From contig CM060734.1 of the NCBI GenBank assembly GCA_030704615.1, positions 26,784,001 through 26,848,000 of the forward strand: a stretch of DNA of 64,000 nt. Direction: 5' to 3'. Made by a program: the position numbers and the translations under genes. The stretch comes from Takakia lepidozioides (lineage: Eukaryota > Plantae > Bryophyta). A model generated the notes under the pieces. It had not been told where the DNA came from. It saw nothing but the letters and a program-made list of their open reading frames with translations, and did no database searches. Positions within the stretch are counted from its first letter, which is position 1; every line of letters starts with the position of its first letter. Of the stretch, positions 1 through 64,000 are shown one piece after another.

Positions 1-43
1 TCGGCAATTCTAAGTGATATGACGCAATGTGCAATGAAAAAAA

Positions 44-75
44 CGCGGGTGCTAGAGGAGGGCTTCCCGGGAGGT
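44..75 (-). other. Short 5S rRNA 3'-end-like fragment
   Basis: The minus strand reads acctcccgggaagccctcctctagcacccgc followed by a T-run. This resembles the plant 5S 3' end (acctcc(t/c)gggaagtcctcgtgttgcaccc + T-run). Only ~32 bp match, so it is not a full gene. Confidence 0.35.
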
Positions 76-409
76 ACTCAGCATCGATTTCGTAGAATCC
101 AACGGCCCAGAATACCCCCCATCCAACCAATAGCACCCCTATCTACTTGGACTCAATGACAAGGAGTGCAACATCCCATCGCCCACCAAGTCCTGGTGTG
201 GAGAAAAGTGAGGGAGAGAATGGCCTCCAAGGCCTTATAAGCCCCCCCTCCACACTCGGGGCGCGCGCTGTCATCATGACTGCGCACGCTATTAATAGCT
301 GCGACCGCCAGCAGGGGTGGTCGCATCTTTTTTTCTTTTCTTTATTATGTGCGACCACCAGCAGGGGGGTGGTCGCAGATTCTTTTTTTTTAATCAACAG
401 GGAGGTGGT

Positions 410-412
<3 letters not shown>

Positions 413-445
<33 letters not shown>
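413..445. repeat. (AT)n microsatellite
   Basis: Perfect AT dinucleotide run. Confidence 0.95.
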
Positions 446-447
<2 letters not shown>

Positions 448-582
448 CGCGACCACCAGCAGAGAGGTGGTCACATAAATTTTGTTTAAAACAAATAGGT
501 GCGACCTCCTTTTCTTTAATAGATGCGACCACCAGCAGGGGGGTGGTTGCATAATTTTCCGATTTTTTAATATCTACCAACA

Positions 583-800
583 GTCAGTAGCTCAGTTGGT
601 TAAGTGCACTGAGTGCGACCCGGACGATTCTGGGGTCAAATCTTGCTACTTGATGGGTGTGGTATGGTTCATGTGTGGTGCCCCATTCCTACGCCTCTTG
701 GCGCATAAATGAAAGAGGTTATTTTCTCCTCTCACTACTAAGGGGTCTGATTTGTGAGCTGTCGCTCCCAGGTGTTTCCCAAAATAAAATAAAATAAAAT
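583..800 (+). mobile_element. Possible tRNA-derived SINE remnant
   Basis: A-box tagctcagttgg at 588-599, a degenerate B-box-like ggggtcaaatc at ~632 and an (aaaat)4 tail at 781-800. It interrupts the hAT subterminal array. No clean TSD. Confidence 0.45.
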
Positions 801-1457
801 CTGCGACCACCAGCAGGGGTAATCAGTAAATCAGTAAATAGGTGCGACTACCATCAGGGGGGTGGTCGCAACATTTTTCTTTTATTTTAACAGTTGCGAC
901 GACCGCTACTGGTGGTCACACAATTGTTTTTTTAAAAATAGGTGTGACCACCAGGAGGTTGGTCTCCTTGCACCTGTATGTATGTTTGGAGAGGCAGATG
1001 AAAAACACATGTATCGACTTCCCAAGAATTTGTGAAGGGGAAGATGAATGTTGGGAGCTGCACCTGACTTTTGTGGCTTTCGAAACCATAATAGGAAATC
1101 AACAATGTAAAGGTAATGACGAAACACAAACACACGCACAACCACCAAACCCTTTCTTGGGTACACATATTCTACTTTTTTTTATTTCCGTACACGTATG
1201 CATGTACCCAAACTGAAACATGGATATCCATGGAAACATACTACACATCATGTGACAGGTCACTGAAGTTATAGCTGTACCTAATTCCGTCTGGCACGAC
1301 GACGATGGTATGATCTCACGTCTAGTACAAAATCTTCGTCCCCACTCACTTCACCCCCGTTCCCATGATCAGTGCTAGAATCATGATCTCCATCTTTTCT
1401 TTCGTTTCCAGATGCAACTGGCCGTTGGACCTGTAGTCGTCCTCGGAGTACGTTCAG

Positions 1458-4270
1458 TTATCTCTCTGGTCGATTTCCACTCCTATCATGAATACCATCT
1501 AGGGTACCAGGCATGTTCACAGGTCGGTCACCAACAAAAGGTTGCACAATTCGTTGCCGTTTCTGGGCTTGTCCCGGATTTCGTGGTGGCCTTGGAGCAG
1601 GTCTCGTATGAGGAAGGCTACGCGCACGTACATCAGAGGGGCCGACATGAGAGGAAGGGGCATGAGATGGACCAGCGAGGGTCGAGGGAGCACGGTTCAC
1701 ATGCGGACGTCGTCGGGCCAGATGAAACGACAATGGCCGGTCGTCGTCATCTGATGGTTCGACTTGCAGAAGTCCCGCAACAGAAGAACCATCTCCTAGG
1801 ATCGGAGTAGTGATGGAAGGAATTACATGAGGGGGAGAGAGACTAGATGGATTAGCATGGGATGAACCGGCTTGAGAAAGAGAAACATGAGATAGAGCGG
1901 GGTGAGATGAAGCACGGTTCACAGGGGCACGATGTCGGTGAAGGAATGACAACGGCCGGTTGACATCATCCGACGATTCGACCTGCACATCTCCCGCAGT
2001 CCATGGAACTCGTGGTAGGGGAGAGTTGACCTCAACTTCATTGTTGAGAGTGTGCTCCACTGGGGGAAGGGGGTCCGCAATTGGGATGACATCATGTCGC
2101 AGTTCATCAACAACAAGGTCATCGAAGGATGGATGCATTGCAGCATCATCGTCATTAAATTCATATGGGTCATGTGGAGGATTGCCCACATCATCGGACC
2201 CATCCCAACCGTCGGAGTCGGAGTCCCTCGCGGCGTCAGTGTCATCATTGCTGCTAGATTGGACCTCTGAGGCAAATTCTTCAGACAACAGATTCTTCTC
2301 GTACCATGCAGATGCGTCACTTGCTCTCCTCTCTCGCAGTAGCCTACAATTCGTGTAGACATAAACCAATTTGTCAGCCCTGGCATGATTCAACCTGTTG
2401 CGAATCTTGTTGTGAACAAACGAGTAACTGCTCGAGTTCCGCTCACAGGATGAGGTAGAGCATACTTGAGCAAGAATACGCTTTGCAATGGGAGCTAACG
2501 TTCTTGCTCCAGCTCCAATCAGATCCCACCATTCATGTGGCAACATGTTCATTGCTTTTGGATCCGGCATGTCATGGAAAAGATTCTGCCAATCCGAGAA
2601 GCACTGGTACTCGGACAACGCTCGCTCTACCATGTTCAAGGGTGCAAGTTGCATGATGACCCGTACAAGCCCGGCTTTGGCATCCACATCGTCTCTCAAA
2701 TCTGTATTGTCCAGCAAGAATGGATTCAGCAAGGCCCCCGCATAATGCAAGTCCGTGCGAACCATCCGTTTGCGGTCGTAAAATGCATCCTCGGTCCTTG
2801 CCGCCAAATCATCGTCCATAGAAAATGGAGAACGCCTCAAGGATTGCACGTGCTTATCAAGGTTTTCCAATATCAACCATGCTTTACCCATTATTGGTTG
2901 TTTTCCATCAAACTCCCGCAAAGCAATCAACACCGGCTCCACCATGTACATAAAATTTGCACATTTCGCCCAGAAATCGTTGGAGCGAATGATTGCACGG
3001 ATCCTCCGACTTTTGTTCAAAGACTTGGACTTACGAGAGTTGCGTAAGGTGCCCACATACGCATCCCATTGAGGGTCAATGATCACCTGCTCCAGACCCG
3101 CCCTCACAGTCACCAGTCGATCCACCATCAAAAAGTTTGTGGCAAAGCGGGTTTCACCCCGCCTAAGGCTGTATTTGGGTTCATGCTTTCTAAACAATGC
3201 CAGAGGGATGTGATGTGTACGAATGAACGTCACAACCGACTTTGCCCTTTTTACCAGTTGTTTCATCTATGATTCTTTTCCCCAATCCTCCAAAAAGAGA
3301 TCAAAGATATGAGCAACACACCTTGGTAATATAGATGGGGATATCGTACAATCAAAATATCGGTCATATTAACCATGTTAGATGCATTGTCCGTGCACAC
3401 TTGGACAATTTTATCAGCTCCAATTTTATCGATGTAACTCGTCAACAACCCTGCTTGATAACGTGCATCTTTTCTCTCCCCGCTTGTGTCAACGGATCCC
3501 AAAAATTGTTCCCCCGCAGGACAGACCAGCATGACATTGAATAGTGGTCGATTAATAACAGAACTCCAACTGTCCGCACATATAGTGCTTCCATATTTCC
3601 GGAGAGAATCACCTGTCTTTTCATTCACCTTTTGGGTGAGGTCAGACATAGCATCTTCTAGCAATCCTGTGCGGAGATCGCGATAACTCGGAGGTGTGTA
3701 TGTGGACTTGGAATCGGATGTGGCTTTGACAACAGCCACAAACGCAGGAAGCCTCGAGACATTGAACGGAATATTGACCTCGTAGAAAAATTGGGTCCAC
3801 TTCTTATCCAGAGTCCTCCTGTGCGACAAATTTAAGCCTTCTTGCATTGATTGTTGCCTCAATGGTCTGGTCCGTACAAGTGCTGGCGTACAATCGGGTG
3901 TTGCTCCTGACCCACCGGCTTCTCCACGAACAGTAGACGCCTCGCAAGAATCCCCCTGGGTACAACTCTGAGGGACAGTTTGATTCGAACCTGGAGTGTT
4001 TGGCTCAGAAGCCACGGCCACATCAAGAGACGGTGGGATATTGCCTCCACATTGGGCAAAGTGGGCTTTCACTCGCATGGAGGCTTTTGGGCACAAACTA
4101 ACCCCTGCATTCTTCCCATCTCTGTAGCCGAGGTGATATAACATGCGATCTTTGCGACCCGTCAGCTTCAATGCACAAAGATTGCATTGAACACCGTCCT
4201 TTTTGAGCGGGTCTATGGTGAACCAAAGGATCCACTCCTCCCTCATCCTCACACCCAAAACCCTAACCAC
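1458..4270 (-). pseudogene. hAT transposase (BED finger, DUF659-type core, hAT dimerization domain), disrupted
   Basis: Motifs: BED-like CNLC..RMLYHLG..CP; CADSWS; VCTDNASN; CVAH (CxxH); TRFATNF; EWW..LAPIAKRILAQVCSTSSCERN. There is a 1-nt frameshift near 3320 and a TAG in place of Trp at ~3267 between the two ORFs. Confidence 0.9.
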
Positions 4271-4612
4271 AGACTTAAGGTTGAACGAAGAACACTAGTG
4301 TACTTGGTAGATTTGTCAAGAGCAATAGAAGTTAGAACAGAATGCGATGGCCCAACACTACGGCATCAATCCAAGTGGATCAATGCACCATGTAGTATTG
4401 TGCTTTTCAACAATTTGCTGCAGTGGCTGTGGTGGAAGCCACAACAGCAAAAAGTCCGCACCCTCTTCTTGGGCTTACACTCTTGCTCAAGGAATAGAGA
4501 ACATTCATTCGCCACAAAAGTGTTTGCCACAAAAGAAGTGAGGGGCATTGGGACCACCTTATATACCCTCCAGCCTCCAAGCCTCACACGCTCGACGAAT
4601 CAGATCCAATGC

Positions 4613-5330
4613 TGCGACCGTTCCAGGTCGCACGAGGAAGTCGCATGTTTTTTTTAAAAACTGCTGCGACCACCCTCATGCTGGTGGTCGCACCTATTAA
4701 AAAAAATAAAGTTGTTGCGACCACCCCCATGCTCGTGGTCACAGAGATTATTTAAAAAATAAAAATAAAAATAAAGTTGCTGCGACCCCCTGCTGGTGGT
4801 CGCACCTATTAAAAAAACAAAAAATTTCTGCGACCACCCCCCTGCTGGTGGTCGCACCTATTAAACAAATAGAAATTTTTTGCGACCACCCCCATGCTGG
4901 TGGTCGCATCTATTAAAAAAAATAAAATGTTGCGACCACCCCCATGCTCGTGGTCAAAGAGAATATTTTTTAAAAACAAAAAACAAAATAAAATTCTGCT
5001 ACCACCCCCCTGCTGGTGGTCGCACCTATTAAAAAAACAGAAAAATGCTGCGACCACCCCCATGCTGATGGTCGCAGATATTAAAAAATAGAAATTTTTT
5101 GCGACCACCCCCCTGATGGTGGTTGCACCTATTACAAAATAAAATAAAATTGTGCGACCACCAGTAGCGGTGGTCGCAACTGTTTAAGAAAAGAAAAAAA
5201 TGCAACCACCCCTGCTGGTGGTCGCATCTATTTTTAAAAAACAAAAAATGCTGCGACAACCCCTTTGCTGGTGGTCGCAACTACTAAAAAAAAAAAAAAT
5301 TCTGCGACCACCACCATTTGGAGGTCGCAC
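4613..5330. repeat. Right subterminal hairpin repeats (tgcgaccacc-ccctgct-ggtggtcgca) with A-rich spacers
   Basis: About 14 copies at ~50 bp spacing, inverted relative to the left array. Confidence 0.9.
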
Positions 5331-5554
5331 CAATTTAACAATAATGATTTAAAAATGACCTCAACTATTGGCGGATGGAATAATTTATAAAACATCACTT
5401 GCCAAGGTGTCGCTTGGAATACAACGTGTCCACCTACGTGGCATATTTTTCACCTAACTTATGTTTTACTGATTTTCCGACAAAACTGACGTGACGTTGA
5501 TCGAGTCAGCGTTAGGTCCGACGTGACGTGACGTCACTGACGTGTGCAACCCTG

Positions 5555-7445
5555 GCTCGAACAATGATGCCGAGGCGAAGTATAGTTCCTATGCAGGGGA
5601 GTGTCTAGCTGCGGTATGGGCAGTGACACATTTTAGATGCTAGCTCTATGACAATCTCTTCACCCTTGTCACGGATCACCAACCATTGAAGTGGTTGATG
5701 GAGTCAGACAAGCTTATAGGGAAGCTTGCACTGTGGGCACTTATGCTTTAAGAGTACGACTTCGAGGTGGTGCATCGAGCCGGTATTGTCAATCGGGATG
5801 CAGATGGATTGAGTCGTAATCCATGCACGAGCGAGCATGATGATACTGGAGTTCGGTGGCATGGTGAGACGGATGAGGAGATGGTGCCAGGATCACATGC
5901 ATCGGCCTTTTTGAGCATTCTAGCAATGGGAGCTCAAGCTGGTCCATCCCATGCGATTGGTCATGAAGATAGCGTGCATGACGATCCAGAGATTAGTGAG
6001 GAGTTTGGTGGTGCTAAGGATGTGCATGAAGATGCAGCAGTGTTGGCATACCTTCGTACCGGAGAGACAACAGCCAGTGTGACTGCTAAGGAGAGAGATC
6101 GGGTCCTACAACGAGGCAAGAGGTTCAAGTGGGAGGGGACTCATTTACTCCGAGTATGGGAGGATAGACGAGTGAGGATTGTGCCTCATCCAACACAACG
6201 AGCGCGATTGGTACGCCATGCCCATGATGAGTTGGGACATTTTGGAGTGCGGCGCACTCATAGTTTGCTGCAAGGGCAGTATTGGTGGCGGGGCATGCAC
6301 ACGGATGTGCAATACTTAGTGGCAAAGTACATGGTGTGTGATAGAGTGTGGGCTTCTTTCAATGCCCTTACTTTACAATTGCATCTTTTACCCATTATGG
6401 GTTTGGGCTATCGTTGGAGTCTTGACTTTGCAGGCCCATTGCCATTGACGATTCGCCATAACAAGTATGTGCTGGTGATGGTGGAACACTTCTCCAAATG
6501 GATTGAACTGGTAGCATTGCCTGACAAGGCAAGTGAGGGGGCTGCGTATGCATTCTTAGATCAAGTGCTTAGCCATTTTGGTGCTCCAGCCGAGATACTC
6601 ACGGACCAGGGGAGAGAGTTCTTGGGGGAGTTTCAGGCTTTGTGTGAGCAAGCCTTGATAGATCACCGCACTACTTCTCGGGATTATCCCGGGGCTGATG
6701 GCTTGGCGGAGAGAGTTATTCAGACAGTCAAGAGAGGTGTGCACAAGTACGGTTTGCAGAAGGGACACCTATGAGATTGGGACCTTCAACTGCCTTGGCT
6801 AGCTATGGGCTATAGGTTCAGCAAACAAGCTTCACTTGCCTCCTTCTCACCTTATTTTCTTCTCTTCGGCCGAGAGCCGGATTTGCCTGTATCTATTCGC
6901 AGGGAGGCTGCAGTAGTTCTCAACCTTGATGATCCGGATGTGTGGACACAAGCATGTGCCCAGCGGGCAAAGTTGTTCAAGAAAATCATGCCTATTGCTT
7001 TTGAGAACCTTTCTATTGCCCAACACCGAGACACATTGAGGTATGCCACTATATGTGGAGGGGGATATCGGCCAAGTGTGCGTTTCCACCCTGGGGACTA
7101 TGTGTATCTGCAGCAGACAGTGCCTACGACCTTGGATGTCACAGCAGGACGTGTGATTCTAAGGATCAGGGAGGTGTTGCCTTCAGGAGTGTTGATTCTG
7201 GAGGGTCGAGATGGCATGGTATGGAAAGACCATGTGTGCAATTGTGCGCCATGTCTCCTTACACATGTGGATGGGAGGATAGATCCCAACCTTGCAGTGG
7301 TACCTGCAGGGTTGCGTTGCATGCTGGTGGCGCCGCAACCATGTTGGTGTGTGACAAATGCTCAAGGGGGTGACACATGGGATGCTTGACACCGCTACTT
7401 GAGGAGGTTCATATCGGAGAATGGTTGTGTCCACGATGCATTTGA
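5555..7445 (+). pseudogene. Ty3/gypsy pol fragment: RNase H, integrase (HHCC, DDE), C-terminal PHD finger
   Basis: RNase H: YSSYAGECLAAVWAV..LVTDHQPLKWL..EYDFEVVHRAG..NRDADGLSR. Integrase: HDELGHFG, SLDFAGP, LTDQGREF, GLAER. PHD: MLVCDKCSRG*HMGCLTP..GEWLCPRC. Several in-frame stops. Confidence 0.9.
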
Positions 7446-7711
7446 CAGAGGTAATGGGCATGACAATGGTGAGGCGAACAAGTGATCCAAGGTCTAGCTA
7501 GTGGGGCTTCAATGTCATGGATATTCAACTTAAGATCATGGATTGCATGAAGGCGACTAACGATGGGGCTACATTTGCACTCGACCTCTTGATCTATCGA
7601 CTTCAGGTGTTGGGACTTGTGCGATTGAAGACCAAACGATGATCTTATTGGGGTAGATACTTGTAAGCTATCCGGTGTTAGAGGGACCTAATCACCAGCT
7701 AAGGGGGTGAT

Positions 7712-8518
7712 TGTGGCGTGGCTTTCTAGGACTACATGCTAGGAAGTGTGGTTGGACAGCGATGTATGTTGTGGCATGATGCTTAGGTGCATGACAGCTG
7801 TCATGGTTTTGTTTGTGATTAGTTAGGATAGTTATTTCTAGCTAATTAAGACATTATACATTTATATTTGTATTTTGTTGGTATTGGGACTTCATTTGGT
7901 TCCATGTGCCAAGTGAGGTAGCAAACCTCACTTGGGACGTGGAGAGGTTATCTCCACGTGAGACGTAGGCATGTTTGTCTTCTTCTAATCGAGCCTCCCG
8001 AGGCCTCTCTCGCCGCCATAGCTCTAGTACTTGAGATGGAGAGTGGGTGAGGTCTGTATGGTAGAGTCCACCCTCCCCGCATTGCTTGAGCGCAGGTGGT
8101 CTCCAAAGCTTCCATCTCGGACCCTAGCTGTGCACCTGCAAATCATCCCACGACACAAACAAAGAAAAACGACCAAGTCCAAGACTCATCGTTCAGCACA
8201 CAACCCCGCAACCCTAAATTTATTTTGAATTATTTTGAACTTTTATTGGATAATACACTTTTTGTTATCCCAGTGGTTTTGGGCTCAAATCCTGTTATGT
8301 CCTTTTTACATGTGGTACGGTATGTGAATTTCACTTTATTGTAATGAGTACAATGTTAATTTTTTTTTATGAAGTGGTAGTAGAAATCGATAAAGACGGG
8401 CCAAAATGAACTAATTAATATAATTAAATTTAAATTATGTAATGGATGTTTGGCCATATCCGAGTCATATGAAACCTGTTTGACGCAGTTTTTGGGGGGA
8501 TAGCTTCAGGGCTTACAA
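7712..8518 (+). mobile_element. Putative 3' LTR of the gypsy element (right boundary uncertain)
   Basis: A polypurine-tract-like aagggggtga at 7701-7710 is followed by a TG start. The CA end at 8518 is a guess, and there is no second LTR in the window for comparison. Confidence 0.3.
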
Positions 8519-8599
8519 TGCTACCCACCTAAAGCGAGATTGACGAGCTATGACGTAACATATGCCACTTTTTCCTCCACCGGTTGCAAAATACTAAAA

Positions 8600-11500
8600 T
8601 TGATACAATAAGCCACGATGGGAGGGCGGAGCGCCGCCCTCCTTCGCGCCTCTCGGCTAAACCCGCTGCTATCTGCCAGTTTAGTGCTGCTGCTAAACCT
8701 CACCTTTCTCTCCACTCTTACTACAGCCCCCGTCAGCGGCTCCGCCATACTAGTTAAGACCATCAGTTTTAGCACAGATCGCCGCCATAGCTCTCCAGAC
8801 CTTCCTCTCTCACTGTCGCACCTCTTGCGCAGTTCCCCATGGGTTTTGACACACCCCCTGCTCCCGTCTCACCCTCTTGCTCACATTTTAAGCTATTTCT
8901 CGCAAGTTTATCGCCCGCATTGGGCCCAAGAGAGTCTGTTTGAGCTCATCTATTGCAGAGGATACAGTACCACGCTCGTCACGACTCTGGCCGAGCTTTA
9001 AATATCTGGAGTCTACAGGCCGCACCACCCCGATCTCGCGCCTTTCTACCCGATCAAGTACATGTGAAGGAGATATGCGTCGTTGCACTGATAAGCACGC
9101 TTGTTACAGGCAGACCTACCACCGACTCCCCAGCTACCGAACGAATCTATATGCAAATCCTCACCCCCAAGGCTTCACGCGACGAACACCATGGCCGCTA
9201 AAAGTTTCACCAACCAAGGCAAGGGTGCTTCCGCACCTCTGGAATCAACCGTTTTTCAGCCCTCTCTCCTCCCACATAGTCGACAGCCAGCTATCTTTCG
9301 AATGCAACCTTGGAGAGGGAGCGCGTGCTGCAGATCTGAAGAACAGGCCATCGCTCAACCTCAACCGTCTTTTTGGCAGACATCCATTCTGCCTCACAAC
9401 TCCCTAGCTGCACCCTCCGGACTCTACAGGCTGGATCCAGGCTCCCCTCCTATGCCCACCACCACTTCTATGGCCTCCTACAGCGCAGGTATGTTTCCAC
9501 ATGCCACCCTCTCCCCTCATGTCACCATCCCTAACTCTTGGTCTTTCCCACCTGCTGCAGGCCCCAAACTGCTGCATTCGCCTAAATACCCAACTTCTAC
9601 ACGAATGCTACACACGGAGGTTCAGCTTTAGCCACCTATCCTACTGCCACTTGCTTTCTGGTCTACCTCCGCCTGGGTATGTTCTAGCGCTACCCTACCC
9701 CTGCGTATTTCTAGATACATTGCTCCTTCCCTCTATAGAATCTACACTCAAACTCCTACCCGCCCCCACCCAGTCTCTATCAGTACTCACTGCTCCAACA
9801 CCCACAATTATACCCCACACTCACTCTATCTTGCCACCAAAGTGAGACGCCCATCCCAATATTCATACATACACTGTGCTCAAAACTGGCACAATCTCAC
9901 TGTTTACAGTCACAGATATGATTTATCTTTTACAAATGTGCTGCTGCCTCACTGGGACACTACCACTCCAATGGCTGCTCATGCCTACTCGAGGGTCTGC
10001 ATGCCAGTTTTGCGCTCGCAGATACAGATACCAGTCTCTGCTGTGCGGATCTCTGGATATATCCACCTCCCTGGCTGGACCTGAACTGCACCAACCTCCC
10101 ATCAAGTGGTACTTCGCTGTCTGGTATTCTCATACCCACTCCTTCTCACACTTACCATAAGCGGAGCACTCTCTACATGACCAGGGACTCCCACAACTAC
10201 ATGCCGAACTCCCACAACAACATGTCGAGCTCCCACACGGCCCATACACATAATTCTATATCAGCTATTGTACCGCATATTCTCCCAAGTACTATGCCTG
10301 TGCTCTTTTTCTCAATGCCTAACCCACCCTCCTCCCACCTTACTGGTACTGATACCACGAGGTGGTGTCCCTGTGTTTATGGAGATTACAGGTACCCAAC
10401 GGATACTGAAGTGCACAAGTCGAAGGATCTCTACATTTCCACAGCTTCCCCATGGCGCCGCCATCCCGACAGCTCCTCTGCCATCACCCGACACTCATCC
10501 CAATCAATCCCACCTGCAATTCTTGAGGTAGTGCTCAACAAAAGCTGGCTCCGCTACAGGTCTGTACCCCACCCACCTTCACACTATCCTAGCATGCCCA
10601 TGCAAAATTGTCAATGGCTCTCCAATCCTGCAGCGTCACCCAACCCTCTAAATGCGAGCACTATATCACAGCTGCCCCACAGGTATTATGCACTAACCCA
10701 GCATCAGTTCTTAACTATACAAATGCCCAGCCACAGTTTGCACTCCTCTCTTAACCAGTATCACCTGCACGCCATTGAGCCCCGGCTCTCACAGCTTAGT
10801 GGCCCCAGTTATGGTAAGCCCTGGTCTGTACAATTCACCCCCTTACAGCCTGTTGGACTCGTTCCCAATGGCCATATCCTTGCAGCCACCTCCTCATCTA
10901 CTGCCCTGCACCCTACACGTGCAGCCATCATTTACTCACCTTCTCGTCTCCCACTCCGACCCACTACACCCCTGATCCGTGCCTTGCTAATAAGTCCCCT
11001 CTCGAGCATAGCCTCTCTGCCATACCCCACCCTGGATGATAAACTCCCACACCCCCAGACCCATGCACCTCCCACATATCTCCTTTACTCAGTACATGTG
11101 ACCCACCTCCTTAGATTGCCCTCTCACCCCCACACCACTATGCTAATAAACAACCAAACTTACTGCTTGCTATTTCCCTGTGCAGATTCCGCCCTTACAT
11201 GGACGACTCAGCCATACAGGAGATCTGGACTCACATGCCAAGCCCCATCAACCACGCAGCCTGCATGGGCTCACAACACCCCCAGCTGCACATACTCGGA
11301 CCTACAGTGGCTCATGCACCCTGACAAATGTGGAATGCCTTGACCTGCTGCTGCCATTGGCTGATCCCCCACAGGCTGTCCCAGTGTGTATGGCTGGCTG
11401 CCACTGCCACCAGTCAGCTAGCTATCATACCTCCTCTTTCATGCGTATGTAGCACCCACATTACTGCAGTTGCTGGCCAGGCAAAGCTCACTCCCGTCAA

Positions 11501-14280
11501 CACCTGCTGCCCCAAAGGCATGATGCTCCTGCCCACACGGCCTAAAACCCATGTCATTTTCACCCAAAGGCCTCATCAGATTCATCTTGCTTGCTGGACT
11601 TCCATAACTAGCCTGTCCCCTACTTCAGTTAATTCCGTGCTTATTTTTAATATTATGTTATGTCTTGAGGCTGCCAGAAATCTGGCCTTTGTCTTATGGC
11701 TCTCCAGATATTCAACTCTTCACTCCCACTGCCAATACTCACTCATACTGTTCCTTACAATTTCATCTCCTCACCCACCAATTATACTCCAATCCCCACA
11801 ACTTGCCACCCACTCTACCCGGATCTTCTCTACCTCAACACACTCACACCATACCATGCAATCACCACCCCGATTGAACAGATGGTGTACACCACTAACA
11901 TCTACAATTCTTTATCTCGCCACCATGTGGTCAATGCCCCATCTGACACAATCTCCCATCCCCACATCCACCCCCATGGTTAGCTCTCACCATAACACGC
12001 CCCCCACCTTTTCACCATGTATACGCATCCACACACCCCCCCCCACTGCATGCACCAATGCACTACAGATTATAGAAACACCCCCCAACATGCCACATTT
12101 CCCGTTCAGGCCAGTATGGACATCTCCCACTCATCGCGATCTACCACCCAGCCACATACCTGCCGCACCTCTTATCCGCCCAGCCCATACAACCCGACAC
12201 AGTAATCCAACAGGGCATAGACTATACCCTGTCTGCTCTCACGCCATGAGCATTATCCACTATCCCCAATTATCCCACCTCCCAGCAACCCCTCCATCCT
12301 TGCTGTATCACCTTACACCCACCATCCACTCTCTTATCACTTCCCTGCCCCCCCCCAAGTTCCATCCAAGCCACCACCTACGTCACACAACCATTGTCAC
12401 CCTATTAAACACTCCATGCAAACAGCCAGCCCCAGGTCCCTTCTTGTAATTCCCCTTACTGTACCATTCCCAGCAAGTATCCATTAATCAGCTGTCCCCC
12501 CACATTATGCTGCCTATCCAGAGCCCAGACAAACTCTGATACCGCTGCTCCTCACACTCGATGCCATTGGCCTGGATACAGTCCCTTAATGGCTCCACAC
12601 CACATGCCCCAAATCCATAACTTAACCGTCACCCTAATCACTGCCGCCATATCCTCCCTCAATTATCACCAACCTCTCCGAAGCTATACCCCTGTGGCTC
12701 TCAGTATTTATGCAGCCCAAACAGACACAGTATTGCTCACGAACACAACCCCGGCATTGAACACCCCGCCACCAGCCGCCAGAGCTTTACTACTTGTCAC
12801 CACTCCCGCTAAACTGCTCCTCGGTTGCAAACTCTACATATGCCGCTCCTCACTGGAAGCTCCACCCTTACAGCTGGTTCTCCTGCCCACCACCCTCCCG
12901 TCGTCAGTTCTTCCCTCCTCTCCTCGTCCCTCTATATCCCACCCTCTGGCCTCCCAGCCTGTTATCTATCCTCGCACCCACCCACCTGCCTGCATCCCGG
13001 ACGATCAGACAGTGGCATGCGGAGCTGGAGTTTGTCGTAACTGGAGCAATCACGAAACTGGCTTTCTCTCCTCTATCTTACATGTCCTCTCCCTCTACTC
13101 CCCCAGGATCTCTGAAATCCAAACCCAAGTACAAAGCTTCCAAGAAAAAGTTGTTTGCAGATAGCCCAGTCAAGCCCAACCCTATGGAGCCTGTAATCTC
13201 TGCAGCCCTTCCAATCCATAGCCAGGCCTCTATCCCTCCTCTACTGCACAACACCCCTCCAGAAGGTCAACATCAACAAGGTGATCTTCTCATGTCCGAC
13301 ATTACGGACAATGCACTGGTGACCCCTGTCGCTGTTCAAACCAAGGCGATTCCAACATCCTCCAACCAGCGTCCCAAGCGGTCTTCAATCGAGGTCGAGC
13401 CATCGTTCCTGCTTCCTCAAAATCGAAGAAATCACGGAATCACGCAATTGACTTGCCTGAGCAGCATCCTATGGAGGTGACCAGCAACAAGAAGTCCCTA
13501 CACCTATGGTACGGTTACCAAAACATGGAACTATACGCTTACGAGAGCAACACCCCCTGGGTCGTTGAAACACGAACTAAGGAGCAGGTGCTCCTTCTTG
13601 GCATCCCCCCAGCTAAATGCGAAGAGCTCATCCACTGCAAAAAGGCTTTCCCACGAGTCCCTCAGAGATTGTACCCGGCCTCTCGTCCTGATGGGGTCAG
13701 CGGACAGTTCCTCCATCTCACGCAATTACCTACAGGTACGATTATCAACGACGAAACTGGTTTGCCTACCAATCCACACCATATCATGATACGCTTTGAT
13801 ACCCTCGTCGAGTTGCACAAGGACTTGATCCACGACAGGGCATCTAAGCGCTTCCTAGACATGAACATCCCGTTAGGCAAGGTACTTTTCTCCCCAATTG
13901 CTGTCTACTCTAAAGCCCCCAACTCATAAAAGGGGAGATGGGGGCCCATCCACGCCCCTCAGGGCATTCTCAATTGCATCCTTGCTTCTAGGGGCCGGGG
14001 CATGTGCTGTTGGTGGTGCGCTTCATGCTAGCGGAATTCGAGAGGTTAGTGCCTGTAAGGTGCCAGTTTTTTCGGCGAATCTTGAATCTGTAGTAATCAA
14101 TCTGTTGGATGTGAGGGGTTTTAAATAGAGACAAGGGCTGCATGTCTATAGCTCCTTCAATAGTCGGTTCCTCTTGAGTATGAGATGGGAGAGATACTAA
14201 ATTGATGGCTGTGAATGTTGTGACATTACTTAGGGCACATTCTCTGTGGGCTAACAAGCCTCCTGGAGCAGGTTATAGGG
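8600..14280 (+). mobile_element. Decayed C-rich unclassified element (possibly non-LTR retroelement ORF1-like)
   Basis: Strongly C-rich, G-poor plus strand with broken Pro/Ser/Thr/His-rich frames, ending in a globular-looking ORF (13453-13929). No RT or endonuclease motif is recognised. Confidence 0.3.
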
Positions 14281-16045
14281 TTCTAATTGACCAAAAACTG
14301 AGCCTGAACTTGCAGTAGTGTGTTTGTGAGTGTATGTAGACATGTCGCACTCGTCTGGAGAGAGAGTGAGGAAGCAAGAGATTGTATTATGTCCTCCAAA
14401 AGAATGTACTCATAAGACGACGTTTGCCATTGACCTTTGAGCGGAATACAAAGGGACAGAAACTACCTTTGTCAGCGGCTGAAGCCGGGGTAGTATGACT
14501 TACCTTGGAACAGACAATTAATCCGAGTTTTCCAGATATCCTCTAGAAATCCCTTCCCACAAGCATCAATCTGCTGTGTGTGGTTACGTCCTGGTGAAGT
14601 TATTTTGAAAACTCTCACTACTGGAAAGCCTTCTGGAAATGTTTTGCCCCCTCTGCTGTTCCCCTCACCCCACTTTTTTCTGCTCAGTCCAAACAGGGTG
14701 CAGGGATTGTGGCCACAAGGCTGTGGGATGAGAACAAGTTCATAAACACTCTTCTCTCTTTCTCCTGTTCTATCATTTCCTATTTGTCCAACATTATGTT
14801 CAACTTGCAGGGTACCAGGAACAGGGCTAGAGTTGTAGTGCTGATGTCCTTGACATGCATCCTACTAGAATGTCACTGCTGGAGGCCATAAATTCTCAAC
14901 ATTGTTGTCTTCTTTCTGACTAGTGTATCTCATTGTGGTGGAGGCAGGTAAATGATTTGATGAGCGGGGGTCAAAAGATTCGATGTGCTCTTGGCAAATC
15001 TTCCCGCAACCAGTCATAATCTTTTCTCTTTCCTTCTTTTTGCCTGTTCCTCTCCCTCTCTCTCTCTTTCTCTCTCTCTCTGATATTTGTTTCCGCTCAA
15101 ACTGGGCGCGGGGTCAATGGCCACAAGGCTACGGCAAACAACGTCTTATGAGTACATTCTCTCTGATATTTCTGGGCTGGTTTTCACATCTTACTTTGAG
15201 ACTAATATCCATATTTGACTGGTGAAATGCCCATTATAGGTGTCGGCACTTTCTGATGGAAGTTCAGCCCATGATCTTACTAGGCTTGACTTATCTCAGG
15301 GACTGCATTGCTAAAGAATTATTACAGCACGTCTATTTTGGTGAGCTATGGCAGAATTCTAAGCTTGACAACTAACTGCATTCTGAAGATCTGTCTCCTG
15401 TAATATTTGCTGCTTTGGTATGTCAACCCTCTCAAACTTCTGAGCCTACCTCCACCACCTCTCTCCTAATCTTCTCACTTTTAATTGGAAGGTAGCTTGA
15501 TTGTTGCTCACAACAGCAGTTGACATTGATGAATGATATCTAAATAATTTATCCAAATTGTTAATTGATTACTCCTGCATTGCATCTCTCAAACAGCTGA
15601 CCTTGCTGTTTGACCCAGCACCTCTAAGAACCTCCTCCCAGTATATGTTGAAACACAGAAAACCTCTTGCCAGTGTACTAATCTGATCAGACAGGCTCAT
15701 TACAGACAAACAGACTCAGTTGAAACACGAAGAGCTTCCTCAGAAGATATCTTCCTCAACATTTCTCAAATATTTGGATTTCTCAATTGATCACAAGCTG
15801 TTGGTAGAACATTGAACCTATTTGAGGTGGCAAAGAAGAGAAACTATATATGGCCCAAGGAAAGCTCACAGAGTTTAAGGGACAGAAGAAAAGCAACAAA
15901 CAAGGAAAAAAGTGGGGCCCTGAGAAGGATAGAACTCTACTCAAAAACTCCCTTTGTGGATATACCTAGTGACACTAAGCAGAGGTACCTCATTGTTGGA
16001 TTATGATGCTCTGCCCCAGCGATTGTAGTGTTCCATGGAAGTTTT

Positions 16046-16288
16046 TGGATCTGCCCATTCAGCTCTGAAATTTTGATGATCAATTCTTATGCAACTTCTC
16101 ATGTTGACAAGGCCCATGGGCCTAGAGATAAAACACTCCCTCCCCTCCCCCCTTGGAGAGAGAGAACAACCAATTACAGACAAGGGGAGGGAGTGTTTTA
16201 TCTCGAGGCCCATCGGCCTTGTCACTATGAGAAGTTGCATAAAAATTGCTCATCAAAATTAATTCACAGAGCTGAATGGGGAAATCCA
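16046..16288. mobile_element. Foldback/MITE-like inverted repeat
   Basis: ~100-bp imperfect arms (ttatgcaacttctcat..gagataaaacactccctccc / gggagggagtgttttatctc..atgagaagttgcataa) around a ~40-bp spacer. Confidence 0.75.
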
Positions 16289-17007
16289 GGTTTATAAACA
16301 GTTTCGGAAGCCTAATGCCATTCCATACCAGAACATACATATCTTGCTACAAAAGATCAGACTCCAAACATTGCGTGTAAGGGAAAAGATTCCCCCAGTA
16401 CTCTTGCAAAGCATTAAACACAACAGCTTTTTCCATTTATAAATTGGGAGGACCATTGCATTACCATTGCTGCTCCCACAAAGATGTGCAAGATACATAT
16501 TTCCACTTCCAACAAAAATTGCAGGCCTCCAAGGTCAGCACTCTGGCTATGATCTAGTACATGCAAATCCATCAAAGCAAAACTTGACAAACTGCTGGCT
16601 CTCCTTTTGATTGTAAAACATGACTATGCATTAAATTCAACGTTCACCAACTCTGAAACCCTAGGCCCTCTTTGAGACGATGGGTTGAGGCCTCAAATCT
16701 CAGGAGAGGGAGATGAGTGGGTGCACGCAAACCCATCACCATGCAAACTGTACCGAAATTGGAACGACAACACCAAGAAGAGGGGCCAGCCTTACTTCTT
16801 CTGCAAGATTGATGTAGAAGTGCTCATTTCATGATAAGGTCAGTCTGTATATCAACCCCTAAATTGCAAGACATGGCACCTTTGTAGTTGTATTGCCAAA
16901 TGTAGATTTGAGATCGTTGGCATCGCAAGTATTTATATATGTGACCAAAGGGTCTGACCAGCAGTCAGGGAATGGATGTGATGGTCTTATCATGGGGTGC
17001 TTGACAG

Positions 17008-17107
17008 AGGCACATTCATAGAGTTCCGAATGGGCATGCTCAATGTGTCCCCAATAGGCCGCAACTGCAGTCAAGAGGAGCGCGATGAGTTTGAGCGCTA
17101 TGACAAG
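17008..17107 (+). pseudogene. PMM: Isolated phosphomannomutase exon
   Basis: cag|a [33 protein letters not shown] |gtaaac. This matches the conserved eukaryotic PMM segment, with intact splice sites. No other PMM exon was recognised in the window. Confidence 0.85.
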
Positions 17108-19352
17108 GTAAACTAGCCAAAAGAAGAGAGGGCTCAGGAACCGAGATAACCTTCATGATGTCCACAGTGGCTCCAGCAGGCCCATGTGAGAAAGTAGAAC
17201 AACAAGAAAACATGTAAAGGGCCCATGGGAAAAAGTAGGACAAGAAGTAACTACTTTAGGAAACATAAAGCGCCATCCAAACGCAGGTAGGCTGGCGGGC
17301 ACTTGTTGCAAGACAGGAGAAAAAAAATGATTAATTACTTCCCTGGTAGAGAGAGAGGGAAATGAAATGGTGCTTTACAACGTCCGCGGAGAGAGAGAGA
17401 AAAAAAAATCTGCTGCCTGTGAAATTCATTGGTGATGTCTTCTTTGGGGCATGGTACTGTTGCGGACAACCTTGGAACCAGCTGTGACAAGTGTAGCTTC
17501 GTTAAGGGTATCTTGTCGGCAAATGGTCTTTATTTTCCAAACACTAGTAGGGCCTGAGCCATAGTTTGCTAGTGTCTAATGCCCTAGATAATTGTAAGCA
17601 TGGCTCCCCCCTTAACCCAATCAGGATTCTTGAAATGGTTCCTTTCGTGCTGGTGAGACGATGTATATCCCGCCGAGTCCTGGTATTAAGGTTAGTGCTA
17701 TTTGCTAGTGGAAATTGGCATCAGTACCTGTCTCTTCCTGTCTCTTTGTTGGAAAGTGCCGTTACAAGTTGTTACAGAGTTGCAGCTTCAACATTCTAAC
17801 AGACACAACTCTTCGTATGCGATACAAAAAATCACGTACCCATTGGTTGTGTACCCATTGGACTATCTACTCAGTTGTGTAGCTATAAAGAGAGCTGTGT
17901 CTCTCACAAGTAGAACACATAGAGACAGAGACAAAGAGAGGGATGGGGATATATTTAGTATGAGAGACTTTCTATATGATCAATAAAAGTATGTAATTGT
18001 TGTTATAAATGATCTAGGTTCTGCATCGAATGCTCCACTCTTCATAGGTAGAACCATTAAATCTATCATTTTCTCTCAAGTCAGGGGTATACTGACTATA
18101 TGTAATGGCTTGAGCATTCAAACCACCACTAGTAGTACCTGAAGCACTACTTGTACCAGCAGGGCCACTTGCATTTGTGTTAGCTGTTGACATTATGTTG
18201 ACTCTTCTCTAATTCTTAGTGGACTCTCATGTGTCTCAATGTGACAACCTTGTCAAGGTGGCCCTGATACCATGTGAAAATTGTACATATAATTTGCTCT
18301 CCGATAGGGATGATGATACTGAAGCATCGGTTTCATGGTGCACTGCCTTGCAAATGCAATGGTATCCTCCTTCATCAATGGCGAATTTGTGACTGCTCGC
18401 TTCACATTGGAAGCGAATATATGATGGTTATGTGACAGAATGGCTTTCAAAACCACATATAGGGTGCCCGATATGTTATATACACTATGGGAATCCAAAT
18501 GGTTTGCTTTGAAGGGAGTGACCTGGCCGCGCATATATAGTATCTGTTTTGTTTTTGCTGAATTAACTATCTTGGCCGCGTGGTCCAAGGAGGCGAACCA
18601 GAAGGAGACGGGTGGCAAGCGGCCACTGCATAGGAGTGGCCCAATACAATTATAGTGGCTGCAGCGATCTAGGTTTGTGGGTGAAGGCTCGCACACTACT
18701 TAGGCCAAGCGGCAAGATCTGACTGGCTATGGTGGAAGTTGACATCTTGGGTAAGCTTCGATCCCAGAACAGCAACTAGGTTTGAGGAATCACGTACTAC
18801 AGAATCCAACAGATTGTCAGATTGTTGGGGATGCATGCCGAGTTGTTTAACTGCAATAGGTTGTGGGGTTTTAACTTTGAATTGCACACCATGGAGTGGA
18901 TCGAGGGCAGCTGTGAAGGAGCTGCGAGGGTCAGGGAATGGATTGAATCTGGTGAATGCGGATAGAGCTCTGTAGATCGTTTGGGTCGTTCAATCGTACA
19001 GCAGGGGCTCTCACAATAATCTGGGAGAACAGTCATGGGGTGAATGAATTCACATGCTCTGTGGAGCAACGACAGTCACATGTGGATGCCATTGTTATAT
19101 TAGGGTTTGGTCAGTGGAAGGAGGCTGTTTACTTCTGCATGCTGAATTTGCTGGAGTCTTAGTCATTTTTTGCTGCAGCACTATCCTGCATTTTTCAGTG
19201 CTTCCAAGACTCCCAGTCTGGGCGTCATGGGACCATTAGCTCGCTTTACATGGACCACAGGATGACAGCACCATTGTCAATTCGACGGGATTCTCAGTAG
19301 CTTGTATCTTAGGGATCAGATACATGTGGTGTTTCTCACTAGGTTTGCCATC

Positions 19353-22300
19353 ATGACAGACTTGAAAACACGGCTGCTACCTCCACGACCTCTCCCTGCG
19401 GGTCCCTCAGAGGTTGCAATTCGCCAATCTATTCCTGGCAGACCCCTTTTCCAAGGCATGGATGTATCTGGTTTGAAAAAGAGAGGACAGGGAGTCCGCT
19501 CGTGGATACGGATAGATACTGCTGGGAATACACAGGTTCTAGAGGTAGATAAAGTCACCATAATGCGGCGCTGTGATTTGCCAGCTCGGGACTTGCGCCT
19601 TTTGGACCCACTCTTTGTGTATCCCTCTACAATTCTTGGCCGAGAGAGGGCAATTGTGGTGAATTTGGAGCAAATTCGTTGCATTATCACTGCAGACGAA
19701 GTGCTCTTGTTGAATTCGCTGGACAATTACGTTCTACAATATGTGGCTGAGCTGCAGCGGCGACTTGTCGTAAGGAATGCGTCAGATATCGCAGGGTTTA
19801 AATGGAGATCGCCAGGAGCGCAACTAGTCGACGGGCATCATCGTAGCATGGATGCTTTGCAAGGGGACATGCAAGAGGACCGCAAGCGTGTAGTGAATGA
19901 TGCGGACATGTTTAGTGGGTCGTCTGCTGACTACCTCCCATTTGAATTCCGGGCTCTTGAAGGTGCTTTGGAGGCTGCATGTACTTTCCTGGACACACAG
20001 GTGTGTCCCTTCCCTTTCTCCATGTTTTCCCCCTTTCGCTCCCCTGTCCTCAACAAACAAAACTTGCCATCTGATTGGATATTTTGGCAATGAGTGGTTA
20101 GAATATAAATCAGGTAGAATTTGAAAGCCCTTCTGTTCGTAGGAGAAAGCTATAACCCTAGCGCCCGAAGAACAGTGTGATCCTTTCGTGATGAATCACT
20201 CCGTCTTTCCCTGTTTACCTCAAGAAGCCTTTGGCCACCTTAATAAACATGCAAGGCCTTAATGAGACGATTTGAAGTCCTTCATCCAGCAAAAACAAAT
20301 CAAAGATAGTAGACCGCATGCCGCAAAGACAGTAAGTACACTTTATCCGGTGGCTACAATTCAGGTGGTGTCCACCAGTTGCCTCTTCCCAGATTCTTGT
20401 CACTGAAGTTAATTTGCATGTAGCACATCACTTTGTATAATTAAGACAAGTGGATCATTTAACCTGGTCTGCTTCAATGAAGGCAACGGAGTAGCTTTCT
20501 GCCATGTCTCCAATGTGGAGCACATACGTGGTTCCACTTTTGGGGCTACATGCCTGTCCAGGTTAGTGCTGGTTGGCTTCAGAAATGCTGAGGTGACAGC
20601 ATTCATTCTCCATAGAGAGAAATGCAGTAATGACTATATCAGGAACTTGCAGCTATGCAGACTGTAGCTAACCGAATGAGGCAAAAAATTAGGTTAGAAA
20701 AGGGGGGGGGTGGAGATGAGACGATTAGGGAGGAGAACGGGGGTTTAAGAGAAATAAAGGATGTTTTATTCACGGGGTACGAAAGAAAGTGTCATGTGTG
20801 CTGAAACCTGTTCTTGTGGTTGTGGGTCTGCTTATGGAGAATGGCAGGCAACAGAGTTGGAGGAGGAGGCCTACCCAGTGCTGGATGAGCTGACATCCAA
20901 AATTAGTACCCTTAATTTGGAGCGGGTTCGGCGTCTCAAGAGCCGTCTTGTGGCATTGACGCGACGTGTGCAAAAGGCCAGTCTCCCTCTCTCACACAGA
21001 AAGAGAAAACCATTAAGGCTGCTGGTTGCTAGGCTGAGGGTTTAAGGCTATGCTAACCAACCGAGTACATCAGCATCTCAAAATACTTGCACAAGCAAGA
21101 AGATGTGAGGAAGAAGGGTTTTTCCTCAATGTTTGTTGTTGGGTTGGTTACGCAGGTGCGCGATGAGATTGAGCAGCTCATGGACGACGATGGTGATATG
21201 GCAGAGATGTATCTTACTGAGAAGAAAGAGCGGATGAATGTCCCCTATTTGGAGAGACAAACTTCCTATGTGAACTACAGTGCCATGGGCGCTGGGGGTT
21301 CAATGTCGGCACCAGTCTCTCCGGTCTGTTCGCCCACTATGGGTGGCCGTGGCCCTTTGGAAACACCTTTGGAAAGGTCGTACAGCCTTGCAAGGTCTCG
21401 ACATGAGAGCCGAGTTAGCTCGCAGGCAGAGGAAGATAGAGTGGAGGAGCTTGAGATGTTGCTGGAGGCCTACTTTGTGGTGATAGATGGCACCCTCAAC
21501 AAGCTGACTTCAGTATGTTTCTTAATCGTCCTTTTTTCATTCGTCTATCCAGTCGTCTGTCCAAACGTGTGTGCATTCGTGGTTTTCCCTTCAGATCATT
21601 TCATTTGCTCTGACTAACCTTGTGAGCTGCCTGGTATTGAATGTTGTGTTATGGCAGAACGGCAGCAAAGTGCGGACTAAGGTGGCTTATAGGGTTTGGT
21701 GGTTAGGCCCACCCTGAAAGGGGCAGTAGCGGAAAGGCAAAGTGGCTCTTAGTTACGCGCCAGAGTCTTCTCTCCCTCTCTCTGTTTGGTGGATGTAAAC
21801 ACCCCATTATGCATAGTCTAAGGGCATTAAAGGAGGTCTTTGAGAATTTTTCCGTTTGGATACTTCAGCTGTGAGCTCCCTTGTGACATACTCATTAAGC
21901 AAGAGCTGGAGGTACTCCATGGCAAGCAAAAATCAGCGACACCCCTCACTACCAAGTTACAGCTCCATTGAGACACCTTTCTCATCCTCTGTGAGGCTAG
22001 AACCGTATAGTCCAGTTACTTCTGTGCACCTCTCTGGGAGTTGGTGTATGGGCTCATGTAGCCTGAGGATGAGACTTGCAGATGGTAAAAGATGCAGCAC
22101 ACTGGACACCTTTGGTCTGCTTGCGCTAGCGGGAGATTGAGGTTGAAGAACATTACTTCTACTACATTTCCCTATTTAAGAGGCAGCCAATGGACAGAGG
22201 TGTTCAATTTGTACCAGGATCAGAGATGCCTTTCTGCGTACCTACATGAGCCTCTACACCTTGAAGGATCTCCTGACAGTGGATTGCAGTTTTCTGGTTG

Positions 22301-23810
22301 TGGTGTCTGGTTTCTGGGGCCTTTGTCCCATAAGCTCTTTGAGCTTCCTGTGGACATTACTTTGTCTCTTTCTTTGGTTTCTGTAGGCCTACTGTTTGTT
22401 TTCTCTGATTGTACCGTGTTGTTTTCTATTGTGTCCTAAGGGCCTCCGGTGGATGTAGTTTTTCTTCCTCTTTGATAGCTTCTCTTCATTTGCTCTTTAG
22501 TCCTTGAAAGTTTGTCCTCTTTCCCCTCAGCCCTTCCCTTCCCTCTCTCCCAATCTTTCTGAACCCTGGCTTCTACCTCAGGCATCCAGGCCTGCGCCAT
22601 CTGGAATTGTGTTGCTGTGATCCCAGGCAGCCAGGCATGCTGCAATTGCTGTACCCTGTAGAAGTGTGTACCCATTTATTAATACTTATCTTCATTGGAG
22701 TGTCTCAGACATTGTCTATGTTCAAGATGGTGGAAGGACGGAATTAGTTATCAAACTATGGGCTTTCATAGATGTGAGAGGCCCTCCACACAACCTAGGT
22801 TTGAGAAATCAGAGAGCTCCACATATAGGGGCCCAGCAGACACCCCAAGACATGCAGTGTTTTAGCAGCTGCTGGACCTCTCTCCGGGTAATCCAATTCC
22901 AGGGTAGGCAGGCTATTAAAAGGAGAACAGAACTCTTCGCGGGGGATCTCGGGTTCTGCTTGTGGCTGATCGAACATGGTTACTTCTGACAATTGAGTAA
23001 ACGCTTGTGTTTCAAGATGTTTCTACATGATATTTCTTGGGTTAATACGTCGACTGTAATTGTCACTCTTACTGGAAATATTACCAAGGTTTGGGGTTCA
23101 TTGATCATCCAACAGCATGGCTTGTGTTTATCAGTGCAATCATGCTGTAGTCCATGCAAACAGTTGAGCTGACTTAGATAGACTAAACTCTTTGTTTGGG
23201 GACTGAATTTTACAACAGGGTCCCCTTTCTTTGGTGGGAAGTGTAAAGTGATCGGTGACATTGAGTCTGTCCCTGTTTGTCTCTCTCCTGCTCTTGTATT
23301 CCAAATCTAATTTTAATTTAGCTTGTGGGACCTCTGGCACCTTTTAGTAGCTTCTTGTATGGTTGGGAGGAAGTCAATGTTGAGAGTATGTCCTGACACA
23401 GGAGTTTTTTTGGTGGATGCAGTTGAAAGAGTACATTGATGACACTGAAGACTTCATCAACATCCAACTGGTAAGAATTTGGTGCCATTTTGATCTCTGT
23501 TGTTTGTAAGCATGGTTTTAGGGTAGAGAAGGGAGGTGGAAAGACCTGACTATTGGCTGTTGGTTCATCTTTTGTCCAGGACAATGTGAGAAACCAGTTG
23601 ATACAGTTTGAGCTATTGCTGACGACGGCTACGTTTGTAGTGGCCATTTTTGGTGTGGTGGCGGGCATATTTGGCATGAATATTCCTATCGCCTTGTTTG
23701 ATGAGCCATGGGTATTTAAGTGGGTCTTGATCATTGCAGGAGTGGCAGGCCTTTTTATCTTTTTAGCCTTCCTGTGGTTCTTCCGGCAGAAACGCTTGTT
23801 GCCCTTGTAA
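19353..23810 (+). CDS. MRS2: MRS2/MGT (CorA-family) magnesium transporter, 5 coding exons: 19353-20000, 20848-20976, 21156-21512, 23423-23470, 23580-23810 (~470 aa)
   Basis: Motifs: LPARDLRLLDP..ILGRERAIVVNLE, LPFEFRALE, VQK|VRDEIEQLMDDDGDMAEMYL, ELEMLLEAYF, EYIDDTEDFINIQLD..RNQLIQFEL, and the GMN motif between two hydrophobic segments. All exons join in phase 0. Confidence 0.95.
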
Positions 23811-24261
23811 CTCATCGTTCATCAATGTTGCAGTTAGTAATAATGGAAGCAGAAAGTAGCTTTGTAGTTTTGCGTTTCTGGATCAGGGTGGGTGCCTAGT
23901 GTCATTTGTTTTGTACATACAATTGAAGATGTGTTGGGTTAATTTGACCCATGACTTTTGCCTCGACGAGTTCTCAACTTGGTTTGAACCAGTGTAGGAT
24001 TCTGCCACTTTGTAGTCAGAAGGGGATTCAGGCATGTCCTCCCCATTGAATATTCTTGTCTTGCATCAAAACCTTATCCAGCTGTCACAAGGAGGTTGAG
24101 CCTAAATCATCTGTAACTGACTGTGAAGCTGACTTTGGTAGATTCATGAGTGTCATATCTTTTTTCTGTGTGTTTTTAGGGCAATCGCCATGTTTTGGTG
24201 AAAAATGGATAAAGATGGGCTCTATCTATACCCCGTCAGGGTTGGGATGGTGAGTGAATGT

Positions 24262-27200
24262 TCACGAGGAGATGGATGCATGGGGCATTGAATCATCATC
24301 AATAACAATAGTCACTGGAGTGGATGTGGCATTTTCAGGTCCAGACTCATCATCCTCGTCGTTCTCACTACCATAAGTAAGCAAGGCCATGCTTCTTTCT
24401 ACCACCGCCCCCTTGCCTTCTGCTTCTTTGCCTGTGCTGCCGTCTTCAACTTTCTCCTCTCCCATCCTTCTCAATCCCTCTCCTCCCTCTTCCTCTTGAT
24501 CTTGATCCATTGTGTTATTTGATCTTCTCCGTTTCGTTTGGTTGTGGAGAATGGAAATTTCATTGCGCTTCATTTTCTGGCCCTTGGTACCCACCTCCAC
24601 CCTCAGCAGTCCTGCTTCTTGCTTGAATTGATAGGGGGCCCGGAAGCAGAATAATGAGAGATTAGTGATCTCGATAACTTTATCGGTTCTCCTGGATCCC
24701 ACAGTTATTAAAGGCTATCAGTAGGAGTGAAGGAAACTGACAGAGAGAAACTTGTAATCGATGCACAGTTACTAGTGGAAATCTGCAGCCTGACCTCCTA
24801 AAGCCAGATCAACCAGATGTGGAATTGGGAACCACAATCTCTCCAAAACAGGATTTTGAGTAATAACGTAAACTTGTGGCCCTCTAGTTCTTCGGTGTGT
24901 GAGCCAGAAATTGTCTACATCTCTCATGGCACAACTGTTTACGCCTTTAAAGGAATACCCTTTCCTTGGCCCGATAGAGTGGTCATACACAGACAGCTGC
25001 TAGAACTATACTGCATGTGCTCTTAATTTAGTGTACACTAACGTGTGTATAATGAGAAAAGAGGCTGGAACAAAGATGAGAGAAACAAACCGATATGTTT
25101 CTGCCTCAGATGTTTTTTGCATGAGAAGGCATCGTGCATAGAATCCCTCATGGCCTGGTTTTGCTGATTCAAGGCTTTGCATACCAATTGAGCTGTCCAC
25201 CACATACTGCCACCGAACAATACAAACTTTATGATGTACTCACCTTCTCTTCATGCCGGCTCACTCTTCTTAGCATTTGGAAGGCTTTGGCACTGATGTT
25301 GGCTTCGCCAGTATCTGGTTGCCTAGAATGTGCATCTCCTGTTCCAACAACCTTTAGTACACAACTGTGTTGCTAACCTGTTGCAGGGGCAACTGCCAAA
25401 TTTTATAGCCCATTCATACTAAGCTATTGCAAGTAAGTGCAGATCAAGGTGTACAGCTCTCACCTCAACTCTCCTCGCAGAGGTCACCTATCAAATAATG
25501 ACTAGCTTATATAACTACGGGCCTCATCATGGATCCAATATTTCTACTATGCCTTCAACATTTTGATTGATGTTTGGAGGCTTACCACAAAGAATGGACT
25601 CCAGATTTCGTGACTGTAGACTGTCCACACTTCATCATTTCCAGGATAAATGAAGTACTTGTCTTGTAGTTTTACAAAAGTGGTCACTCTGTGCAAGAGG
25701 CACATGAAAGTAAGCAAGGCAAGAGAGAGCTTCTTCGGCTGTTAAATAACTCCCTCCCAGACACACATCAGCACTCCGAAGAACTTAGGTCCTCTGCATC
25801 AGTTGTGGTCCTCTATGCTGTGAGAAAAGAGCTAAGAGAAAGAATGTTCCCAATGTTGAAGAGAGAGAAGCTTTGGGCTACTACCCCCTTTTGGTGGTGG
25901 CCACTATATGTCCTCAAAGTTGGACCTCCCTTGCAAGCTAAAGCATTCACGTACTCCCGAGGGCACCGTCCCTTAACATGCTAACGCTCCTCCAGCTGAT
26001 TGTGAGGTTTAAATCAGCAGGGTGTGAAACTCAATCCAAGATACCCGCAGCAATTGCACAAACTGGGTGTTTTGGTGTTCAGATAAGGCTTGGCGAATCC
26101 ATCATAATAGAAGAGAGAATGTGCTCATAAGACATATCATCATAGAAAGAGAGAGAGAGAGAGAGAGAGGGGGAACAACGTGGGATGTTTTTTGAGCAAC
26201 ACATCCTTTACCTTTGAGAGAAGGTAACCCAAGACACCTGGACATCTACCTCCTGTCTCAACTCCAAAAGTCCAGCGCCCCTAAGTGAATTCCACTGATC
26301 TGCTTCACCCTTCCGATAGGGAGGAGTCATCTCCAGATAACGCCTGCCACATTTTATGTATTTGTAAAACTGTGTTTGTTGTACCCTTGTGGGCATTGTC
26401 TGGATGAAGCAGGAAGGAGGAGGGGAACAGGAGGCAGAGAAAGAGACCATCATGGAAGTCTTGCTCTCCCCCATGGTACAAAGAAAGGAAAAAGAAAGAT
26501 ATAATGTCCACAGGAAGGCAGAACAGGTTATTCTTGTGTTATCGCAGAAACTTACAGCCCCACAAGCTTGGTAGTATAAGGGCACACTGGAGAAACCTTA
26601 TTGAACACATAATGCTTTTACCCATTCTATGTGAGAGCCAAAAGCAAACCAGAACCGCTTGCCCCCTCTCTTGAGAAAAGCAATCCACGAAGAGTTCAAG
26701 AGAGGCTAACTCACATTTCAATGTATAGAGGGTGCTTCTTCCCAGCCTGAGTGGTGCGTGAGAACCTGTCCCCAGACCTCTGCAGAATAAGAGCATACCA
26801 ATTGGGGTCGCTCATGCTGGTTGTACAATGCCCACAACTGCCAAAGTCGCAAGATTTTCGTCAAAAACTCTGCCCATAAATCTCATCTGGAGATTGCAAC
26901 AATGCGGCCAGATGTTTCACCCAGTTTTATGAAAGGATTAGAAGTCAAGGGGAGCTCAAAGAAGGCCTTTGCCGGGAAACGAAATTTGTTCCTGATTTCA
27001 TCATGATGCAGTCATCTGACTTGTAAAGTGAATGAGAATAAGTAAACAAATTCATGACGTCCGCAGGAGAGCACAGGACGCGCAGAGGGCCCATATGACA
27101 CAGTACAACGACAGAGAAGATAGAGAGCTAGAGAGAGAGTACATCGTATGATTCCATAACAGAGCATTCATTCTCCTTGACTGGTCCTGAGATGCAGACG

Positions 27201-28904
27201 GGATGGCCTAGAGCACGCACTGAGCCCTTTAGAAGAGGGCTTGTGAGATACGCAATAACCGGCACCTATCCCACACACACAGCGTGAGAAGGGCGAGCAA
27301 ATTACAATGATGCCCACCAAACAAGTTAGGCCTCTGTGACATCTCTCTCCATTTAACTTGATTTGGGCAGTTGAGTGTTTTTTCTTTGTCCTGGCAGAGC
27401 AGTCAGTCTGCCAGGAAAATTGCATTTGTTCAGAACCCCACAAATCGACCCCATTGCACCTTGGCAATCATAAGTTACATTTGAGAGAATGAATCATCTT
27501 CTTCTCACAATCATAACTAGTTTTAGGAAGAGACTGCGGATTGCAAAACAAATCAGTATAACAGCCATCGCTCTACATCATTGGGGTTAAACCTTAGATT
27601 CCATTGAGCGTCAGCATCGCTGCGGAATGCGGGCAAATTCTGCACTAGCGGGGCTCATGAGTAGCGACCAATATGGTACGAAAGACCTCCTCTCTTCCTG
27701 TCAATCTCAGCGAAATCTTCTTTCAATCAATCAAATTCTCAGCAGGGAAGATGAGACTAGCATGGGTCTTACTGTGAAGGTGTTTCCCAGCAACATCCAC
27801 CTTATACTGGCCCGCAGTGGCTCCAGTGATGGCGACTCCAATGGGTTACTCCGACCAGCTTTCCCTCGACCCTTTTGTGGCGGCCGTGGACTCTCTACAA
27901 CATCCGGCCTGTGGCAACGTACAAACAACGATGGTTGTAAGCAATGTACTCACGTGTTGTAGACCAAGTTATGAAGAAGTTTCTTCATTTCTGAGCTTCC
28001 CGTGGACTTCATGAGAGTGTACCAGTTGAAGGGATGATCTACAGTTGCAGCGCTGCCACAGTTAAAACATAACCATCTCTGAGCTGATACTCTAGATAGG
28101 AGGTGTAGGACTGGGACGATTCTTACCTGGAAGATAAGTTTGCATTTGTGAAATTGTCAGCTTCTTTAATGAGCACATTTGTGTGATTGGGGGGATATCC
28201 CATCACCATTTCCAGCTCACTGTGACTAATGTATCGCAGCTCATTTGTGCCAACTTCCATCACCAGCTCCAGGTTGGTCGTGTTGCTCTTGTAGCAGTTG
28301 TTAGATAGAACAACCTAAGGAACATCAGGAACAGAGTACTGAATTAGAAATGGCACTTGCTTAGGTGAGAGATAGGAGCTTAATTTGCAACATTTGGCAT
28401 TATCGTGATATGTACAATATCCAAGATTCTCTATCTGATTTTAACGTGAGCACCTTGAGCTGGGCACAGTGTCGATGTACTAACTAGTTCCACAGATGGT
28501 AGCTTTGCTCTTCTCCCTGCAGTTTGAGACAGTCTAGAAGTGTCCCGAACATTTGAGCCAACCGTCTCATGAGGAGGGAAGAGCCGGAAGGGAATATGTG
28601 TTACACAGTCCACAGAAACCAGGAAAGTATACTTCAGTTAGATAATACATCAAGGGGAGAGGAAGATACCCCAGTTTTCAGTTCAAGGGGGATGGCGTTG
28701 TGGAGGCAACTTTCGAGCGATGTCGACGGGTGGTCCCTCACACGGGGAAGCTTCGGGGGGTGGGGAATGTTCGTCCAATATATTCGGCGTCGTCGAGTTG
28801 GTGTGAGCTCAATAGAGTCGATTTCAATAGGCTGCACTCTCAGGTACTTGGAGATTTCGTCGCGATCGATCCATGACATTGAAGCCACGTTCTCAACCAA
28901 AAAC
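24262..28904 (-). pseudogene. DNMT3: DNMT3-like cytosine-5 methyltransferase C-terminal half + DUF3444; exons 28904-28670, 28314-28127, 27908-27773, 27265-27143, 26837-26715, 26343-26212, 25688-25586, 25206-25091, 24691-24262
   Basis: MTase motifs: VI FLVENVASM, VIII TRRRRIYWTNIP, ELEMVMGYPPNHTNV, X RWMLLGNTFT|VPVIAYL. DUF3444-like: LWALYN..WYALI, YLE, FSQR, IYPGNDEVWTVY. Introns are GT-AG and phases agree except for +1 nt at the G4 run 26804-26807. Motifs I and IV were not found. Confidence 0.85.
26147..26168. repeat. (GA)n microsatellite in DNMT3 intron
   Basis: Run of GA repeats. Confidence 0.85.
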
Positions 28905-29979
28905 CTGCAGGGCAAAATTCAATCTGTCCAACTTATTGCAGGCAACTAACAGTCGAGGTCCAAACATTTGCTTTTCCTCATTTCTTCAAGGTGCTTATTA
29001 AAGCTTCTGGCTCACCCTTCTTGTCACAACCAACTGCTCAAGATAAGTACTTAAGGTCCTCCATCTGTCTCAGTCCAGCATACCGATGGTTGACATCAGA
29101 TACTGAGCTTATGCGATTGCTGACAACAGAGCTGGCCCTCAGCTGGCCCCGCCTTCCGTGGATCCATGTAATAAATCTTCTTCTCATAGTCAGTGGACGT
29201 AATATTAGGTAGTAGATGCTTCCTCTCCCTCTCTTTTGTCTTCCCAAGTGGTAAGTTACTAGTTACGATACATTTCCCGCTTAAAACTAAACTGTAACCG
29301 TGCATGTGATGGATACTAAGTTGAACACGCACAATGTTCTATGACAACATTCGTGATCTATCAAACAAATGCAGGAAAAACTGGATTCGGCTTTTAAGCT
29401 CTGCAGAATTGATGTGACGCTTAATCAATCTATGAAGCAAGACGTTTGTTTTGTCGCAAGGCCCCGGCGCTGGTGCTTGGTACAGTTGGAAAGCCCTCAA
29501 CGGGCTTGGTCTCAGGATTTTTGGACCTGCGGTGTGGGAGATGTGGAATTCCAAGTACTTTTGGTCGTGGTTTCTCCAGTGAATGCATTTCTTGAAATTC
29601 CATTCCATTCCATCCACGAAAACGTATTAAACGTGAAAACAGAAACTAACCGTGCTTAATATCCAATCAAGACCAGAACGGCAAGAGGAATCGAACAAAC
29701 GTACACATCCCTGTGAGAAGCGAAACCGCAACAAAGAGCCAATCTAATAAAAAACTCAACAGATTTCGCCATCGAAACCAATCTATGTAGTGCTAATCTA
29801 GCAAACATATCAGACACTGACTAGTGGATTTCGCAATCGAGACCTGTGTTGGGTGCGGGATCTCCAAGATATTTGCTGTCAAAACTCTTAGCTCCCTTCT
29901 TTGGTGAACGGAATGGTTTAAGGTATGCTCATCGATCTAACACTCACGTCAGCCGTAGGGTCGATGCAGGCGTCCTACA

Positions 29980-32900
29980 CATCATTTGCAAGCATACTGG
30001 AGACCTCGTTGAAGCTTAAGGTAGGCGCATGAACCTGTTCAGCTTGCTGACTGAGCTATAGCTTCACAAGAAGAACATAGTACAAATGCTTACAGGCATT
30101 ATATGGGCCTTTTTTTCTCTCCACCGCCATGAAGTCGGGGCAGGTGCATGCTGGCAACTGAGAGATTGTAATGTTGTAGGATGTATTCTTAGCTGACGAT
30201 CCAGCAGTAATAATAGTGTAGACCCTCCCAAATCCCGATGACGGAATGTCTCGACTGTAGCTGATTGTTGCATAAAGGTTCAATGCACTTCCCATCCGCG
30301 TTTTGTTTTGAGCACTGGGTGTCTTCTTTCGACGGACAGGCTGACCCCACCGTGTAATCCCCATCCAGAGGTCGTTCATTCCTCTCGATGTGAGATTCTC
30401 TCGCTACAAGTCTGAAACCAGCCTTAGTGAGATAATCAACTTCAACCTGGCTTAGCAGTGTTCCTAGAGCTACACTTGGTGGTGATGGCTTATCCAAACA
30501 GGAAGACATTACTCCACCATGCACACAGTTTGCAATGTCATCCGAACACATCCAGAAACTATGTTTCGGTACTTGCTGTTTATACAATGAAGGAAGTAAC
30601 CTCCCGACAAAGACAGGAGCAGCCACTCCCCGTCCTTTCACCCATCCTGGGTTCATCCTGGCGTTAATGGATTGATGGCAGATACGTCCCGAGTCCAACC
30701 TCACTGCCGAACATTTTCCTTGGAAATTCTCTATCGTTCGTGCTATCTTCCAACATGTGTCAGATACCCTGGATTCAAGAACCGGTAAACCATCCTGGTA
30801 CGGCAAAGAATACTCTTCCAAATCCATACTTGACCTCTGTGTTAAGGGGACCTCCCAATCCGCATCTTCATCTCCCGATATTTCATCTGCAAGGGACTCG
30901 GTCTGGTTTGGGGCCGTCACATACGATGTAGAGCGTGTACCAACTGGAGTTGATAGAGAGGGTACAACAATGGGGGTGGGAGAAGCGCCGACATTATTTT
31001 GGCCGAAATCGTCCCTCTCTCCCGGCTTATTTGAAGATGGAGCATTGGACTCATCAGGTGATGAGGCCGGGGATGGGGAAGATCCAAACACCGGTTGTCG
31101 CATACCGGATAGATATCCCGAGAGCCGTCCACCGCGACGTCCTCTTACACGTGGACCTGTATGGAGATTGAACTCCGGCCTCCAAGAATGTTGTGCCTCG
31201 TCGAATGAAAACTCCAGAACATCTGATCGTCGAGGCTGCTTCGTTGTCCTCAGATCGCCATCCAATCCAACCCGCATGGACTCGAACGGTGACCCGCTGA
31301 CTACTTCCTTCATCGCCGCTGCTTTCTTGAAAGTGCTTGGACTCCTCGACTGTGCCCTCAATAAAAGCTCCTCCTTATCAGGGCCTAGGCCCTTAAATTC
31401 ACCCGTCCTAAACTTGAGGATGTTGCACTGTTGCATAATCGATCGAGTTATGTCATCGGCAGTGGCGGTTCCAAGATCGGTCAGCCCACTCCCGGAGCTT
31501 GCTTGCCAACTGCTATCCACAGCCTCCGACAGATTTGTAGTTGGCATTGATGTATCAGCTTCCAAACTAAATCGCTGTCACAACAAGAAACATTAATTAG
31601 TAAAGGTCACACCAATCCATAGATTCAATATCCACTCGGAACAATCCCCTGAATTCCAATCCGTCGAACCATCCATCCTCTAGCAAGTGAAATGTTTCTA
31701 GATCCTAATGGTGTCCAGTCGAAATTCTTTCGTAGGCGAAACTTTCATATCAATTGTATTTCACAAGCACATAAAATATATGGATGCATCATTTCGCAGG
31801 CGACATTATTCCTGCAAATTCGGATCTCTTTTTAATGCGCTATCTTTTTCGTTTGCAAAACTTAAGAAGGAAGGGATCGGCTGTTTATTGTTAGCAACAC
31901 GTTGGGATATACCAACGTGAGTAAGTCCGTTCTTTGCAATCATATTGACGTAACTGATATTTGAAACTTACGTGACGCATGTACTGTCCCAAGTGACGGT
32001 ACCGATAATGCCACCAGGCAAGCCATGTCATCAGTGCTTTCTGATCCTTCAGACTTGTTGCAGCTCCTGAAGATGACCACCAGGCTCGAATACTGGAGAA
32101 CAATGCTTCTGCAGCTATAAATGTGGTCGTGTCTTTCCAGGAGTTTCAAATCTCCACATGTTGTGATCTCAGGCCCGGGATAATATGTCTGGGTAGTGTG
32201 TAGTTGCAAGCTCTGTGCCCAATGGAACCCACAAGTTCGCTCTCTCCCATCTTCAAGTGGAGTCTGGTCGTCCCCATTCCCGTAGATCCGGCGAACAACG
32301 TTCCAATTGGCCCCTGCGTTATCTGCCATGAATCCTGCAAATCTTGGTAGCCGTTTTCCCATCCGTTGCATTGTCTTGTTGATGTTCTCCCACAGGAGCA
32401 CTTGTGAATCAGCATCCTCCGCGACCATCTCACAAATTGCCAGTGTAAGTAGCTTCTGCATTCCTTCGTGGTAGACATGACATGGTTTTGTACTCCATCC
32501 CTTAATCCGTTTAACATGATCGAAGACGACCCACGACATCTCCATCTCACCCCCAATGTTCATGCTATCCACAATCTCCACTGCATTTCCCGGACCTGAA
32601 GTGGACATCTTGAAGACGTAAGGTCTGTCCTCATCAGTCCCTTGGCCCGGAAAGTGACTTCCATGGACAAAGTCATAGTTGCACTCTTTTTTTAAATCCA
32701 TCAGAGCGCGAAAATCGTCTCCTTTCCCAAACTCCTGCCCGCTTGTTTTCACATGGTTTACGTAATTTGGAGACGACAGGTAAGATATATTTTCCAGCAA
32801 TTTCAAAACATCCGCATCCTTCATTCGTGAACGCTCCTTGCCCTCTTTCACCATGACCTCTGCCATGACTGCCTTATTGCACACGTTCAACTGCACCTTC

Positions 32901-33987
32901 TTGGGAGACAGAGCTGGATGCAATTTCACCTCCTCTCGGATGAGCAATCGTGCGTTGATTGCCTTCTCTCGGCTCCCTCCATCTGCAAATGGATGGTGAT
33001 GCTCTCCCAAATGAACAGCACACCGACTCGTCAAAATGTCACCAACAATATAAAATATTCGAGCAAAACAGGTGGAAATACAAAATGGGGGTGCCTTGCA
33101 AATGGCACAATAAAATGAGTTTTTCGGCACGGAAGTCTGCTCTCGGAAAACCCTCTTTGAGAAGCCTTTCCAGTGCTTCTCATTGTGAAACCCATTTCGA
33201 ATGTAATAGGGACATGCGGTGTCGAGACAACGCATGTGGCCAACAGAGCGGACATATCGAATAGCTATACCCTTTGGGACCCTAATGCTAGTGGTCTTTG
33301 TCCTTGTCCAGCAATGACCGTCATGTTTCCGATCCATCCCAATAAGACTTCCCTCAGCTGACCTAACAATTGGGGCAGGTGGAAGTTCATAAATACATCC
33401 CCATTAACATCTCCTGGAAGATATGTAACTTGGTGAACTCCGATGCGTTGAAGGTCAATACCACATAATGGATTACGGGACTGTTTGGAGGATTGGACAT
33501 GCGTAAGTATATCCAAACTTGACGTACCTGCTAGGACGCCAGATGATGAGCCAACACCAGGACTCTCCTGCACTCGACTGAACTTCTGTGTCGAACAAAT
33601 GCTTTCAACCTCGTAACAATCATCGTCATCGTCATTGTCATCTGACTCATTTGTACCTGATGAAAGCTCAATATGTGCTTTTGAAGAAGAAGGTATGTAC
33701 TCGCATTTCACTGCGCTATCTTGCATTGTCACTCTATACATGAATCGTGACACACAGCATTTCCAGAACATCTCAGTGCATACACGCGATAGAAGCACCA
33801 ACCTACTGTGCAACAACACTCCTTGGTCATCTAAAACATCCTCCTCCAAACTGAGCGTACCTGTATTAAATCCAAATATCAACCGCAAGAAACTCTCCGC
33901 AACCAAACAAAATCCGTCTGTGGCAGGCAATTGAACAGACCCAGACAACTCTCTACTGAAGATTGTAATGAACCGTGTGCTCTCCAT
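29980..33987 (-). pseudogene. MULE/Mutator-type transposase with GCM-like zinc domain and C-terminal SWIM finger, frameshifted
   Basis: GCM-like: DGHCW..GHMRC..CP..CAIC..C..R..HLGEHHHP. Predicted catalytic triad: FDHVKR, FMADNA (followed by CGFH), PTTNLSE. SWIM: PACTCPDF..CKHLYYV..HAPTLSFNEV. Frameshifts near 33390, 32190 and 30380; probable intron at ~31970-31570. Confidence 0.8.
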
Positions 33988-34178
33988 TGTGGTTCGGAGA
34001 AGTGCTTTCGGAATTCCTCTAAATAATATATACTGAGAATTAAAAACGTGTGTGGGCGACGCTATAGCGGCGTCATTAATGTTTTAACATGAGTAGATAT
34101 TACTATGGCATGTATCTTATCGAGAATCAAACTGACAACATGTGATAATATTTTGCAAGCGAAACATTACATCTGGAC

Positions 34179-34992
34179 CAGCGTCCGGGAAATAATTTCA
34201 TTTGAACCAGCCAGTAGCCGCTCATTCCCAGCAGCAATCGGCTAAGTGGGTTGGGCAGTCGGTTGCTGCCCCTTAGTGGTAACTATACCCGGTCAATTTC
34301 CGGAATAAAATCTTTACAACCGGTAATATTCCTAATGATTTATTTTGTGTTCAGCTATAAATCCGGCCCTTATAAATATCAACTGGTTGACAACACAAGT
34401 GTCAAATGCACAACAATAAGTAAATAATAATAATAAGAAATAATCACAACCAGTTTTAAGCAATTCAAACAAGTGAAGAACATTGTATCCTTATAGAAGT
34501 TGGACCTGTCAATGCCTTCAAACCACATGGAGGTCAAGAATTGAACCCGCGTGGACAGGTGAGCTGTGATAGCAGGCAACGAGTGCAAGCAGGCGTGGGG
34601 CTGGGGCTGCGAGAGCAACGTCCAGACTTAGTAGGGTTTGCCCGTGGGCCGCCCTCTTGAGTTCAATATTTTTTAACGTAAACGCCCTTCCTCGGATGTA
34701 ACCCGGCCTAGCACGTTGGAATTCTGCCATGTGGCAGACTTCGACGGCCATTTCCGTTTTTTGTAATATAAAAAGGGCCGGAATCCGTCCAGGCCTTGCC
34801 AACTAAGGCAGATTTCCTGTCTGTAATGAAATGGAAAGGCAAATATCCTTCTTAAAAGTAGGGCACCCGGTTGATTTCCGCTTCGGCCATTTTCCCCCTC
34901 GGATCCATTTCCTGAGGTTTCATATTTCATTCGGAAATTCTGGAATTTAGTCGGCTAGCATGTAACTGGCTGCCGGTTCTCCCCGGACGTTG
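34179..34992 (-). mobile_element. Non-autonomous hAT element (MITE), copy 1
   Basis: TIRs cagcgtccggg...cccggacgttg; 8-bp TSD atctggac at 34171-34178 and 34993-35000. Confidence 0.92.
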
Positions 34993-35541
34993 ATCTGGAC
35001 ATAATGAAGTCCATTTTTTATGCTGTGTGACGGTCACAAAATTCTCGAATGAAGCCAACTGTCAGTAAAGAATACTTGTCAGTCACTAATATGTGTCAGT
35101 CAGGAATATTTGTGCCGTTTTGTCGGGATTATCATTCTTCGCATGCGAAATAAGTATTTTCCCAACTCTATTGAGAATTTATCTGCTAGACATTTATTGA
35201 CATTGCGCCAAGTGGAAGGTAGAAGCTCGTGTCTAATACACGTTGTCATCTGTAATCTCAGCGATTGATCAAATCAAATACCCCAAAATGAAGTCATATA
35301 ATCCACAACATGATAGTCCATCGAAAGGAATAAACTATTTCAAAATTAACCGTTCCGCATTTGAATGCAACAGCAAGCATCTTACCATATTGAAGACACC
35401 GATTTAAAATAACGGATTGCTCTTTAAAGCTTATTAAAGTTCTCATCAAAGCTCTTAAAGAGATGATGTACGTCTGCTTGTAAATTATGATAACAGTTAT
35501 TACTCCTAAATAAATCTAACTCGTGAATCCAACATACACTC

Positions 35542-36352
35542 CAACGTCCGGGGAGAACCGGCAGCCAGTTACATGCTAGCCGACTAAATTCCAGAATTTC
35601 CGAATGAAATATGAAACCTCAGGAAATGGATCCGAGGGGGAAAATGGCCGAAGCGGAAATCAACCGGGTGCCCTACTTTTAAGAAGGATATTTGCCTTTC
35701 CATTTCATTACAGACAGGAAATCTGCCTTAGTTGGCAAGGCCTGGACGGATTCCGGCCCTTTTTATATTACAAAAAACGGAAATGGCCGTCGAAGTCTGC
35801 CACATGGCAGAATTCCAACGTGCTAGGCCGGGTTACATCCGAGGAAGGGCGTTTACGTTAAAAAATATTGAACTCAAGAGGGCGGCCCACGGGCAAACCC
35901 TACTAAGTCTGGACGTTGCTCTCGCAGCCCCAGCCCCACGCCTGCTTGCACTCGTTGCCTGCTATCACAGCTCACCTGTCCACGCTTCAATTCTTGACCT
36001 CCATGTGGTTTGAAGGCATTGACAGGTCCAACTTCTATAAGGATACAATGTTCTTCACTTGTTTGAATTGCTTAAAACTGGTTGTGATTATTTCTTATTA
36101 TTATTATTTACTTATTGTTGTGCATTTGACACTTGTGTTGTCAACCAGTTGATATTTATAAGGGCCGGATTTATAGCTGAACGCAAAATAAATCATTAGA
36201 AATATTACCGGTTGTAAAGATTTTATCCCGGAAATTGACCGGGTATAGTTACCACTAAGGGGCAGCAACCGACTGCCCAACCCACTTAGCCGATTGCTGC
36301 TGGGAATGAGCGGCTACTGGCTGGTTCAAATGAAATTATTTCCCGGACGCTG
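35542..36352 (+). mobile_element. Non-autonomous hAT element (MITE), copy 2, opposite orientation
   Basis: TIRs caacgtccggg...cccggacgctg; 8-bp TSD atacactc at 35534-35541 and 36353-36360. Nearly identical to copy 1 (3-bp length difference and a few SNPs). Confidence 0.92.
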
Positions 36353-37029
36353 ATACACTCAGTTAATAGATTTCGCATGCGAAATATTTCTGTAGATACA
36401 TATTGTATAGTTAAGTCTTTGGTACTTTCAAGATGGTTCAGGTTCCAAATTGTCTTTCCTAAGGGCGCCGAGCTTGCAAGGGATCTTTGATCGATTACCG
36501 TAATCCCCACGATAATTGGTTTCACTTAGGTGGAGGAGCCTTCGTGACGGGGCCCACTGCATTGTCCCCACGATTCCTCCGGATTCTGGAATTCTCTAGA
36601 ATTCTATAGGATTACCTGTTGCGCCATTTAGGTAATTTATCTAGATGTCCAGATCGACGACAGATGATTTATGTTACGTCGTATACCAAATATTGTAACG
36701 TCTGGTCAGCTGCAACTTGAAAGCCAGACGATTTGTACAGGGGTGACCACATACACTATTTAGGAACCAGAGACTCTCGTATAGACGAGTCTCATTTATT
36801 TATCTACGTTTTTTTGGAATTACAGGTGTCGTTGTGATGTCGTTTTGGAGATTTGGATGTGGTTTCGGTTTTGCTGGCAAAAAATTTCCTTGTAAATCAA
36901 TAAGTTCCTCGAAATCTGCGGTCATTGTCACTAACCCTAAACTGCAAACCCAACAGAACACACTCAAGCCTTGAATGGCTAATTTCGCTGGTACAATTCC
37001 TCGGAGATTGAAGAAGTGTCGAGGTTCTT

Positions 37030-37670
37030 AATGTGTTTCGTTAGCGAAATGGGAATCCAAGTGCATAAGAAGTTTAGAATTTCGGGTTCAATGAACATTC
37101 TGAAGCCAAACGAAACGTGTCAAAAAAACAAAGTTTTAAACGCAACACAAAACTCCAAAGAAACCAAAGATAAGTTTAGAAAAGTGACTTTGACGGCTAA
37201 GTTTCGCTAGCGAAACTCGAGAACATATTGTACAAACCGCATCCAAAACTCCACATAAACCACATCCAGAACCAAAATGAAACTATGTGGTCGAGAAGTC
37301 CATTGTTGGTGAAAACAAAATCACCTTGCCTTTTTGACTTCAAAGCCAAAGATTCGCCAGCGAAACTCTAGAACCTATTCTACTAACGCCACCGAAAACT
37401 AAACAGAAACCAAAACACAACCGCAAATGAAACTCTATTTTCAAGAAATCAAGTGTCGGTGAAACCACAACTCATAGTTTCGCCAGCGAAACTCTAGAAC
37501 ATATGCTCCAAACGACATCCAAAACTCAAGCATAACAGATAAAAATGAATTAAATAATGAATATCCATTTTTGAGAACTCCAGTGTTATCCATGTACAAT
37601 ATCGAATTCGAAGTATTGTTGAACGTGAAAGTCAGTTTCGCCAGCGAAATTGAAGAACACACTATACGAA
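37030..37670. repeat. Degenerate ~125-165 bp tandem repeats anchored on tttcgc(c/t)agcgaaactc
   Basis: Anchors at ~37036, 37202, 37353, 37478 and 37636. Confidence 0.65.
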
Positions 37671-38249
37671 CGAAATAGAAAAGTCACATTCAAAAAATAT
37701 ATATATATATACATACTAGGCCGCAATAGTCCAATATTCGATCTTCTCTATTTATTTTTCTCTATTGTCATTCCTCAAGCGAAATGACATTTTATATATT
37801 GTTTTGTTGTAAACCGAGAAAACTGGATGCGTGTGAGATCATCAAACGAAGGAGATCTTTTATGAAAAACCCTCATGTTGTCTTCGTCTTTTCGCTAGCT
37901 AAATGGTAATTGGTGGATGGGATTTTCGAAACATAAATATTTCAATTCACAATTAACCGCAATAGCAGTTATGTGATATTAGTAGGAAAACATTCGAGAC
38001 TCTCGATATTCCTGTGGTGCGCAAGCTAGACTCATGTTTTGTTGATCATTGATATTATTGTTTTATACAGGAACAACCCATTATGCTAAAGCTCCATTTC
38101 GTCAGCAATAATCTACCATATTTCGCCTGCTCAATGATTTTACGGTCCTCATAATTATTGCTATATTTTCCGTGGCTACAGAATTCCTCATTGAATAGCT
38201 CTCCATTTTTCATTTCCATTACTCATGATTCTATTGAGACCGCTTGAGT

Positions 38250-38560
38250 CTACTATCGAATAGGCCGCAACATGTCCATCTGGTTGGGTAAAGTGGCGTC
38301 GAACCGGATGGCGTGCTGCCACCGAAATCTGATAAAATGACATGTTGCGACCCCATCCATAACGTAAACGATTTTGTGTGCCGCCCTACTGCACGTCCTA
38401 ATCAAAGATAGTATGAATCATAATGGCACAATGAAAAAATTTGTGTGTGGAGAATTGTGCTTTTCATTCCACCTCCAAATACGTCAACTTTGGCATGAGG
38501 CATCCATTATTTCTTTTTTACCTTCCCTCGTAGAGATCATTACGTTCAGTAAGGTATTTT
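38250..38560 (-). pseudogene. Possible Ulp1/C48 protease-like remnant
   Basis: Fragments NFFIVPL, KIVYVMD and TQPDG/CCGLF in broken frames. The catalytic His context is not clear. Confidence 0.25.
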
Positions 38561-40269
38561 GAGATTACTTCATATGTTAGGAGGGAGTCCTCTAATCTCC
38601 AATGCATTGTGTCTGTCGTTTAACTCTTTGGCAAAAGCGGGCTTAACAGCATTTCCTTCACACTCGTGGGAATTGTTGGATTGTCGAACGTTTCTCATTG
38701 AATGGTTCTTGGGTTTGCGAATGCACAATGTCAGGTCTCTAGCTTTGGGGCAATTTAATGACATGTTGGAGTTTTGTCAAGAGATGACACCTTCACACTA
38801 ATGAGTAGCCGATACCTCTTACTCCATATAAGTCCGTACAATAACAGCGAGAGCTTCTATAAATGATTGTATTGCCGTTGAGAGCTCGCCTTGATCTGTG
38901 CTCACGTTTATATTTGGGCAGGAAGGAGATAGTACAGGTAGCCTGACAATTTTCGCAAACGAAACCATTTAAACAGGTAACATCAACCGGTTTCGGGACC
39001 GGTAACATCAACGGGAACCTAAACCAACCCGTGCCGAGGTGCCTCGAATAATGGAGATGAACGAAAAAGAAACGGTGTCCTGACACATTTTGCAAACAAA
39101 ACTACTTTAAAGCGTAACGGTTACAAAATACTAAAATCCTGACAACATGTTTCAAGGCCCCCTTCACAGCTGGAAAACATTTCAAAAAAGCCGCATTGTG
39201 AATTGTTCACTGTCATGGAGAAATACAGTCAAACGCGACTCCGTTTTGGAATGTTTTATAATTTCGCATGCGAAACTAGATCTTGACTATAAAACTTCAA
39301 TTAATTTCAAGGAATACACTTCATTCCATTGTCGAGGTTTTCTATAAAACCACAGTTCAATCGTTGACGGTTTGACGATTTGTTGACGATTTGACCTACA
39401 GTTTGGAGGATTTGACCTAGAATTTGGTCTGAAATAATATTTCGCATGTGAAACATTATTCAAAAAATGAAAATAGAATAAAGAAATTAATTAATTTTAA
39501 GCTTATTATCTATTTTTCCACGTTTTAGATAGGGGTGGTTGATATCTCCCTAAGTGGTAACACCGGTTCGGTAAAAAATAGTCGTGAAGGATCAATTTTG
39601 AATGTTAAATCCCCTTCTTAAATAAGTCGAAAATCAAACAGAATATACTTTTCGTAAGCGAAACTTGAATCCTCCTCTGCGTTTCTCTTTATGGAAATGC
39701 GTTGTCTGCGGTATAGTGTTTGAGTATTCCGAAACGAGAATAATATCGAACAATATCTTCGATTCCGTAGGCTACACAAATTGCTTTGTGAAATAAATGT
39801 GTTAAAAGTGAACATTGACACATTAATAGTTTTAATTAGTGTATAATGGCCGCAATCATATGTCTCCAAGCTGGGCACGGCCAATGAGGCTTAGTGCCTC
39901 TTCCTGAATTCATCGAGTACCGAAATACCCAAGACATTACAATTTAAGTCAATTAAAGACGACAACAAGAGAACGGAAAACATGAATTCATATAAAGTAT
40001 ATTAACGGATCAATCTGAATTTCGTGAGCGAAACAAAATGAACAACTCAATCAAGCTAAGAAAAAAAATGCAGATCTCAAATTTACAATACGACATCGTC
40101 AATAGAAAAACAAATTATTATTATAACTTCAATCGTGGATTCAATAGCGAGACATAAGAAAGACCATAAAATTCAAGCCGACCCAGCAGAAATATCCGAC
40201 ACCTAGCTGAGGACGCAAACAAATTCAAAACATATATACATATATACATATAAATGTAGTACCTTATGT

Positions 40270-43200
40270 AACTGTTGTTTCTGTTTTCTTTTGAATTTTC
40301 TGATTTGTAGTAGGTGTTAGAGGATGGATGGGTTAGACGAATATGGTGCCACTCTAGCAACGGAAAATATGGTAAACTTGTGATTCAGAAAAGTAGAAAA
40401 AATGGTTAATAATATTATTCGAGTAATCATAATAATAACTTTATTATATTACTTAATACTTTACGTATTAGTACTAATATGTTTAATATTATTATCATAA
40501 TATACCATATTATGATAACTTAGCAACTTTATTACTCATACTTTGAAATAAAATAATATAGTTAATTATATACATCTTTTTTAGTTTTGTAAGTCATTTT
40601 GTTTTGCATATGTTTTCAATCGGTTGCATCTGCAACTGTTACAAAAAAATTTACAGAAGGTTTTATATTTATATATATATATGGAATACCATATGTATCT
40701 ATTTGTTTTGTTTTTTCTTCTGAATTTTTTTATTTGTAGTAGGTGTTACCGATGGATGGGTATAAGAATCTTTTGTTATGATGAATTCGATATACATGAA
40801 TAATAGTATGATGAGCAATCTGAACTTGATATACATTGATAAGATTATTAATGTATCTTTTATAGCTAAGTTAAAAGTCCTTTGAAAATAATATAAATCT
40901 CGTTGAATGATACATAGATCATAAAAATATTACTTGTATGTAACATACTAATCTATATCAAGTCCATACTACCCGTACTTGCCTATGCTATTCGTCAGGA
41001 CCCTGCCAGAGTAATTAATTTTTCTTAAACAAGGGGTCCGGCAGGCTTTTTCTGAATTTCTGCAATTCCGGCACTTTTCATGATAAGTAATAAAAAAGCA
41101 GCTTTGTTACATGTGTGTGTGGCTAGTGCAATGGTATTGCAAGTAAAACTGGTAGGGATGGTCATGGGGTCTAATTACTTTGGAATTCGTTCCTAACAGA
41201 GTTTCATTTTAAATTTTTCCAGCAGCTTGTTTTTGCATTTAATTTTCATCGGACAGCGTAGGCAGGTACGGTAAATAAAAATTATATTAGTGTCATAATA
41301 TTTACTCCAATATATCAAGTTCTCTAACTTACCAAATGTATTAATCAGACTTTCAAATATAATCGATTATGTCCCTCTTCTTAAATTTTGTATGTCATTT
41401 TCATTGTATTTTCAATCGTTTGTATTCTCATCTCCCCATTGTTACATATTCTTGTACAGACCTGAGAAGTTACACTATCTATCAATATATATATATATAT
41501 ATCTTATGTAACTGGATTATTATTATTTATTATTTATTTTATTTTCTGATTTGTAGTAGTTGTTAAAAGATGGATGGGTTCAAGAATATGGTGTGACCAT
41601 AGCGTTTGAAACTTTGGTGAAGAATGACAAGAATAATATAAATGGTTGACGGACTCCAGTACAATGACGCATAAAATATTAATAGTAAACGGATTGCACT
41701 ACCATGATCCATTAGCAGCAATCATTTATATCTTTTGTTATGATGACCTCGATATATTTCAATAATAGTATGATGAATAATGAACTCGATATACATTGAA
41801 TGATACATGAATACATAATTGAATGATACATAAATAAGATATAAACAAAATTATGTGTATGTAATGTACTAATGTATATCAAGTTCATACTAAATAAGAA
41901 TCATATTACCACCGAATTGTATCTTAATAAAAATTGGTACGGCCGTCAAAGTTCGTCATCGCAGCTAATTTAGAATATAAAAAACAGACAAGACTGCTGA
42001 GATTCCTGCTAAATTTGCTAAAAATCAGCGGCTGCCGCTAATTCAAAACTCATAAATAATGTCCTGGTTGCACCATTATTAATTTTGAAAAAATATTTTA
42101 AAAAAAACAAAGAATGCAACTGCCTCAATGTCGCGGGCCTCCTATTATATCTTAACCCTTGACTTCCTACGCGACCTGAATCGGGTCTTGACCTGTAAGA
42201 AAAATGCCCATATCTTGCAAAAACGTTGGGGTTAGGTAAGGAGAGGGGCTAGGCAGGGTTGACTACCTACGTGGCAACTTTCTATTGGTGCATGCAACAG
42301 CCAGCTCCAAAACACTTGGCCCCACTTAGGCCTCAACACTTGAAAAATTCACCATTGGATTCCCAAAAAAATTTAACATTATGATGAGGATCATAGGAAC
42401 TCATTCTCTCACCACTCGGATAGAAAAAAGTCTTGGATTTCAGCACACATTTTGACAATGTTAGAAATTCCATGTTCTGGAACATATCTGAATCCCCCAA
42501 AGAATACATACCAATTAGCATGTAGCATCCTTTGGCATTTTAGCATGAAATTTTGTGCATACTTGGATATCTTGGAATAGGATATAGCTGTGGGTGCGGT
42601 GGGCCCAGCAAAAATCAATCCGATACTGCAATTGCTTGGTCAAACCTGACATTGCAAGTTTCACAAATTCCCAAAAAGAAAACAACCCCCACCAAAATAC
42701 TATAATCTTGAAATTTTTGTGGTGAATGTTTTTGCAGAAATGTAGAGGTATTTAAACTCCTCTTCGAATCCAAAATGAAATGTGCTTGGGAAAAACGCCA
42801 TACAGTTCTGGAATGTATGGAAACTACGCAAGCGAAACTAAATTGTTAAGGGGATAGACTTTAAATAGCTTAGAGATAACTACTTCAATGTTATGTAATT
42901 CTCGTTATTAAAACTCGGGGATGTCGATATCGGAACATTGGTTTTAAACTATTATATGTTAATGGTATCTGGGAGTTAAAATCAAAACAGATAATGACAT
43001 ACAATTTGGAAGGTGGTATTGTTTCGCATACAAAACTTTTATCGATAAAAAGGTAAATTCTCAATAAGTGTATTTTATGCAACACTTATGTCGCTTTACG
43101 TTTAAATCTGGTTTTTGAAGTCGTGCTGACGTGAGCATGCTTGGAGAATATACCTTTCATCCCCAAAATGGATTGTGTCGTAATAGGTTAGTCCTAATAA

Positions 43201-44400
43201 ACTTTTGTCAAGCTAGAAAAGAATCTGATGGTTATGCCTACCATTGGAGAGTAATATAATTAATGAGTGGTAATGGAATCAGCATAATATTCTTGAAAAT
43301 CATTGCCCACTCATAGATGAAGAGACTTTATAATCGAGTCATCTCCAATGCCTGAGCGCCTCCACATGACTCGCTTTGCGGCCATCAAGGTGGAGAGATG
43401 GCAGATCTGTGATCACGGACACTTTACAAATATATGTGTTTCGCTTGCCAATCCTTGGAGAACGATGATGGACAATTATTGTTGTGTTGATGGAAACCAA
43501 CACTTGCGGTGATGGAACTTATTGGTGCGAGGATTTGAACTTAGTACAGAAATGGTATATTATATGTATGTTTATTTAATATCTTTAATATACTAAATGT
43601 TTTTACAAATTCTATTTCATTATATTACGTTATTGGTTTATGTATTTAGTTCTATGATTAACAATGGAGGATTCCCAGGATTGAAATAGAATAGGAGTTT
43701 TAGTAGACGGAATATACCGGAAATATTTTGTGGTTTATGGCTCATAGACCGCAATATAGGTCTCTTGCTTTATTTGTTTTTAATTTGGCGGGAAAAGGGA
43801 AGGAAGCGGTTAAGAGCCCTTCTGGATCATATATTATCAGAACATATCTCCATTCTAATACCTTATATCTTTTGATATTAGAATATCATTATATCGTATG
43901 ATCTAGTTATTTTTTACCATTATCTTTTAATGTATTTTTGGGCCTTTTTCCTTTTTATAAATAAAAGAATTATGTAATCTTATTCATAAGTGATATTAAT
44001 ATCGGTAGAATACAGACATAAATGGTATCAAACTTGATATATCTATGAGGATGTGATTGGAAGCAAGATTATTTTATTTTTATTTCATATTTATTGTATC
44101 CAAATAAATCTGAATCTTGATACGTACTATGAGAAATGTTTTATAGGATATCGAGAAATATTACGTAATTAATATTAATATGAGTTTATGTGTTTTTAAT
44201 ACTTTTCCAGAAAAAGGGAAAGAAGCGTTGAAGAGCCCTTTGCCAAACGTATTTTTATCATAACACAGAACGATACTAATTCTTCATTATATCTTGTAAA
44301 TATGATCTAGTTAATTGTTTCGTGGTATTTAATGTCTTTTCGGGGCCTTTTATTTTTTAGTAAGTTTAATATTTACTTAATCTTAATCATAAGTGATATA
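40270..44400. repeat. AT-rich local direct duplications
   Basis: atttgtagtag(g/t)tgtta..gatggatggg at ~40300, ~40730 and ~41550; 40770-40970 similar to 41730-41890; aaaagggaa(g/a)gaagcg..aagagccctt at ~43790 and ~44210. Confidence 0.6.
40972..41271. mobile_element. ~300-bp MITE with TA target duplication (Tc1/mariner-type)
   Basis: Imperfect 22-bp TIRs ccgtacttgcctatgctattcg / cggacagcgtaggcaggtacgg, flanked by TA on both sides. The paralogous empty site aagttcatac-ta-aataag lies at ~41881-41898. Confidence 0.75.
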
Positions 44401-44431
44401 AACATCAATATTATACAGTTACAAATAGGGA

Positions 44432-44775
44432 AACAAAAATCATTTGGATGGGCAACCATCCGTAGGCCCATTGATTGAATTTTGATTGATCCCATATTAG
44501 GATAAGACCTGTGTAACGGTATATTGAACATACTGCCAATGTTTCAAAACAAACAAAAAATCATTTGGATGGGCATCCGTTGGCCCATTGAATGAATGTC
44601 GTTTGATCTCATATTTGTCTAGGACCTGTTAGATGGTATACCGAACATACTGCCTGTGAAAGCAAACAAAAATCATTTGGATGGTCAACTATTCGTTTGC
44701 CCATTGAATAAATTTTGTTTAATCTCACATAATTTGGATGGGACCTGTAAGTTGATATGGATAGGATACTGACAA
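44432..44775 (-). repeat. Diverged ~120-bp satellite subfamily, ~3 monomers
   Basis: aaacaaaaatcatttggatgggcaaccatccg..cccattga repeats, colinear with the reverse complement of the main satellite. Confidence 0.75.
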
Positions 44776-45132
44776 TTCAAAGGACTAGTAGGGTTAGCAC
44801 CGGGCTATTTGCATAGTACGAGTTCTTGCGAGATGCTTGGACTTCCGGATACAGCATGAATGGGATGTCTATGACAGAACTAGGGTTTCTTTGAGACCGG
44901 GATATGTAGAGGGGCATTGTAGATATACTCACGATGTACTTTGTATACATTAATTGATGAACAGATTATCAGGGCATAGTTCTTCTTGTTGTTCGCGACA
45001 TTGAGGCAAGGACGAGGAAGAGATTCCAGGGATACCCGAGGTGTTTTGGGTGTTGCCCCCGCTGATCGAGCCGGCCCCTCGCAGCACTTTTGGCCCCACT
45101 GATAGCGCTTACTCGCCGGGAAGGCGTCCCAG

Positions 45133-47083
45133 GTGTGGAGCGAGGCGGCAGGTGTGCTAGATGATAGCCAGCCTATCCTTGCCTTGGACATGGCTCTTGT
45201 GAAAGAGCACTCACGCGCTCTCAAAGAACAGGGCATACTTGTGCATTTTCCGGGTCGTGCCAGAGACAGGTATTGGGCAAGGCGGTGGGTGTTGGAGCAC
45301 CTGGGGGCGGAAGGTGGTCTTACTCAACACTTTTGCATTCCTCTTGGCAGGGGCTTTTATTCGATCATGTTCTCTTCCGCAGACCATGCCAACAAAGCCT
45401 TGAGTTTCAACACTTCTCGATCTAGAGTTAGAGTGAATCTCTTTCCATGGTCGTCTGAATGGGGCCACAAAGGCGGAGTTTATACATGTAAGCCCCGAGT
45501 TATTGCACTTCCGTTTTTGCCTGGAAATTATCTCAGGTCACTCCCGGAGATAGAAGCACACTTTGGCGCGTTCGTGGGTTCTATTACGATCAATGACCAC
45601 GAAATCTTGGACCCAAGAAGTATGGATACAGACAACGGTGCATTTGACATCCACAGGGACAGTGGAGTTCCAAGAATCGTTGTTCTAATGCCTGAGTCGG
45701 ACAAGCTTCCGGCAGCCATCAAGTTGCCAACGCTAGATGGTTCCTTTGTCTCGGTGGTTATTCAAGAAGAGCTCTTGTCGGTGATTTGTCACTTCTGCCA
45801 TAGAGATGGGCACGTCAAGGCGGATTGTCCGGAGCTCAGGGCAAGGGATCTCAATTCCGCTCCCGCCCGCAGACCTGCTAATGCGGATCTGGCTTCCAGG
45901 GTTTTGCAAGACTTCTCTACTCCCCGAGTCAGGAAGCGTGCTGATTCCACTCACTCAGAACAGCCCCCTACCAAGAGGGCTCGAGAATCTCCGGCGGCTA
46001 TCAGCCCGAGGGTCTTCCTGCTTCCTTCCAAATCGCCTCTATCCCTGAAGCACAAGGAGACGAAGCCTGCGTCATTCATTCTTGGAGAAGGGGCCCCTCC
46101 CGAACTTTGCTACCTTCTGTTTGAATCGTTTGAAGTCTTTCTCAGATGTTTATCTCTCAGAGACTGCACTTCCTAATGACAGCGGAAACCTAGTGGGTTC
46201 CTACGCAGTGCAGATCCAGGTGACACCGATTATGTTTGGTTTCCCAGATGGGAAGCCCTCCATCCTGTTGTCTGGAGAGAATGACTTTCTCAGCTCCTGG
46301 ATTTCGGAAGAGGATATCAGCAACCTCGCTCTCACTCAAGAGGTAGACATTATGGTCAATAAGGTGAAAGAGATCTTCTCGTCGCAACTCCCCCTAGTTT
46401 CTTTATCGGCAGAAACGGCTTTATACTTCGGTGCTTTCCTCTTCCGAGATAACGTTGCTCCTTATGATTTCTCGGTGCAAGTTCTCCCTGTCATGAGACT
46501 CTCGGAGGTTAGGCTTCTGGATGCAGGTTTTGCTAACATGAAGTGGATTTCAGAGGACGATCTTCCGGATAATCTGGGTCTGGATAGGAAAAAGCAATGG
46601 ATGTCTGAAGTATACCAAGCAGGGAGACAGCTGCTGTTCGCTGCAGAGAAAGCCAAGGCGTACACTGCTTCTCTTGTGCGTCCCCATGCAAGCGAAGGCT
46701 TAATGGTGGTCAACGTTCATGAAGTGGAAGCTTCGGCTGTGAACCTAGCGCCAGTGGATTTGGAGCTCCAGACTCCTCCCCCAGTGAGCAATCCGACATT
46801 CCACTCTTACCAACTCCTTTGCCTTGCCCTTTGCAAGATGTACACAGATTCTCATTTGTACTTGTTTCCTTGGGAAGACTCCCTCTGTCATGCTCTCTGC
46901 AAAAACCCTCTCTTCAGATTGTTAATCCTAGCTGCTGCTGCTACGTTTTGCCTGTTCTGCCGGTGGATGCTGGGGTCTGGCGAGACAGATCTGTGGAAGC
47001 CTATCAGATCCCATTTGTTCACATTGAACTTCAAGCCATCAAATCATGGTGCATCCATGGGCTTTCCAGTCAAACCCCCATGA
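45133..47083 (+). pseudogene. LINE ORF1 (DUF4283/RRM-like region plus CCHC zinc knuckle), frameshifted
   Basis: PLGRGFYSIMFSS..PW; CHFCHRDGHVKADC; frameshift near 46100. Confidence 0.75.
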
Positions 47084-50000
47084 ATTGTACACTGAGGTCT
47101 TGGAATATTCGGGGAATTGGCTTTAAAGCCACGGTGCCCAAGCGCAGACGCCCCCAACGCAGGGCCTTATCTCTTCTCAGCTCCAATGCTATAATTTTTC
47201 TGCAGGAACACAAACTAGATCAGGTTAAAATCGACGCTTTAGGAACCTCCTTTTGGCCTCCTCAAGCAAGCTGGTGGAACCCAACTATCATGGATACCCG
47301 TGGAGGGACTGCCATCCTCATTTCGCCATCGCTGCTGCCCTCTATCTCCAATGTGGAAACCTGGTTACAGGGCCGGGTTCAATGTGCCTTTACGCTACCT
47401 CAATCGGCCTTTCAAGACTGTGCTTTTGTAAATATTTATGCCCCGAATGATGTAATTGACAGGGTAGCCTTCTGGTCTTTTCTAAGACAGAAATTTTTGA
47501 GCTACCCTCTCATCTCTCACTAGATTCTCGGAGGAGATTTTAATATGGTTGAGAGATCCAGAGATAGGCTCACCAGCTCCTCTCAATGCTTATCTTTGGA
47601 AGAATCAGATGCTTGGGAATCTTTTTGCTTTGCAGTTGGCCTCATTGACTCCTTAGGAGAAAATCCCCGTGGGCCCTGCTTTACTTGGTCTAACAATCGC
47701 CAGCCTCCTCATCTACGAATGGCCCGGTTAGATAGAGTTTATTGCTCCCCAACTCCCCTGGTGTGGGCGAAGCCTCAGGAACAGGGTCCGATTCTCCCAA
47801 ATTTCGATCACGCCTGTGTCTCTGTCTCCTTTTGCTTGCCTGGTGCTAAAGCCAAGCGAAGTGGATTCTTCAGGCTTAATCCTGCCTTCTTAGCCATTCC
47901 CTCTTTCCTACAGCAGATCGGGGATACCTGGAAGTCTTCTGGTAATGACTTTGCTTCCCCTACCCTCAGATTCAGACGCAAACTAGAAGAGGTCAGAAAA
48001 GTGGCTAGTGCTTTGGCCTTGTCCTATGCGAAGCAGAGAAACAATAGAGAGCGAGCGCTCCTCAAGTGCCTGGCCCAATGCCAGAAGGTCATTGAATCAA
48101 ACTGGATTGGCCCGCAAACGATGTCATCTTTCAACCTTGCCAAACGCAATCTGGCAGAGCTACTTCAGTCCAAGGAGGATGCCCTCCGTAGAAAGGCTGG
48201 TATCAACTGTCGCGGTACTTCTTCCAAAAGGCTAAACAATGCAGAGATGCAACGACAATCAGCTCCTTCGCGGATCACCAGGGTATGCCTCTCTCTGACC
48301 CAAAAGCTATGACATCCTATGCGGCCTCTTACTTCGCTAACCTATTCAGCAGATCCGAAGTCAGCCAGCAACATACGGCCTCTAAGAAGGCGGTCTTGGA
48401 CACTATTCCTTCCATCATCTCGACTGAGGAGCTGCAATCTCTTTCGGCCCCCTTCTCTGAGATAGAGCTGGGGGATGCCCTAGACATGCTTTCTTCTTTC
48501 AAGTCTCCAGGTTTAGATGGCCTGCCGGTGGAACTTTTCAAGGCCCTTTGGGCTGAAATGAGTGGGGATTTCCTAGCCATGACGCACGATATTTTGGCAA
48601 AGGGCATTATGCCTTCCCAACTATCTCAAAGGGGTCATAACCCTGATCTTTAAAGAAGGCAATAGAGATGACATCCGGAACTATAGGCCTATTACTCTCT
48701 TGAACTCGGTGTACAAGATTATTGCCAAAGCGTTGTCCATTCGCCTCCAGCCTTTTCTGAACAAGCTCATTCGCCCCGAGTAATCTGGCTTTATTAAGAA
48801 GAGAATGATACTTGACAACATTCTCCTAGTGAATGAAGCCTTGCACCATGCGAAAGTAGCTAGTCAACCTCTGGCTCTCCTTATGCTCGATTTCGAAAAA
48901 GCTTTTGACAACATTGGCTGGGACTATCTGTTCGCTGCAATTGAGAAGTGTGGCATTTCTGGAGGGTTTTTAGATTGGGTCAAAATCCTCCTCACTTCCG
49001 CTAGTAGTAAGATTATGATTAATGGAGCCTTATCTAAACCTTTTCGCCTCTTTCGTTCTGTTAGGCAAGGCTGTCCCCTCTCCCCTTTTCTCTTCCTTAT
49101 TGCTGCGGACGGATTGGGTCATCTCCTACAGGACCGTGATGATATGGTGGGCCTCAGGGTACCTTACCCCCCCTCTCCGAATTACAGTGTAAAATCCTCC
49201 ATGTATGCAGACGACACTGTGCTGCTTATGGACAACAACTCTTCTGAAAATATGGCCTGTATTCTTAGATCGTTATCAACCTTTTGCGAGGTCTCTGGTC
49301 TCAGGGTGAACTGGGGTAAATCTGTGGGGTTGCTATCTGAGCTTTCGGCTGAAGCTGCTGATTCTCATTGTCAGCCTTGGGGAGAGGAAGACAATCTTCG
49401 ATGGATGCAGTAGGGGGAATCGCATGTGCTTTTAGGTTCCCAAATCGGGCACGGTTTAAGTGATCTCCAAAGATGGGAGCCTACCCTTGCTATGCTAAAG
49501 AGAAAGTTTGCTTATTGGAGCTCTTTACACCTATCTATTGTGGGTAGAGCTCTGGTAGCAAACCAGATCCTCTCCAATTCTTGCTGGTTCAGTTCAGCAG
49601 TCTGGTCACCTGGATCAATCATGATTAAGAAAGCGAAGTCTCTCATTCGTAACTTCATCTGGGGGGGATCCCAAACCAGACCAAATAGAAGAGCTTTGGT
49701 GAGTTGGGATCAGATCACGCAAAAGAAAAAGCTAGGGGGACTGGGCATCCTTGATCCGGATACACAAATCTGTGCACTGTTGGCAAAATGGGTGCCTCGG
49801 TTGTTCTCCAACCTCAATGCTCCTTGGAGTATCTTGGTTAGGCACCATATCTTGAACGTCAGGCCTTCTTCTTCACCTCTGTGGCCTCCCTCGCTGAAAT
49901 GGATAGTACAAGGTGGCTCTTCCAATGTTGGCTCTGAGGCCTGGAAAACAATCTGGGCTGCATGGGTTAGAATGCGTCCTCATCTTTTACAGCTCAAGCC

Positions 50001-53000
50001 CACCATCATTGAGGAAGCTTCCAGACAGCCACTATTTGGCAACTCCAACGGTGAATCTGAATTGTTGCTCAAATGTTTCGGCCGTTGGGCTCACTGGGAG
50101 GCAGCTAACATTAGCCACTTCTCTCACTTATGGGAAAACGGTGCTCTCATCCCCAGGATTTCGGCCACCTCCAACCTCTCTAATAGAAGGTCTCTGGCTG
50201 GCTGGGATTTGCTTACCAGTGATCTGCGGCAGATTGGATCTCTCTGGCATCCTACCCTGCAAATCTTAGACTGTTACCAGCCTGGATGGAATCTAATTCA
50301 TTGTCGGGCTCTTTGGCCTTCTATGCCATATCCAGATCGGATAATCTCCTCCAGGGCTGGATTTTCCAAGTCAGGGACTCGGGGGCCCTCTTCTCCCCTA
50401 TTCCAGGAAACATGAAAGAAGACCTTTGCTTTCCCATTCGGGTTATTTGTATGGCTACTGGTGAAGTGAACCCTTCGCTGGATCAAGGAAGACACTCAAA
50501 CCCTCATCTTCATTGGTTCCTTCGTGCGCCAATCACTCTTTCGCAGTTTGACCCAGGCGAATGGGTTTGGAAAGACAGAAAACAGATCCCCTTTTTCAAG
50601 TACTCAGTCAAGCTCGGGGCCTCGCTGCTCGAACCCGCCAATTCTATGGATGCCAAATGGTCAGCCAAGTGGTCTCATCTAGCGGATTGCCCTTCTTGGA
50701 GATGCATTTGGAAAGATGTGTGGAGGAAAGAAAGAGCTGCTAAAATCAGTGGATTCTTATGGAAACTAGCTAATAGGATCCTTCCTGTCAAGGCTCACTT
50801 CCCGGATGGCCACATGGGTTGCTCTTCTTGTGGTCTGCAGGCAGTAGAGACAATTGAGCACTGCTTGTTTTATTGCCCTCTGGCTGCTGCTGTCTGGTCT
50901 CATGTTTTGACTTTCTACGGTCAATGGAAACAACCATCGTCTCCCTGTCCTTCCATTTTGCTTTTTGCTGCTAGCAGCTGACAATGACAGCCTACAATTG
51001 TTCCAACAAACACCCAACCCTACTTATCACCCATGTATAATTCAACATGCATCTTAGGGCCAAGTCTGATGAGAGGGAAAAACAGGCTGAAATGTGCCCT
51101 CACCACATTGTCCTTGACCCATGGAGGATTTGACCGACCATCAACCCAAAAGGACCTCTTGTGTGTGTAGTTTGTCTGTAGTCAGGTAATGTCAGATTGG
51201 TCTGTGAGAACCACCACGGTGCAGCTGAGCAGGCAGAGATTGAAACACGGCCTGCTAAGACCTACAAGCTGACTCTCCCAAGAACCTTGTAAACATTAGG
51301 AAGAATACCAAATCATGGTACTCACAGGAGTCAAGAGCCCACCTTTGCAGGATGGACAAACTTCTTCACATCGTACATTAAGAAAAGCCACACCTAGTGA
51401 TTGCAGTTGTCCCACCATCGTGAAAGATCGGTATAAAAAGATTGAAAGCAATCAAAAATTCATTTGAACATCGAACAATGGGTTCACCCTTTGAATCAAT
51501 TTTGATTGACGTGATACTCCACACGTACCTCTGACAAGGTATGTCCAACACACTCGCAATGTTTGAAAGCAATCAAAAATCATTTGAACATCGAACGATG
51601 GGTTCACCCTTTCAATCAATTTTGATTGACTTCATACTTGAGAGGAGCATGTGACAAGGTATGTCCAACACACTCGCAATGTTTGAAAGCAATCAAAAAT
51701 CATTTGAACATCGAACGATGGGTTCACCCTTTCAATCAATTTTGATTGACTTCATACTTGAGAGGAGCATGGGACAAGGTATGTTTAACACACTCGCAAA
51801 GATTGAAAGCAATCAAAAATCATTTCAACATCAAACGATGGGTTCACCCTTTCAATCAATTTTGATTGACTTCATACTTGAGAGGAGCATGTGACAAGGT
51901 ATGTCCAACACACTCGCAAAGATTGAAAGCAATCAAAAATACATTTAAACATCGAACGATCGGTTCACCCTTTCGATCAATTTTGATTGACGTCATACTT
52001 GAGAGGAGCATGTGACAAGGTATGTCCAACACACTCGCAATGTTTGAAAGCAATCAAAAATCATTTGAACATCGAACGATGGTTCACCCTTTGAATCAAT
52101 TTCGATTAACCTGATACTCGACACGTACCTGTGACAAGGTATGTCCAACACACTCGCAATGTTTGAAAGCAATCAAAAATCATTTGAACATCGAACGATG
52201 GGTTCACCCTTTCAATCAATTTTGATTGACTTCATACTTGAGAGGAGCACGTGACAAGGTATGTTTAACACACTCGCAAAGATTGAAAGCAATCAAAAAT
52301 CATTTCAACATCGAACGATGGGTTCACCCTTTCAATCAATTTTGATTGACTTCATACTTGAGAGGAGCATGTGACAAGGTATGTCCAACACACTCGCAAA
52401 GATTGAAAGCAATCAAAAATACATTTAAACATCCAACGATCGGTTCACCCTTTCAATCAATTTTGATTGACGTCATACTTGAGAGGAGCATGTGACAAGG
52501 TATGTCCAACACACTCGCAATGTTTGAAAGCAATCAAAAATCATTTGAACATCGAACGATGATTCACCCTTTGAATCAATTTCGATTGACGTGATACTCC
52601 ACACGTACCTCTTACAAGGTATGTCCAATACAATTTTTCCCAAGGTAGTCTTTGGTCTGATTGCCCTGTCTGGGCCACGATCAGGGCTCACACCTTATGG
52701 CAGCTCTGGAAGGCAAGATGTGCTCATATCTTTGCTGGGAAGCCGAGCAAGGTGAGAGTAATTTTGGGATTGGTTCACTCAGACCTGTTGTCTGAGGCCC
52801 GTAAGGCGTGGTGGGTGTTGAGGGAAGCTCTTTGCAGGGCTGACAACAGAAAACAAGACCAATTCTCGATCACTTCGACAACACTTGGGGCAAGGGTGCA
52901 GCCATCTGCTTCAGAGGTTCTTACACAGACAAAATTCAATGGAAGGACGCCATCCCTGCAAGATGGGAGCTCCTTTAGTTCGCTTTGTTCACCTGCAATC

Positions 53001-53099
53001 GGCGAGGAGTCTGAGGTCAACCGCCAGTCCATCAGAACTACTAGATCTAGGACTCAATTGTCATTTGTTCCCCCCAAGAGGAAACGTGGGAGTTTCTAA
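47080..53099 (+). pseudogene. LINE ORF2: APE endonuclease, reverse transcriptase, zf-RVT
   Basis: Endonuclease: SWNIRG, FLQEHK, NIYAPN, GGDFN, RLDRVY, DH. RT: SPGLDG, YRPITLLN, DFEKAFD, RQGCPLSP, YADD. Zinc finger: CSSC..ETIEHCLFYC. After the insertion, LWQLWKARCAHIF. Stops at 47521, 48781 and 49411, plus frameshifts. Confidence 0.92.
51437..52632 (-). repeat. ~10 monomers of the 120-bp satellite, inverted relative to the main array, inside LINE ORF2
   Basis: Reverse complement of the main monomer, repeated at ~120 bp. Confidence 0.95.
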
Positions 53100-53654
53100 T
53101 TCCTCTTCCCGAGGGCTCCGTTCCTTGGGACGATAGCTCTTGGTGTTTCTCTCAGATTTCGAGATACTAGCTCTTCTCAATAGTCCTTCCGACACCACTG
53201 CCTCTGATACCTTGCGATATCCTTTGCACTCTCCCTGTAGGCAGTTTCTACGATCTGTTCACAAGCTAGCTCCATTTGGGCTCGTTTTTCTCTGTAGTTT
53301 GGTTATGAAGCGGAGACTTCCTGGATCAGCCTCTATGGCACTACATCAGAGGTTATTTTGTCCTCTTTGTATTCTTTTGTCCCCCTGATATAAAGTTTAA
53401 GGGCTTCCATCCCCTTTAATTTGTTTTTAAAAAAAATACTTCAAATTTATTTAAATTCGTTGAAGGGTGAGGGCGATGTTGGGGAAGAAAATGTTTTTTT
53501 TTTTTTGGTTGAATCTTTGCACATGTGTTGCATACATATTCAAGCACATGCGGGCAAAATATGAGCTTCAACCACATCTGTTCAATGGGTGGGATAGCCG
53601 TTCACCCATGAGATGATTTCTTTTCCCCGATGAATAAAATTGGATGACAGGTGA

Positions 53655-54070
53655 ACGTGTCATTGGCCCATTCAATGAATTTCAATTGATCTCATATTAT
53701 TCCGGGACCTGTGACACGGTATACTAAACATACTGCCAGAATTTCAAAGCAAACAAAAAACATTTGGATGGTCAACCATCTGTTGGCCCATTGAACGAAT
53801 TTCGTTTGATCTCATATTACTCTATGACATGTTAGATGGTCTACTGAACATACTGGCAAAGTCTCAAAACAAACAAAAATCATTTGGATGGGCAACCATC
53901 CGTTGAGCCATTGAAAGAATTTCGATTGATCTCCTATTAGTCGGGCACATGTGAGATGATATCTCAAACATACTGGCAAAGTTTTAAAAAAAACAAAAAT
54001 CATTTGGATGGGCAACCATCCATTGGGCCATTGGATGAATTTCGTTTAATTTCCTTTTACTCTGAGACCC
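53655..54070 (-). repeat. Diverged ~120-bp satellite subfamily, ~3.5 monomers
   Basis: Same family as 44432-44775. Confidence 0.75.
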
Positions 54071-54563
54071 GTTTGACTGCGTTTCGTCACCACATGAATT
54101 TTTTTAAATTCCATTATTGAGCCATATGCTTAATGACAACATATGTCATATGCGTGCAAAACCTGGGAGTGAACAAAAGTCATATGGACCCAAAACCACA
54201 TTTTTTCCCTCATTTGCACTCCAAAGTTGATTTGTCTTCAACTTCATGTACTCTTCATAGAGAGTTCTGCAATATTGAGTGAAGAAAACTTTTTATTTGC
54301 CTCCCATTTTTTTTTGGTCCAAGTTTTCGCATGGATGTAGTGGTGTGATGATTGAATTCACCAAACAAAATTGAGCCAAAAATAAAATCATTGCGTAGCA
54401 GAAACCCGCAATGAAAGACATTCCAAATCTAATTATTTACTTAAAATTCATTTAAATTCGATTTTATTCAAAATTGGTTGAAGGGTGAGTGCGTCGTTGG
54501 GGAGGCAAATGTTTTTTTTTCCTGTTGAATCTCTGCACATGTGTTGCACACATATTCAAGCAC

Positions 54564-57500
54564 ATGAATTTTTGATTGCTTTCAATCTTTGCGAGTGTGT
54601 TGGACATACCTTATCACATGCTCCTCTCAAGTATGTAGTCAATCAAAATTGATTGAAAGGGTGAACCCATCGTTCGATGTTCAAATGATTTTTGATTCCT
54701 TTCAAAAAATTGCGAGTGTATTGGACATACCTTGTAAGAGGTACGTGTCGAGTATCAAGTCAATCGAAATTGATTCAAAGGGTGAACCCATCCTTCGATG
54801 TTCAAATGAATTTTTGATTGCTTTCAATCTTTGCGAGTGTGTTGGACATACCTTGTCACATGCTCCTCTCAAGTATGAATTCAATCAAAATTGATTGAAA
54901 GGGTGAACCTATCGTTCGATGTTCAAATGATCTTTGATTGCTTTCAAACATTGCGAGTGTGTTGGACATACCTTGTCAGAGGTATGTGTCGAATATCAGG
55001 TAAATCAAAATTGATTGAAAGGGTAAACCCATCGTTCCATCTTCAAATGATTTTTGATTGCTTTCAAACATTGCGAGTGTGTTGGACATACCTTGTCAAA
55101 TGCTCCTCTCAAGTATGAATTCAATCAAAATTGATTGAAAGGGTGAACCCATCGTTCGATGTTCAAATGATTTTTATTGCTTTCAATCTTTGCATGTGTG
55201 TTGGACATACCTTGTCAGAGGTACGTGTCGAGTATCAGGTCAATCAAAATTGATTCAAAGGGTGAACCATCGTTCGATGTTCAAATGAATTTTTGATTGC
55301 TTTCAATCTTTGCGAGTGTGTTGGACATACCTTCTCACATGCTCCTCTCAAGTATGAAGTCAATCAAAATTGATTGAAAGGGTGAACCTATCGTTCGATG
55401 TTCAAATGATCTTTGATTGCTTTCAAACATTGCGAGTGTGTTGGACATACCTTGTCAAAGGTATGTGTCGACTATCAGGTCAATCGAAATTGATTCAAAG
55501 GGTGAACCCATCGTTCGATGTTCAAATGAATTTTTGATAGCTTTCAATCTTTGCGAGTGTGTTGGACATACCTTGTCACATGCTCCTCTCAAGTATGAAG
55601 TCAATCAACATTGATTGAAAGGGTGAACCTATCGTTCGATGTTCAAATGATCTTTGATTGCTTTCAAACATTGCGAGTGTGTTGGACATACCTTGTCTGA
55701 GGTAGGTGTCGAATATCAGGTCAATCAAAATTGATTGAAAGGGTGATCCCATCGTTCGATGTTCAAATGATTTTTGATTGCTTTCAAACATTGCGAGTGT
55801 GTTGGACATACCTTGTCAAATGCTCCTCTCAAGTATGAATTCAATCAAAATTGATTGAAAGGGTGAACCCATCGTTCGATGTTCAAATGATTTTTCATTG
55901 CTTTCAAACATTGCGAGTGTGTTGGACATACCTTGTCAGAGGTACGTGTCGAGTATCAGGTTAATCGAAATTGATTCAAAGGGTCAACCCATCGTTCGAT
56001 GTTCAAATGAATTTTTGATTGCTTTCAATCTTTGCGAGTGTGTTGGACATACCTTGTTAGAGGTTTGTGTCGAGTATCAGGTCAATCAAAATTGATTGAA
56101 AGGGTGAACCTATCGTTCGATGTTCAAATGATCTTTGAATTCTTTCAAACATTGCGAGTGTATTGGACATACCTTGTCAGAGGTATGTGTCGAATATCAG
56201 GTCAATCAAAATTGATTGAAAAGGTCAACCCATCGTTGGATGTTCAAATGATTTTTGATTGCTTTCAAACATTAGGAGTGTGTTGGACATACCTTGTCAA
56301 ATGCTCCTCTCAAGTATGAATTCAATCAAAATTGATTGAAAGGGTGAACCCATCGTTCGATGTTCAAATGATTTTTGATTGCTTTCAAACATTGCGAGTG
56401 TGTTGGACATACCTTGTCAGAGGTACGTGTGGAGTATCAGGTCAATCGAAATTCATTCAAAGGGTCAACCCATCGTGCGATGTTCAAATGGATTTTTGAT
56501 TGCTTTCAATCTTTGCATGTGTGTTGGACATACCTTGTCACATGCTCCTCTCAAGTATGAAGTCAATCAAAATTGATTGAAAGGGTGAACCCATCGTTCG
56601 ATGTTCAAATGATTTTTGATTGCTTTCAAACATTGCGAGTGTGTTGGACTTACCTTGTCAGAGGTACGTGTGGAGTATTAGGTCAATCGAAATTGATTCA
56701 AAGGGTGAACCCATCGTTCGATGTTCAAATGAATTTTGATTGCTTTCAATCTTTGCATGTGTGTTGGACATACCTTGTCACATGCTCCTCTCAAGTATGA
56801 ATTCAATCAAAATTGATTGAAAGGGTGAACCTATCGTTCGATGTTCAAATGATCTTTGATTGCTTTCAAACATTGCGGGTGTGTTGGACATACCTTGTCA
56901 GAGGTACGTGTCGAGTATCAAGTCAATCGAAATCGATTCAAAGGGTGAACCCATCGTTCGATGTTCAAATGAATTTTTGATTGCTTTCAATCTTTGCGAG
57001 TGTGTTGGACTTACCTTGTTAGAGGTACATGTGGAGTATCAGGTCAATCAAAATTGATTCAAAGGGTGAACCCATCGTTCGATGTTCAAATGAATTTTTG
57101 ATTGCTTTCAATCTTTGCGAGTGTGTCGGACATACCTTGTCACATGCTCCTCTCAAGTATGAAGTCAATCAAAAGTGATTGAAAGGGTGAACCTATCGTT
57201 CGATGTTCAAATGATCTTTGATTGCTTTCAAACATTGCGAGTGTGTTGGACATACCTTGTCACATGCTCCTCTCAAGTATGAAGTCAATCAAAACTGATT
57301 GAAAGGGTGAACCTATCGTTCGATGTTCAAATGATCTTGACTGCTTTCAAACATTGCGAGTGTGTTGGACATACCTTGTCAGAGGTACGTGTGGAGTATC
57401 AGGTCAATCGAAATTGTTTGAAAGGGTGAACCCATCGTTCGATGTTCAAATGAATTTTTGATTGCTTTCAATCTTTGCATGAGTGTTGGACATACCTTGT

Positions 57501-60500
57501 CACATGCTCCTCTCAAGTATGAAGTCAATCAAAATTGATTGAAAGGGTGAACCCATCGTTCGATGTTCCAATGATTTTTGATTGCTTTCAAACATTGCGA
57601 GTGTGTTGGACATACCTTGTCAGAGGTACGTGTAGAGTATAAGGTCAATCGAAATTGATTCAAAGGGTGAACCCATCGTTCGATGTTCAAATGAATTTTT
57701 GATTGCTTTCAATCTTTGCATGTGTGTTGGACATACCTTGTCACATGCTCCTCTCAAGTATGAAGTCAATCAAAATTGATTGAAAGGGTGAACCTATCGT
57801 TCGATGTTCAAATGATCTTTGATTGCTTTCAAACATTGCGAGTGTGTTGGACATACCTTGTCAGAGGTACGTGTCGAGTATCAGGTCAATCGAAATTGAT
57901 TCAAAGGGTGAACCCATCGTTCAATATTCAAATGATTTTTGATTGCTTTCAAACATTGCGAGTGTGTTGGACATACCTTGTCAAATGCTCCTCTCAAGTA
58001 TGAAGTCAATCAAATTGATTGAAAGGGTGAACCCATCGTTCGATGTTCGAATGATTTTTGATTGCTTTCAAACATTGTGAGTGTGTTGGATATACCTTGT
58101 CAGAGGTACGTGTCGAGTATCAGGTCAATCGAAATTGATTCAAAGGGTGAACCCATCGTTCGATGTTCAAATGAATTTTTGATTGCTTTCAATCTTTGCG
58201 AGTGTGTTGGACATACCTTGTCACATGCTCCTCTCAAGTATGAAGTCAATCAAAATTGATTGAAAGGGTGAACCCATCGTTCGATGTTCAAATGATTTTG
58301 ATTGCTTTCAAACATTGCGAGTGTGTTGGACATACCTTGTCAAATGCTCATCTCAAGTATGAATTCAATCAAAATTGATTGAAAGGGTGAACCCATCGTT
58401 CGATGTTCAAATGAATTTTTGATTGCTTTCAAACATTGCGAGTGTGTTGGACATACCTCGTCAAAGGTACGTGTCGAGTATCAGGTCAACCGAAATTGAT
58501 TCAAAGGGTGAACCCATCGTTCGATGTTCAAATGAAATTTTGATTGCTTTCAATCTCTGCGAGTGTGTTGGACATACCTTGTCACATGCTCCTCTCAAGT
58601 ATGAAGTCAATCAAAATTGATTGAAACGGTGAACCTATCGTTCGATGTTCAAATGATCTTTAATTTCTTTCAAACATTGCGAGTGTGTTGGACATACCTT
58701 GTCAAAGGTATGTGTCGACTATCAGGTCAATCGAAATTGATTCAAAGGGTGAACCCATCGTTCGATGTTCAAATGAATTTTGATAGCTTTCAATCTTTGC
58801 GAGTGTGTTGGACATACCTTGTCACATGCTCCTCTCAAGTATGAAGTCAATCAACATTGATTGAAAGGGTGAACCTATCGTTCGATGTTCAAATGATCTT
58901 TGATTGCTTTCAAACATTGCGAGTGTGTTGGACATACCTTGTCTGAGGTAGGTGTCGAATATCAGGTCAATCAAAATTGATTGAAAGGGTGATCCCATCG
59001 TTCGATGTTCAAATGATTTTTGATTGCTTTCAAACATTGCGAGTGTGTTGGACATACCTTGTCAAATGCTCCTCTCAAGTATGAATTCAATCAAAATTGA
59101 TTGAAAGGGTGAACCCATCGTTCGATGTTCAAATGATTTTTCATTGCTTTCAAACATTGCGAGTGTGTTGGACATACCTTGTCAGAGGTCCGTGTCGAGT
59201 ATCAGGTTAATCGAAATTGATTCAAAGGGTCAACCCATCGTTCGATGTTCAAATGAATTTTTGATTGCTTTCAATCTTTGCGAGTGTGTTGGACATACCT
59301 TGTCACATGCTCCTCTCAAGTATGAAGTCAATCAACATTGATTGAAAGGGTGAACCTATCGTTCGATGTTCAAAATGATCTTGATTGCTTTCAAACATTG
59401 CGAGTGTGTTGGACATACCTTGTCTGAGGTAGGTGTCGAATATCAGGTCAATCAAAATTGATTGAAAGGGTGATCCCATCGTTCGATGTTCAAATGATTT
59501 TTGATTGCTTTCAAACATTGCGAGTGTGTTGGACATACCTTGTCAAATGCTCCTCTCAAGTATGAATTCAATCAAAATTGATTGAAAGGGTGAACCCATC
59601 GTTCGATGTTCAAATGATTTTTCATTGCTTTCAAACATTGCGAGTGTGTTGGACATACCTTGTCAGAGGTACGTGTCGAGTATCAGGTTAATCGAAATTG
59701 ATTCAAAGGGTCAACCCACGTTCGATGTTCAAATGAATTTTTGATTGCTTTCAATCTTTGCGAGTGTGTTGGACATACCTTGTAGAGGTTTGTGTCGAGT
59801 ATAAGGTCAATCAAAATTGATTGAAAGGGTGAACCTATCGTTCGATGTTCAAATGATCTTTGAATTCTTTCAAACATTGCGAGTGTATTGCACATACCTT
59901 GTCAGAGGTATGTGTCGAATATCAGGTCAATCAAAATTGATTGAAAGGGTCAACCCATCGTTGGATGTTCAAATGATTTTTGATTGCTTTCAAACATTAG
60001 GAGTGTGTTGGACATACCTTGTCAAATGCTCCTCTCAAGTATGAATTCAATCAAAATTGATTGAAAGGGTGAACCCATCGTTCGATGTTCAAATGATGAT
60101 TTTGATTGCTTTCAAACATTGCGAGTGTGTTGGACATACCTTGTCAGAGGTACGTGTGGAGTATCAGGTCAATCGAAATTCATTCAAAGGGTCAACCCAT
60201 CGTGCGATGTTCAAATGGATTTTTGATTGCTTTCAATCTTTGCATGTGTGTTGGACATACCTTGTCACATGCTCCTCTCAAGTATGAAGTCAATCAAAAT
60301 TGATTGAAAGGGTGAACCCATCGTTCGATGTTCAAATGATTTTTGATTGCTTTCAAACATTGCGAGTGTGTTGGACTTACCTTGTCAGAGGTACGTGTGG
60401 AGTATTAGGTCAATCGATAATTGATTTCAAAGGGTGAAACCCATCGTTCGATGTTCAAATGAATTTTTGATTGCTTTCAATCTTTGCATGTGTGTTGGAC

Positions 60501-63500
60501 ATACCTTGTCACATGCTCCTCTCAAGTATGAAATTCAATCAAAATTGATTGAAAGGGTGAACCTATCGTCGATGTGTCAAATGATCCTTGATTGCTTTCA
60601 AACATTGCGGGAGTGTGTTGGACATACCTTGTCAGAGGTACGTGTCGAGTATCAAGTCAATCGAAATTGATTCAAAGGGTGAACCCATCGTTCGATGTTC
60701 AAATGAATTTTTGATTGCTTTCAATCTTTGCGAGTGTGTTGGACTTACCTTGTTAGAGGTACATGTGGAGTATCAGGTCAATCAAAATTGATTCAAAGGG
60801 TGAACCCATCGTTCGATGTTCAAATGATTTTTGATTGCTTTCAATCTTTGCGAGTGTGTCGGACATACCTTGTCACATGCTCCTCTCAAGTATGAAGTCA
60901 ATCAAAAGTGATTGAAAGGGTGAACCTATCGTTCGATGTTCAAATGATCTTTGATTGCTTTCAAACATTGCGAGTGTGTTGGACATACCTTGTCACATTG
61001 CTCCTCTCAAGTATGAAGTCAATCAAAAACTGATTGAAAGGGTGAACCTATCGTTCGATGTTCAAATGATCTTTGACTGCTTTCAAACATTGCGAGTGTG
61101 TTGGACATACCTTGTCAGAGGTACGTGTGGAGTATCAGGTCAATCGAAATTGTTTGAAAGGGTGAACCCATCGTTCGATGTTCAAATGAATTTTTGATTG
61201 CTTTCAATCTTTGCATGAGTGTTGGACATACCTTGTCACATGCTCCTCTCAAGTATGAAGTCAATCAAAATTGATTGAAAGGGTGAACCCATCGTTCGAT
61301 GTTCCAATGATTTTTGATTGCTTTCAAACATTGCGAGTGTGTTGGACATACCTTGTCAGAGGTACGTGTAGAGTATAAGGTCAATCGAAATTGATTCAAA
61401 GGGTGAACCCATCGTTCGATGTTCAAATGAATTTTTGATTGCTTTCAATCTTTGCATGTGTGTTGGACATACCTTGTCACATGCTCCTCTCAAGTATGAA
61501 GTCAATCAAAATTGATTGAAAGGGTGAACCTATCGTTCGATGTTCAAATGATCTTTGATTGCTTTCAAACATTGCGAGTGTGTTGGACATACCTTGTCAG
61601 AGGTACGTGTCGAGTATCAGGTCAATCGAAATTGATTCAAAGGGTGAACCCATCGTTCGATGTTCAAATGATTTTTGATTGCTTTCAAACATTGCGAGTG
61701 TGTTGGACATACCTTGTCAAATGCTCCTCTCAAGTATGAATCAATCAAAATTGATTGAAAGGGTGAACCCATCGTTCGATGTTCGAATGATTTTTGATTG
61801 CTTTCAAACATTGCGAGTGTGTTGGATATACCTTGTCAGAGGTACGTGTCGAGTATCAGGTCAATCGAAATTGATTCAAAGGGTGAACCCATCGTTCGAT
61901 GTTCAAATGAATTTTTGATTGCTTTCAATCTTTGCGAGTGTGTTGGACATACCTTGTCACATGCTCCTCTCAAGTATGAAGTCAATCAAAATTGATTGAA
62001 AGGGTGAACCCATCGTTCGATGTTCAAATGATTTTTGATTGCTTTCAAACATTGCGAGTGTGTTGGACATACCTTGTCAAATGCTCATCTCAAGTATGAA
62101 TTCAATCAAAATTGATTGAAAGGGTGAACCCATCGTTCGATGTTCAAATGAATTTTTGATTGCTTTCAAACATGCGAGTGTGTTGGACATACCTTGTCAA
62201 AGGTACGTGTCGAGTATCAGGTCAACCGAAATTGATTCAAAGGGTGAACCCATCGTTCGATGTTCAAATGAAATTTTGATTGCTTTCAATCTCTGCGAGT
62301 GTGTTGGACATACCTTGTCACATGCTCCTCTCAAGTATGAAGTCAATCAAAATTGATTGAAAGGGTGAACCTATCGTTCGATGTTCAAATGATCTTTAAT
62401 TTCTTTCAAACATTGCGAGTGTGTTGGACATACCTTGTCAAAGGTATGTGTCGACTATCAGGTCAATCGAAATTGATTCAAAGGGTGAACCCATCGTTCG
62501 ATGTTCAAATGAATTTTTGATAGCTTTCAATCTTTGCGAGTGTGTTGGACATACCTTGTCACATGCTCCTCTCAAGTATGAAGTCAATCAACATTGATTG
62601 AAAGGGTGAACCTATCGTTCGATGTTCAAATGATCTTTGATTGCTTTCAAACATTGCGAGTGTGTTGGACATACCTTGTCTGAGGTAGGTGTCGAATATC
62701 AGGTCAATCAAAATTGATTGAAAGGGTGATCCCATCGTTCGATGTTCAAATGATTTTTGATTGCTTTCAAACATTGCGAGTGTGTTGGACATACCTTGTC
62801 AAATGCTCCTCTCAAGTATGAATTCAATCAAAATTGATTGAAAGGGTGAACCCATCGTTCGATGTTCAAATGATTTTTCATTGCTTTCAAACATTGCGAG
62901 TGTGTTGGACATACCTTGTCAGAGGTCCGTGTCGAGTATCAGGTTAATCGAAATTGATTCAAAGGGTCAACCCATCGTTCGATGTTCAAATGAATTTTTG
63001 ATTGCTTTCAATCTTTGCGAGTGTGTTGGACATACCTTGTCACATGCTCCTCTCAAGTATGAAGTCAATCAACATTGATTGAAAGGGTGAACCTATCGTT
63101 CGATGTTCAAATGATCTTTGATTGCTTTCAAACATTGCGAGTGTGTTGGACATACCTTGTCTGAGGTAGGTGTCGAATATCAGGTCAATCAAAATTGATT
63201 GAAAGGGTGATCCCATCGTTCGATGTTCAAATGATTTTTGATTGCTTTCAAACATTGCGAGTGTGTTGGACATACCTTGTCAAATGCTCCTCTCAAGTAT
63301 GAATTCAATCAAAATTGATTGAAAGGGTGAACCCATCGTTCGATGTTCAAATGATTTTTCATTGCTTTCAAACATTGCGAGTGTGTTGGACATACCTTGT
63401 CAGAGGTACGTGTCGAGTATCAGGTTAATCGAAATTGATTCAAAGGGTCAACCCATCGTTCGATGTTCAAATGAATTTTTGATTGCTTTCAATCTTTGCG

Positions 63501-64000
63501 AGTGTGTTGGACATACCTTGTTAGAGGTTTGTGTCGAGTATCAGGTCAATCAAAATTGATTGAAAGGGTGAACCTATCGTTCGATGTTCAAATGATCTTT
63601 GATTCTTTCAAACATTGCGAGTGTATTGGACATACCTTGTCAGAGGTATGTGTCGAATATCAGGTCAATCAAAATTGATTGAAAGGGTCAACCCATCGTT
63701 CGATGTTCAAATGATTTTTGATTGCTTTCAAACATTAGGAGTGTGTTGGACATACCTTGTCAAATGCTCCTCTCAAGTATGAATTCAATCAAAATTGATT
63801 GAAAGGGTGAACCCATCGTTCGATGTTCAAATGATTTTTGATTGCTTTCAAACATTGCGAGTGTGTTGGACATACCTTGTCAGAGGTACGTGTGGAGTAT
63901 CAGGTCAATCGAAATTCATTCAAAGGGTCAACCCATCGTGCGATGTTCAAATGGATTTTTGATTGCTTTCAATCTTTGCATGTGTGTTGGACATACCTTG
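54564..64000 (+). repeat. ~120-bp tandem satellite array (~78 monomers, continues past the window) with higher-order structure
   Basis: Monomer: tttttgattgctttcaa(acat/tctt)tgcgagtgtgttggacataccttgtc[acatgctcctctcaagtatgaa / agaggtacgtgtcgagtatcag]gtcaatc(a/g)aaattgatt(g/c)aaagggtgaacccatcgttcgatgttcaaatga. Confidence 0.98.

Follow-up and report, generated by a model that had tools for sequence, protein, structure and literature searches.

The window, that is, the whole 64-kb stretch of DNA that was analysed, contains on its minus strand the remnant of a DNMT3 methyltransferase gene, which is probably an ordinary, unprocessed, 5'-truncated pseudogene in a moss-type plant. Nine co-linear exons between 28904 and 24265, covering residues about 165-640 of plant DNMT3 proteins, encode motifs VI, VIII, IX and X, followed by a DUF3444 tail.

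Exon anatomy and missing 5' part of the DNMT3 remnant

The exons, in coding order, are as follows:

28670..28904, minus strand: exon A; motif VI (FLVENV) and motif VIII (RRRRIYWTN); acceptor AG at 28906-28905
28127..28314, minus strand: exon B; motif IX region (ELEMVMGYPPNHTN); tblastn to P0015 residues 247-306, splice sites
27771..27909, minus strand: exon C; linker and motif X (RWMLLGNTFT); tblastn, alignment, acceptor and donor
27143..27265, minus strand: exon D; end of the methyltransferase domain (VPVIAYLTSPLLK) and linker; tblastn, paralog cDNA contig on 27155-27265
26714..26840, minus strand: exon E; DUF3444 start (LWALYN..PNWYALI); carries the frameshift
26213..26342, minus strand: exon F; DUF3444; tblastn, paralog cDNA joint 26339/26714, splice sites
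25586..25689, minus strand: exon G; DUF3444 (YFIYPGNDEVW); weak Pfam match, tblastn, paralog cDNA joints
25091..25206, minus strand: exon H; DUF3444; tblastn, paralog cDNA joint 24690/25090
24265..24691, minus strand: exon I; DUF3444 end and acidic tail, stop TGA at 24267-24265; tblastn to P0015 residues 572-640, open frame 24714-24265

Searches with the DNMT3 of Calypogeia fissa (P0015) and 13 other plant DNMT3s (tblastn) gave nine pieces on the minus strand, co-linear and spanning 28912-24487, with none for residues 1-164. All eight introns are of the GT..AG type, with all 16 splice sites intact and phases that fit as read from the sequence; five of the eight are confirmed by spliced RNA contigs from a paralog, and the exons contain no internal stop codon. 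The initial annotation of nine phase-consistent exons with C5-methyltransferase motifs VI, VIII, IX and X and a DUF3444 tail is thus borne out by tblastn and by the canonical splice sites.

Exon A matches the catalytic domains of DNMT3A/B/C in the PDB (phmmer, E about 5e-7) in an alignment that takes in motif VI (ENV) and motif VIII (RRRRIYW), and its best full-length matches in a library of 1.84 billion proteins bear PF00145 and DUF3444. Its identity is 62-64% to the Calypogeia DNMT3 and 62-82% across plant DNMT3 exons. The motif IX and X blocks, ELEMVMGYPPNHTN and RWMLLGNTFT/VPVIAYL, align with the same blocks of P0015, P0019 and P0020, and exons E-I run co-linearly along the DUF3444 region of P0015, P0020 and P0185 (tblastn); the Pfam DUF3444 match, from a scan made exon by exon, is weak and falls on a single exon (G, E 0.024-0.03). 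The best full-length matches of the remnant are two Ceratodon proteins (P0178 and P0176, 53-55% over the exons), followed by those of Diphasiastrum, Calypogeia, Selaginella and Marchantia (MpDNMT3b). Plant DNMT3s of the PpDNMT3a/PpDNMT3b type combine an N-terminal DNMT3 methyltransferase domain with a C-terminal DUF3444 (Yaari et al. 2019, PMC6453930). The remnant has motifs VI, VIII, IX and X and then DUF3444 in this same order, and it shares with the Ceratodon purpureus gene the positions of the introns flanking the motif VI exon: both ends of exon A fall at the same protein positions as those of Ceratodon exon 4 (residues 200-278). These observations support the view that the remnant represents a host-type DNMT3 gene, with methyltransferase domain and DUF3444, that lacks its 5' half.

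Residues 1-200 of 14 plant DNMT3s gave no credible tblastn match anywhere in the 64-kb window, within which the exons for motif I (FxGxG, AdoMet binding) and motif IV (PCQ, the catalytic cysteine) were not found; a profile HMM run with filters off (--max) against all six frames of the window gave a best match of only E=2.1. The earlier claim that no motif I or motif IV exon lies upstream therefore holds for the whole window. In Ceratodon, no more than 1.5 kb separates the three 5' exons from the motif VI exon, and the intron orthologous to the one before exon A measures about 250 nt. The 35 kb upstream of the remnant contain only a transposase relic, a 2.2-kb palindrome (34147-36388), a LINE, AT-rich DNA and satellite that extends over more than 10 kb; the remnant sits in transposon-rich DNA at a satellite edge.

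Exon E carries one extra C in a run of four (26805-26808), a +1 frameshift that cuts off DUF3444 from the reading frame and is the sole lesion of the remnant exons, as the earlier count of a single lesion in the downstream exons had it. Two exon E tblastn pieces in different frames overlap at 26805/26806, the DNA and RNA contigs of the paralog leave out one base at 26804 relative to the remnant, and the additional base is also evident in the alignment with cDNA of a related species. The frameshift is present in a same-organism DNA-run contig identical to the window (0 differences over 24401-26834), from a run that may be the very sample from which the window was assembled.

The Mutator-like transposase relic and the neighbouring DNA

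The DNMT3 remnant lies between the following features:

19302..23810, plus strand: MRS2-type magnesium transporter gene; Pfam MRS2-like, E 1e-13; GMN-motif ORF 23553-23810
28905..29977, no strand: spacer between DNMT3 remnant and transposase, about 1.07 kb of unrelated repeat debris; no DNMT3 coding sequence
29978..33936, minus strand: decayed Mutator-like transposase gene, co-oriented with and upstream of the DNMT3 remnant
33936-31951, minus strand: its zinc-finger and core; frame breaks near 33380 and 32180
31577-30400, minus strand: its Ser/Pro-rich middle ORF
30355-29978, minus strand: its putative SWIM part; a further frame break near 30380

Transposase homologs at 35-39% identity span 33936-31951, and the second ORF of two homologous loci (L008 and L009) matches 31577-29978. 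A candidate SWIM motif (CTCPDF..x13..CKH) occurs in 30379-30056; the match of L008 ORF2 to Pfam SWIM (E 0.0025, 17.8 bits) is under the cut-off of 19.6. By Atlas protein-language features, the ten best family-bearing matches all belong to MULE (PF10551) or its clan, with a top score of 0.94. Pfam MULE gave no match for the window ORFs or for six homologs, no PDB relative was found, and the AlphaFold model has a pLDDT of 36.6. Homologs occur in multi-member clusters in other genomes; in its own genome the 3' part of the relic is single copy at identities of 85% and above. The transposase gene is itself dead, its frame being broken at least three times. Neither terminal inverted repeats nor a target-site duplication were detected; the sole significant inverted repeat between 28900 and 37500 is the palindrome at 34147-36388. 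Like a MULE, the gene has a zinc-finger N-terminus, a core that protein-language features place with PF10551 families and a putative C-terminal CxCx(n)CxH SWIM; it is unlike MULEs and Pack-MULEs in its lack of a Pfam MULE match and of inverted terminal repeats, and in its frame breaks. Of the GCM-DDE-SWIM transposase placed about 1 kb upstream on the same strand by the initial annotation, the co-oriented gene with a putative SWIM at 33936-29978 stands, whereas Pfam does not call it a MULE.

The same annotation held that a MULE had replaced the 5' half of the DNMT3 gene. About 1.07 kb of unrelated sequence separates the end of the transposase (29978) from the exon A acceptor, no inverted terminal repeats bound the transposase, and its frame is broken at least three times; what the data demonstrate is adjacency of transposase and DNMT3 remnant rather than replacement. 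The spacer includes a 113-nt repeat fragment (29455-29567) at about 1,600 times single-copy depth (60,585 vs 37), with loose ends on both sides and no Rfam family. Barring this repeat, the flanks at 24401-26834 and 29074-30400 are single copy. The MRS2 gene is convergent with the remnant, with about 450 nt between the two 3' ends.

A transcribed paralog and the history of constraint

Two RNA contigs from the same organism (X6 and X7) consist of exons only, joined at the predicted splice sites, with 84-87% identity to the remnant and without the extra C. Since they are only about 85% identical to the remnant and lack its extra C, they come from a paralog having its own 5' part rather than from the remnant. 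At every listed diagnostic site, 100% of the RNA depth carries the paralog's letter. The paralog mRNA extends 839 nt upstream of exon A, and it is from this additional 5' length that we infer its motifs I-IV. A 7.3-kb DNA contig from the same organism holds the paralog, with intron lengths that differ from those of the remnant. None of the RNA contigs of two small runs carries the remnant's letters, and none lies on the spacer at 28905-30400 besides the high-copy repeat; assembled contigs drop rare variants, and weak or tissue-specific transcription of the remnant could escape two runs of this size. The proposed search for RNA thus found spliced transcripts of the paralog and none of the remnant copy.

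The listed differences between remnant and paralog comprise 19 synonymous and 12 non-synonymous codons, distributed 9:5:20 over the codon positions. A rough omega of 0.19 results from the 34 listed differences out of about 120 or more, and on these differences neutrality since duplication, which would give a path omega of at least 0.55, is rejected (P about 0.003). Because omega is 0.19, stop codons are absent and all splice sites are intact, the data support the view that the remnant functioned as a gene through most of its history and lost that function recently. The initial annotation left a choice between a recent truncation and continuing selection on the remainder; recent death is favoured by these same observations, and the synonymous excess offered for continuing selection is equally explained by late death.

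In the DNA run, the region of about 26835-28600, which holds exons B-D with their introns, has roughly double depth (about twice that of single-copy DNA) and small indels. This implies that a further partial copy of the remnant, about 99% identical to it, exists somewhere, and that the history of the locus is more complex than a single truncation.

Origin and significance of the DNMT3 remnant

The most probable history is that a DNMT3 gene was duplicated and that the copy now seen as the remnant would have stayed complete and constrained for most of the time since. It would then have lost everything upstream of the intron preceding the motif VI exon, by a rearrangement in transposon-rich DNA near satellite, and gained the +1 frameshift at the start of DUF3444; we infer both the order of these events and the cause of the truncation. 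The Mutator-like relic may be a sign of the type of event by which the 5' exons were lost. The remnant itself makes no RNA detectable in the two runs, and de novo methylation is presumably performed by the transcribed, diverged paralog or paralogs. Like unprocessed pseudogenes, the remnant has kept its introns, is truncated and frameshifted, and has an expressed diverged paralog in the genome. Unlike typical examples, part of it has seemingly been copied again recently, and its lesions are very few given an exon divergence of about 15%, which suggests a late death.

It is unlikely that the DNMT3 piece is the cargo of a transposon, Pack-MULE-like or other, or the product of transduplication, this locus being one of its copies. 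The Mutator-like gene that it adjoins and the second near-identical partial copy indicated by the doubled depth and small indels over exons B-D (about 26835-28600) would fit such an origin; however, no inverted terminal repeats surround the transposase or the transposase plus DNMT3, the nine 3' exons have all kept their order and their host-type introns, both flanks (24401-26834 and 29074-30400, minus the 29455-29567 repeat) are single copy, and the long constraint (omega about 0.19) suits a resident gene. The earlier suggestion that the element had captured the gene is likewise unsupported, the remnant's 3' end being in normal convergent arrangement, 450 nt from MRS2. Pack-MULE or gene capture was rejected because no element ends were found around the fragment, which, unlike Pack-MULE cargo, lies outside the transposase gene, unbounded by element ends. 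Gypsy retrotransposons carrying DNMT3 have been described from Klebsormidium, and here too DNMT3 sequence adjoins mobile DNA; unlike them, the remnant carries a DUF3444 tail, is interrupted by eight spliceosomal GT..AG introns and lacks an in-frame protease, reverse transcriptase or integrase (neither of the latter two within 24000-34000), and this candidate was rejected as well.

Mammalian DNMT3L, an inactive DNMT3 paralog and a partner of DNMT3A/B, is expressed from a conserved full frame, has defective catalytic motifs and binds DNMT3A through its C-terminal domain. The remnant resembles it as a DNMT3 relative unable to be catalytic, and read-through from the transposase, or a new promoter, could in principle yield a truncated, catalytically dead partner or decoy that is still selected: transposase and remnant share one orientation, no splice site has been lost from the acceptor onward, and the substitutions are mostly synonymous. 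Such a product, also proposed in the initial annotation, is very unlikely, given that, unlike DNMT3L, the remnant lacks the N-terminal motifs and has a broken frame that removes DUF3444, that no RNA contig of the two runs carries its letters or the spacer at 28905-30400 (besides the high-copy repeat), that at least three breaks disrupt the transposase frame, and that recent death equally explains the synonymous excess. An intact gene whose motif I-IV exons lie past the satellite, beyond the window end, and are joined by a giant intron would accord with the intact exon A acceptor and with an inspection that covered only 35 kb upstream. It is extremely unlikely: the frameshift breaks the frame anyway, no RNA of the remnant was seen, and the intron, about 250 nt in its Ceratodon ortholog, would span the transposase relic, the 2.2-kb palindrome, the LINE and more than 10 kb of satellite. 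Loss of the 5' exons in assembly, or mis-stitching of the locus at repeats or at the near-identical copy, is suggested by short-read contigs that break at 26834, 29074 and the 29455-29567 repeat and by a few differences of the DNA run from the window between 26859 and 28569; such an artefact is highly improbable, because window-identical contigs cover 24401-26834 (with the frameshift), 29074-29452 and 29539-30400 with 0 differences, and a 113-nt repeat is trivial for long reads. There is also a slim chance that the pseudogene is not inert: a low-level transcript from or near the relic might splice into 28904 and yield a short, catalytically dead fragment (motifs VI-X) that interferes with or guides active paralogs, or the second partial copy might reflect an ongoing transposon-linked spread of DNMT3 fragments.

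The pseudogene differs from plant DNMT3 genes in lacking motifs I-IV and the protein start, in its +1 frameshift in DUF3444 and in having no RNA of its own. To say that a transposon had knocked out a silencing enzyme would be an overstatement, as a paralog roughly 85% identical to the remnant is transcribed in the same organism. Plants commonly have DNMT3 paralogs, and methylation is not globally affected when PpDNMT3a is lost (PMC6453930); thus, the loss of a spare DNMT3 copy is unsurprising. The remnant matters little on its own. For annotation of this genome it is a warning: introns, DUF3444 and the domains nearby are needed to distinguish host DNMT3 genes from pseudogenes. The remnant would record the recent loss of one DNMT3 duplicate at a gene-satellite border in an early-diverging moss-type genome while another copy stays expressed, in agreement with published evidence that DNMT3 paralogs occur commonly in plants and are partly redundant.

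Anatomy and identity of the DNMT3 remnant

The open frame at 28918-28637 (minus strand) encodes the peptides FLVENV and RRRRIYWTN. Against the PDB, it matched the catalytic domains of DNMT3C, DNMT3B and DNMT3A (E ~5e-7) across motifs VI to VIII, and among 1.84 billion proteins its top full-length relatives were a 673-aa protein of Calypogeia fissa (P0015) and others that carry PF00145 and DUF3444. tblastn searches with P0015 and then with 13 further plant DNMT3s (including P0176 and P0178 of Ceratodon purpureus, Marchantia MpDNMT3b, and proteins of Diphasiastrum, Selaginella and Ginkgo) yielded nine co-linear minus-strand matches running from 28912 to 24487, which correspond to DNMT3 residues ~165-640. 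Exon borders were taken directly from the sequence, and the remnant was compared with its relatives one exon at a time rather than as a joined spliced protein.

Exons of the DNMT3 remnant
28904-28670, minus strand, exon A
28314-28127, minus strand, exon B, contains motif IX
27909-27771, minus strand, exon C, first portion of motif X
27265-27143, minus strand, exon D, rest of motif X
26840-26714, minus strand, exon E, DUF3444 start
26342-26213, minus strand, exon F, DUF3444
25689-25586, minus strand, exon G, DUF3444
25206-25091, minus strand, exon H, DUF3444
24691-24265, minus strand, exon I, DUF3444 end

All eight introns are of the GT..AG type with compatible phases, and motif X (LLGNTFT|VPVIAYL) is interrupted by the exon C/D junction. 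Searched as single ORFs or exons, the methyltransferase part had no Pfam match and DUF3444 a weak one. The Ceratodon DNMT3s are 53-55% identical to the remnant, and in protein coordinates both borders of exon A coincide with those of exon 4 in the Ceratodon gene. This agreement and the nine-exon anatomy show that the remnant belongs to a host-type, intron-bearing plant DNMT3 as described in Yaari et al. 2019 (PMC6453930). The remnant's nine exons compare with 12 in the Ceratodon gene, whereas P0015 (L007 10001-12022; methyltransferase domain and DUF3444) is an intronless gene in C. fissa, where a near-identical 675-aa second copy lies on another contig.

Downstream of the truncation there is one lesion, a surplus C in the CCCC run at 26808-26805, where the tblastn frame switches. 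The surplus C is absent from the DNA and RNA of a paralog in the same genome and from the cDNA of a related species. A contig from a same-organism DNA run equals the window across it with 0 differences, in a run that may be the window's own assembly sample and hence not independent.

The missing 5' part and its surroundings

Nothing in the 64 kb corresponds to residues 1-164, the part with motifs I to IV. When the first 200 residues of 14 DNMT3s were searched over the window by tblastn, exon A was the sole credible match, and a profile HMM of DNMT3 N-terminal parts, run with filters off on every six-frame segment of the window, gave a best E of 2.1. Recurrent weak N-terminal tblastn matches at 50514-50633 were rejected, as they lie on the opposite strand within a LINE. 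In Ceratodon DNMT3, three 5' exons are located at most 1.5 kb from the motif VI exon, whereas the remnant lacks them.

Upstream of exon A lies the Mutator-like gene (33936-29978, minus strand). Homologs of its 465-aa ORF, with 35-39% identity and no Pfam domain, span 33936-31951 in three frames, and the core is broken near 33380 and 32180. In two loci of other genomes (L008 8001-11810 and L009 8001-12187) the core ORF is directly followed by a second ORF that ends in a SWIM finger (Pfam E 0.0025 in L008, slightly below cut-off) and corresponds to window 31577-29978, in two frames. The homologs and this match down to 29978 bear out the initial annotation in that a co-oriented transposase with SWIM ends ~1 kb upstream. 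The Pfam MULE model recognises no part of the L008/L009-type family, which raises the possibility of a Mutator lineage that is divergent and unannotated. Protein-language features of the core gave a top score of 0.94, with 10 of the 10 best family-bearing matches in the MULE family or clan; this placement is a lead, not proof, because Pfam, the PDB (no match to the transposase family profile) and a poor AlphaFold model of the 465-aa ORF (11 sequences, pLDDT 36.6) yielded nothing.

At an identity of 85% or more, the genome contains a single copy of the 3' part of the Mutator-like gene. The spacer that separates the gene from exon A contains no DNMT3 sequence; positions 29455-29567 are a 113-nt piece of a repeat at ~1,600x single-copy depth (~60,000 versus 37). 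This repeat also occurs in RNA contigs, its other copies extend past both ends, and it matched no Rfam family. The initial annotation had the 5' half of the DNMT3 gene replaced by a MULE, a view that goes beyond the demonstrated adjacency: the spacer measures 1.07 kb, no inverted terminal repeats bounding the Mutator-like gene were found, and the gene itself is dead.

In the wider surroundings, a hAT relic and a fragment of a Gypsy integrase lie upstream of the MRS2 gene (19302-23810, plus strand), and further elements are the Mutator-like relic, a palindrome, a LINE and arrays of a 120-bp satellite.

Other repeats and transposon relics in the window
1461-4270, minus strand, hAT-type transposase (DUF659 and hAT dimerisation domain), two adjoining ORFs
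4657-5335, 51-52-bp tandem array
5767-6771, plus strand, Gypsy-type integrase fragment
45133-51000, plus strand, LINE with Exo_endo_phos endonuclease and RVT_1 reverse transcriptase, several long ORFs, between AT-rich DNA and satellite

A distance of 160 nt separates the 5' end of the Mutator-like gene from the start of the near-perfect 2.2-kb palindrome (34147-36388), whose arms of ~850 nt are 98-100% complementary around a loop of 549 nt and both encode the same 85-aa and 93-94-aa ORFs. A ParB-methyltransferase gene was sought next to the palindrome and is absent there; no long ORF was found in 36300-44900. The satellite, with higher-order periods of 240 and 480 bp, occupies 51442-52632 and 53663-64000 and also occurs at 44431-44748; its orientation is reversed across ~53 kb, and it takes up the final 9.4 kb of the window.

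A transcribed paralog and an apparent second partial copy

Between 91 and 93% of the window's words were found in one same-organism DNA study, and DNA and RNA contigs were compared with window 24401-30400. Contigs of the DNA run equal the window with 0 differences over 24401-26834, 29074-29452 and 29539-30400. A 7.3-kb DNA contig of equal depth carries the exons at ~85% identity with intron lengths that differ from those of the window, and is a paralog. Contigs from two presumed RNA runs cover the exons alone, with junctions exactly at the predicted splice sites, and thus represent spliced RNA. In these contigs each exon shows 14-37 letter differences from the window (84-87% identity), and the surplus C is missing; at every listed diagnostic site the entire RNA depth carries the paralog's letter. 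One RNA contig departs from the window precisely at the exon A acceptor and extends 839 nt upstream. Therefore, the transcribed gene is the paralog, with its own 5' part. No transcription of the window's copy was seen in the RNA contigs, which come from two small runs and lose rare transcripts. Protein collections, searched for the organism's own paralog with a profile of relatives and with separate exon rows, returned only other species (at most 55%); contigs L001-L005 belong to relatives with 72-75% DNA identity.

From ~26835 to 28600, the DNA run covers the window by short contigs only, at a depth of 48-68 versus a baseline of 37. The window-identical contig stops at 26834, with the frameshift 30 nt away, and the short contigs show small indels and a few letter changes relative to the window (7 nt missing at 27019, AG added at 27129, AA at 27272 and 7 nt at 27825, and 27 nt in place of 27403-27551). 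A metagenome run of low coverage assembles precisely these stretches. These observations suggest that exons B-D, with introns, occur elsewhere in the genome as a second partial copy of ~99% identity.

History of the locus

The omega estimate rests on the 34 differences listed against the paralog; they affect 31 codons (19 changed synonymously, 12 non-synonymously), with a 9:5:20 distribution over the codon positions. With 23% synonymous sites, omega is roughly 0.19. Under neutral drift since duplication a path omega of at least 0.55 would be expected, and 12 or fewer non-synonymous codons among 31 would then have P ~0.003. In the remnant, ~15% exon divergence is moreover accompanied by a single indel, with all 16 splice sites intact and no stop codon. 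Together, these values indicate that the window's copy functioned as a gene for most of its existence and lost that function recently. The initial annotation had offered recent truncation or continuing selection on the remainder; omega and the few lesions agree with the former, and present selection is not required by the data.

The locus is best read as an unprocessed DNMT3 pseudogene, in which a duplicate gene in a border zone rich in transposons would have been stripped of its 5' exons, the frameshift arising either after or before that loss. The apparent second near-identical partial copy leaves some room, at a small probability, for capture or transduplication of a DNMT3 piece, and likewise for a rearrangement more complex than a single truncation. 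Against cargo, the DNMT3 3' end lies 450 nt from that of the MRS2-type gene in an ordinary convergent arrangement, which speaks for a resident locus. The MRS2-DNMT3 neighbourhood is not shared by Ceratodon P0176 and Calypogeia P0015, which have different neighbours. Losing a spare copy is biologically to be expected, because plant DNMT3 paralogs are common and loss of PpDNMT3a, the plant type with a methyltransferase domain and C-terminal DUF3444, has no global effect (PMC6453930).
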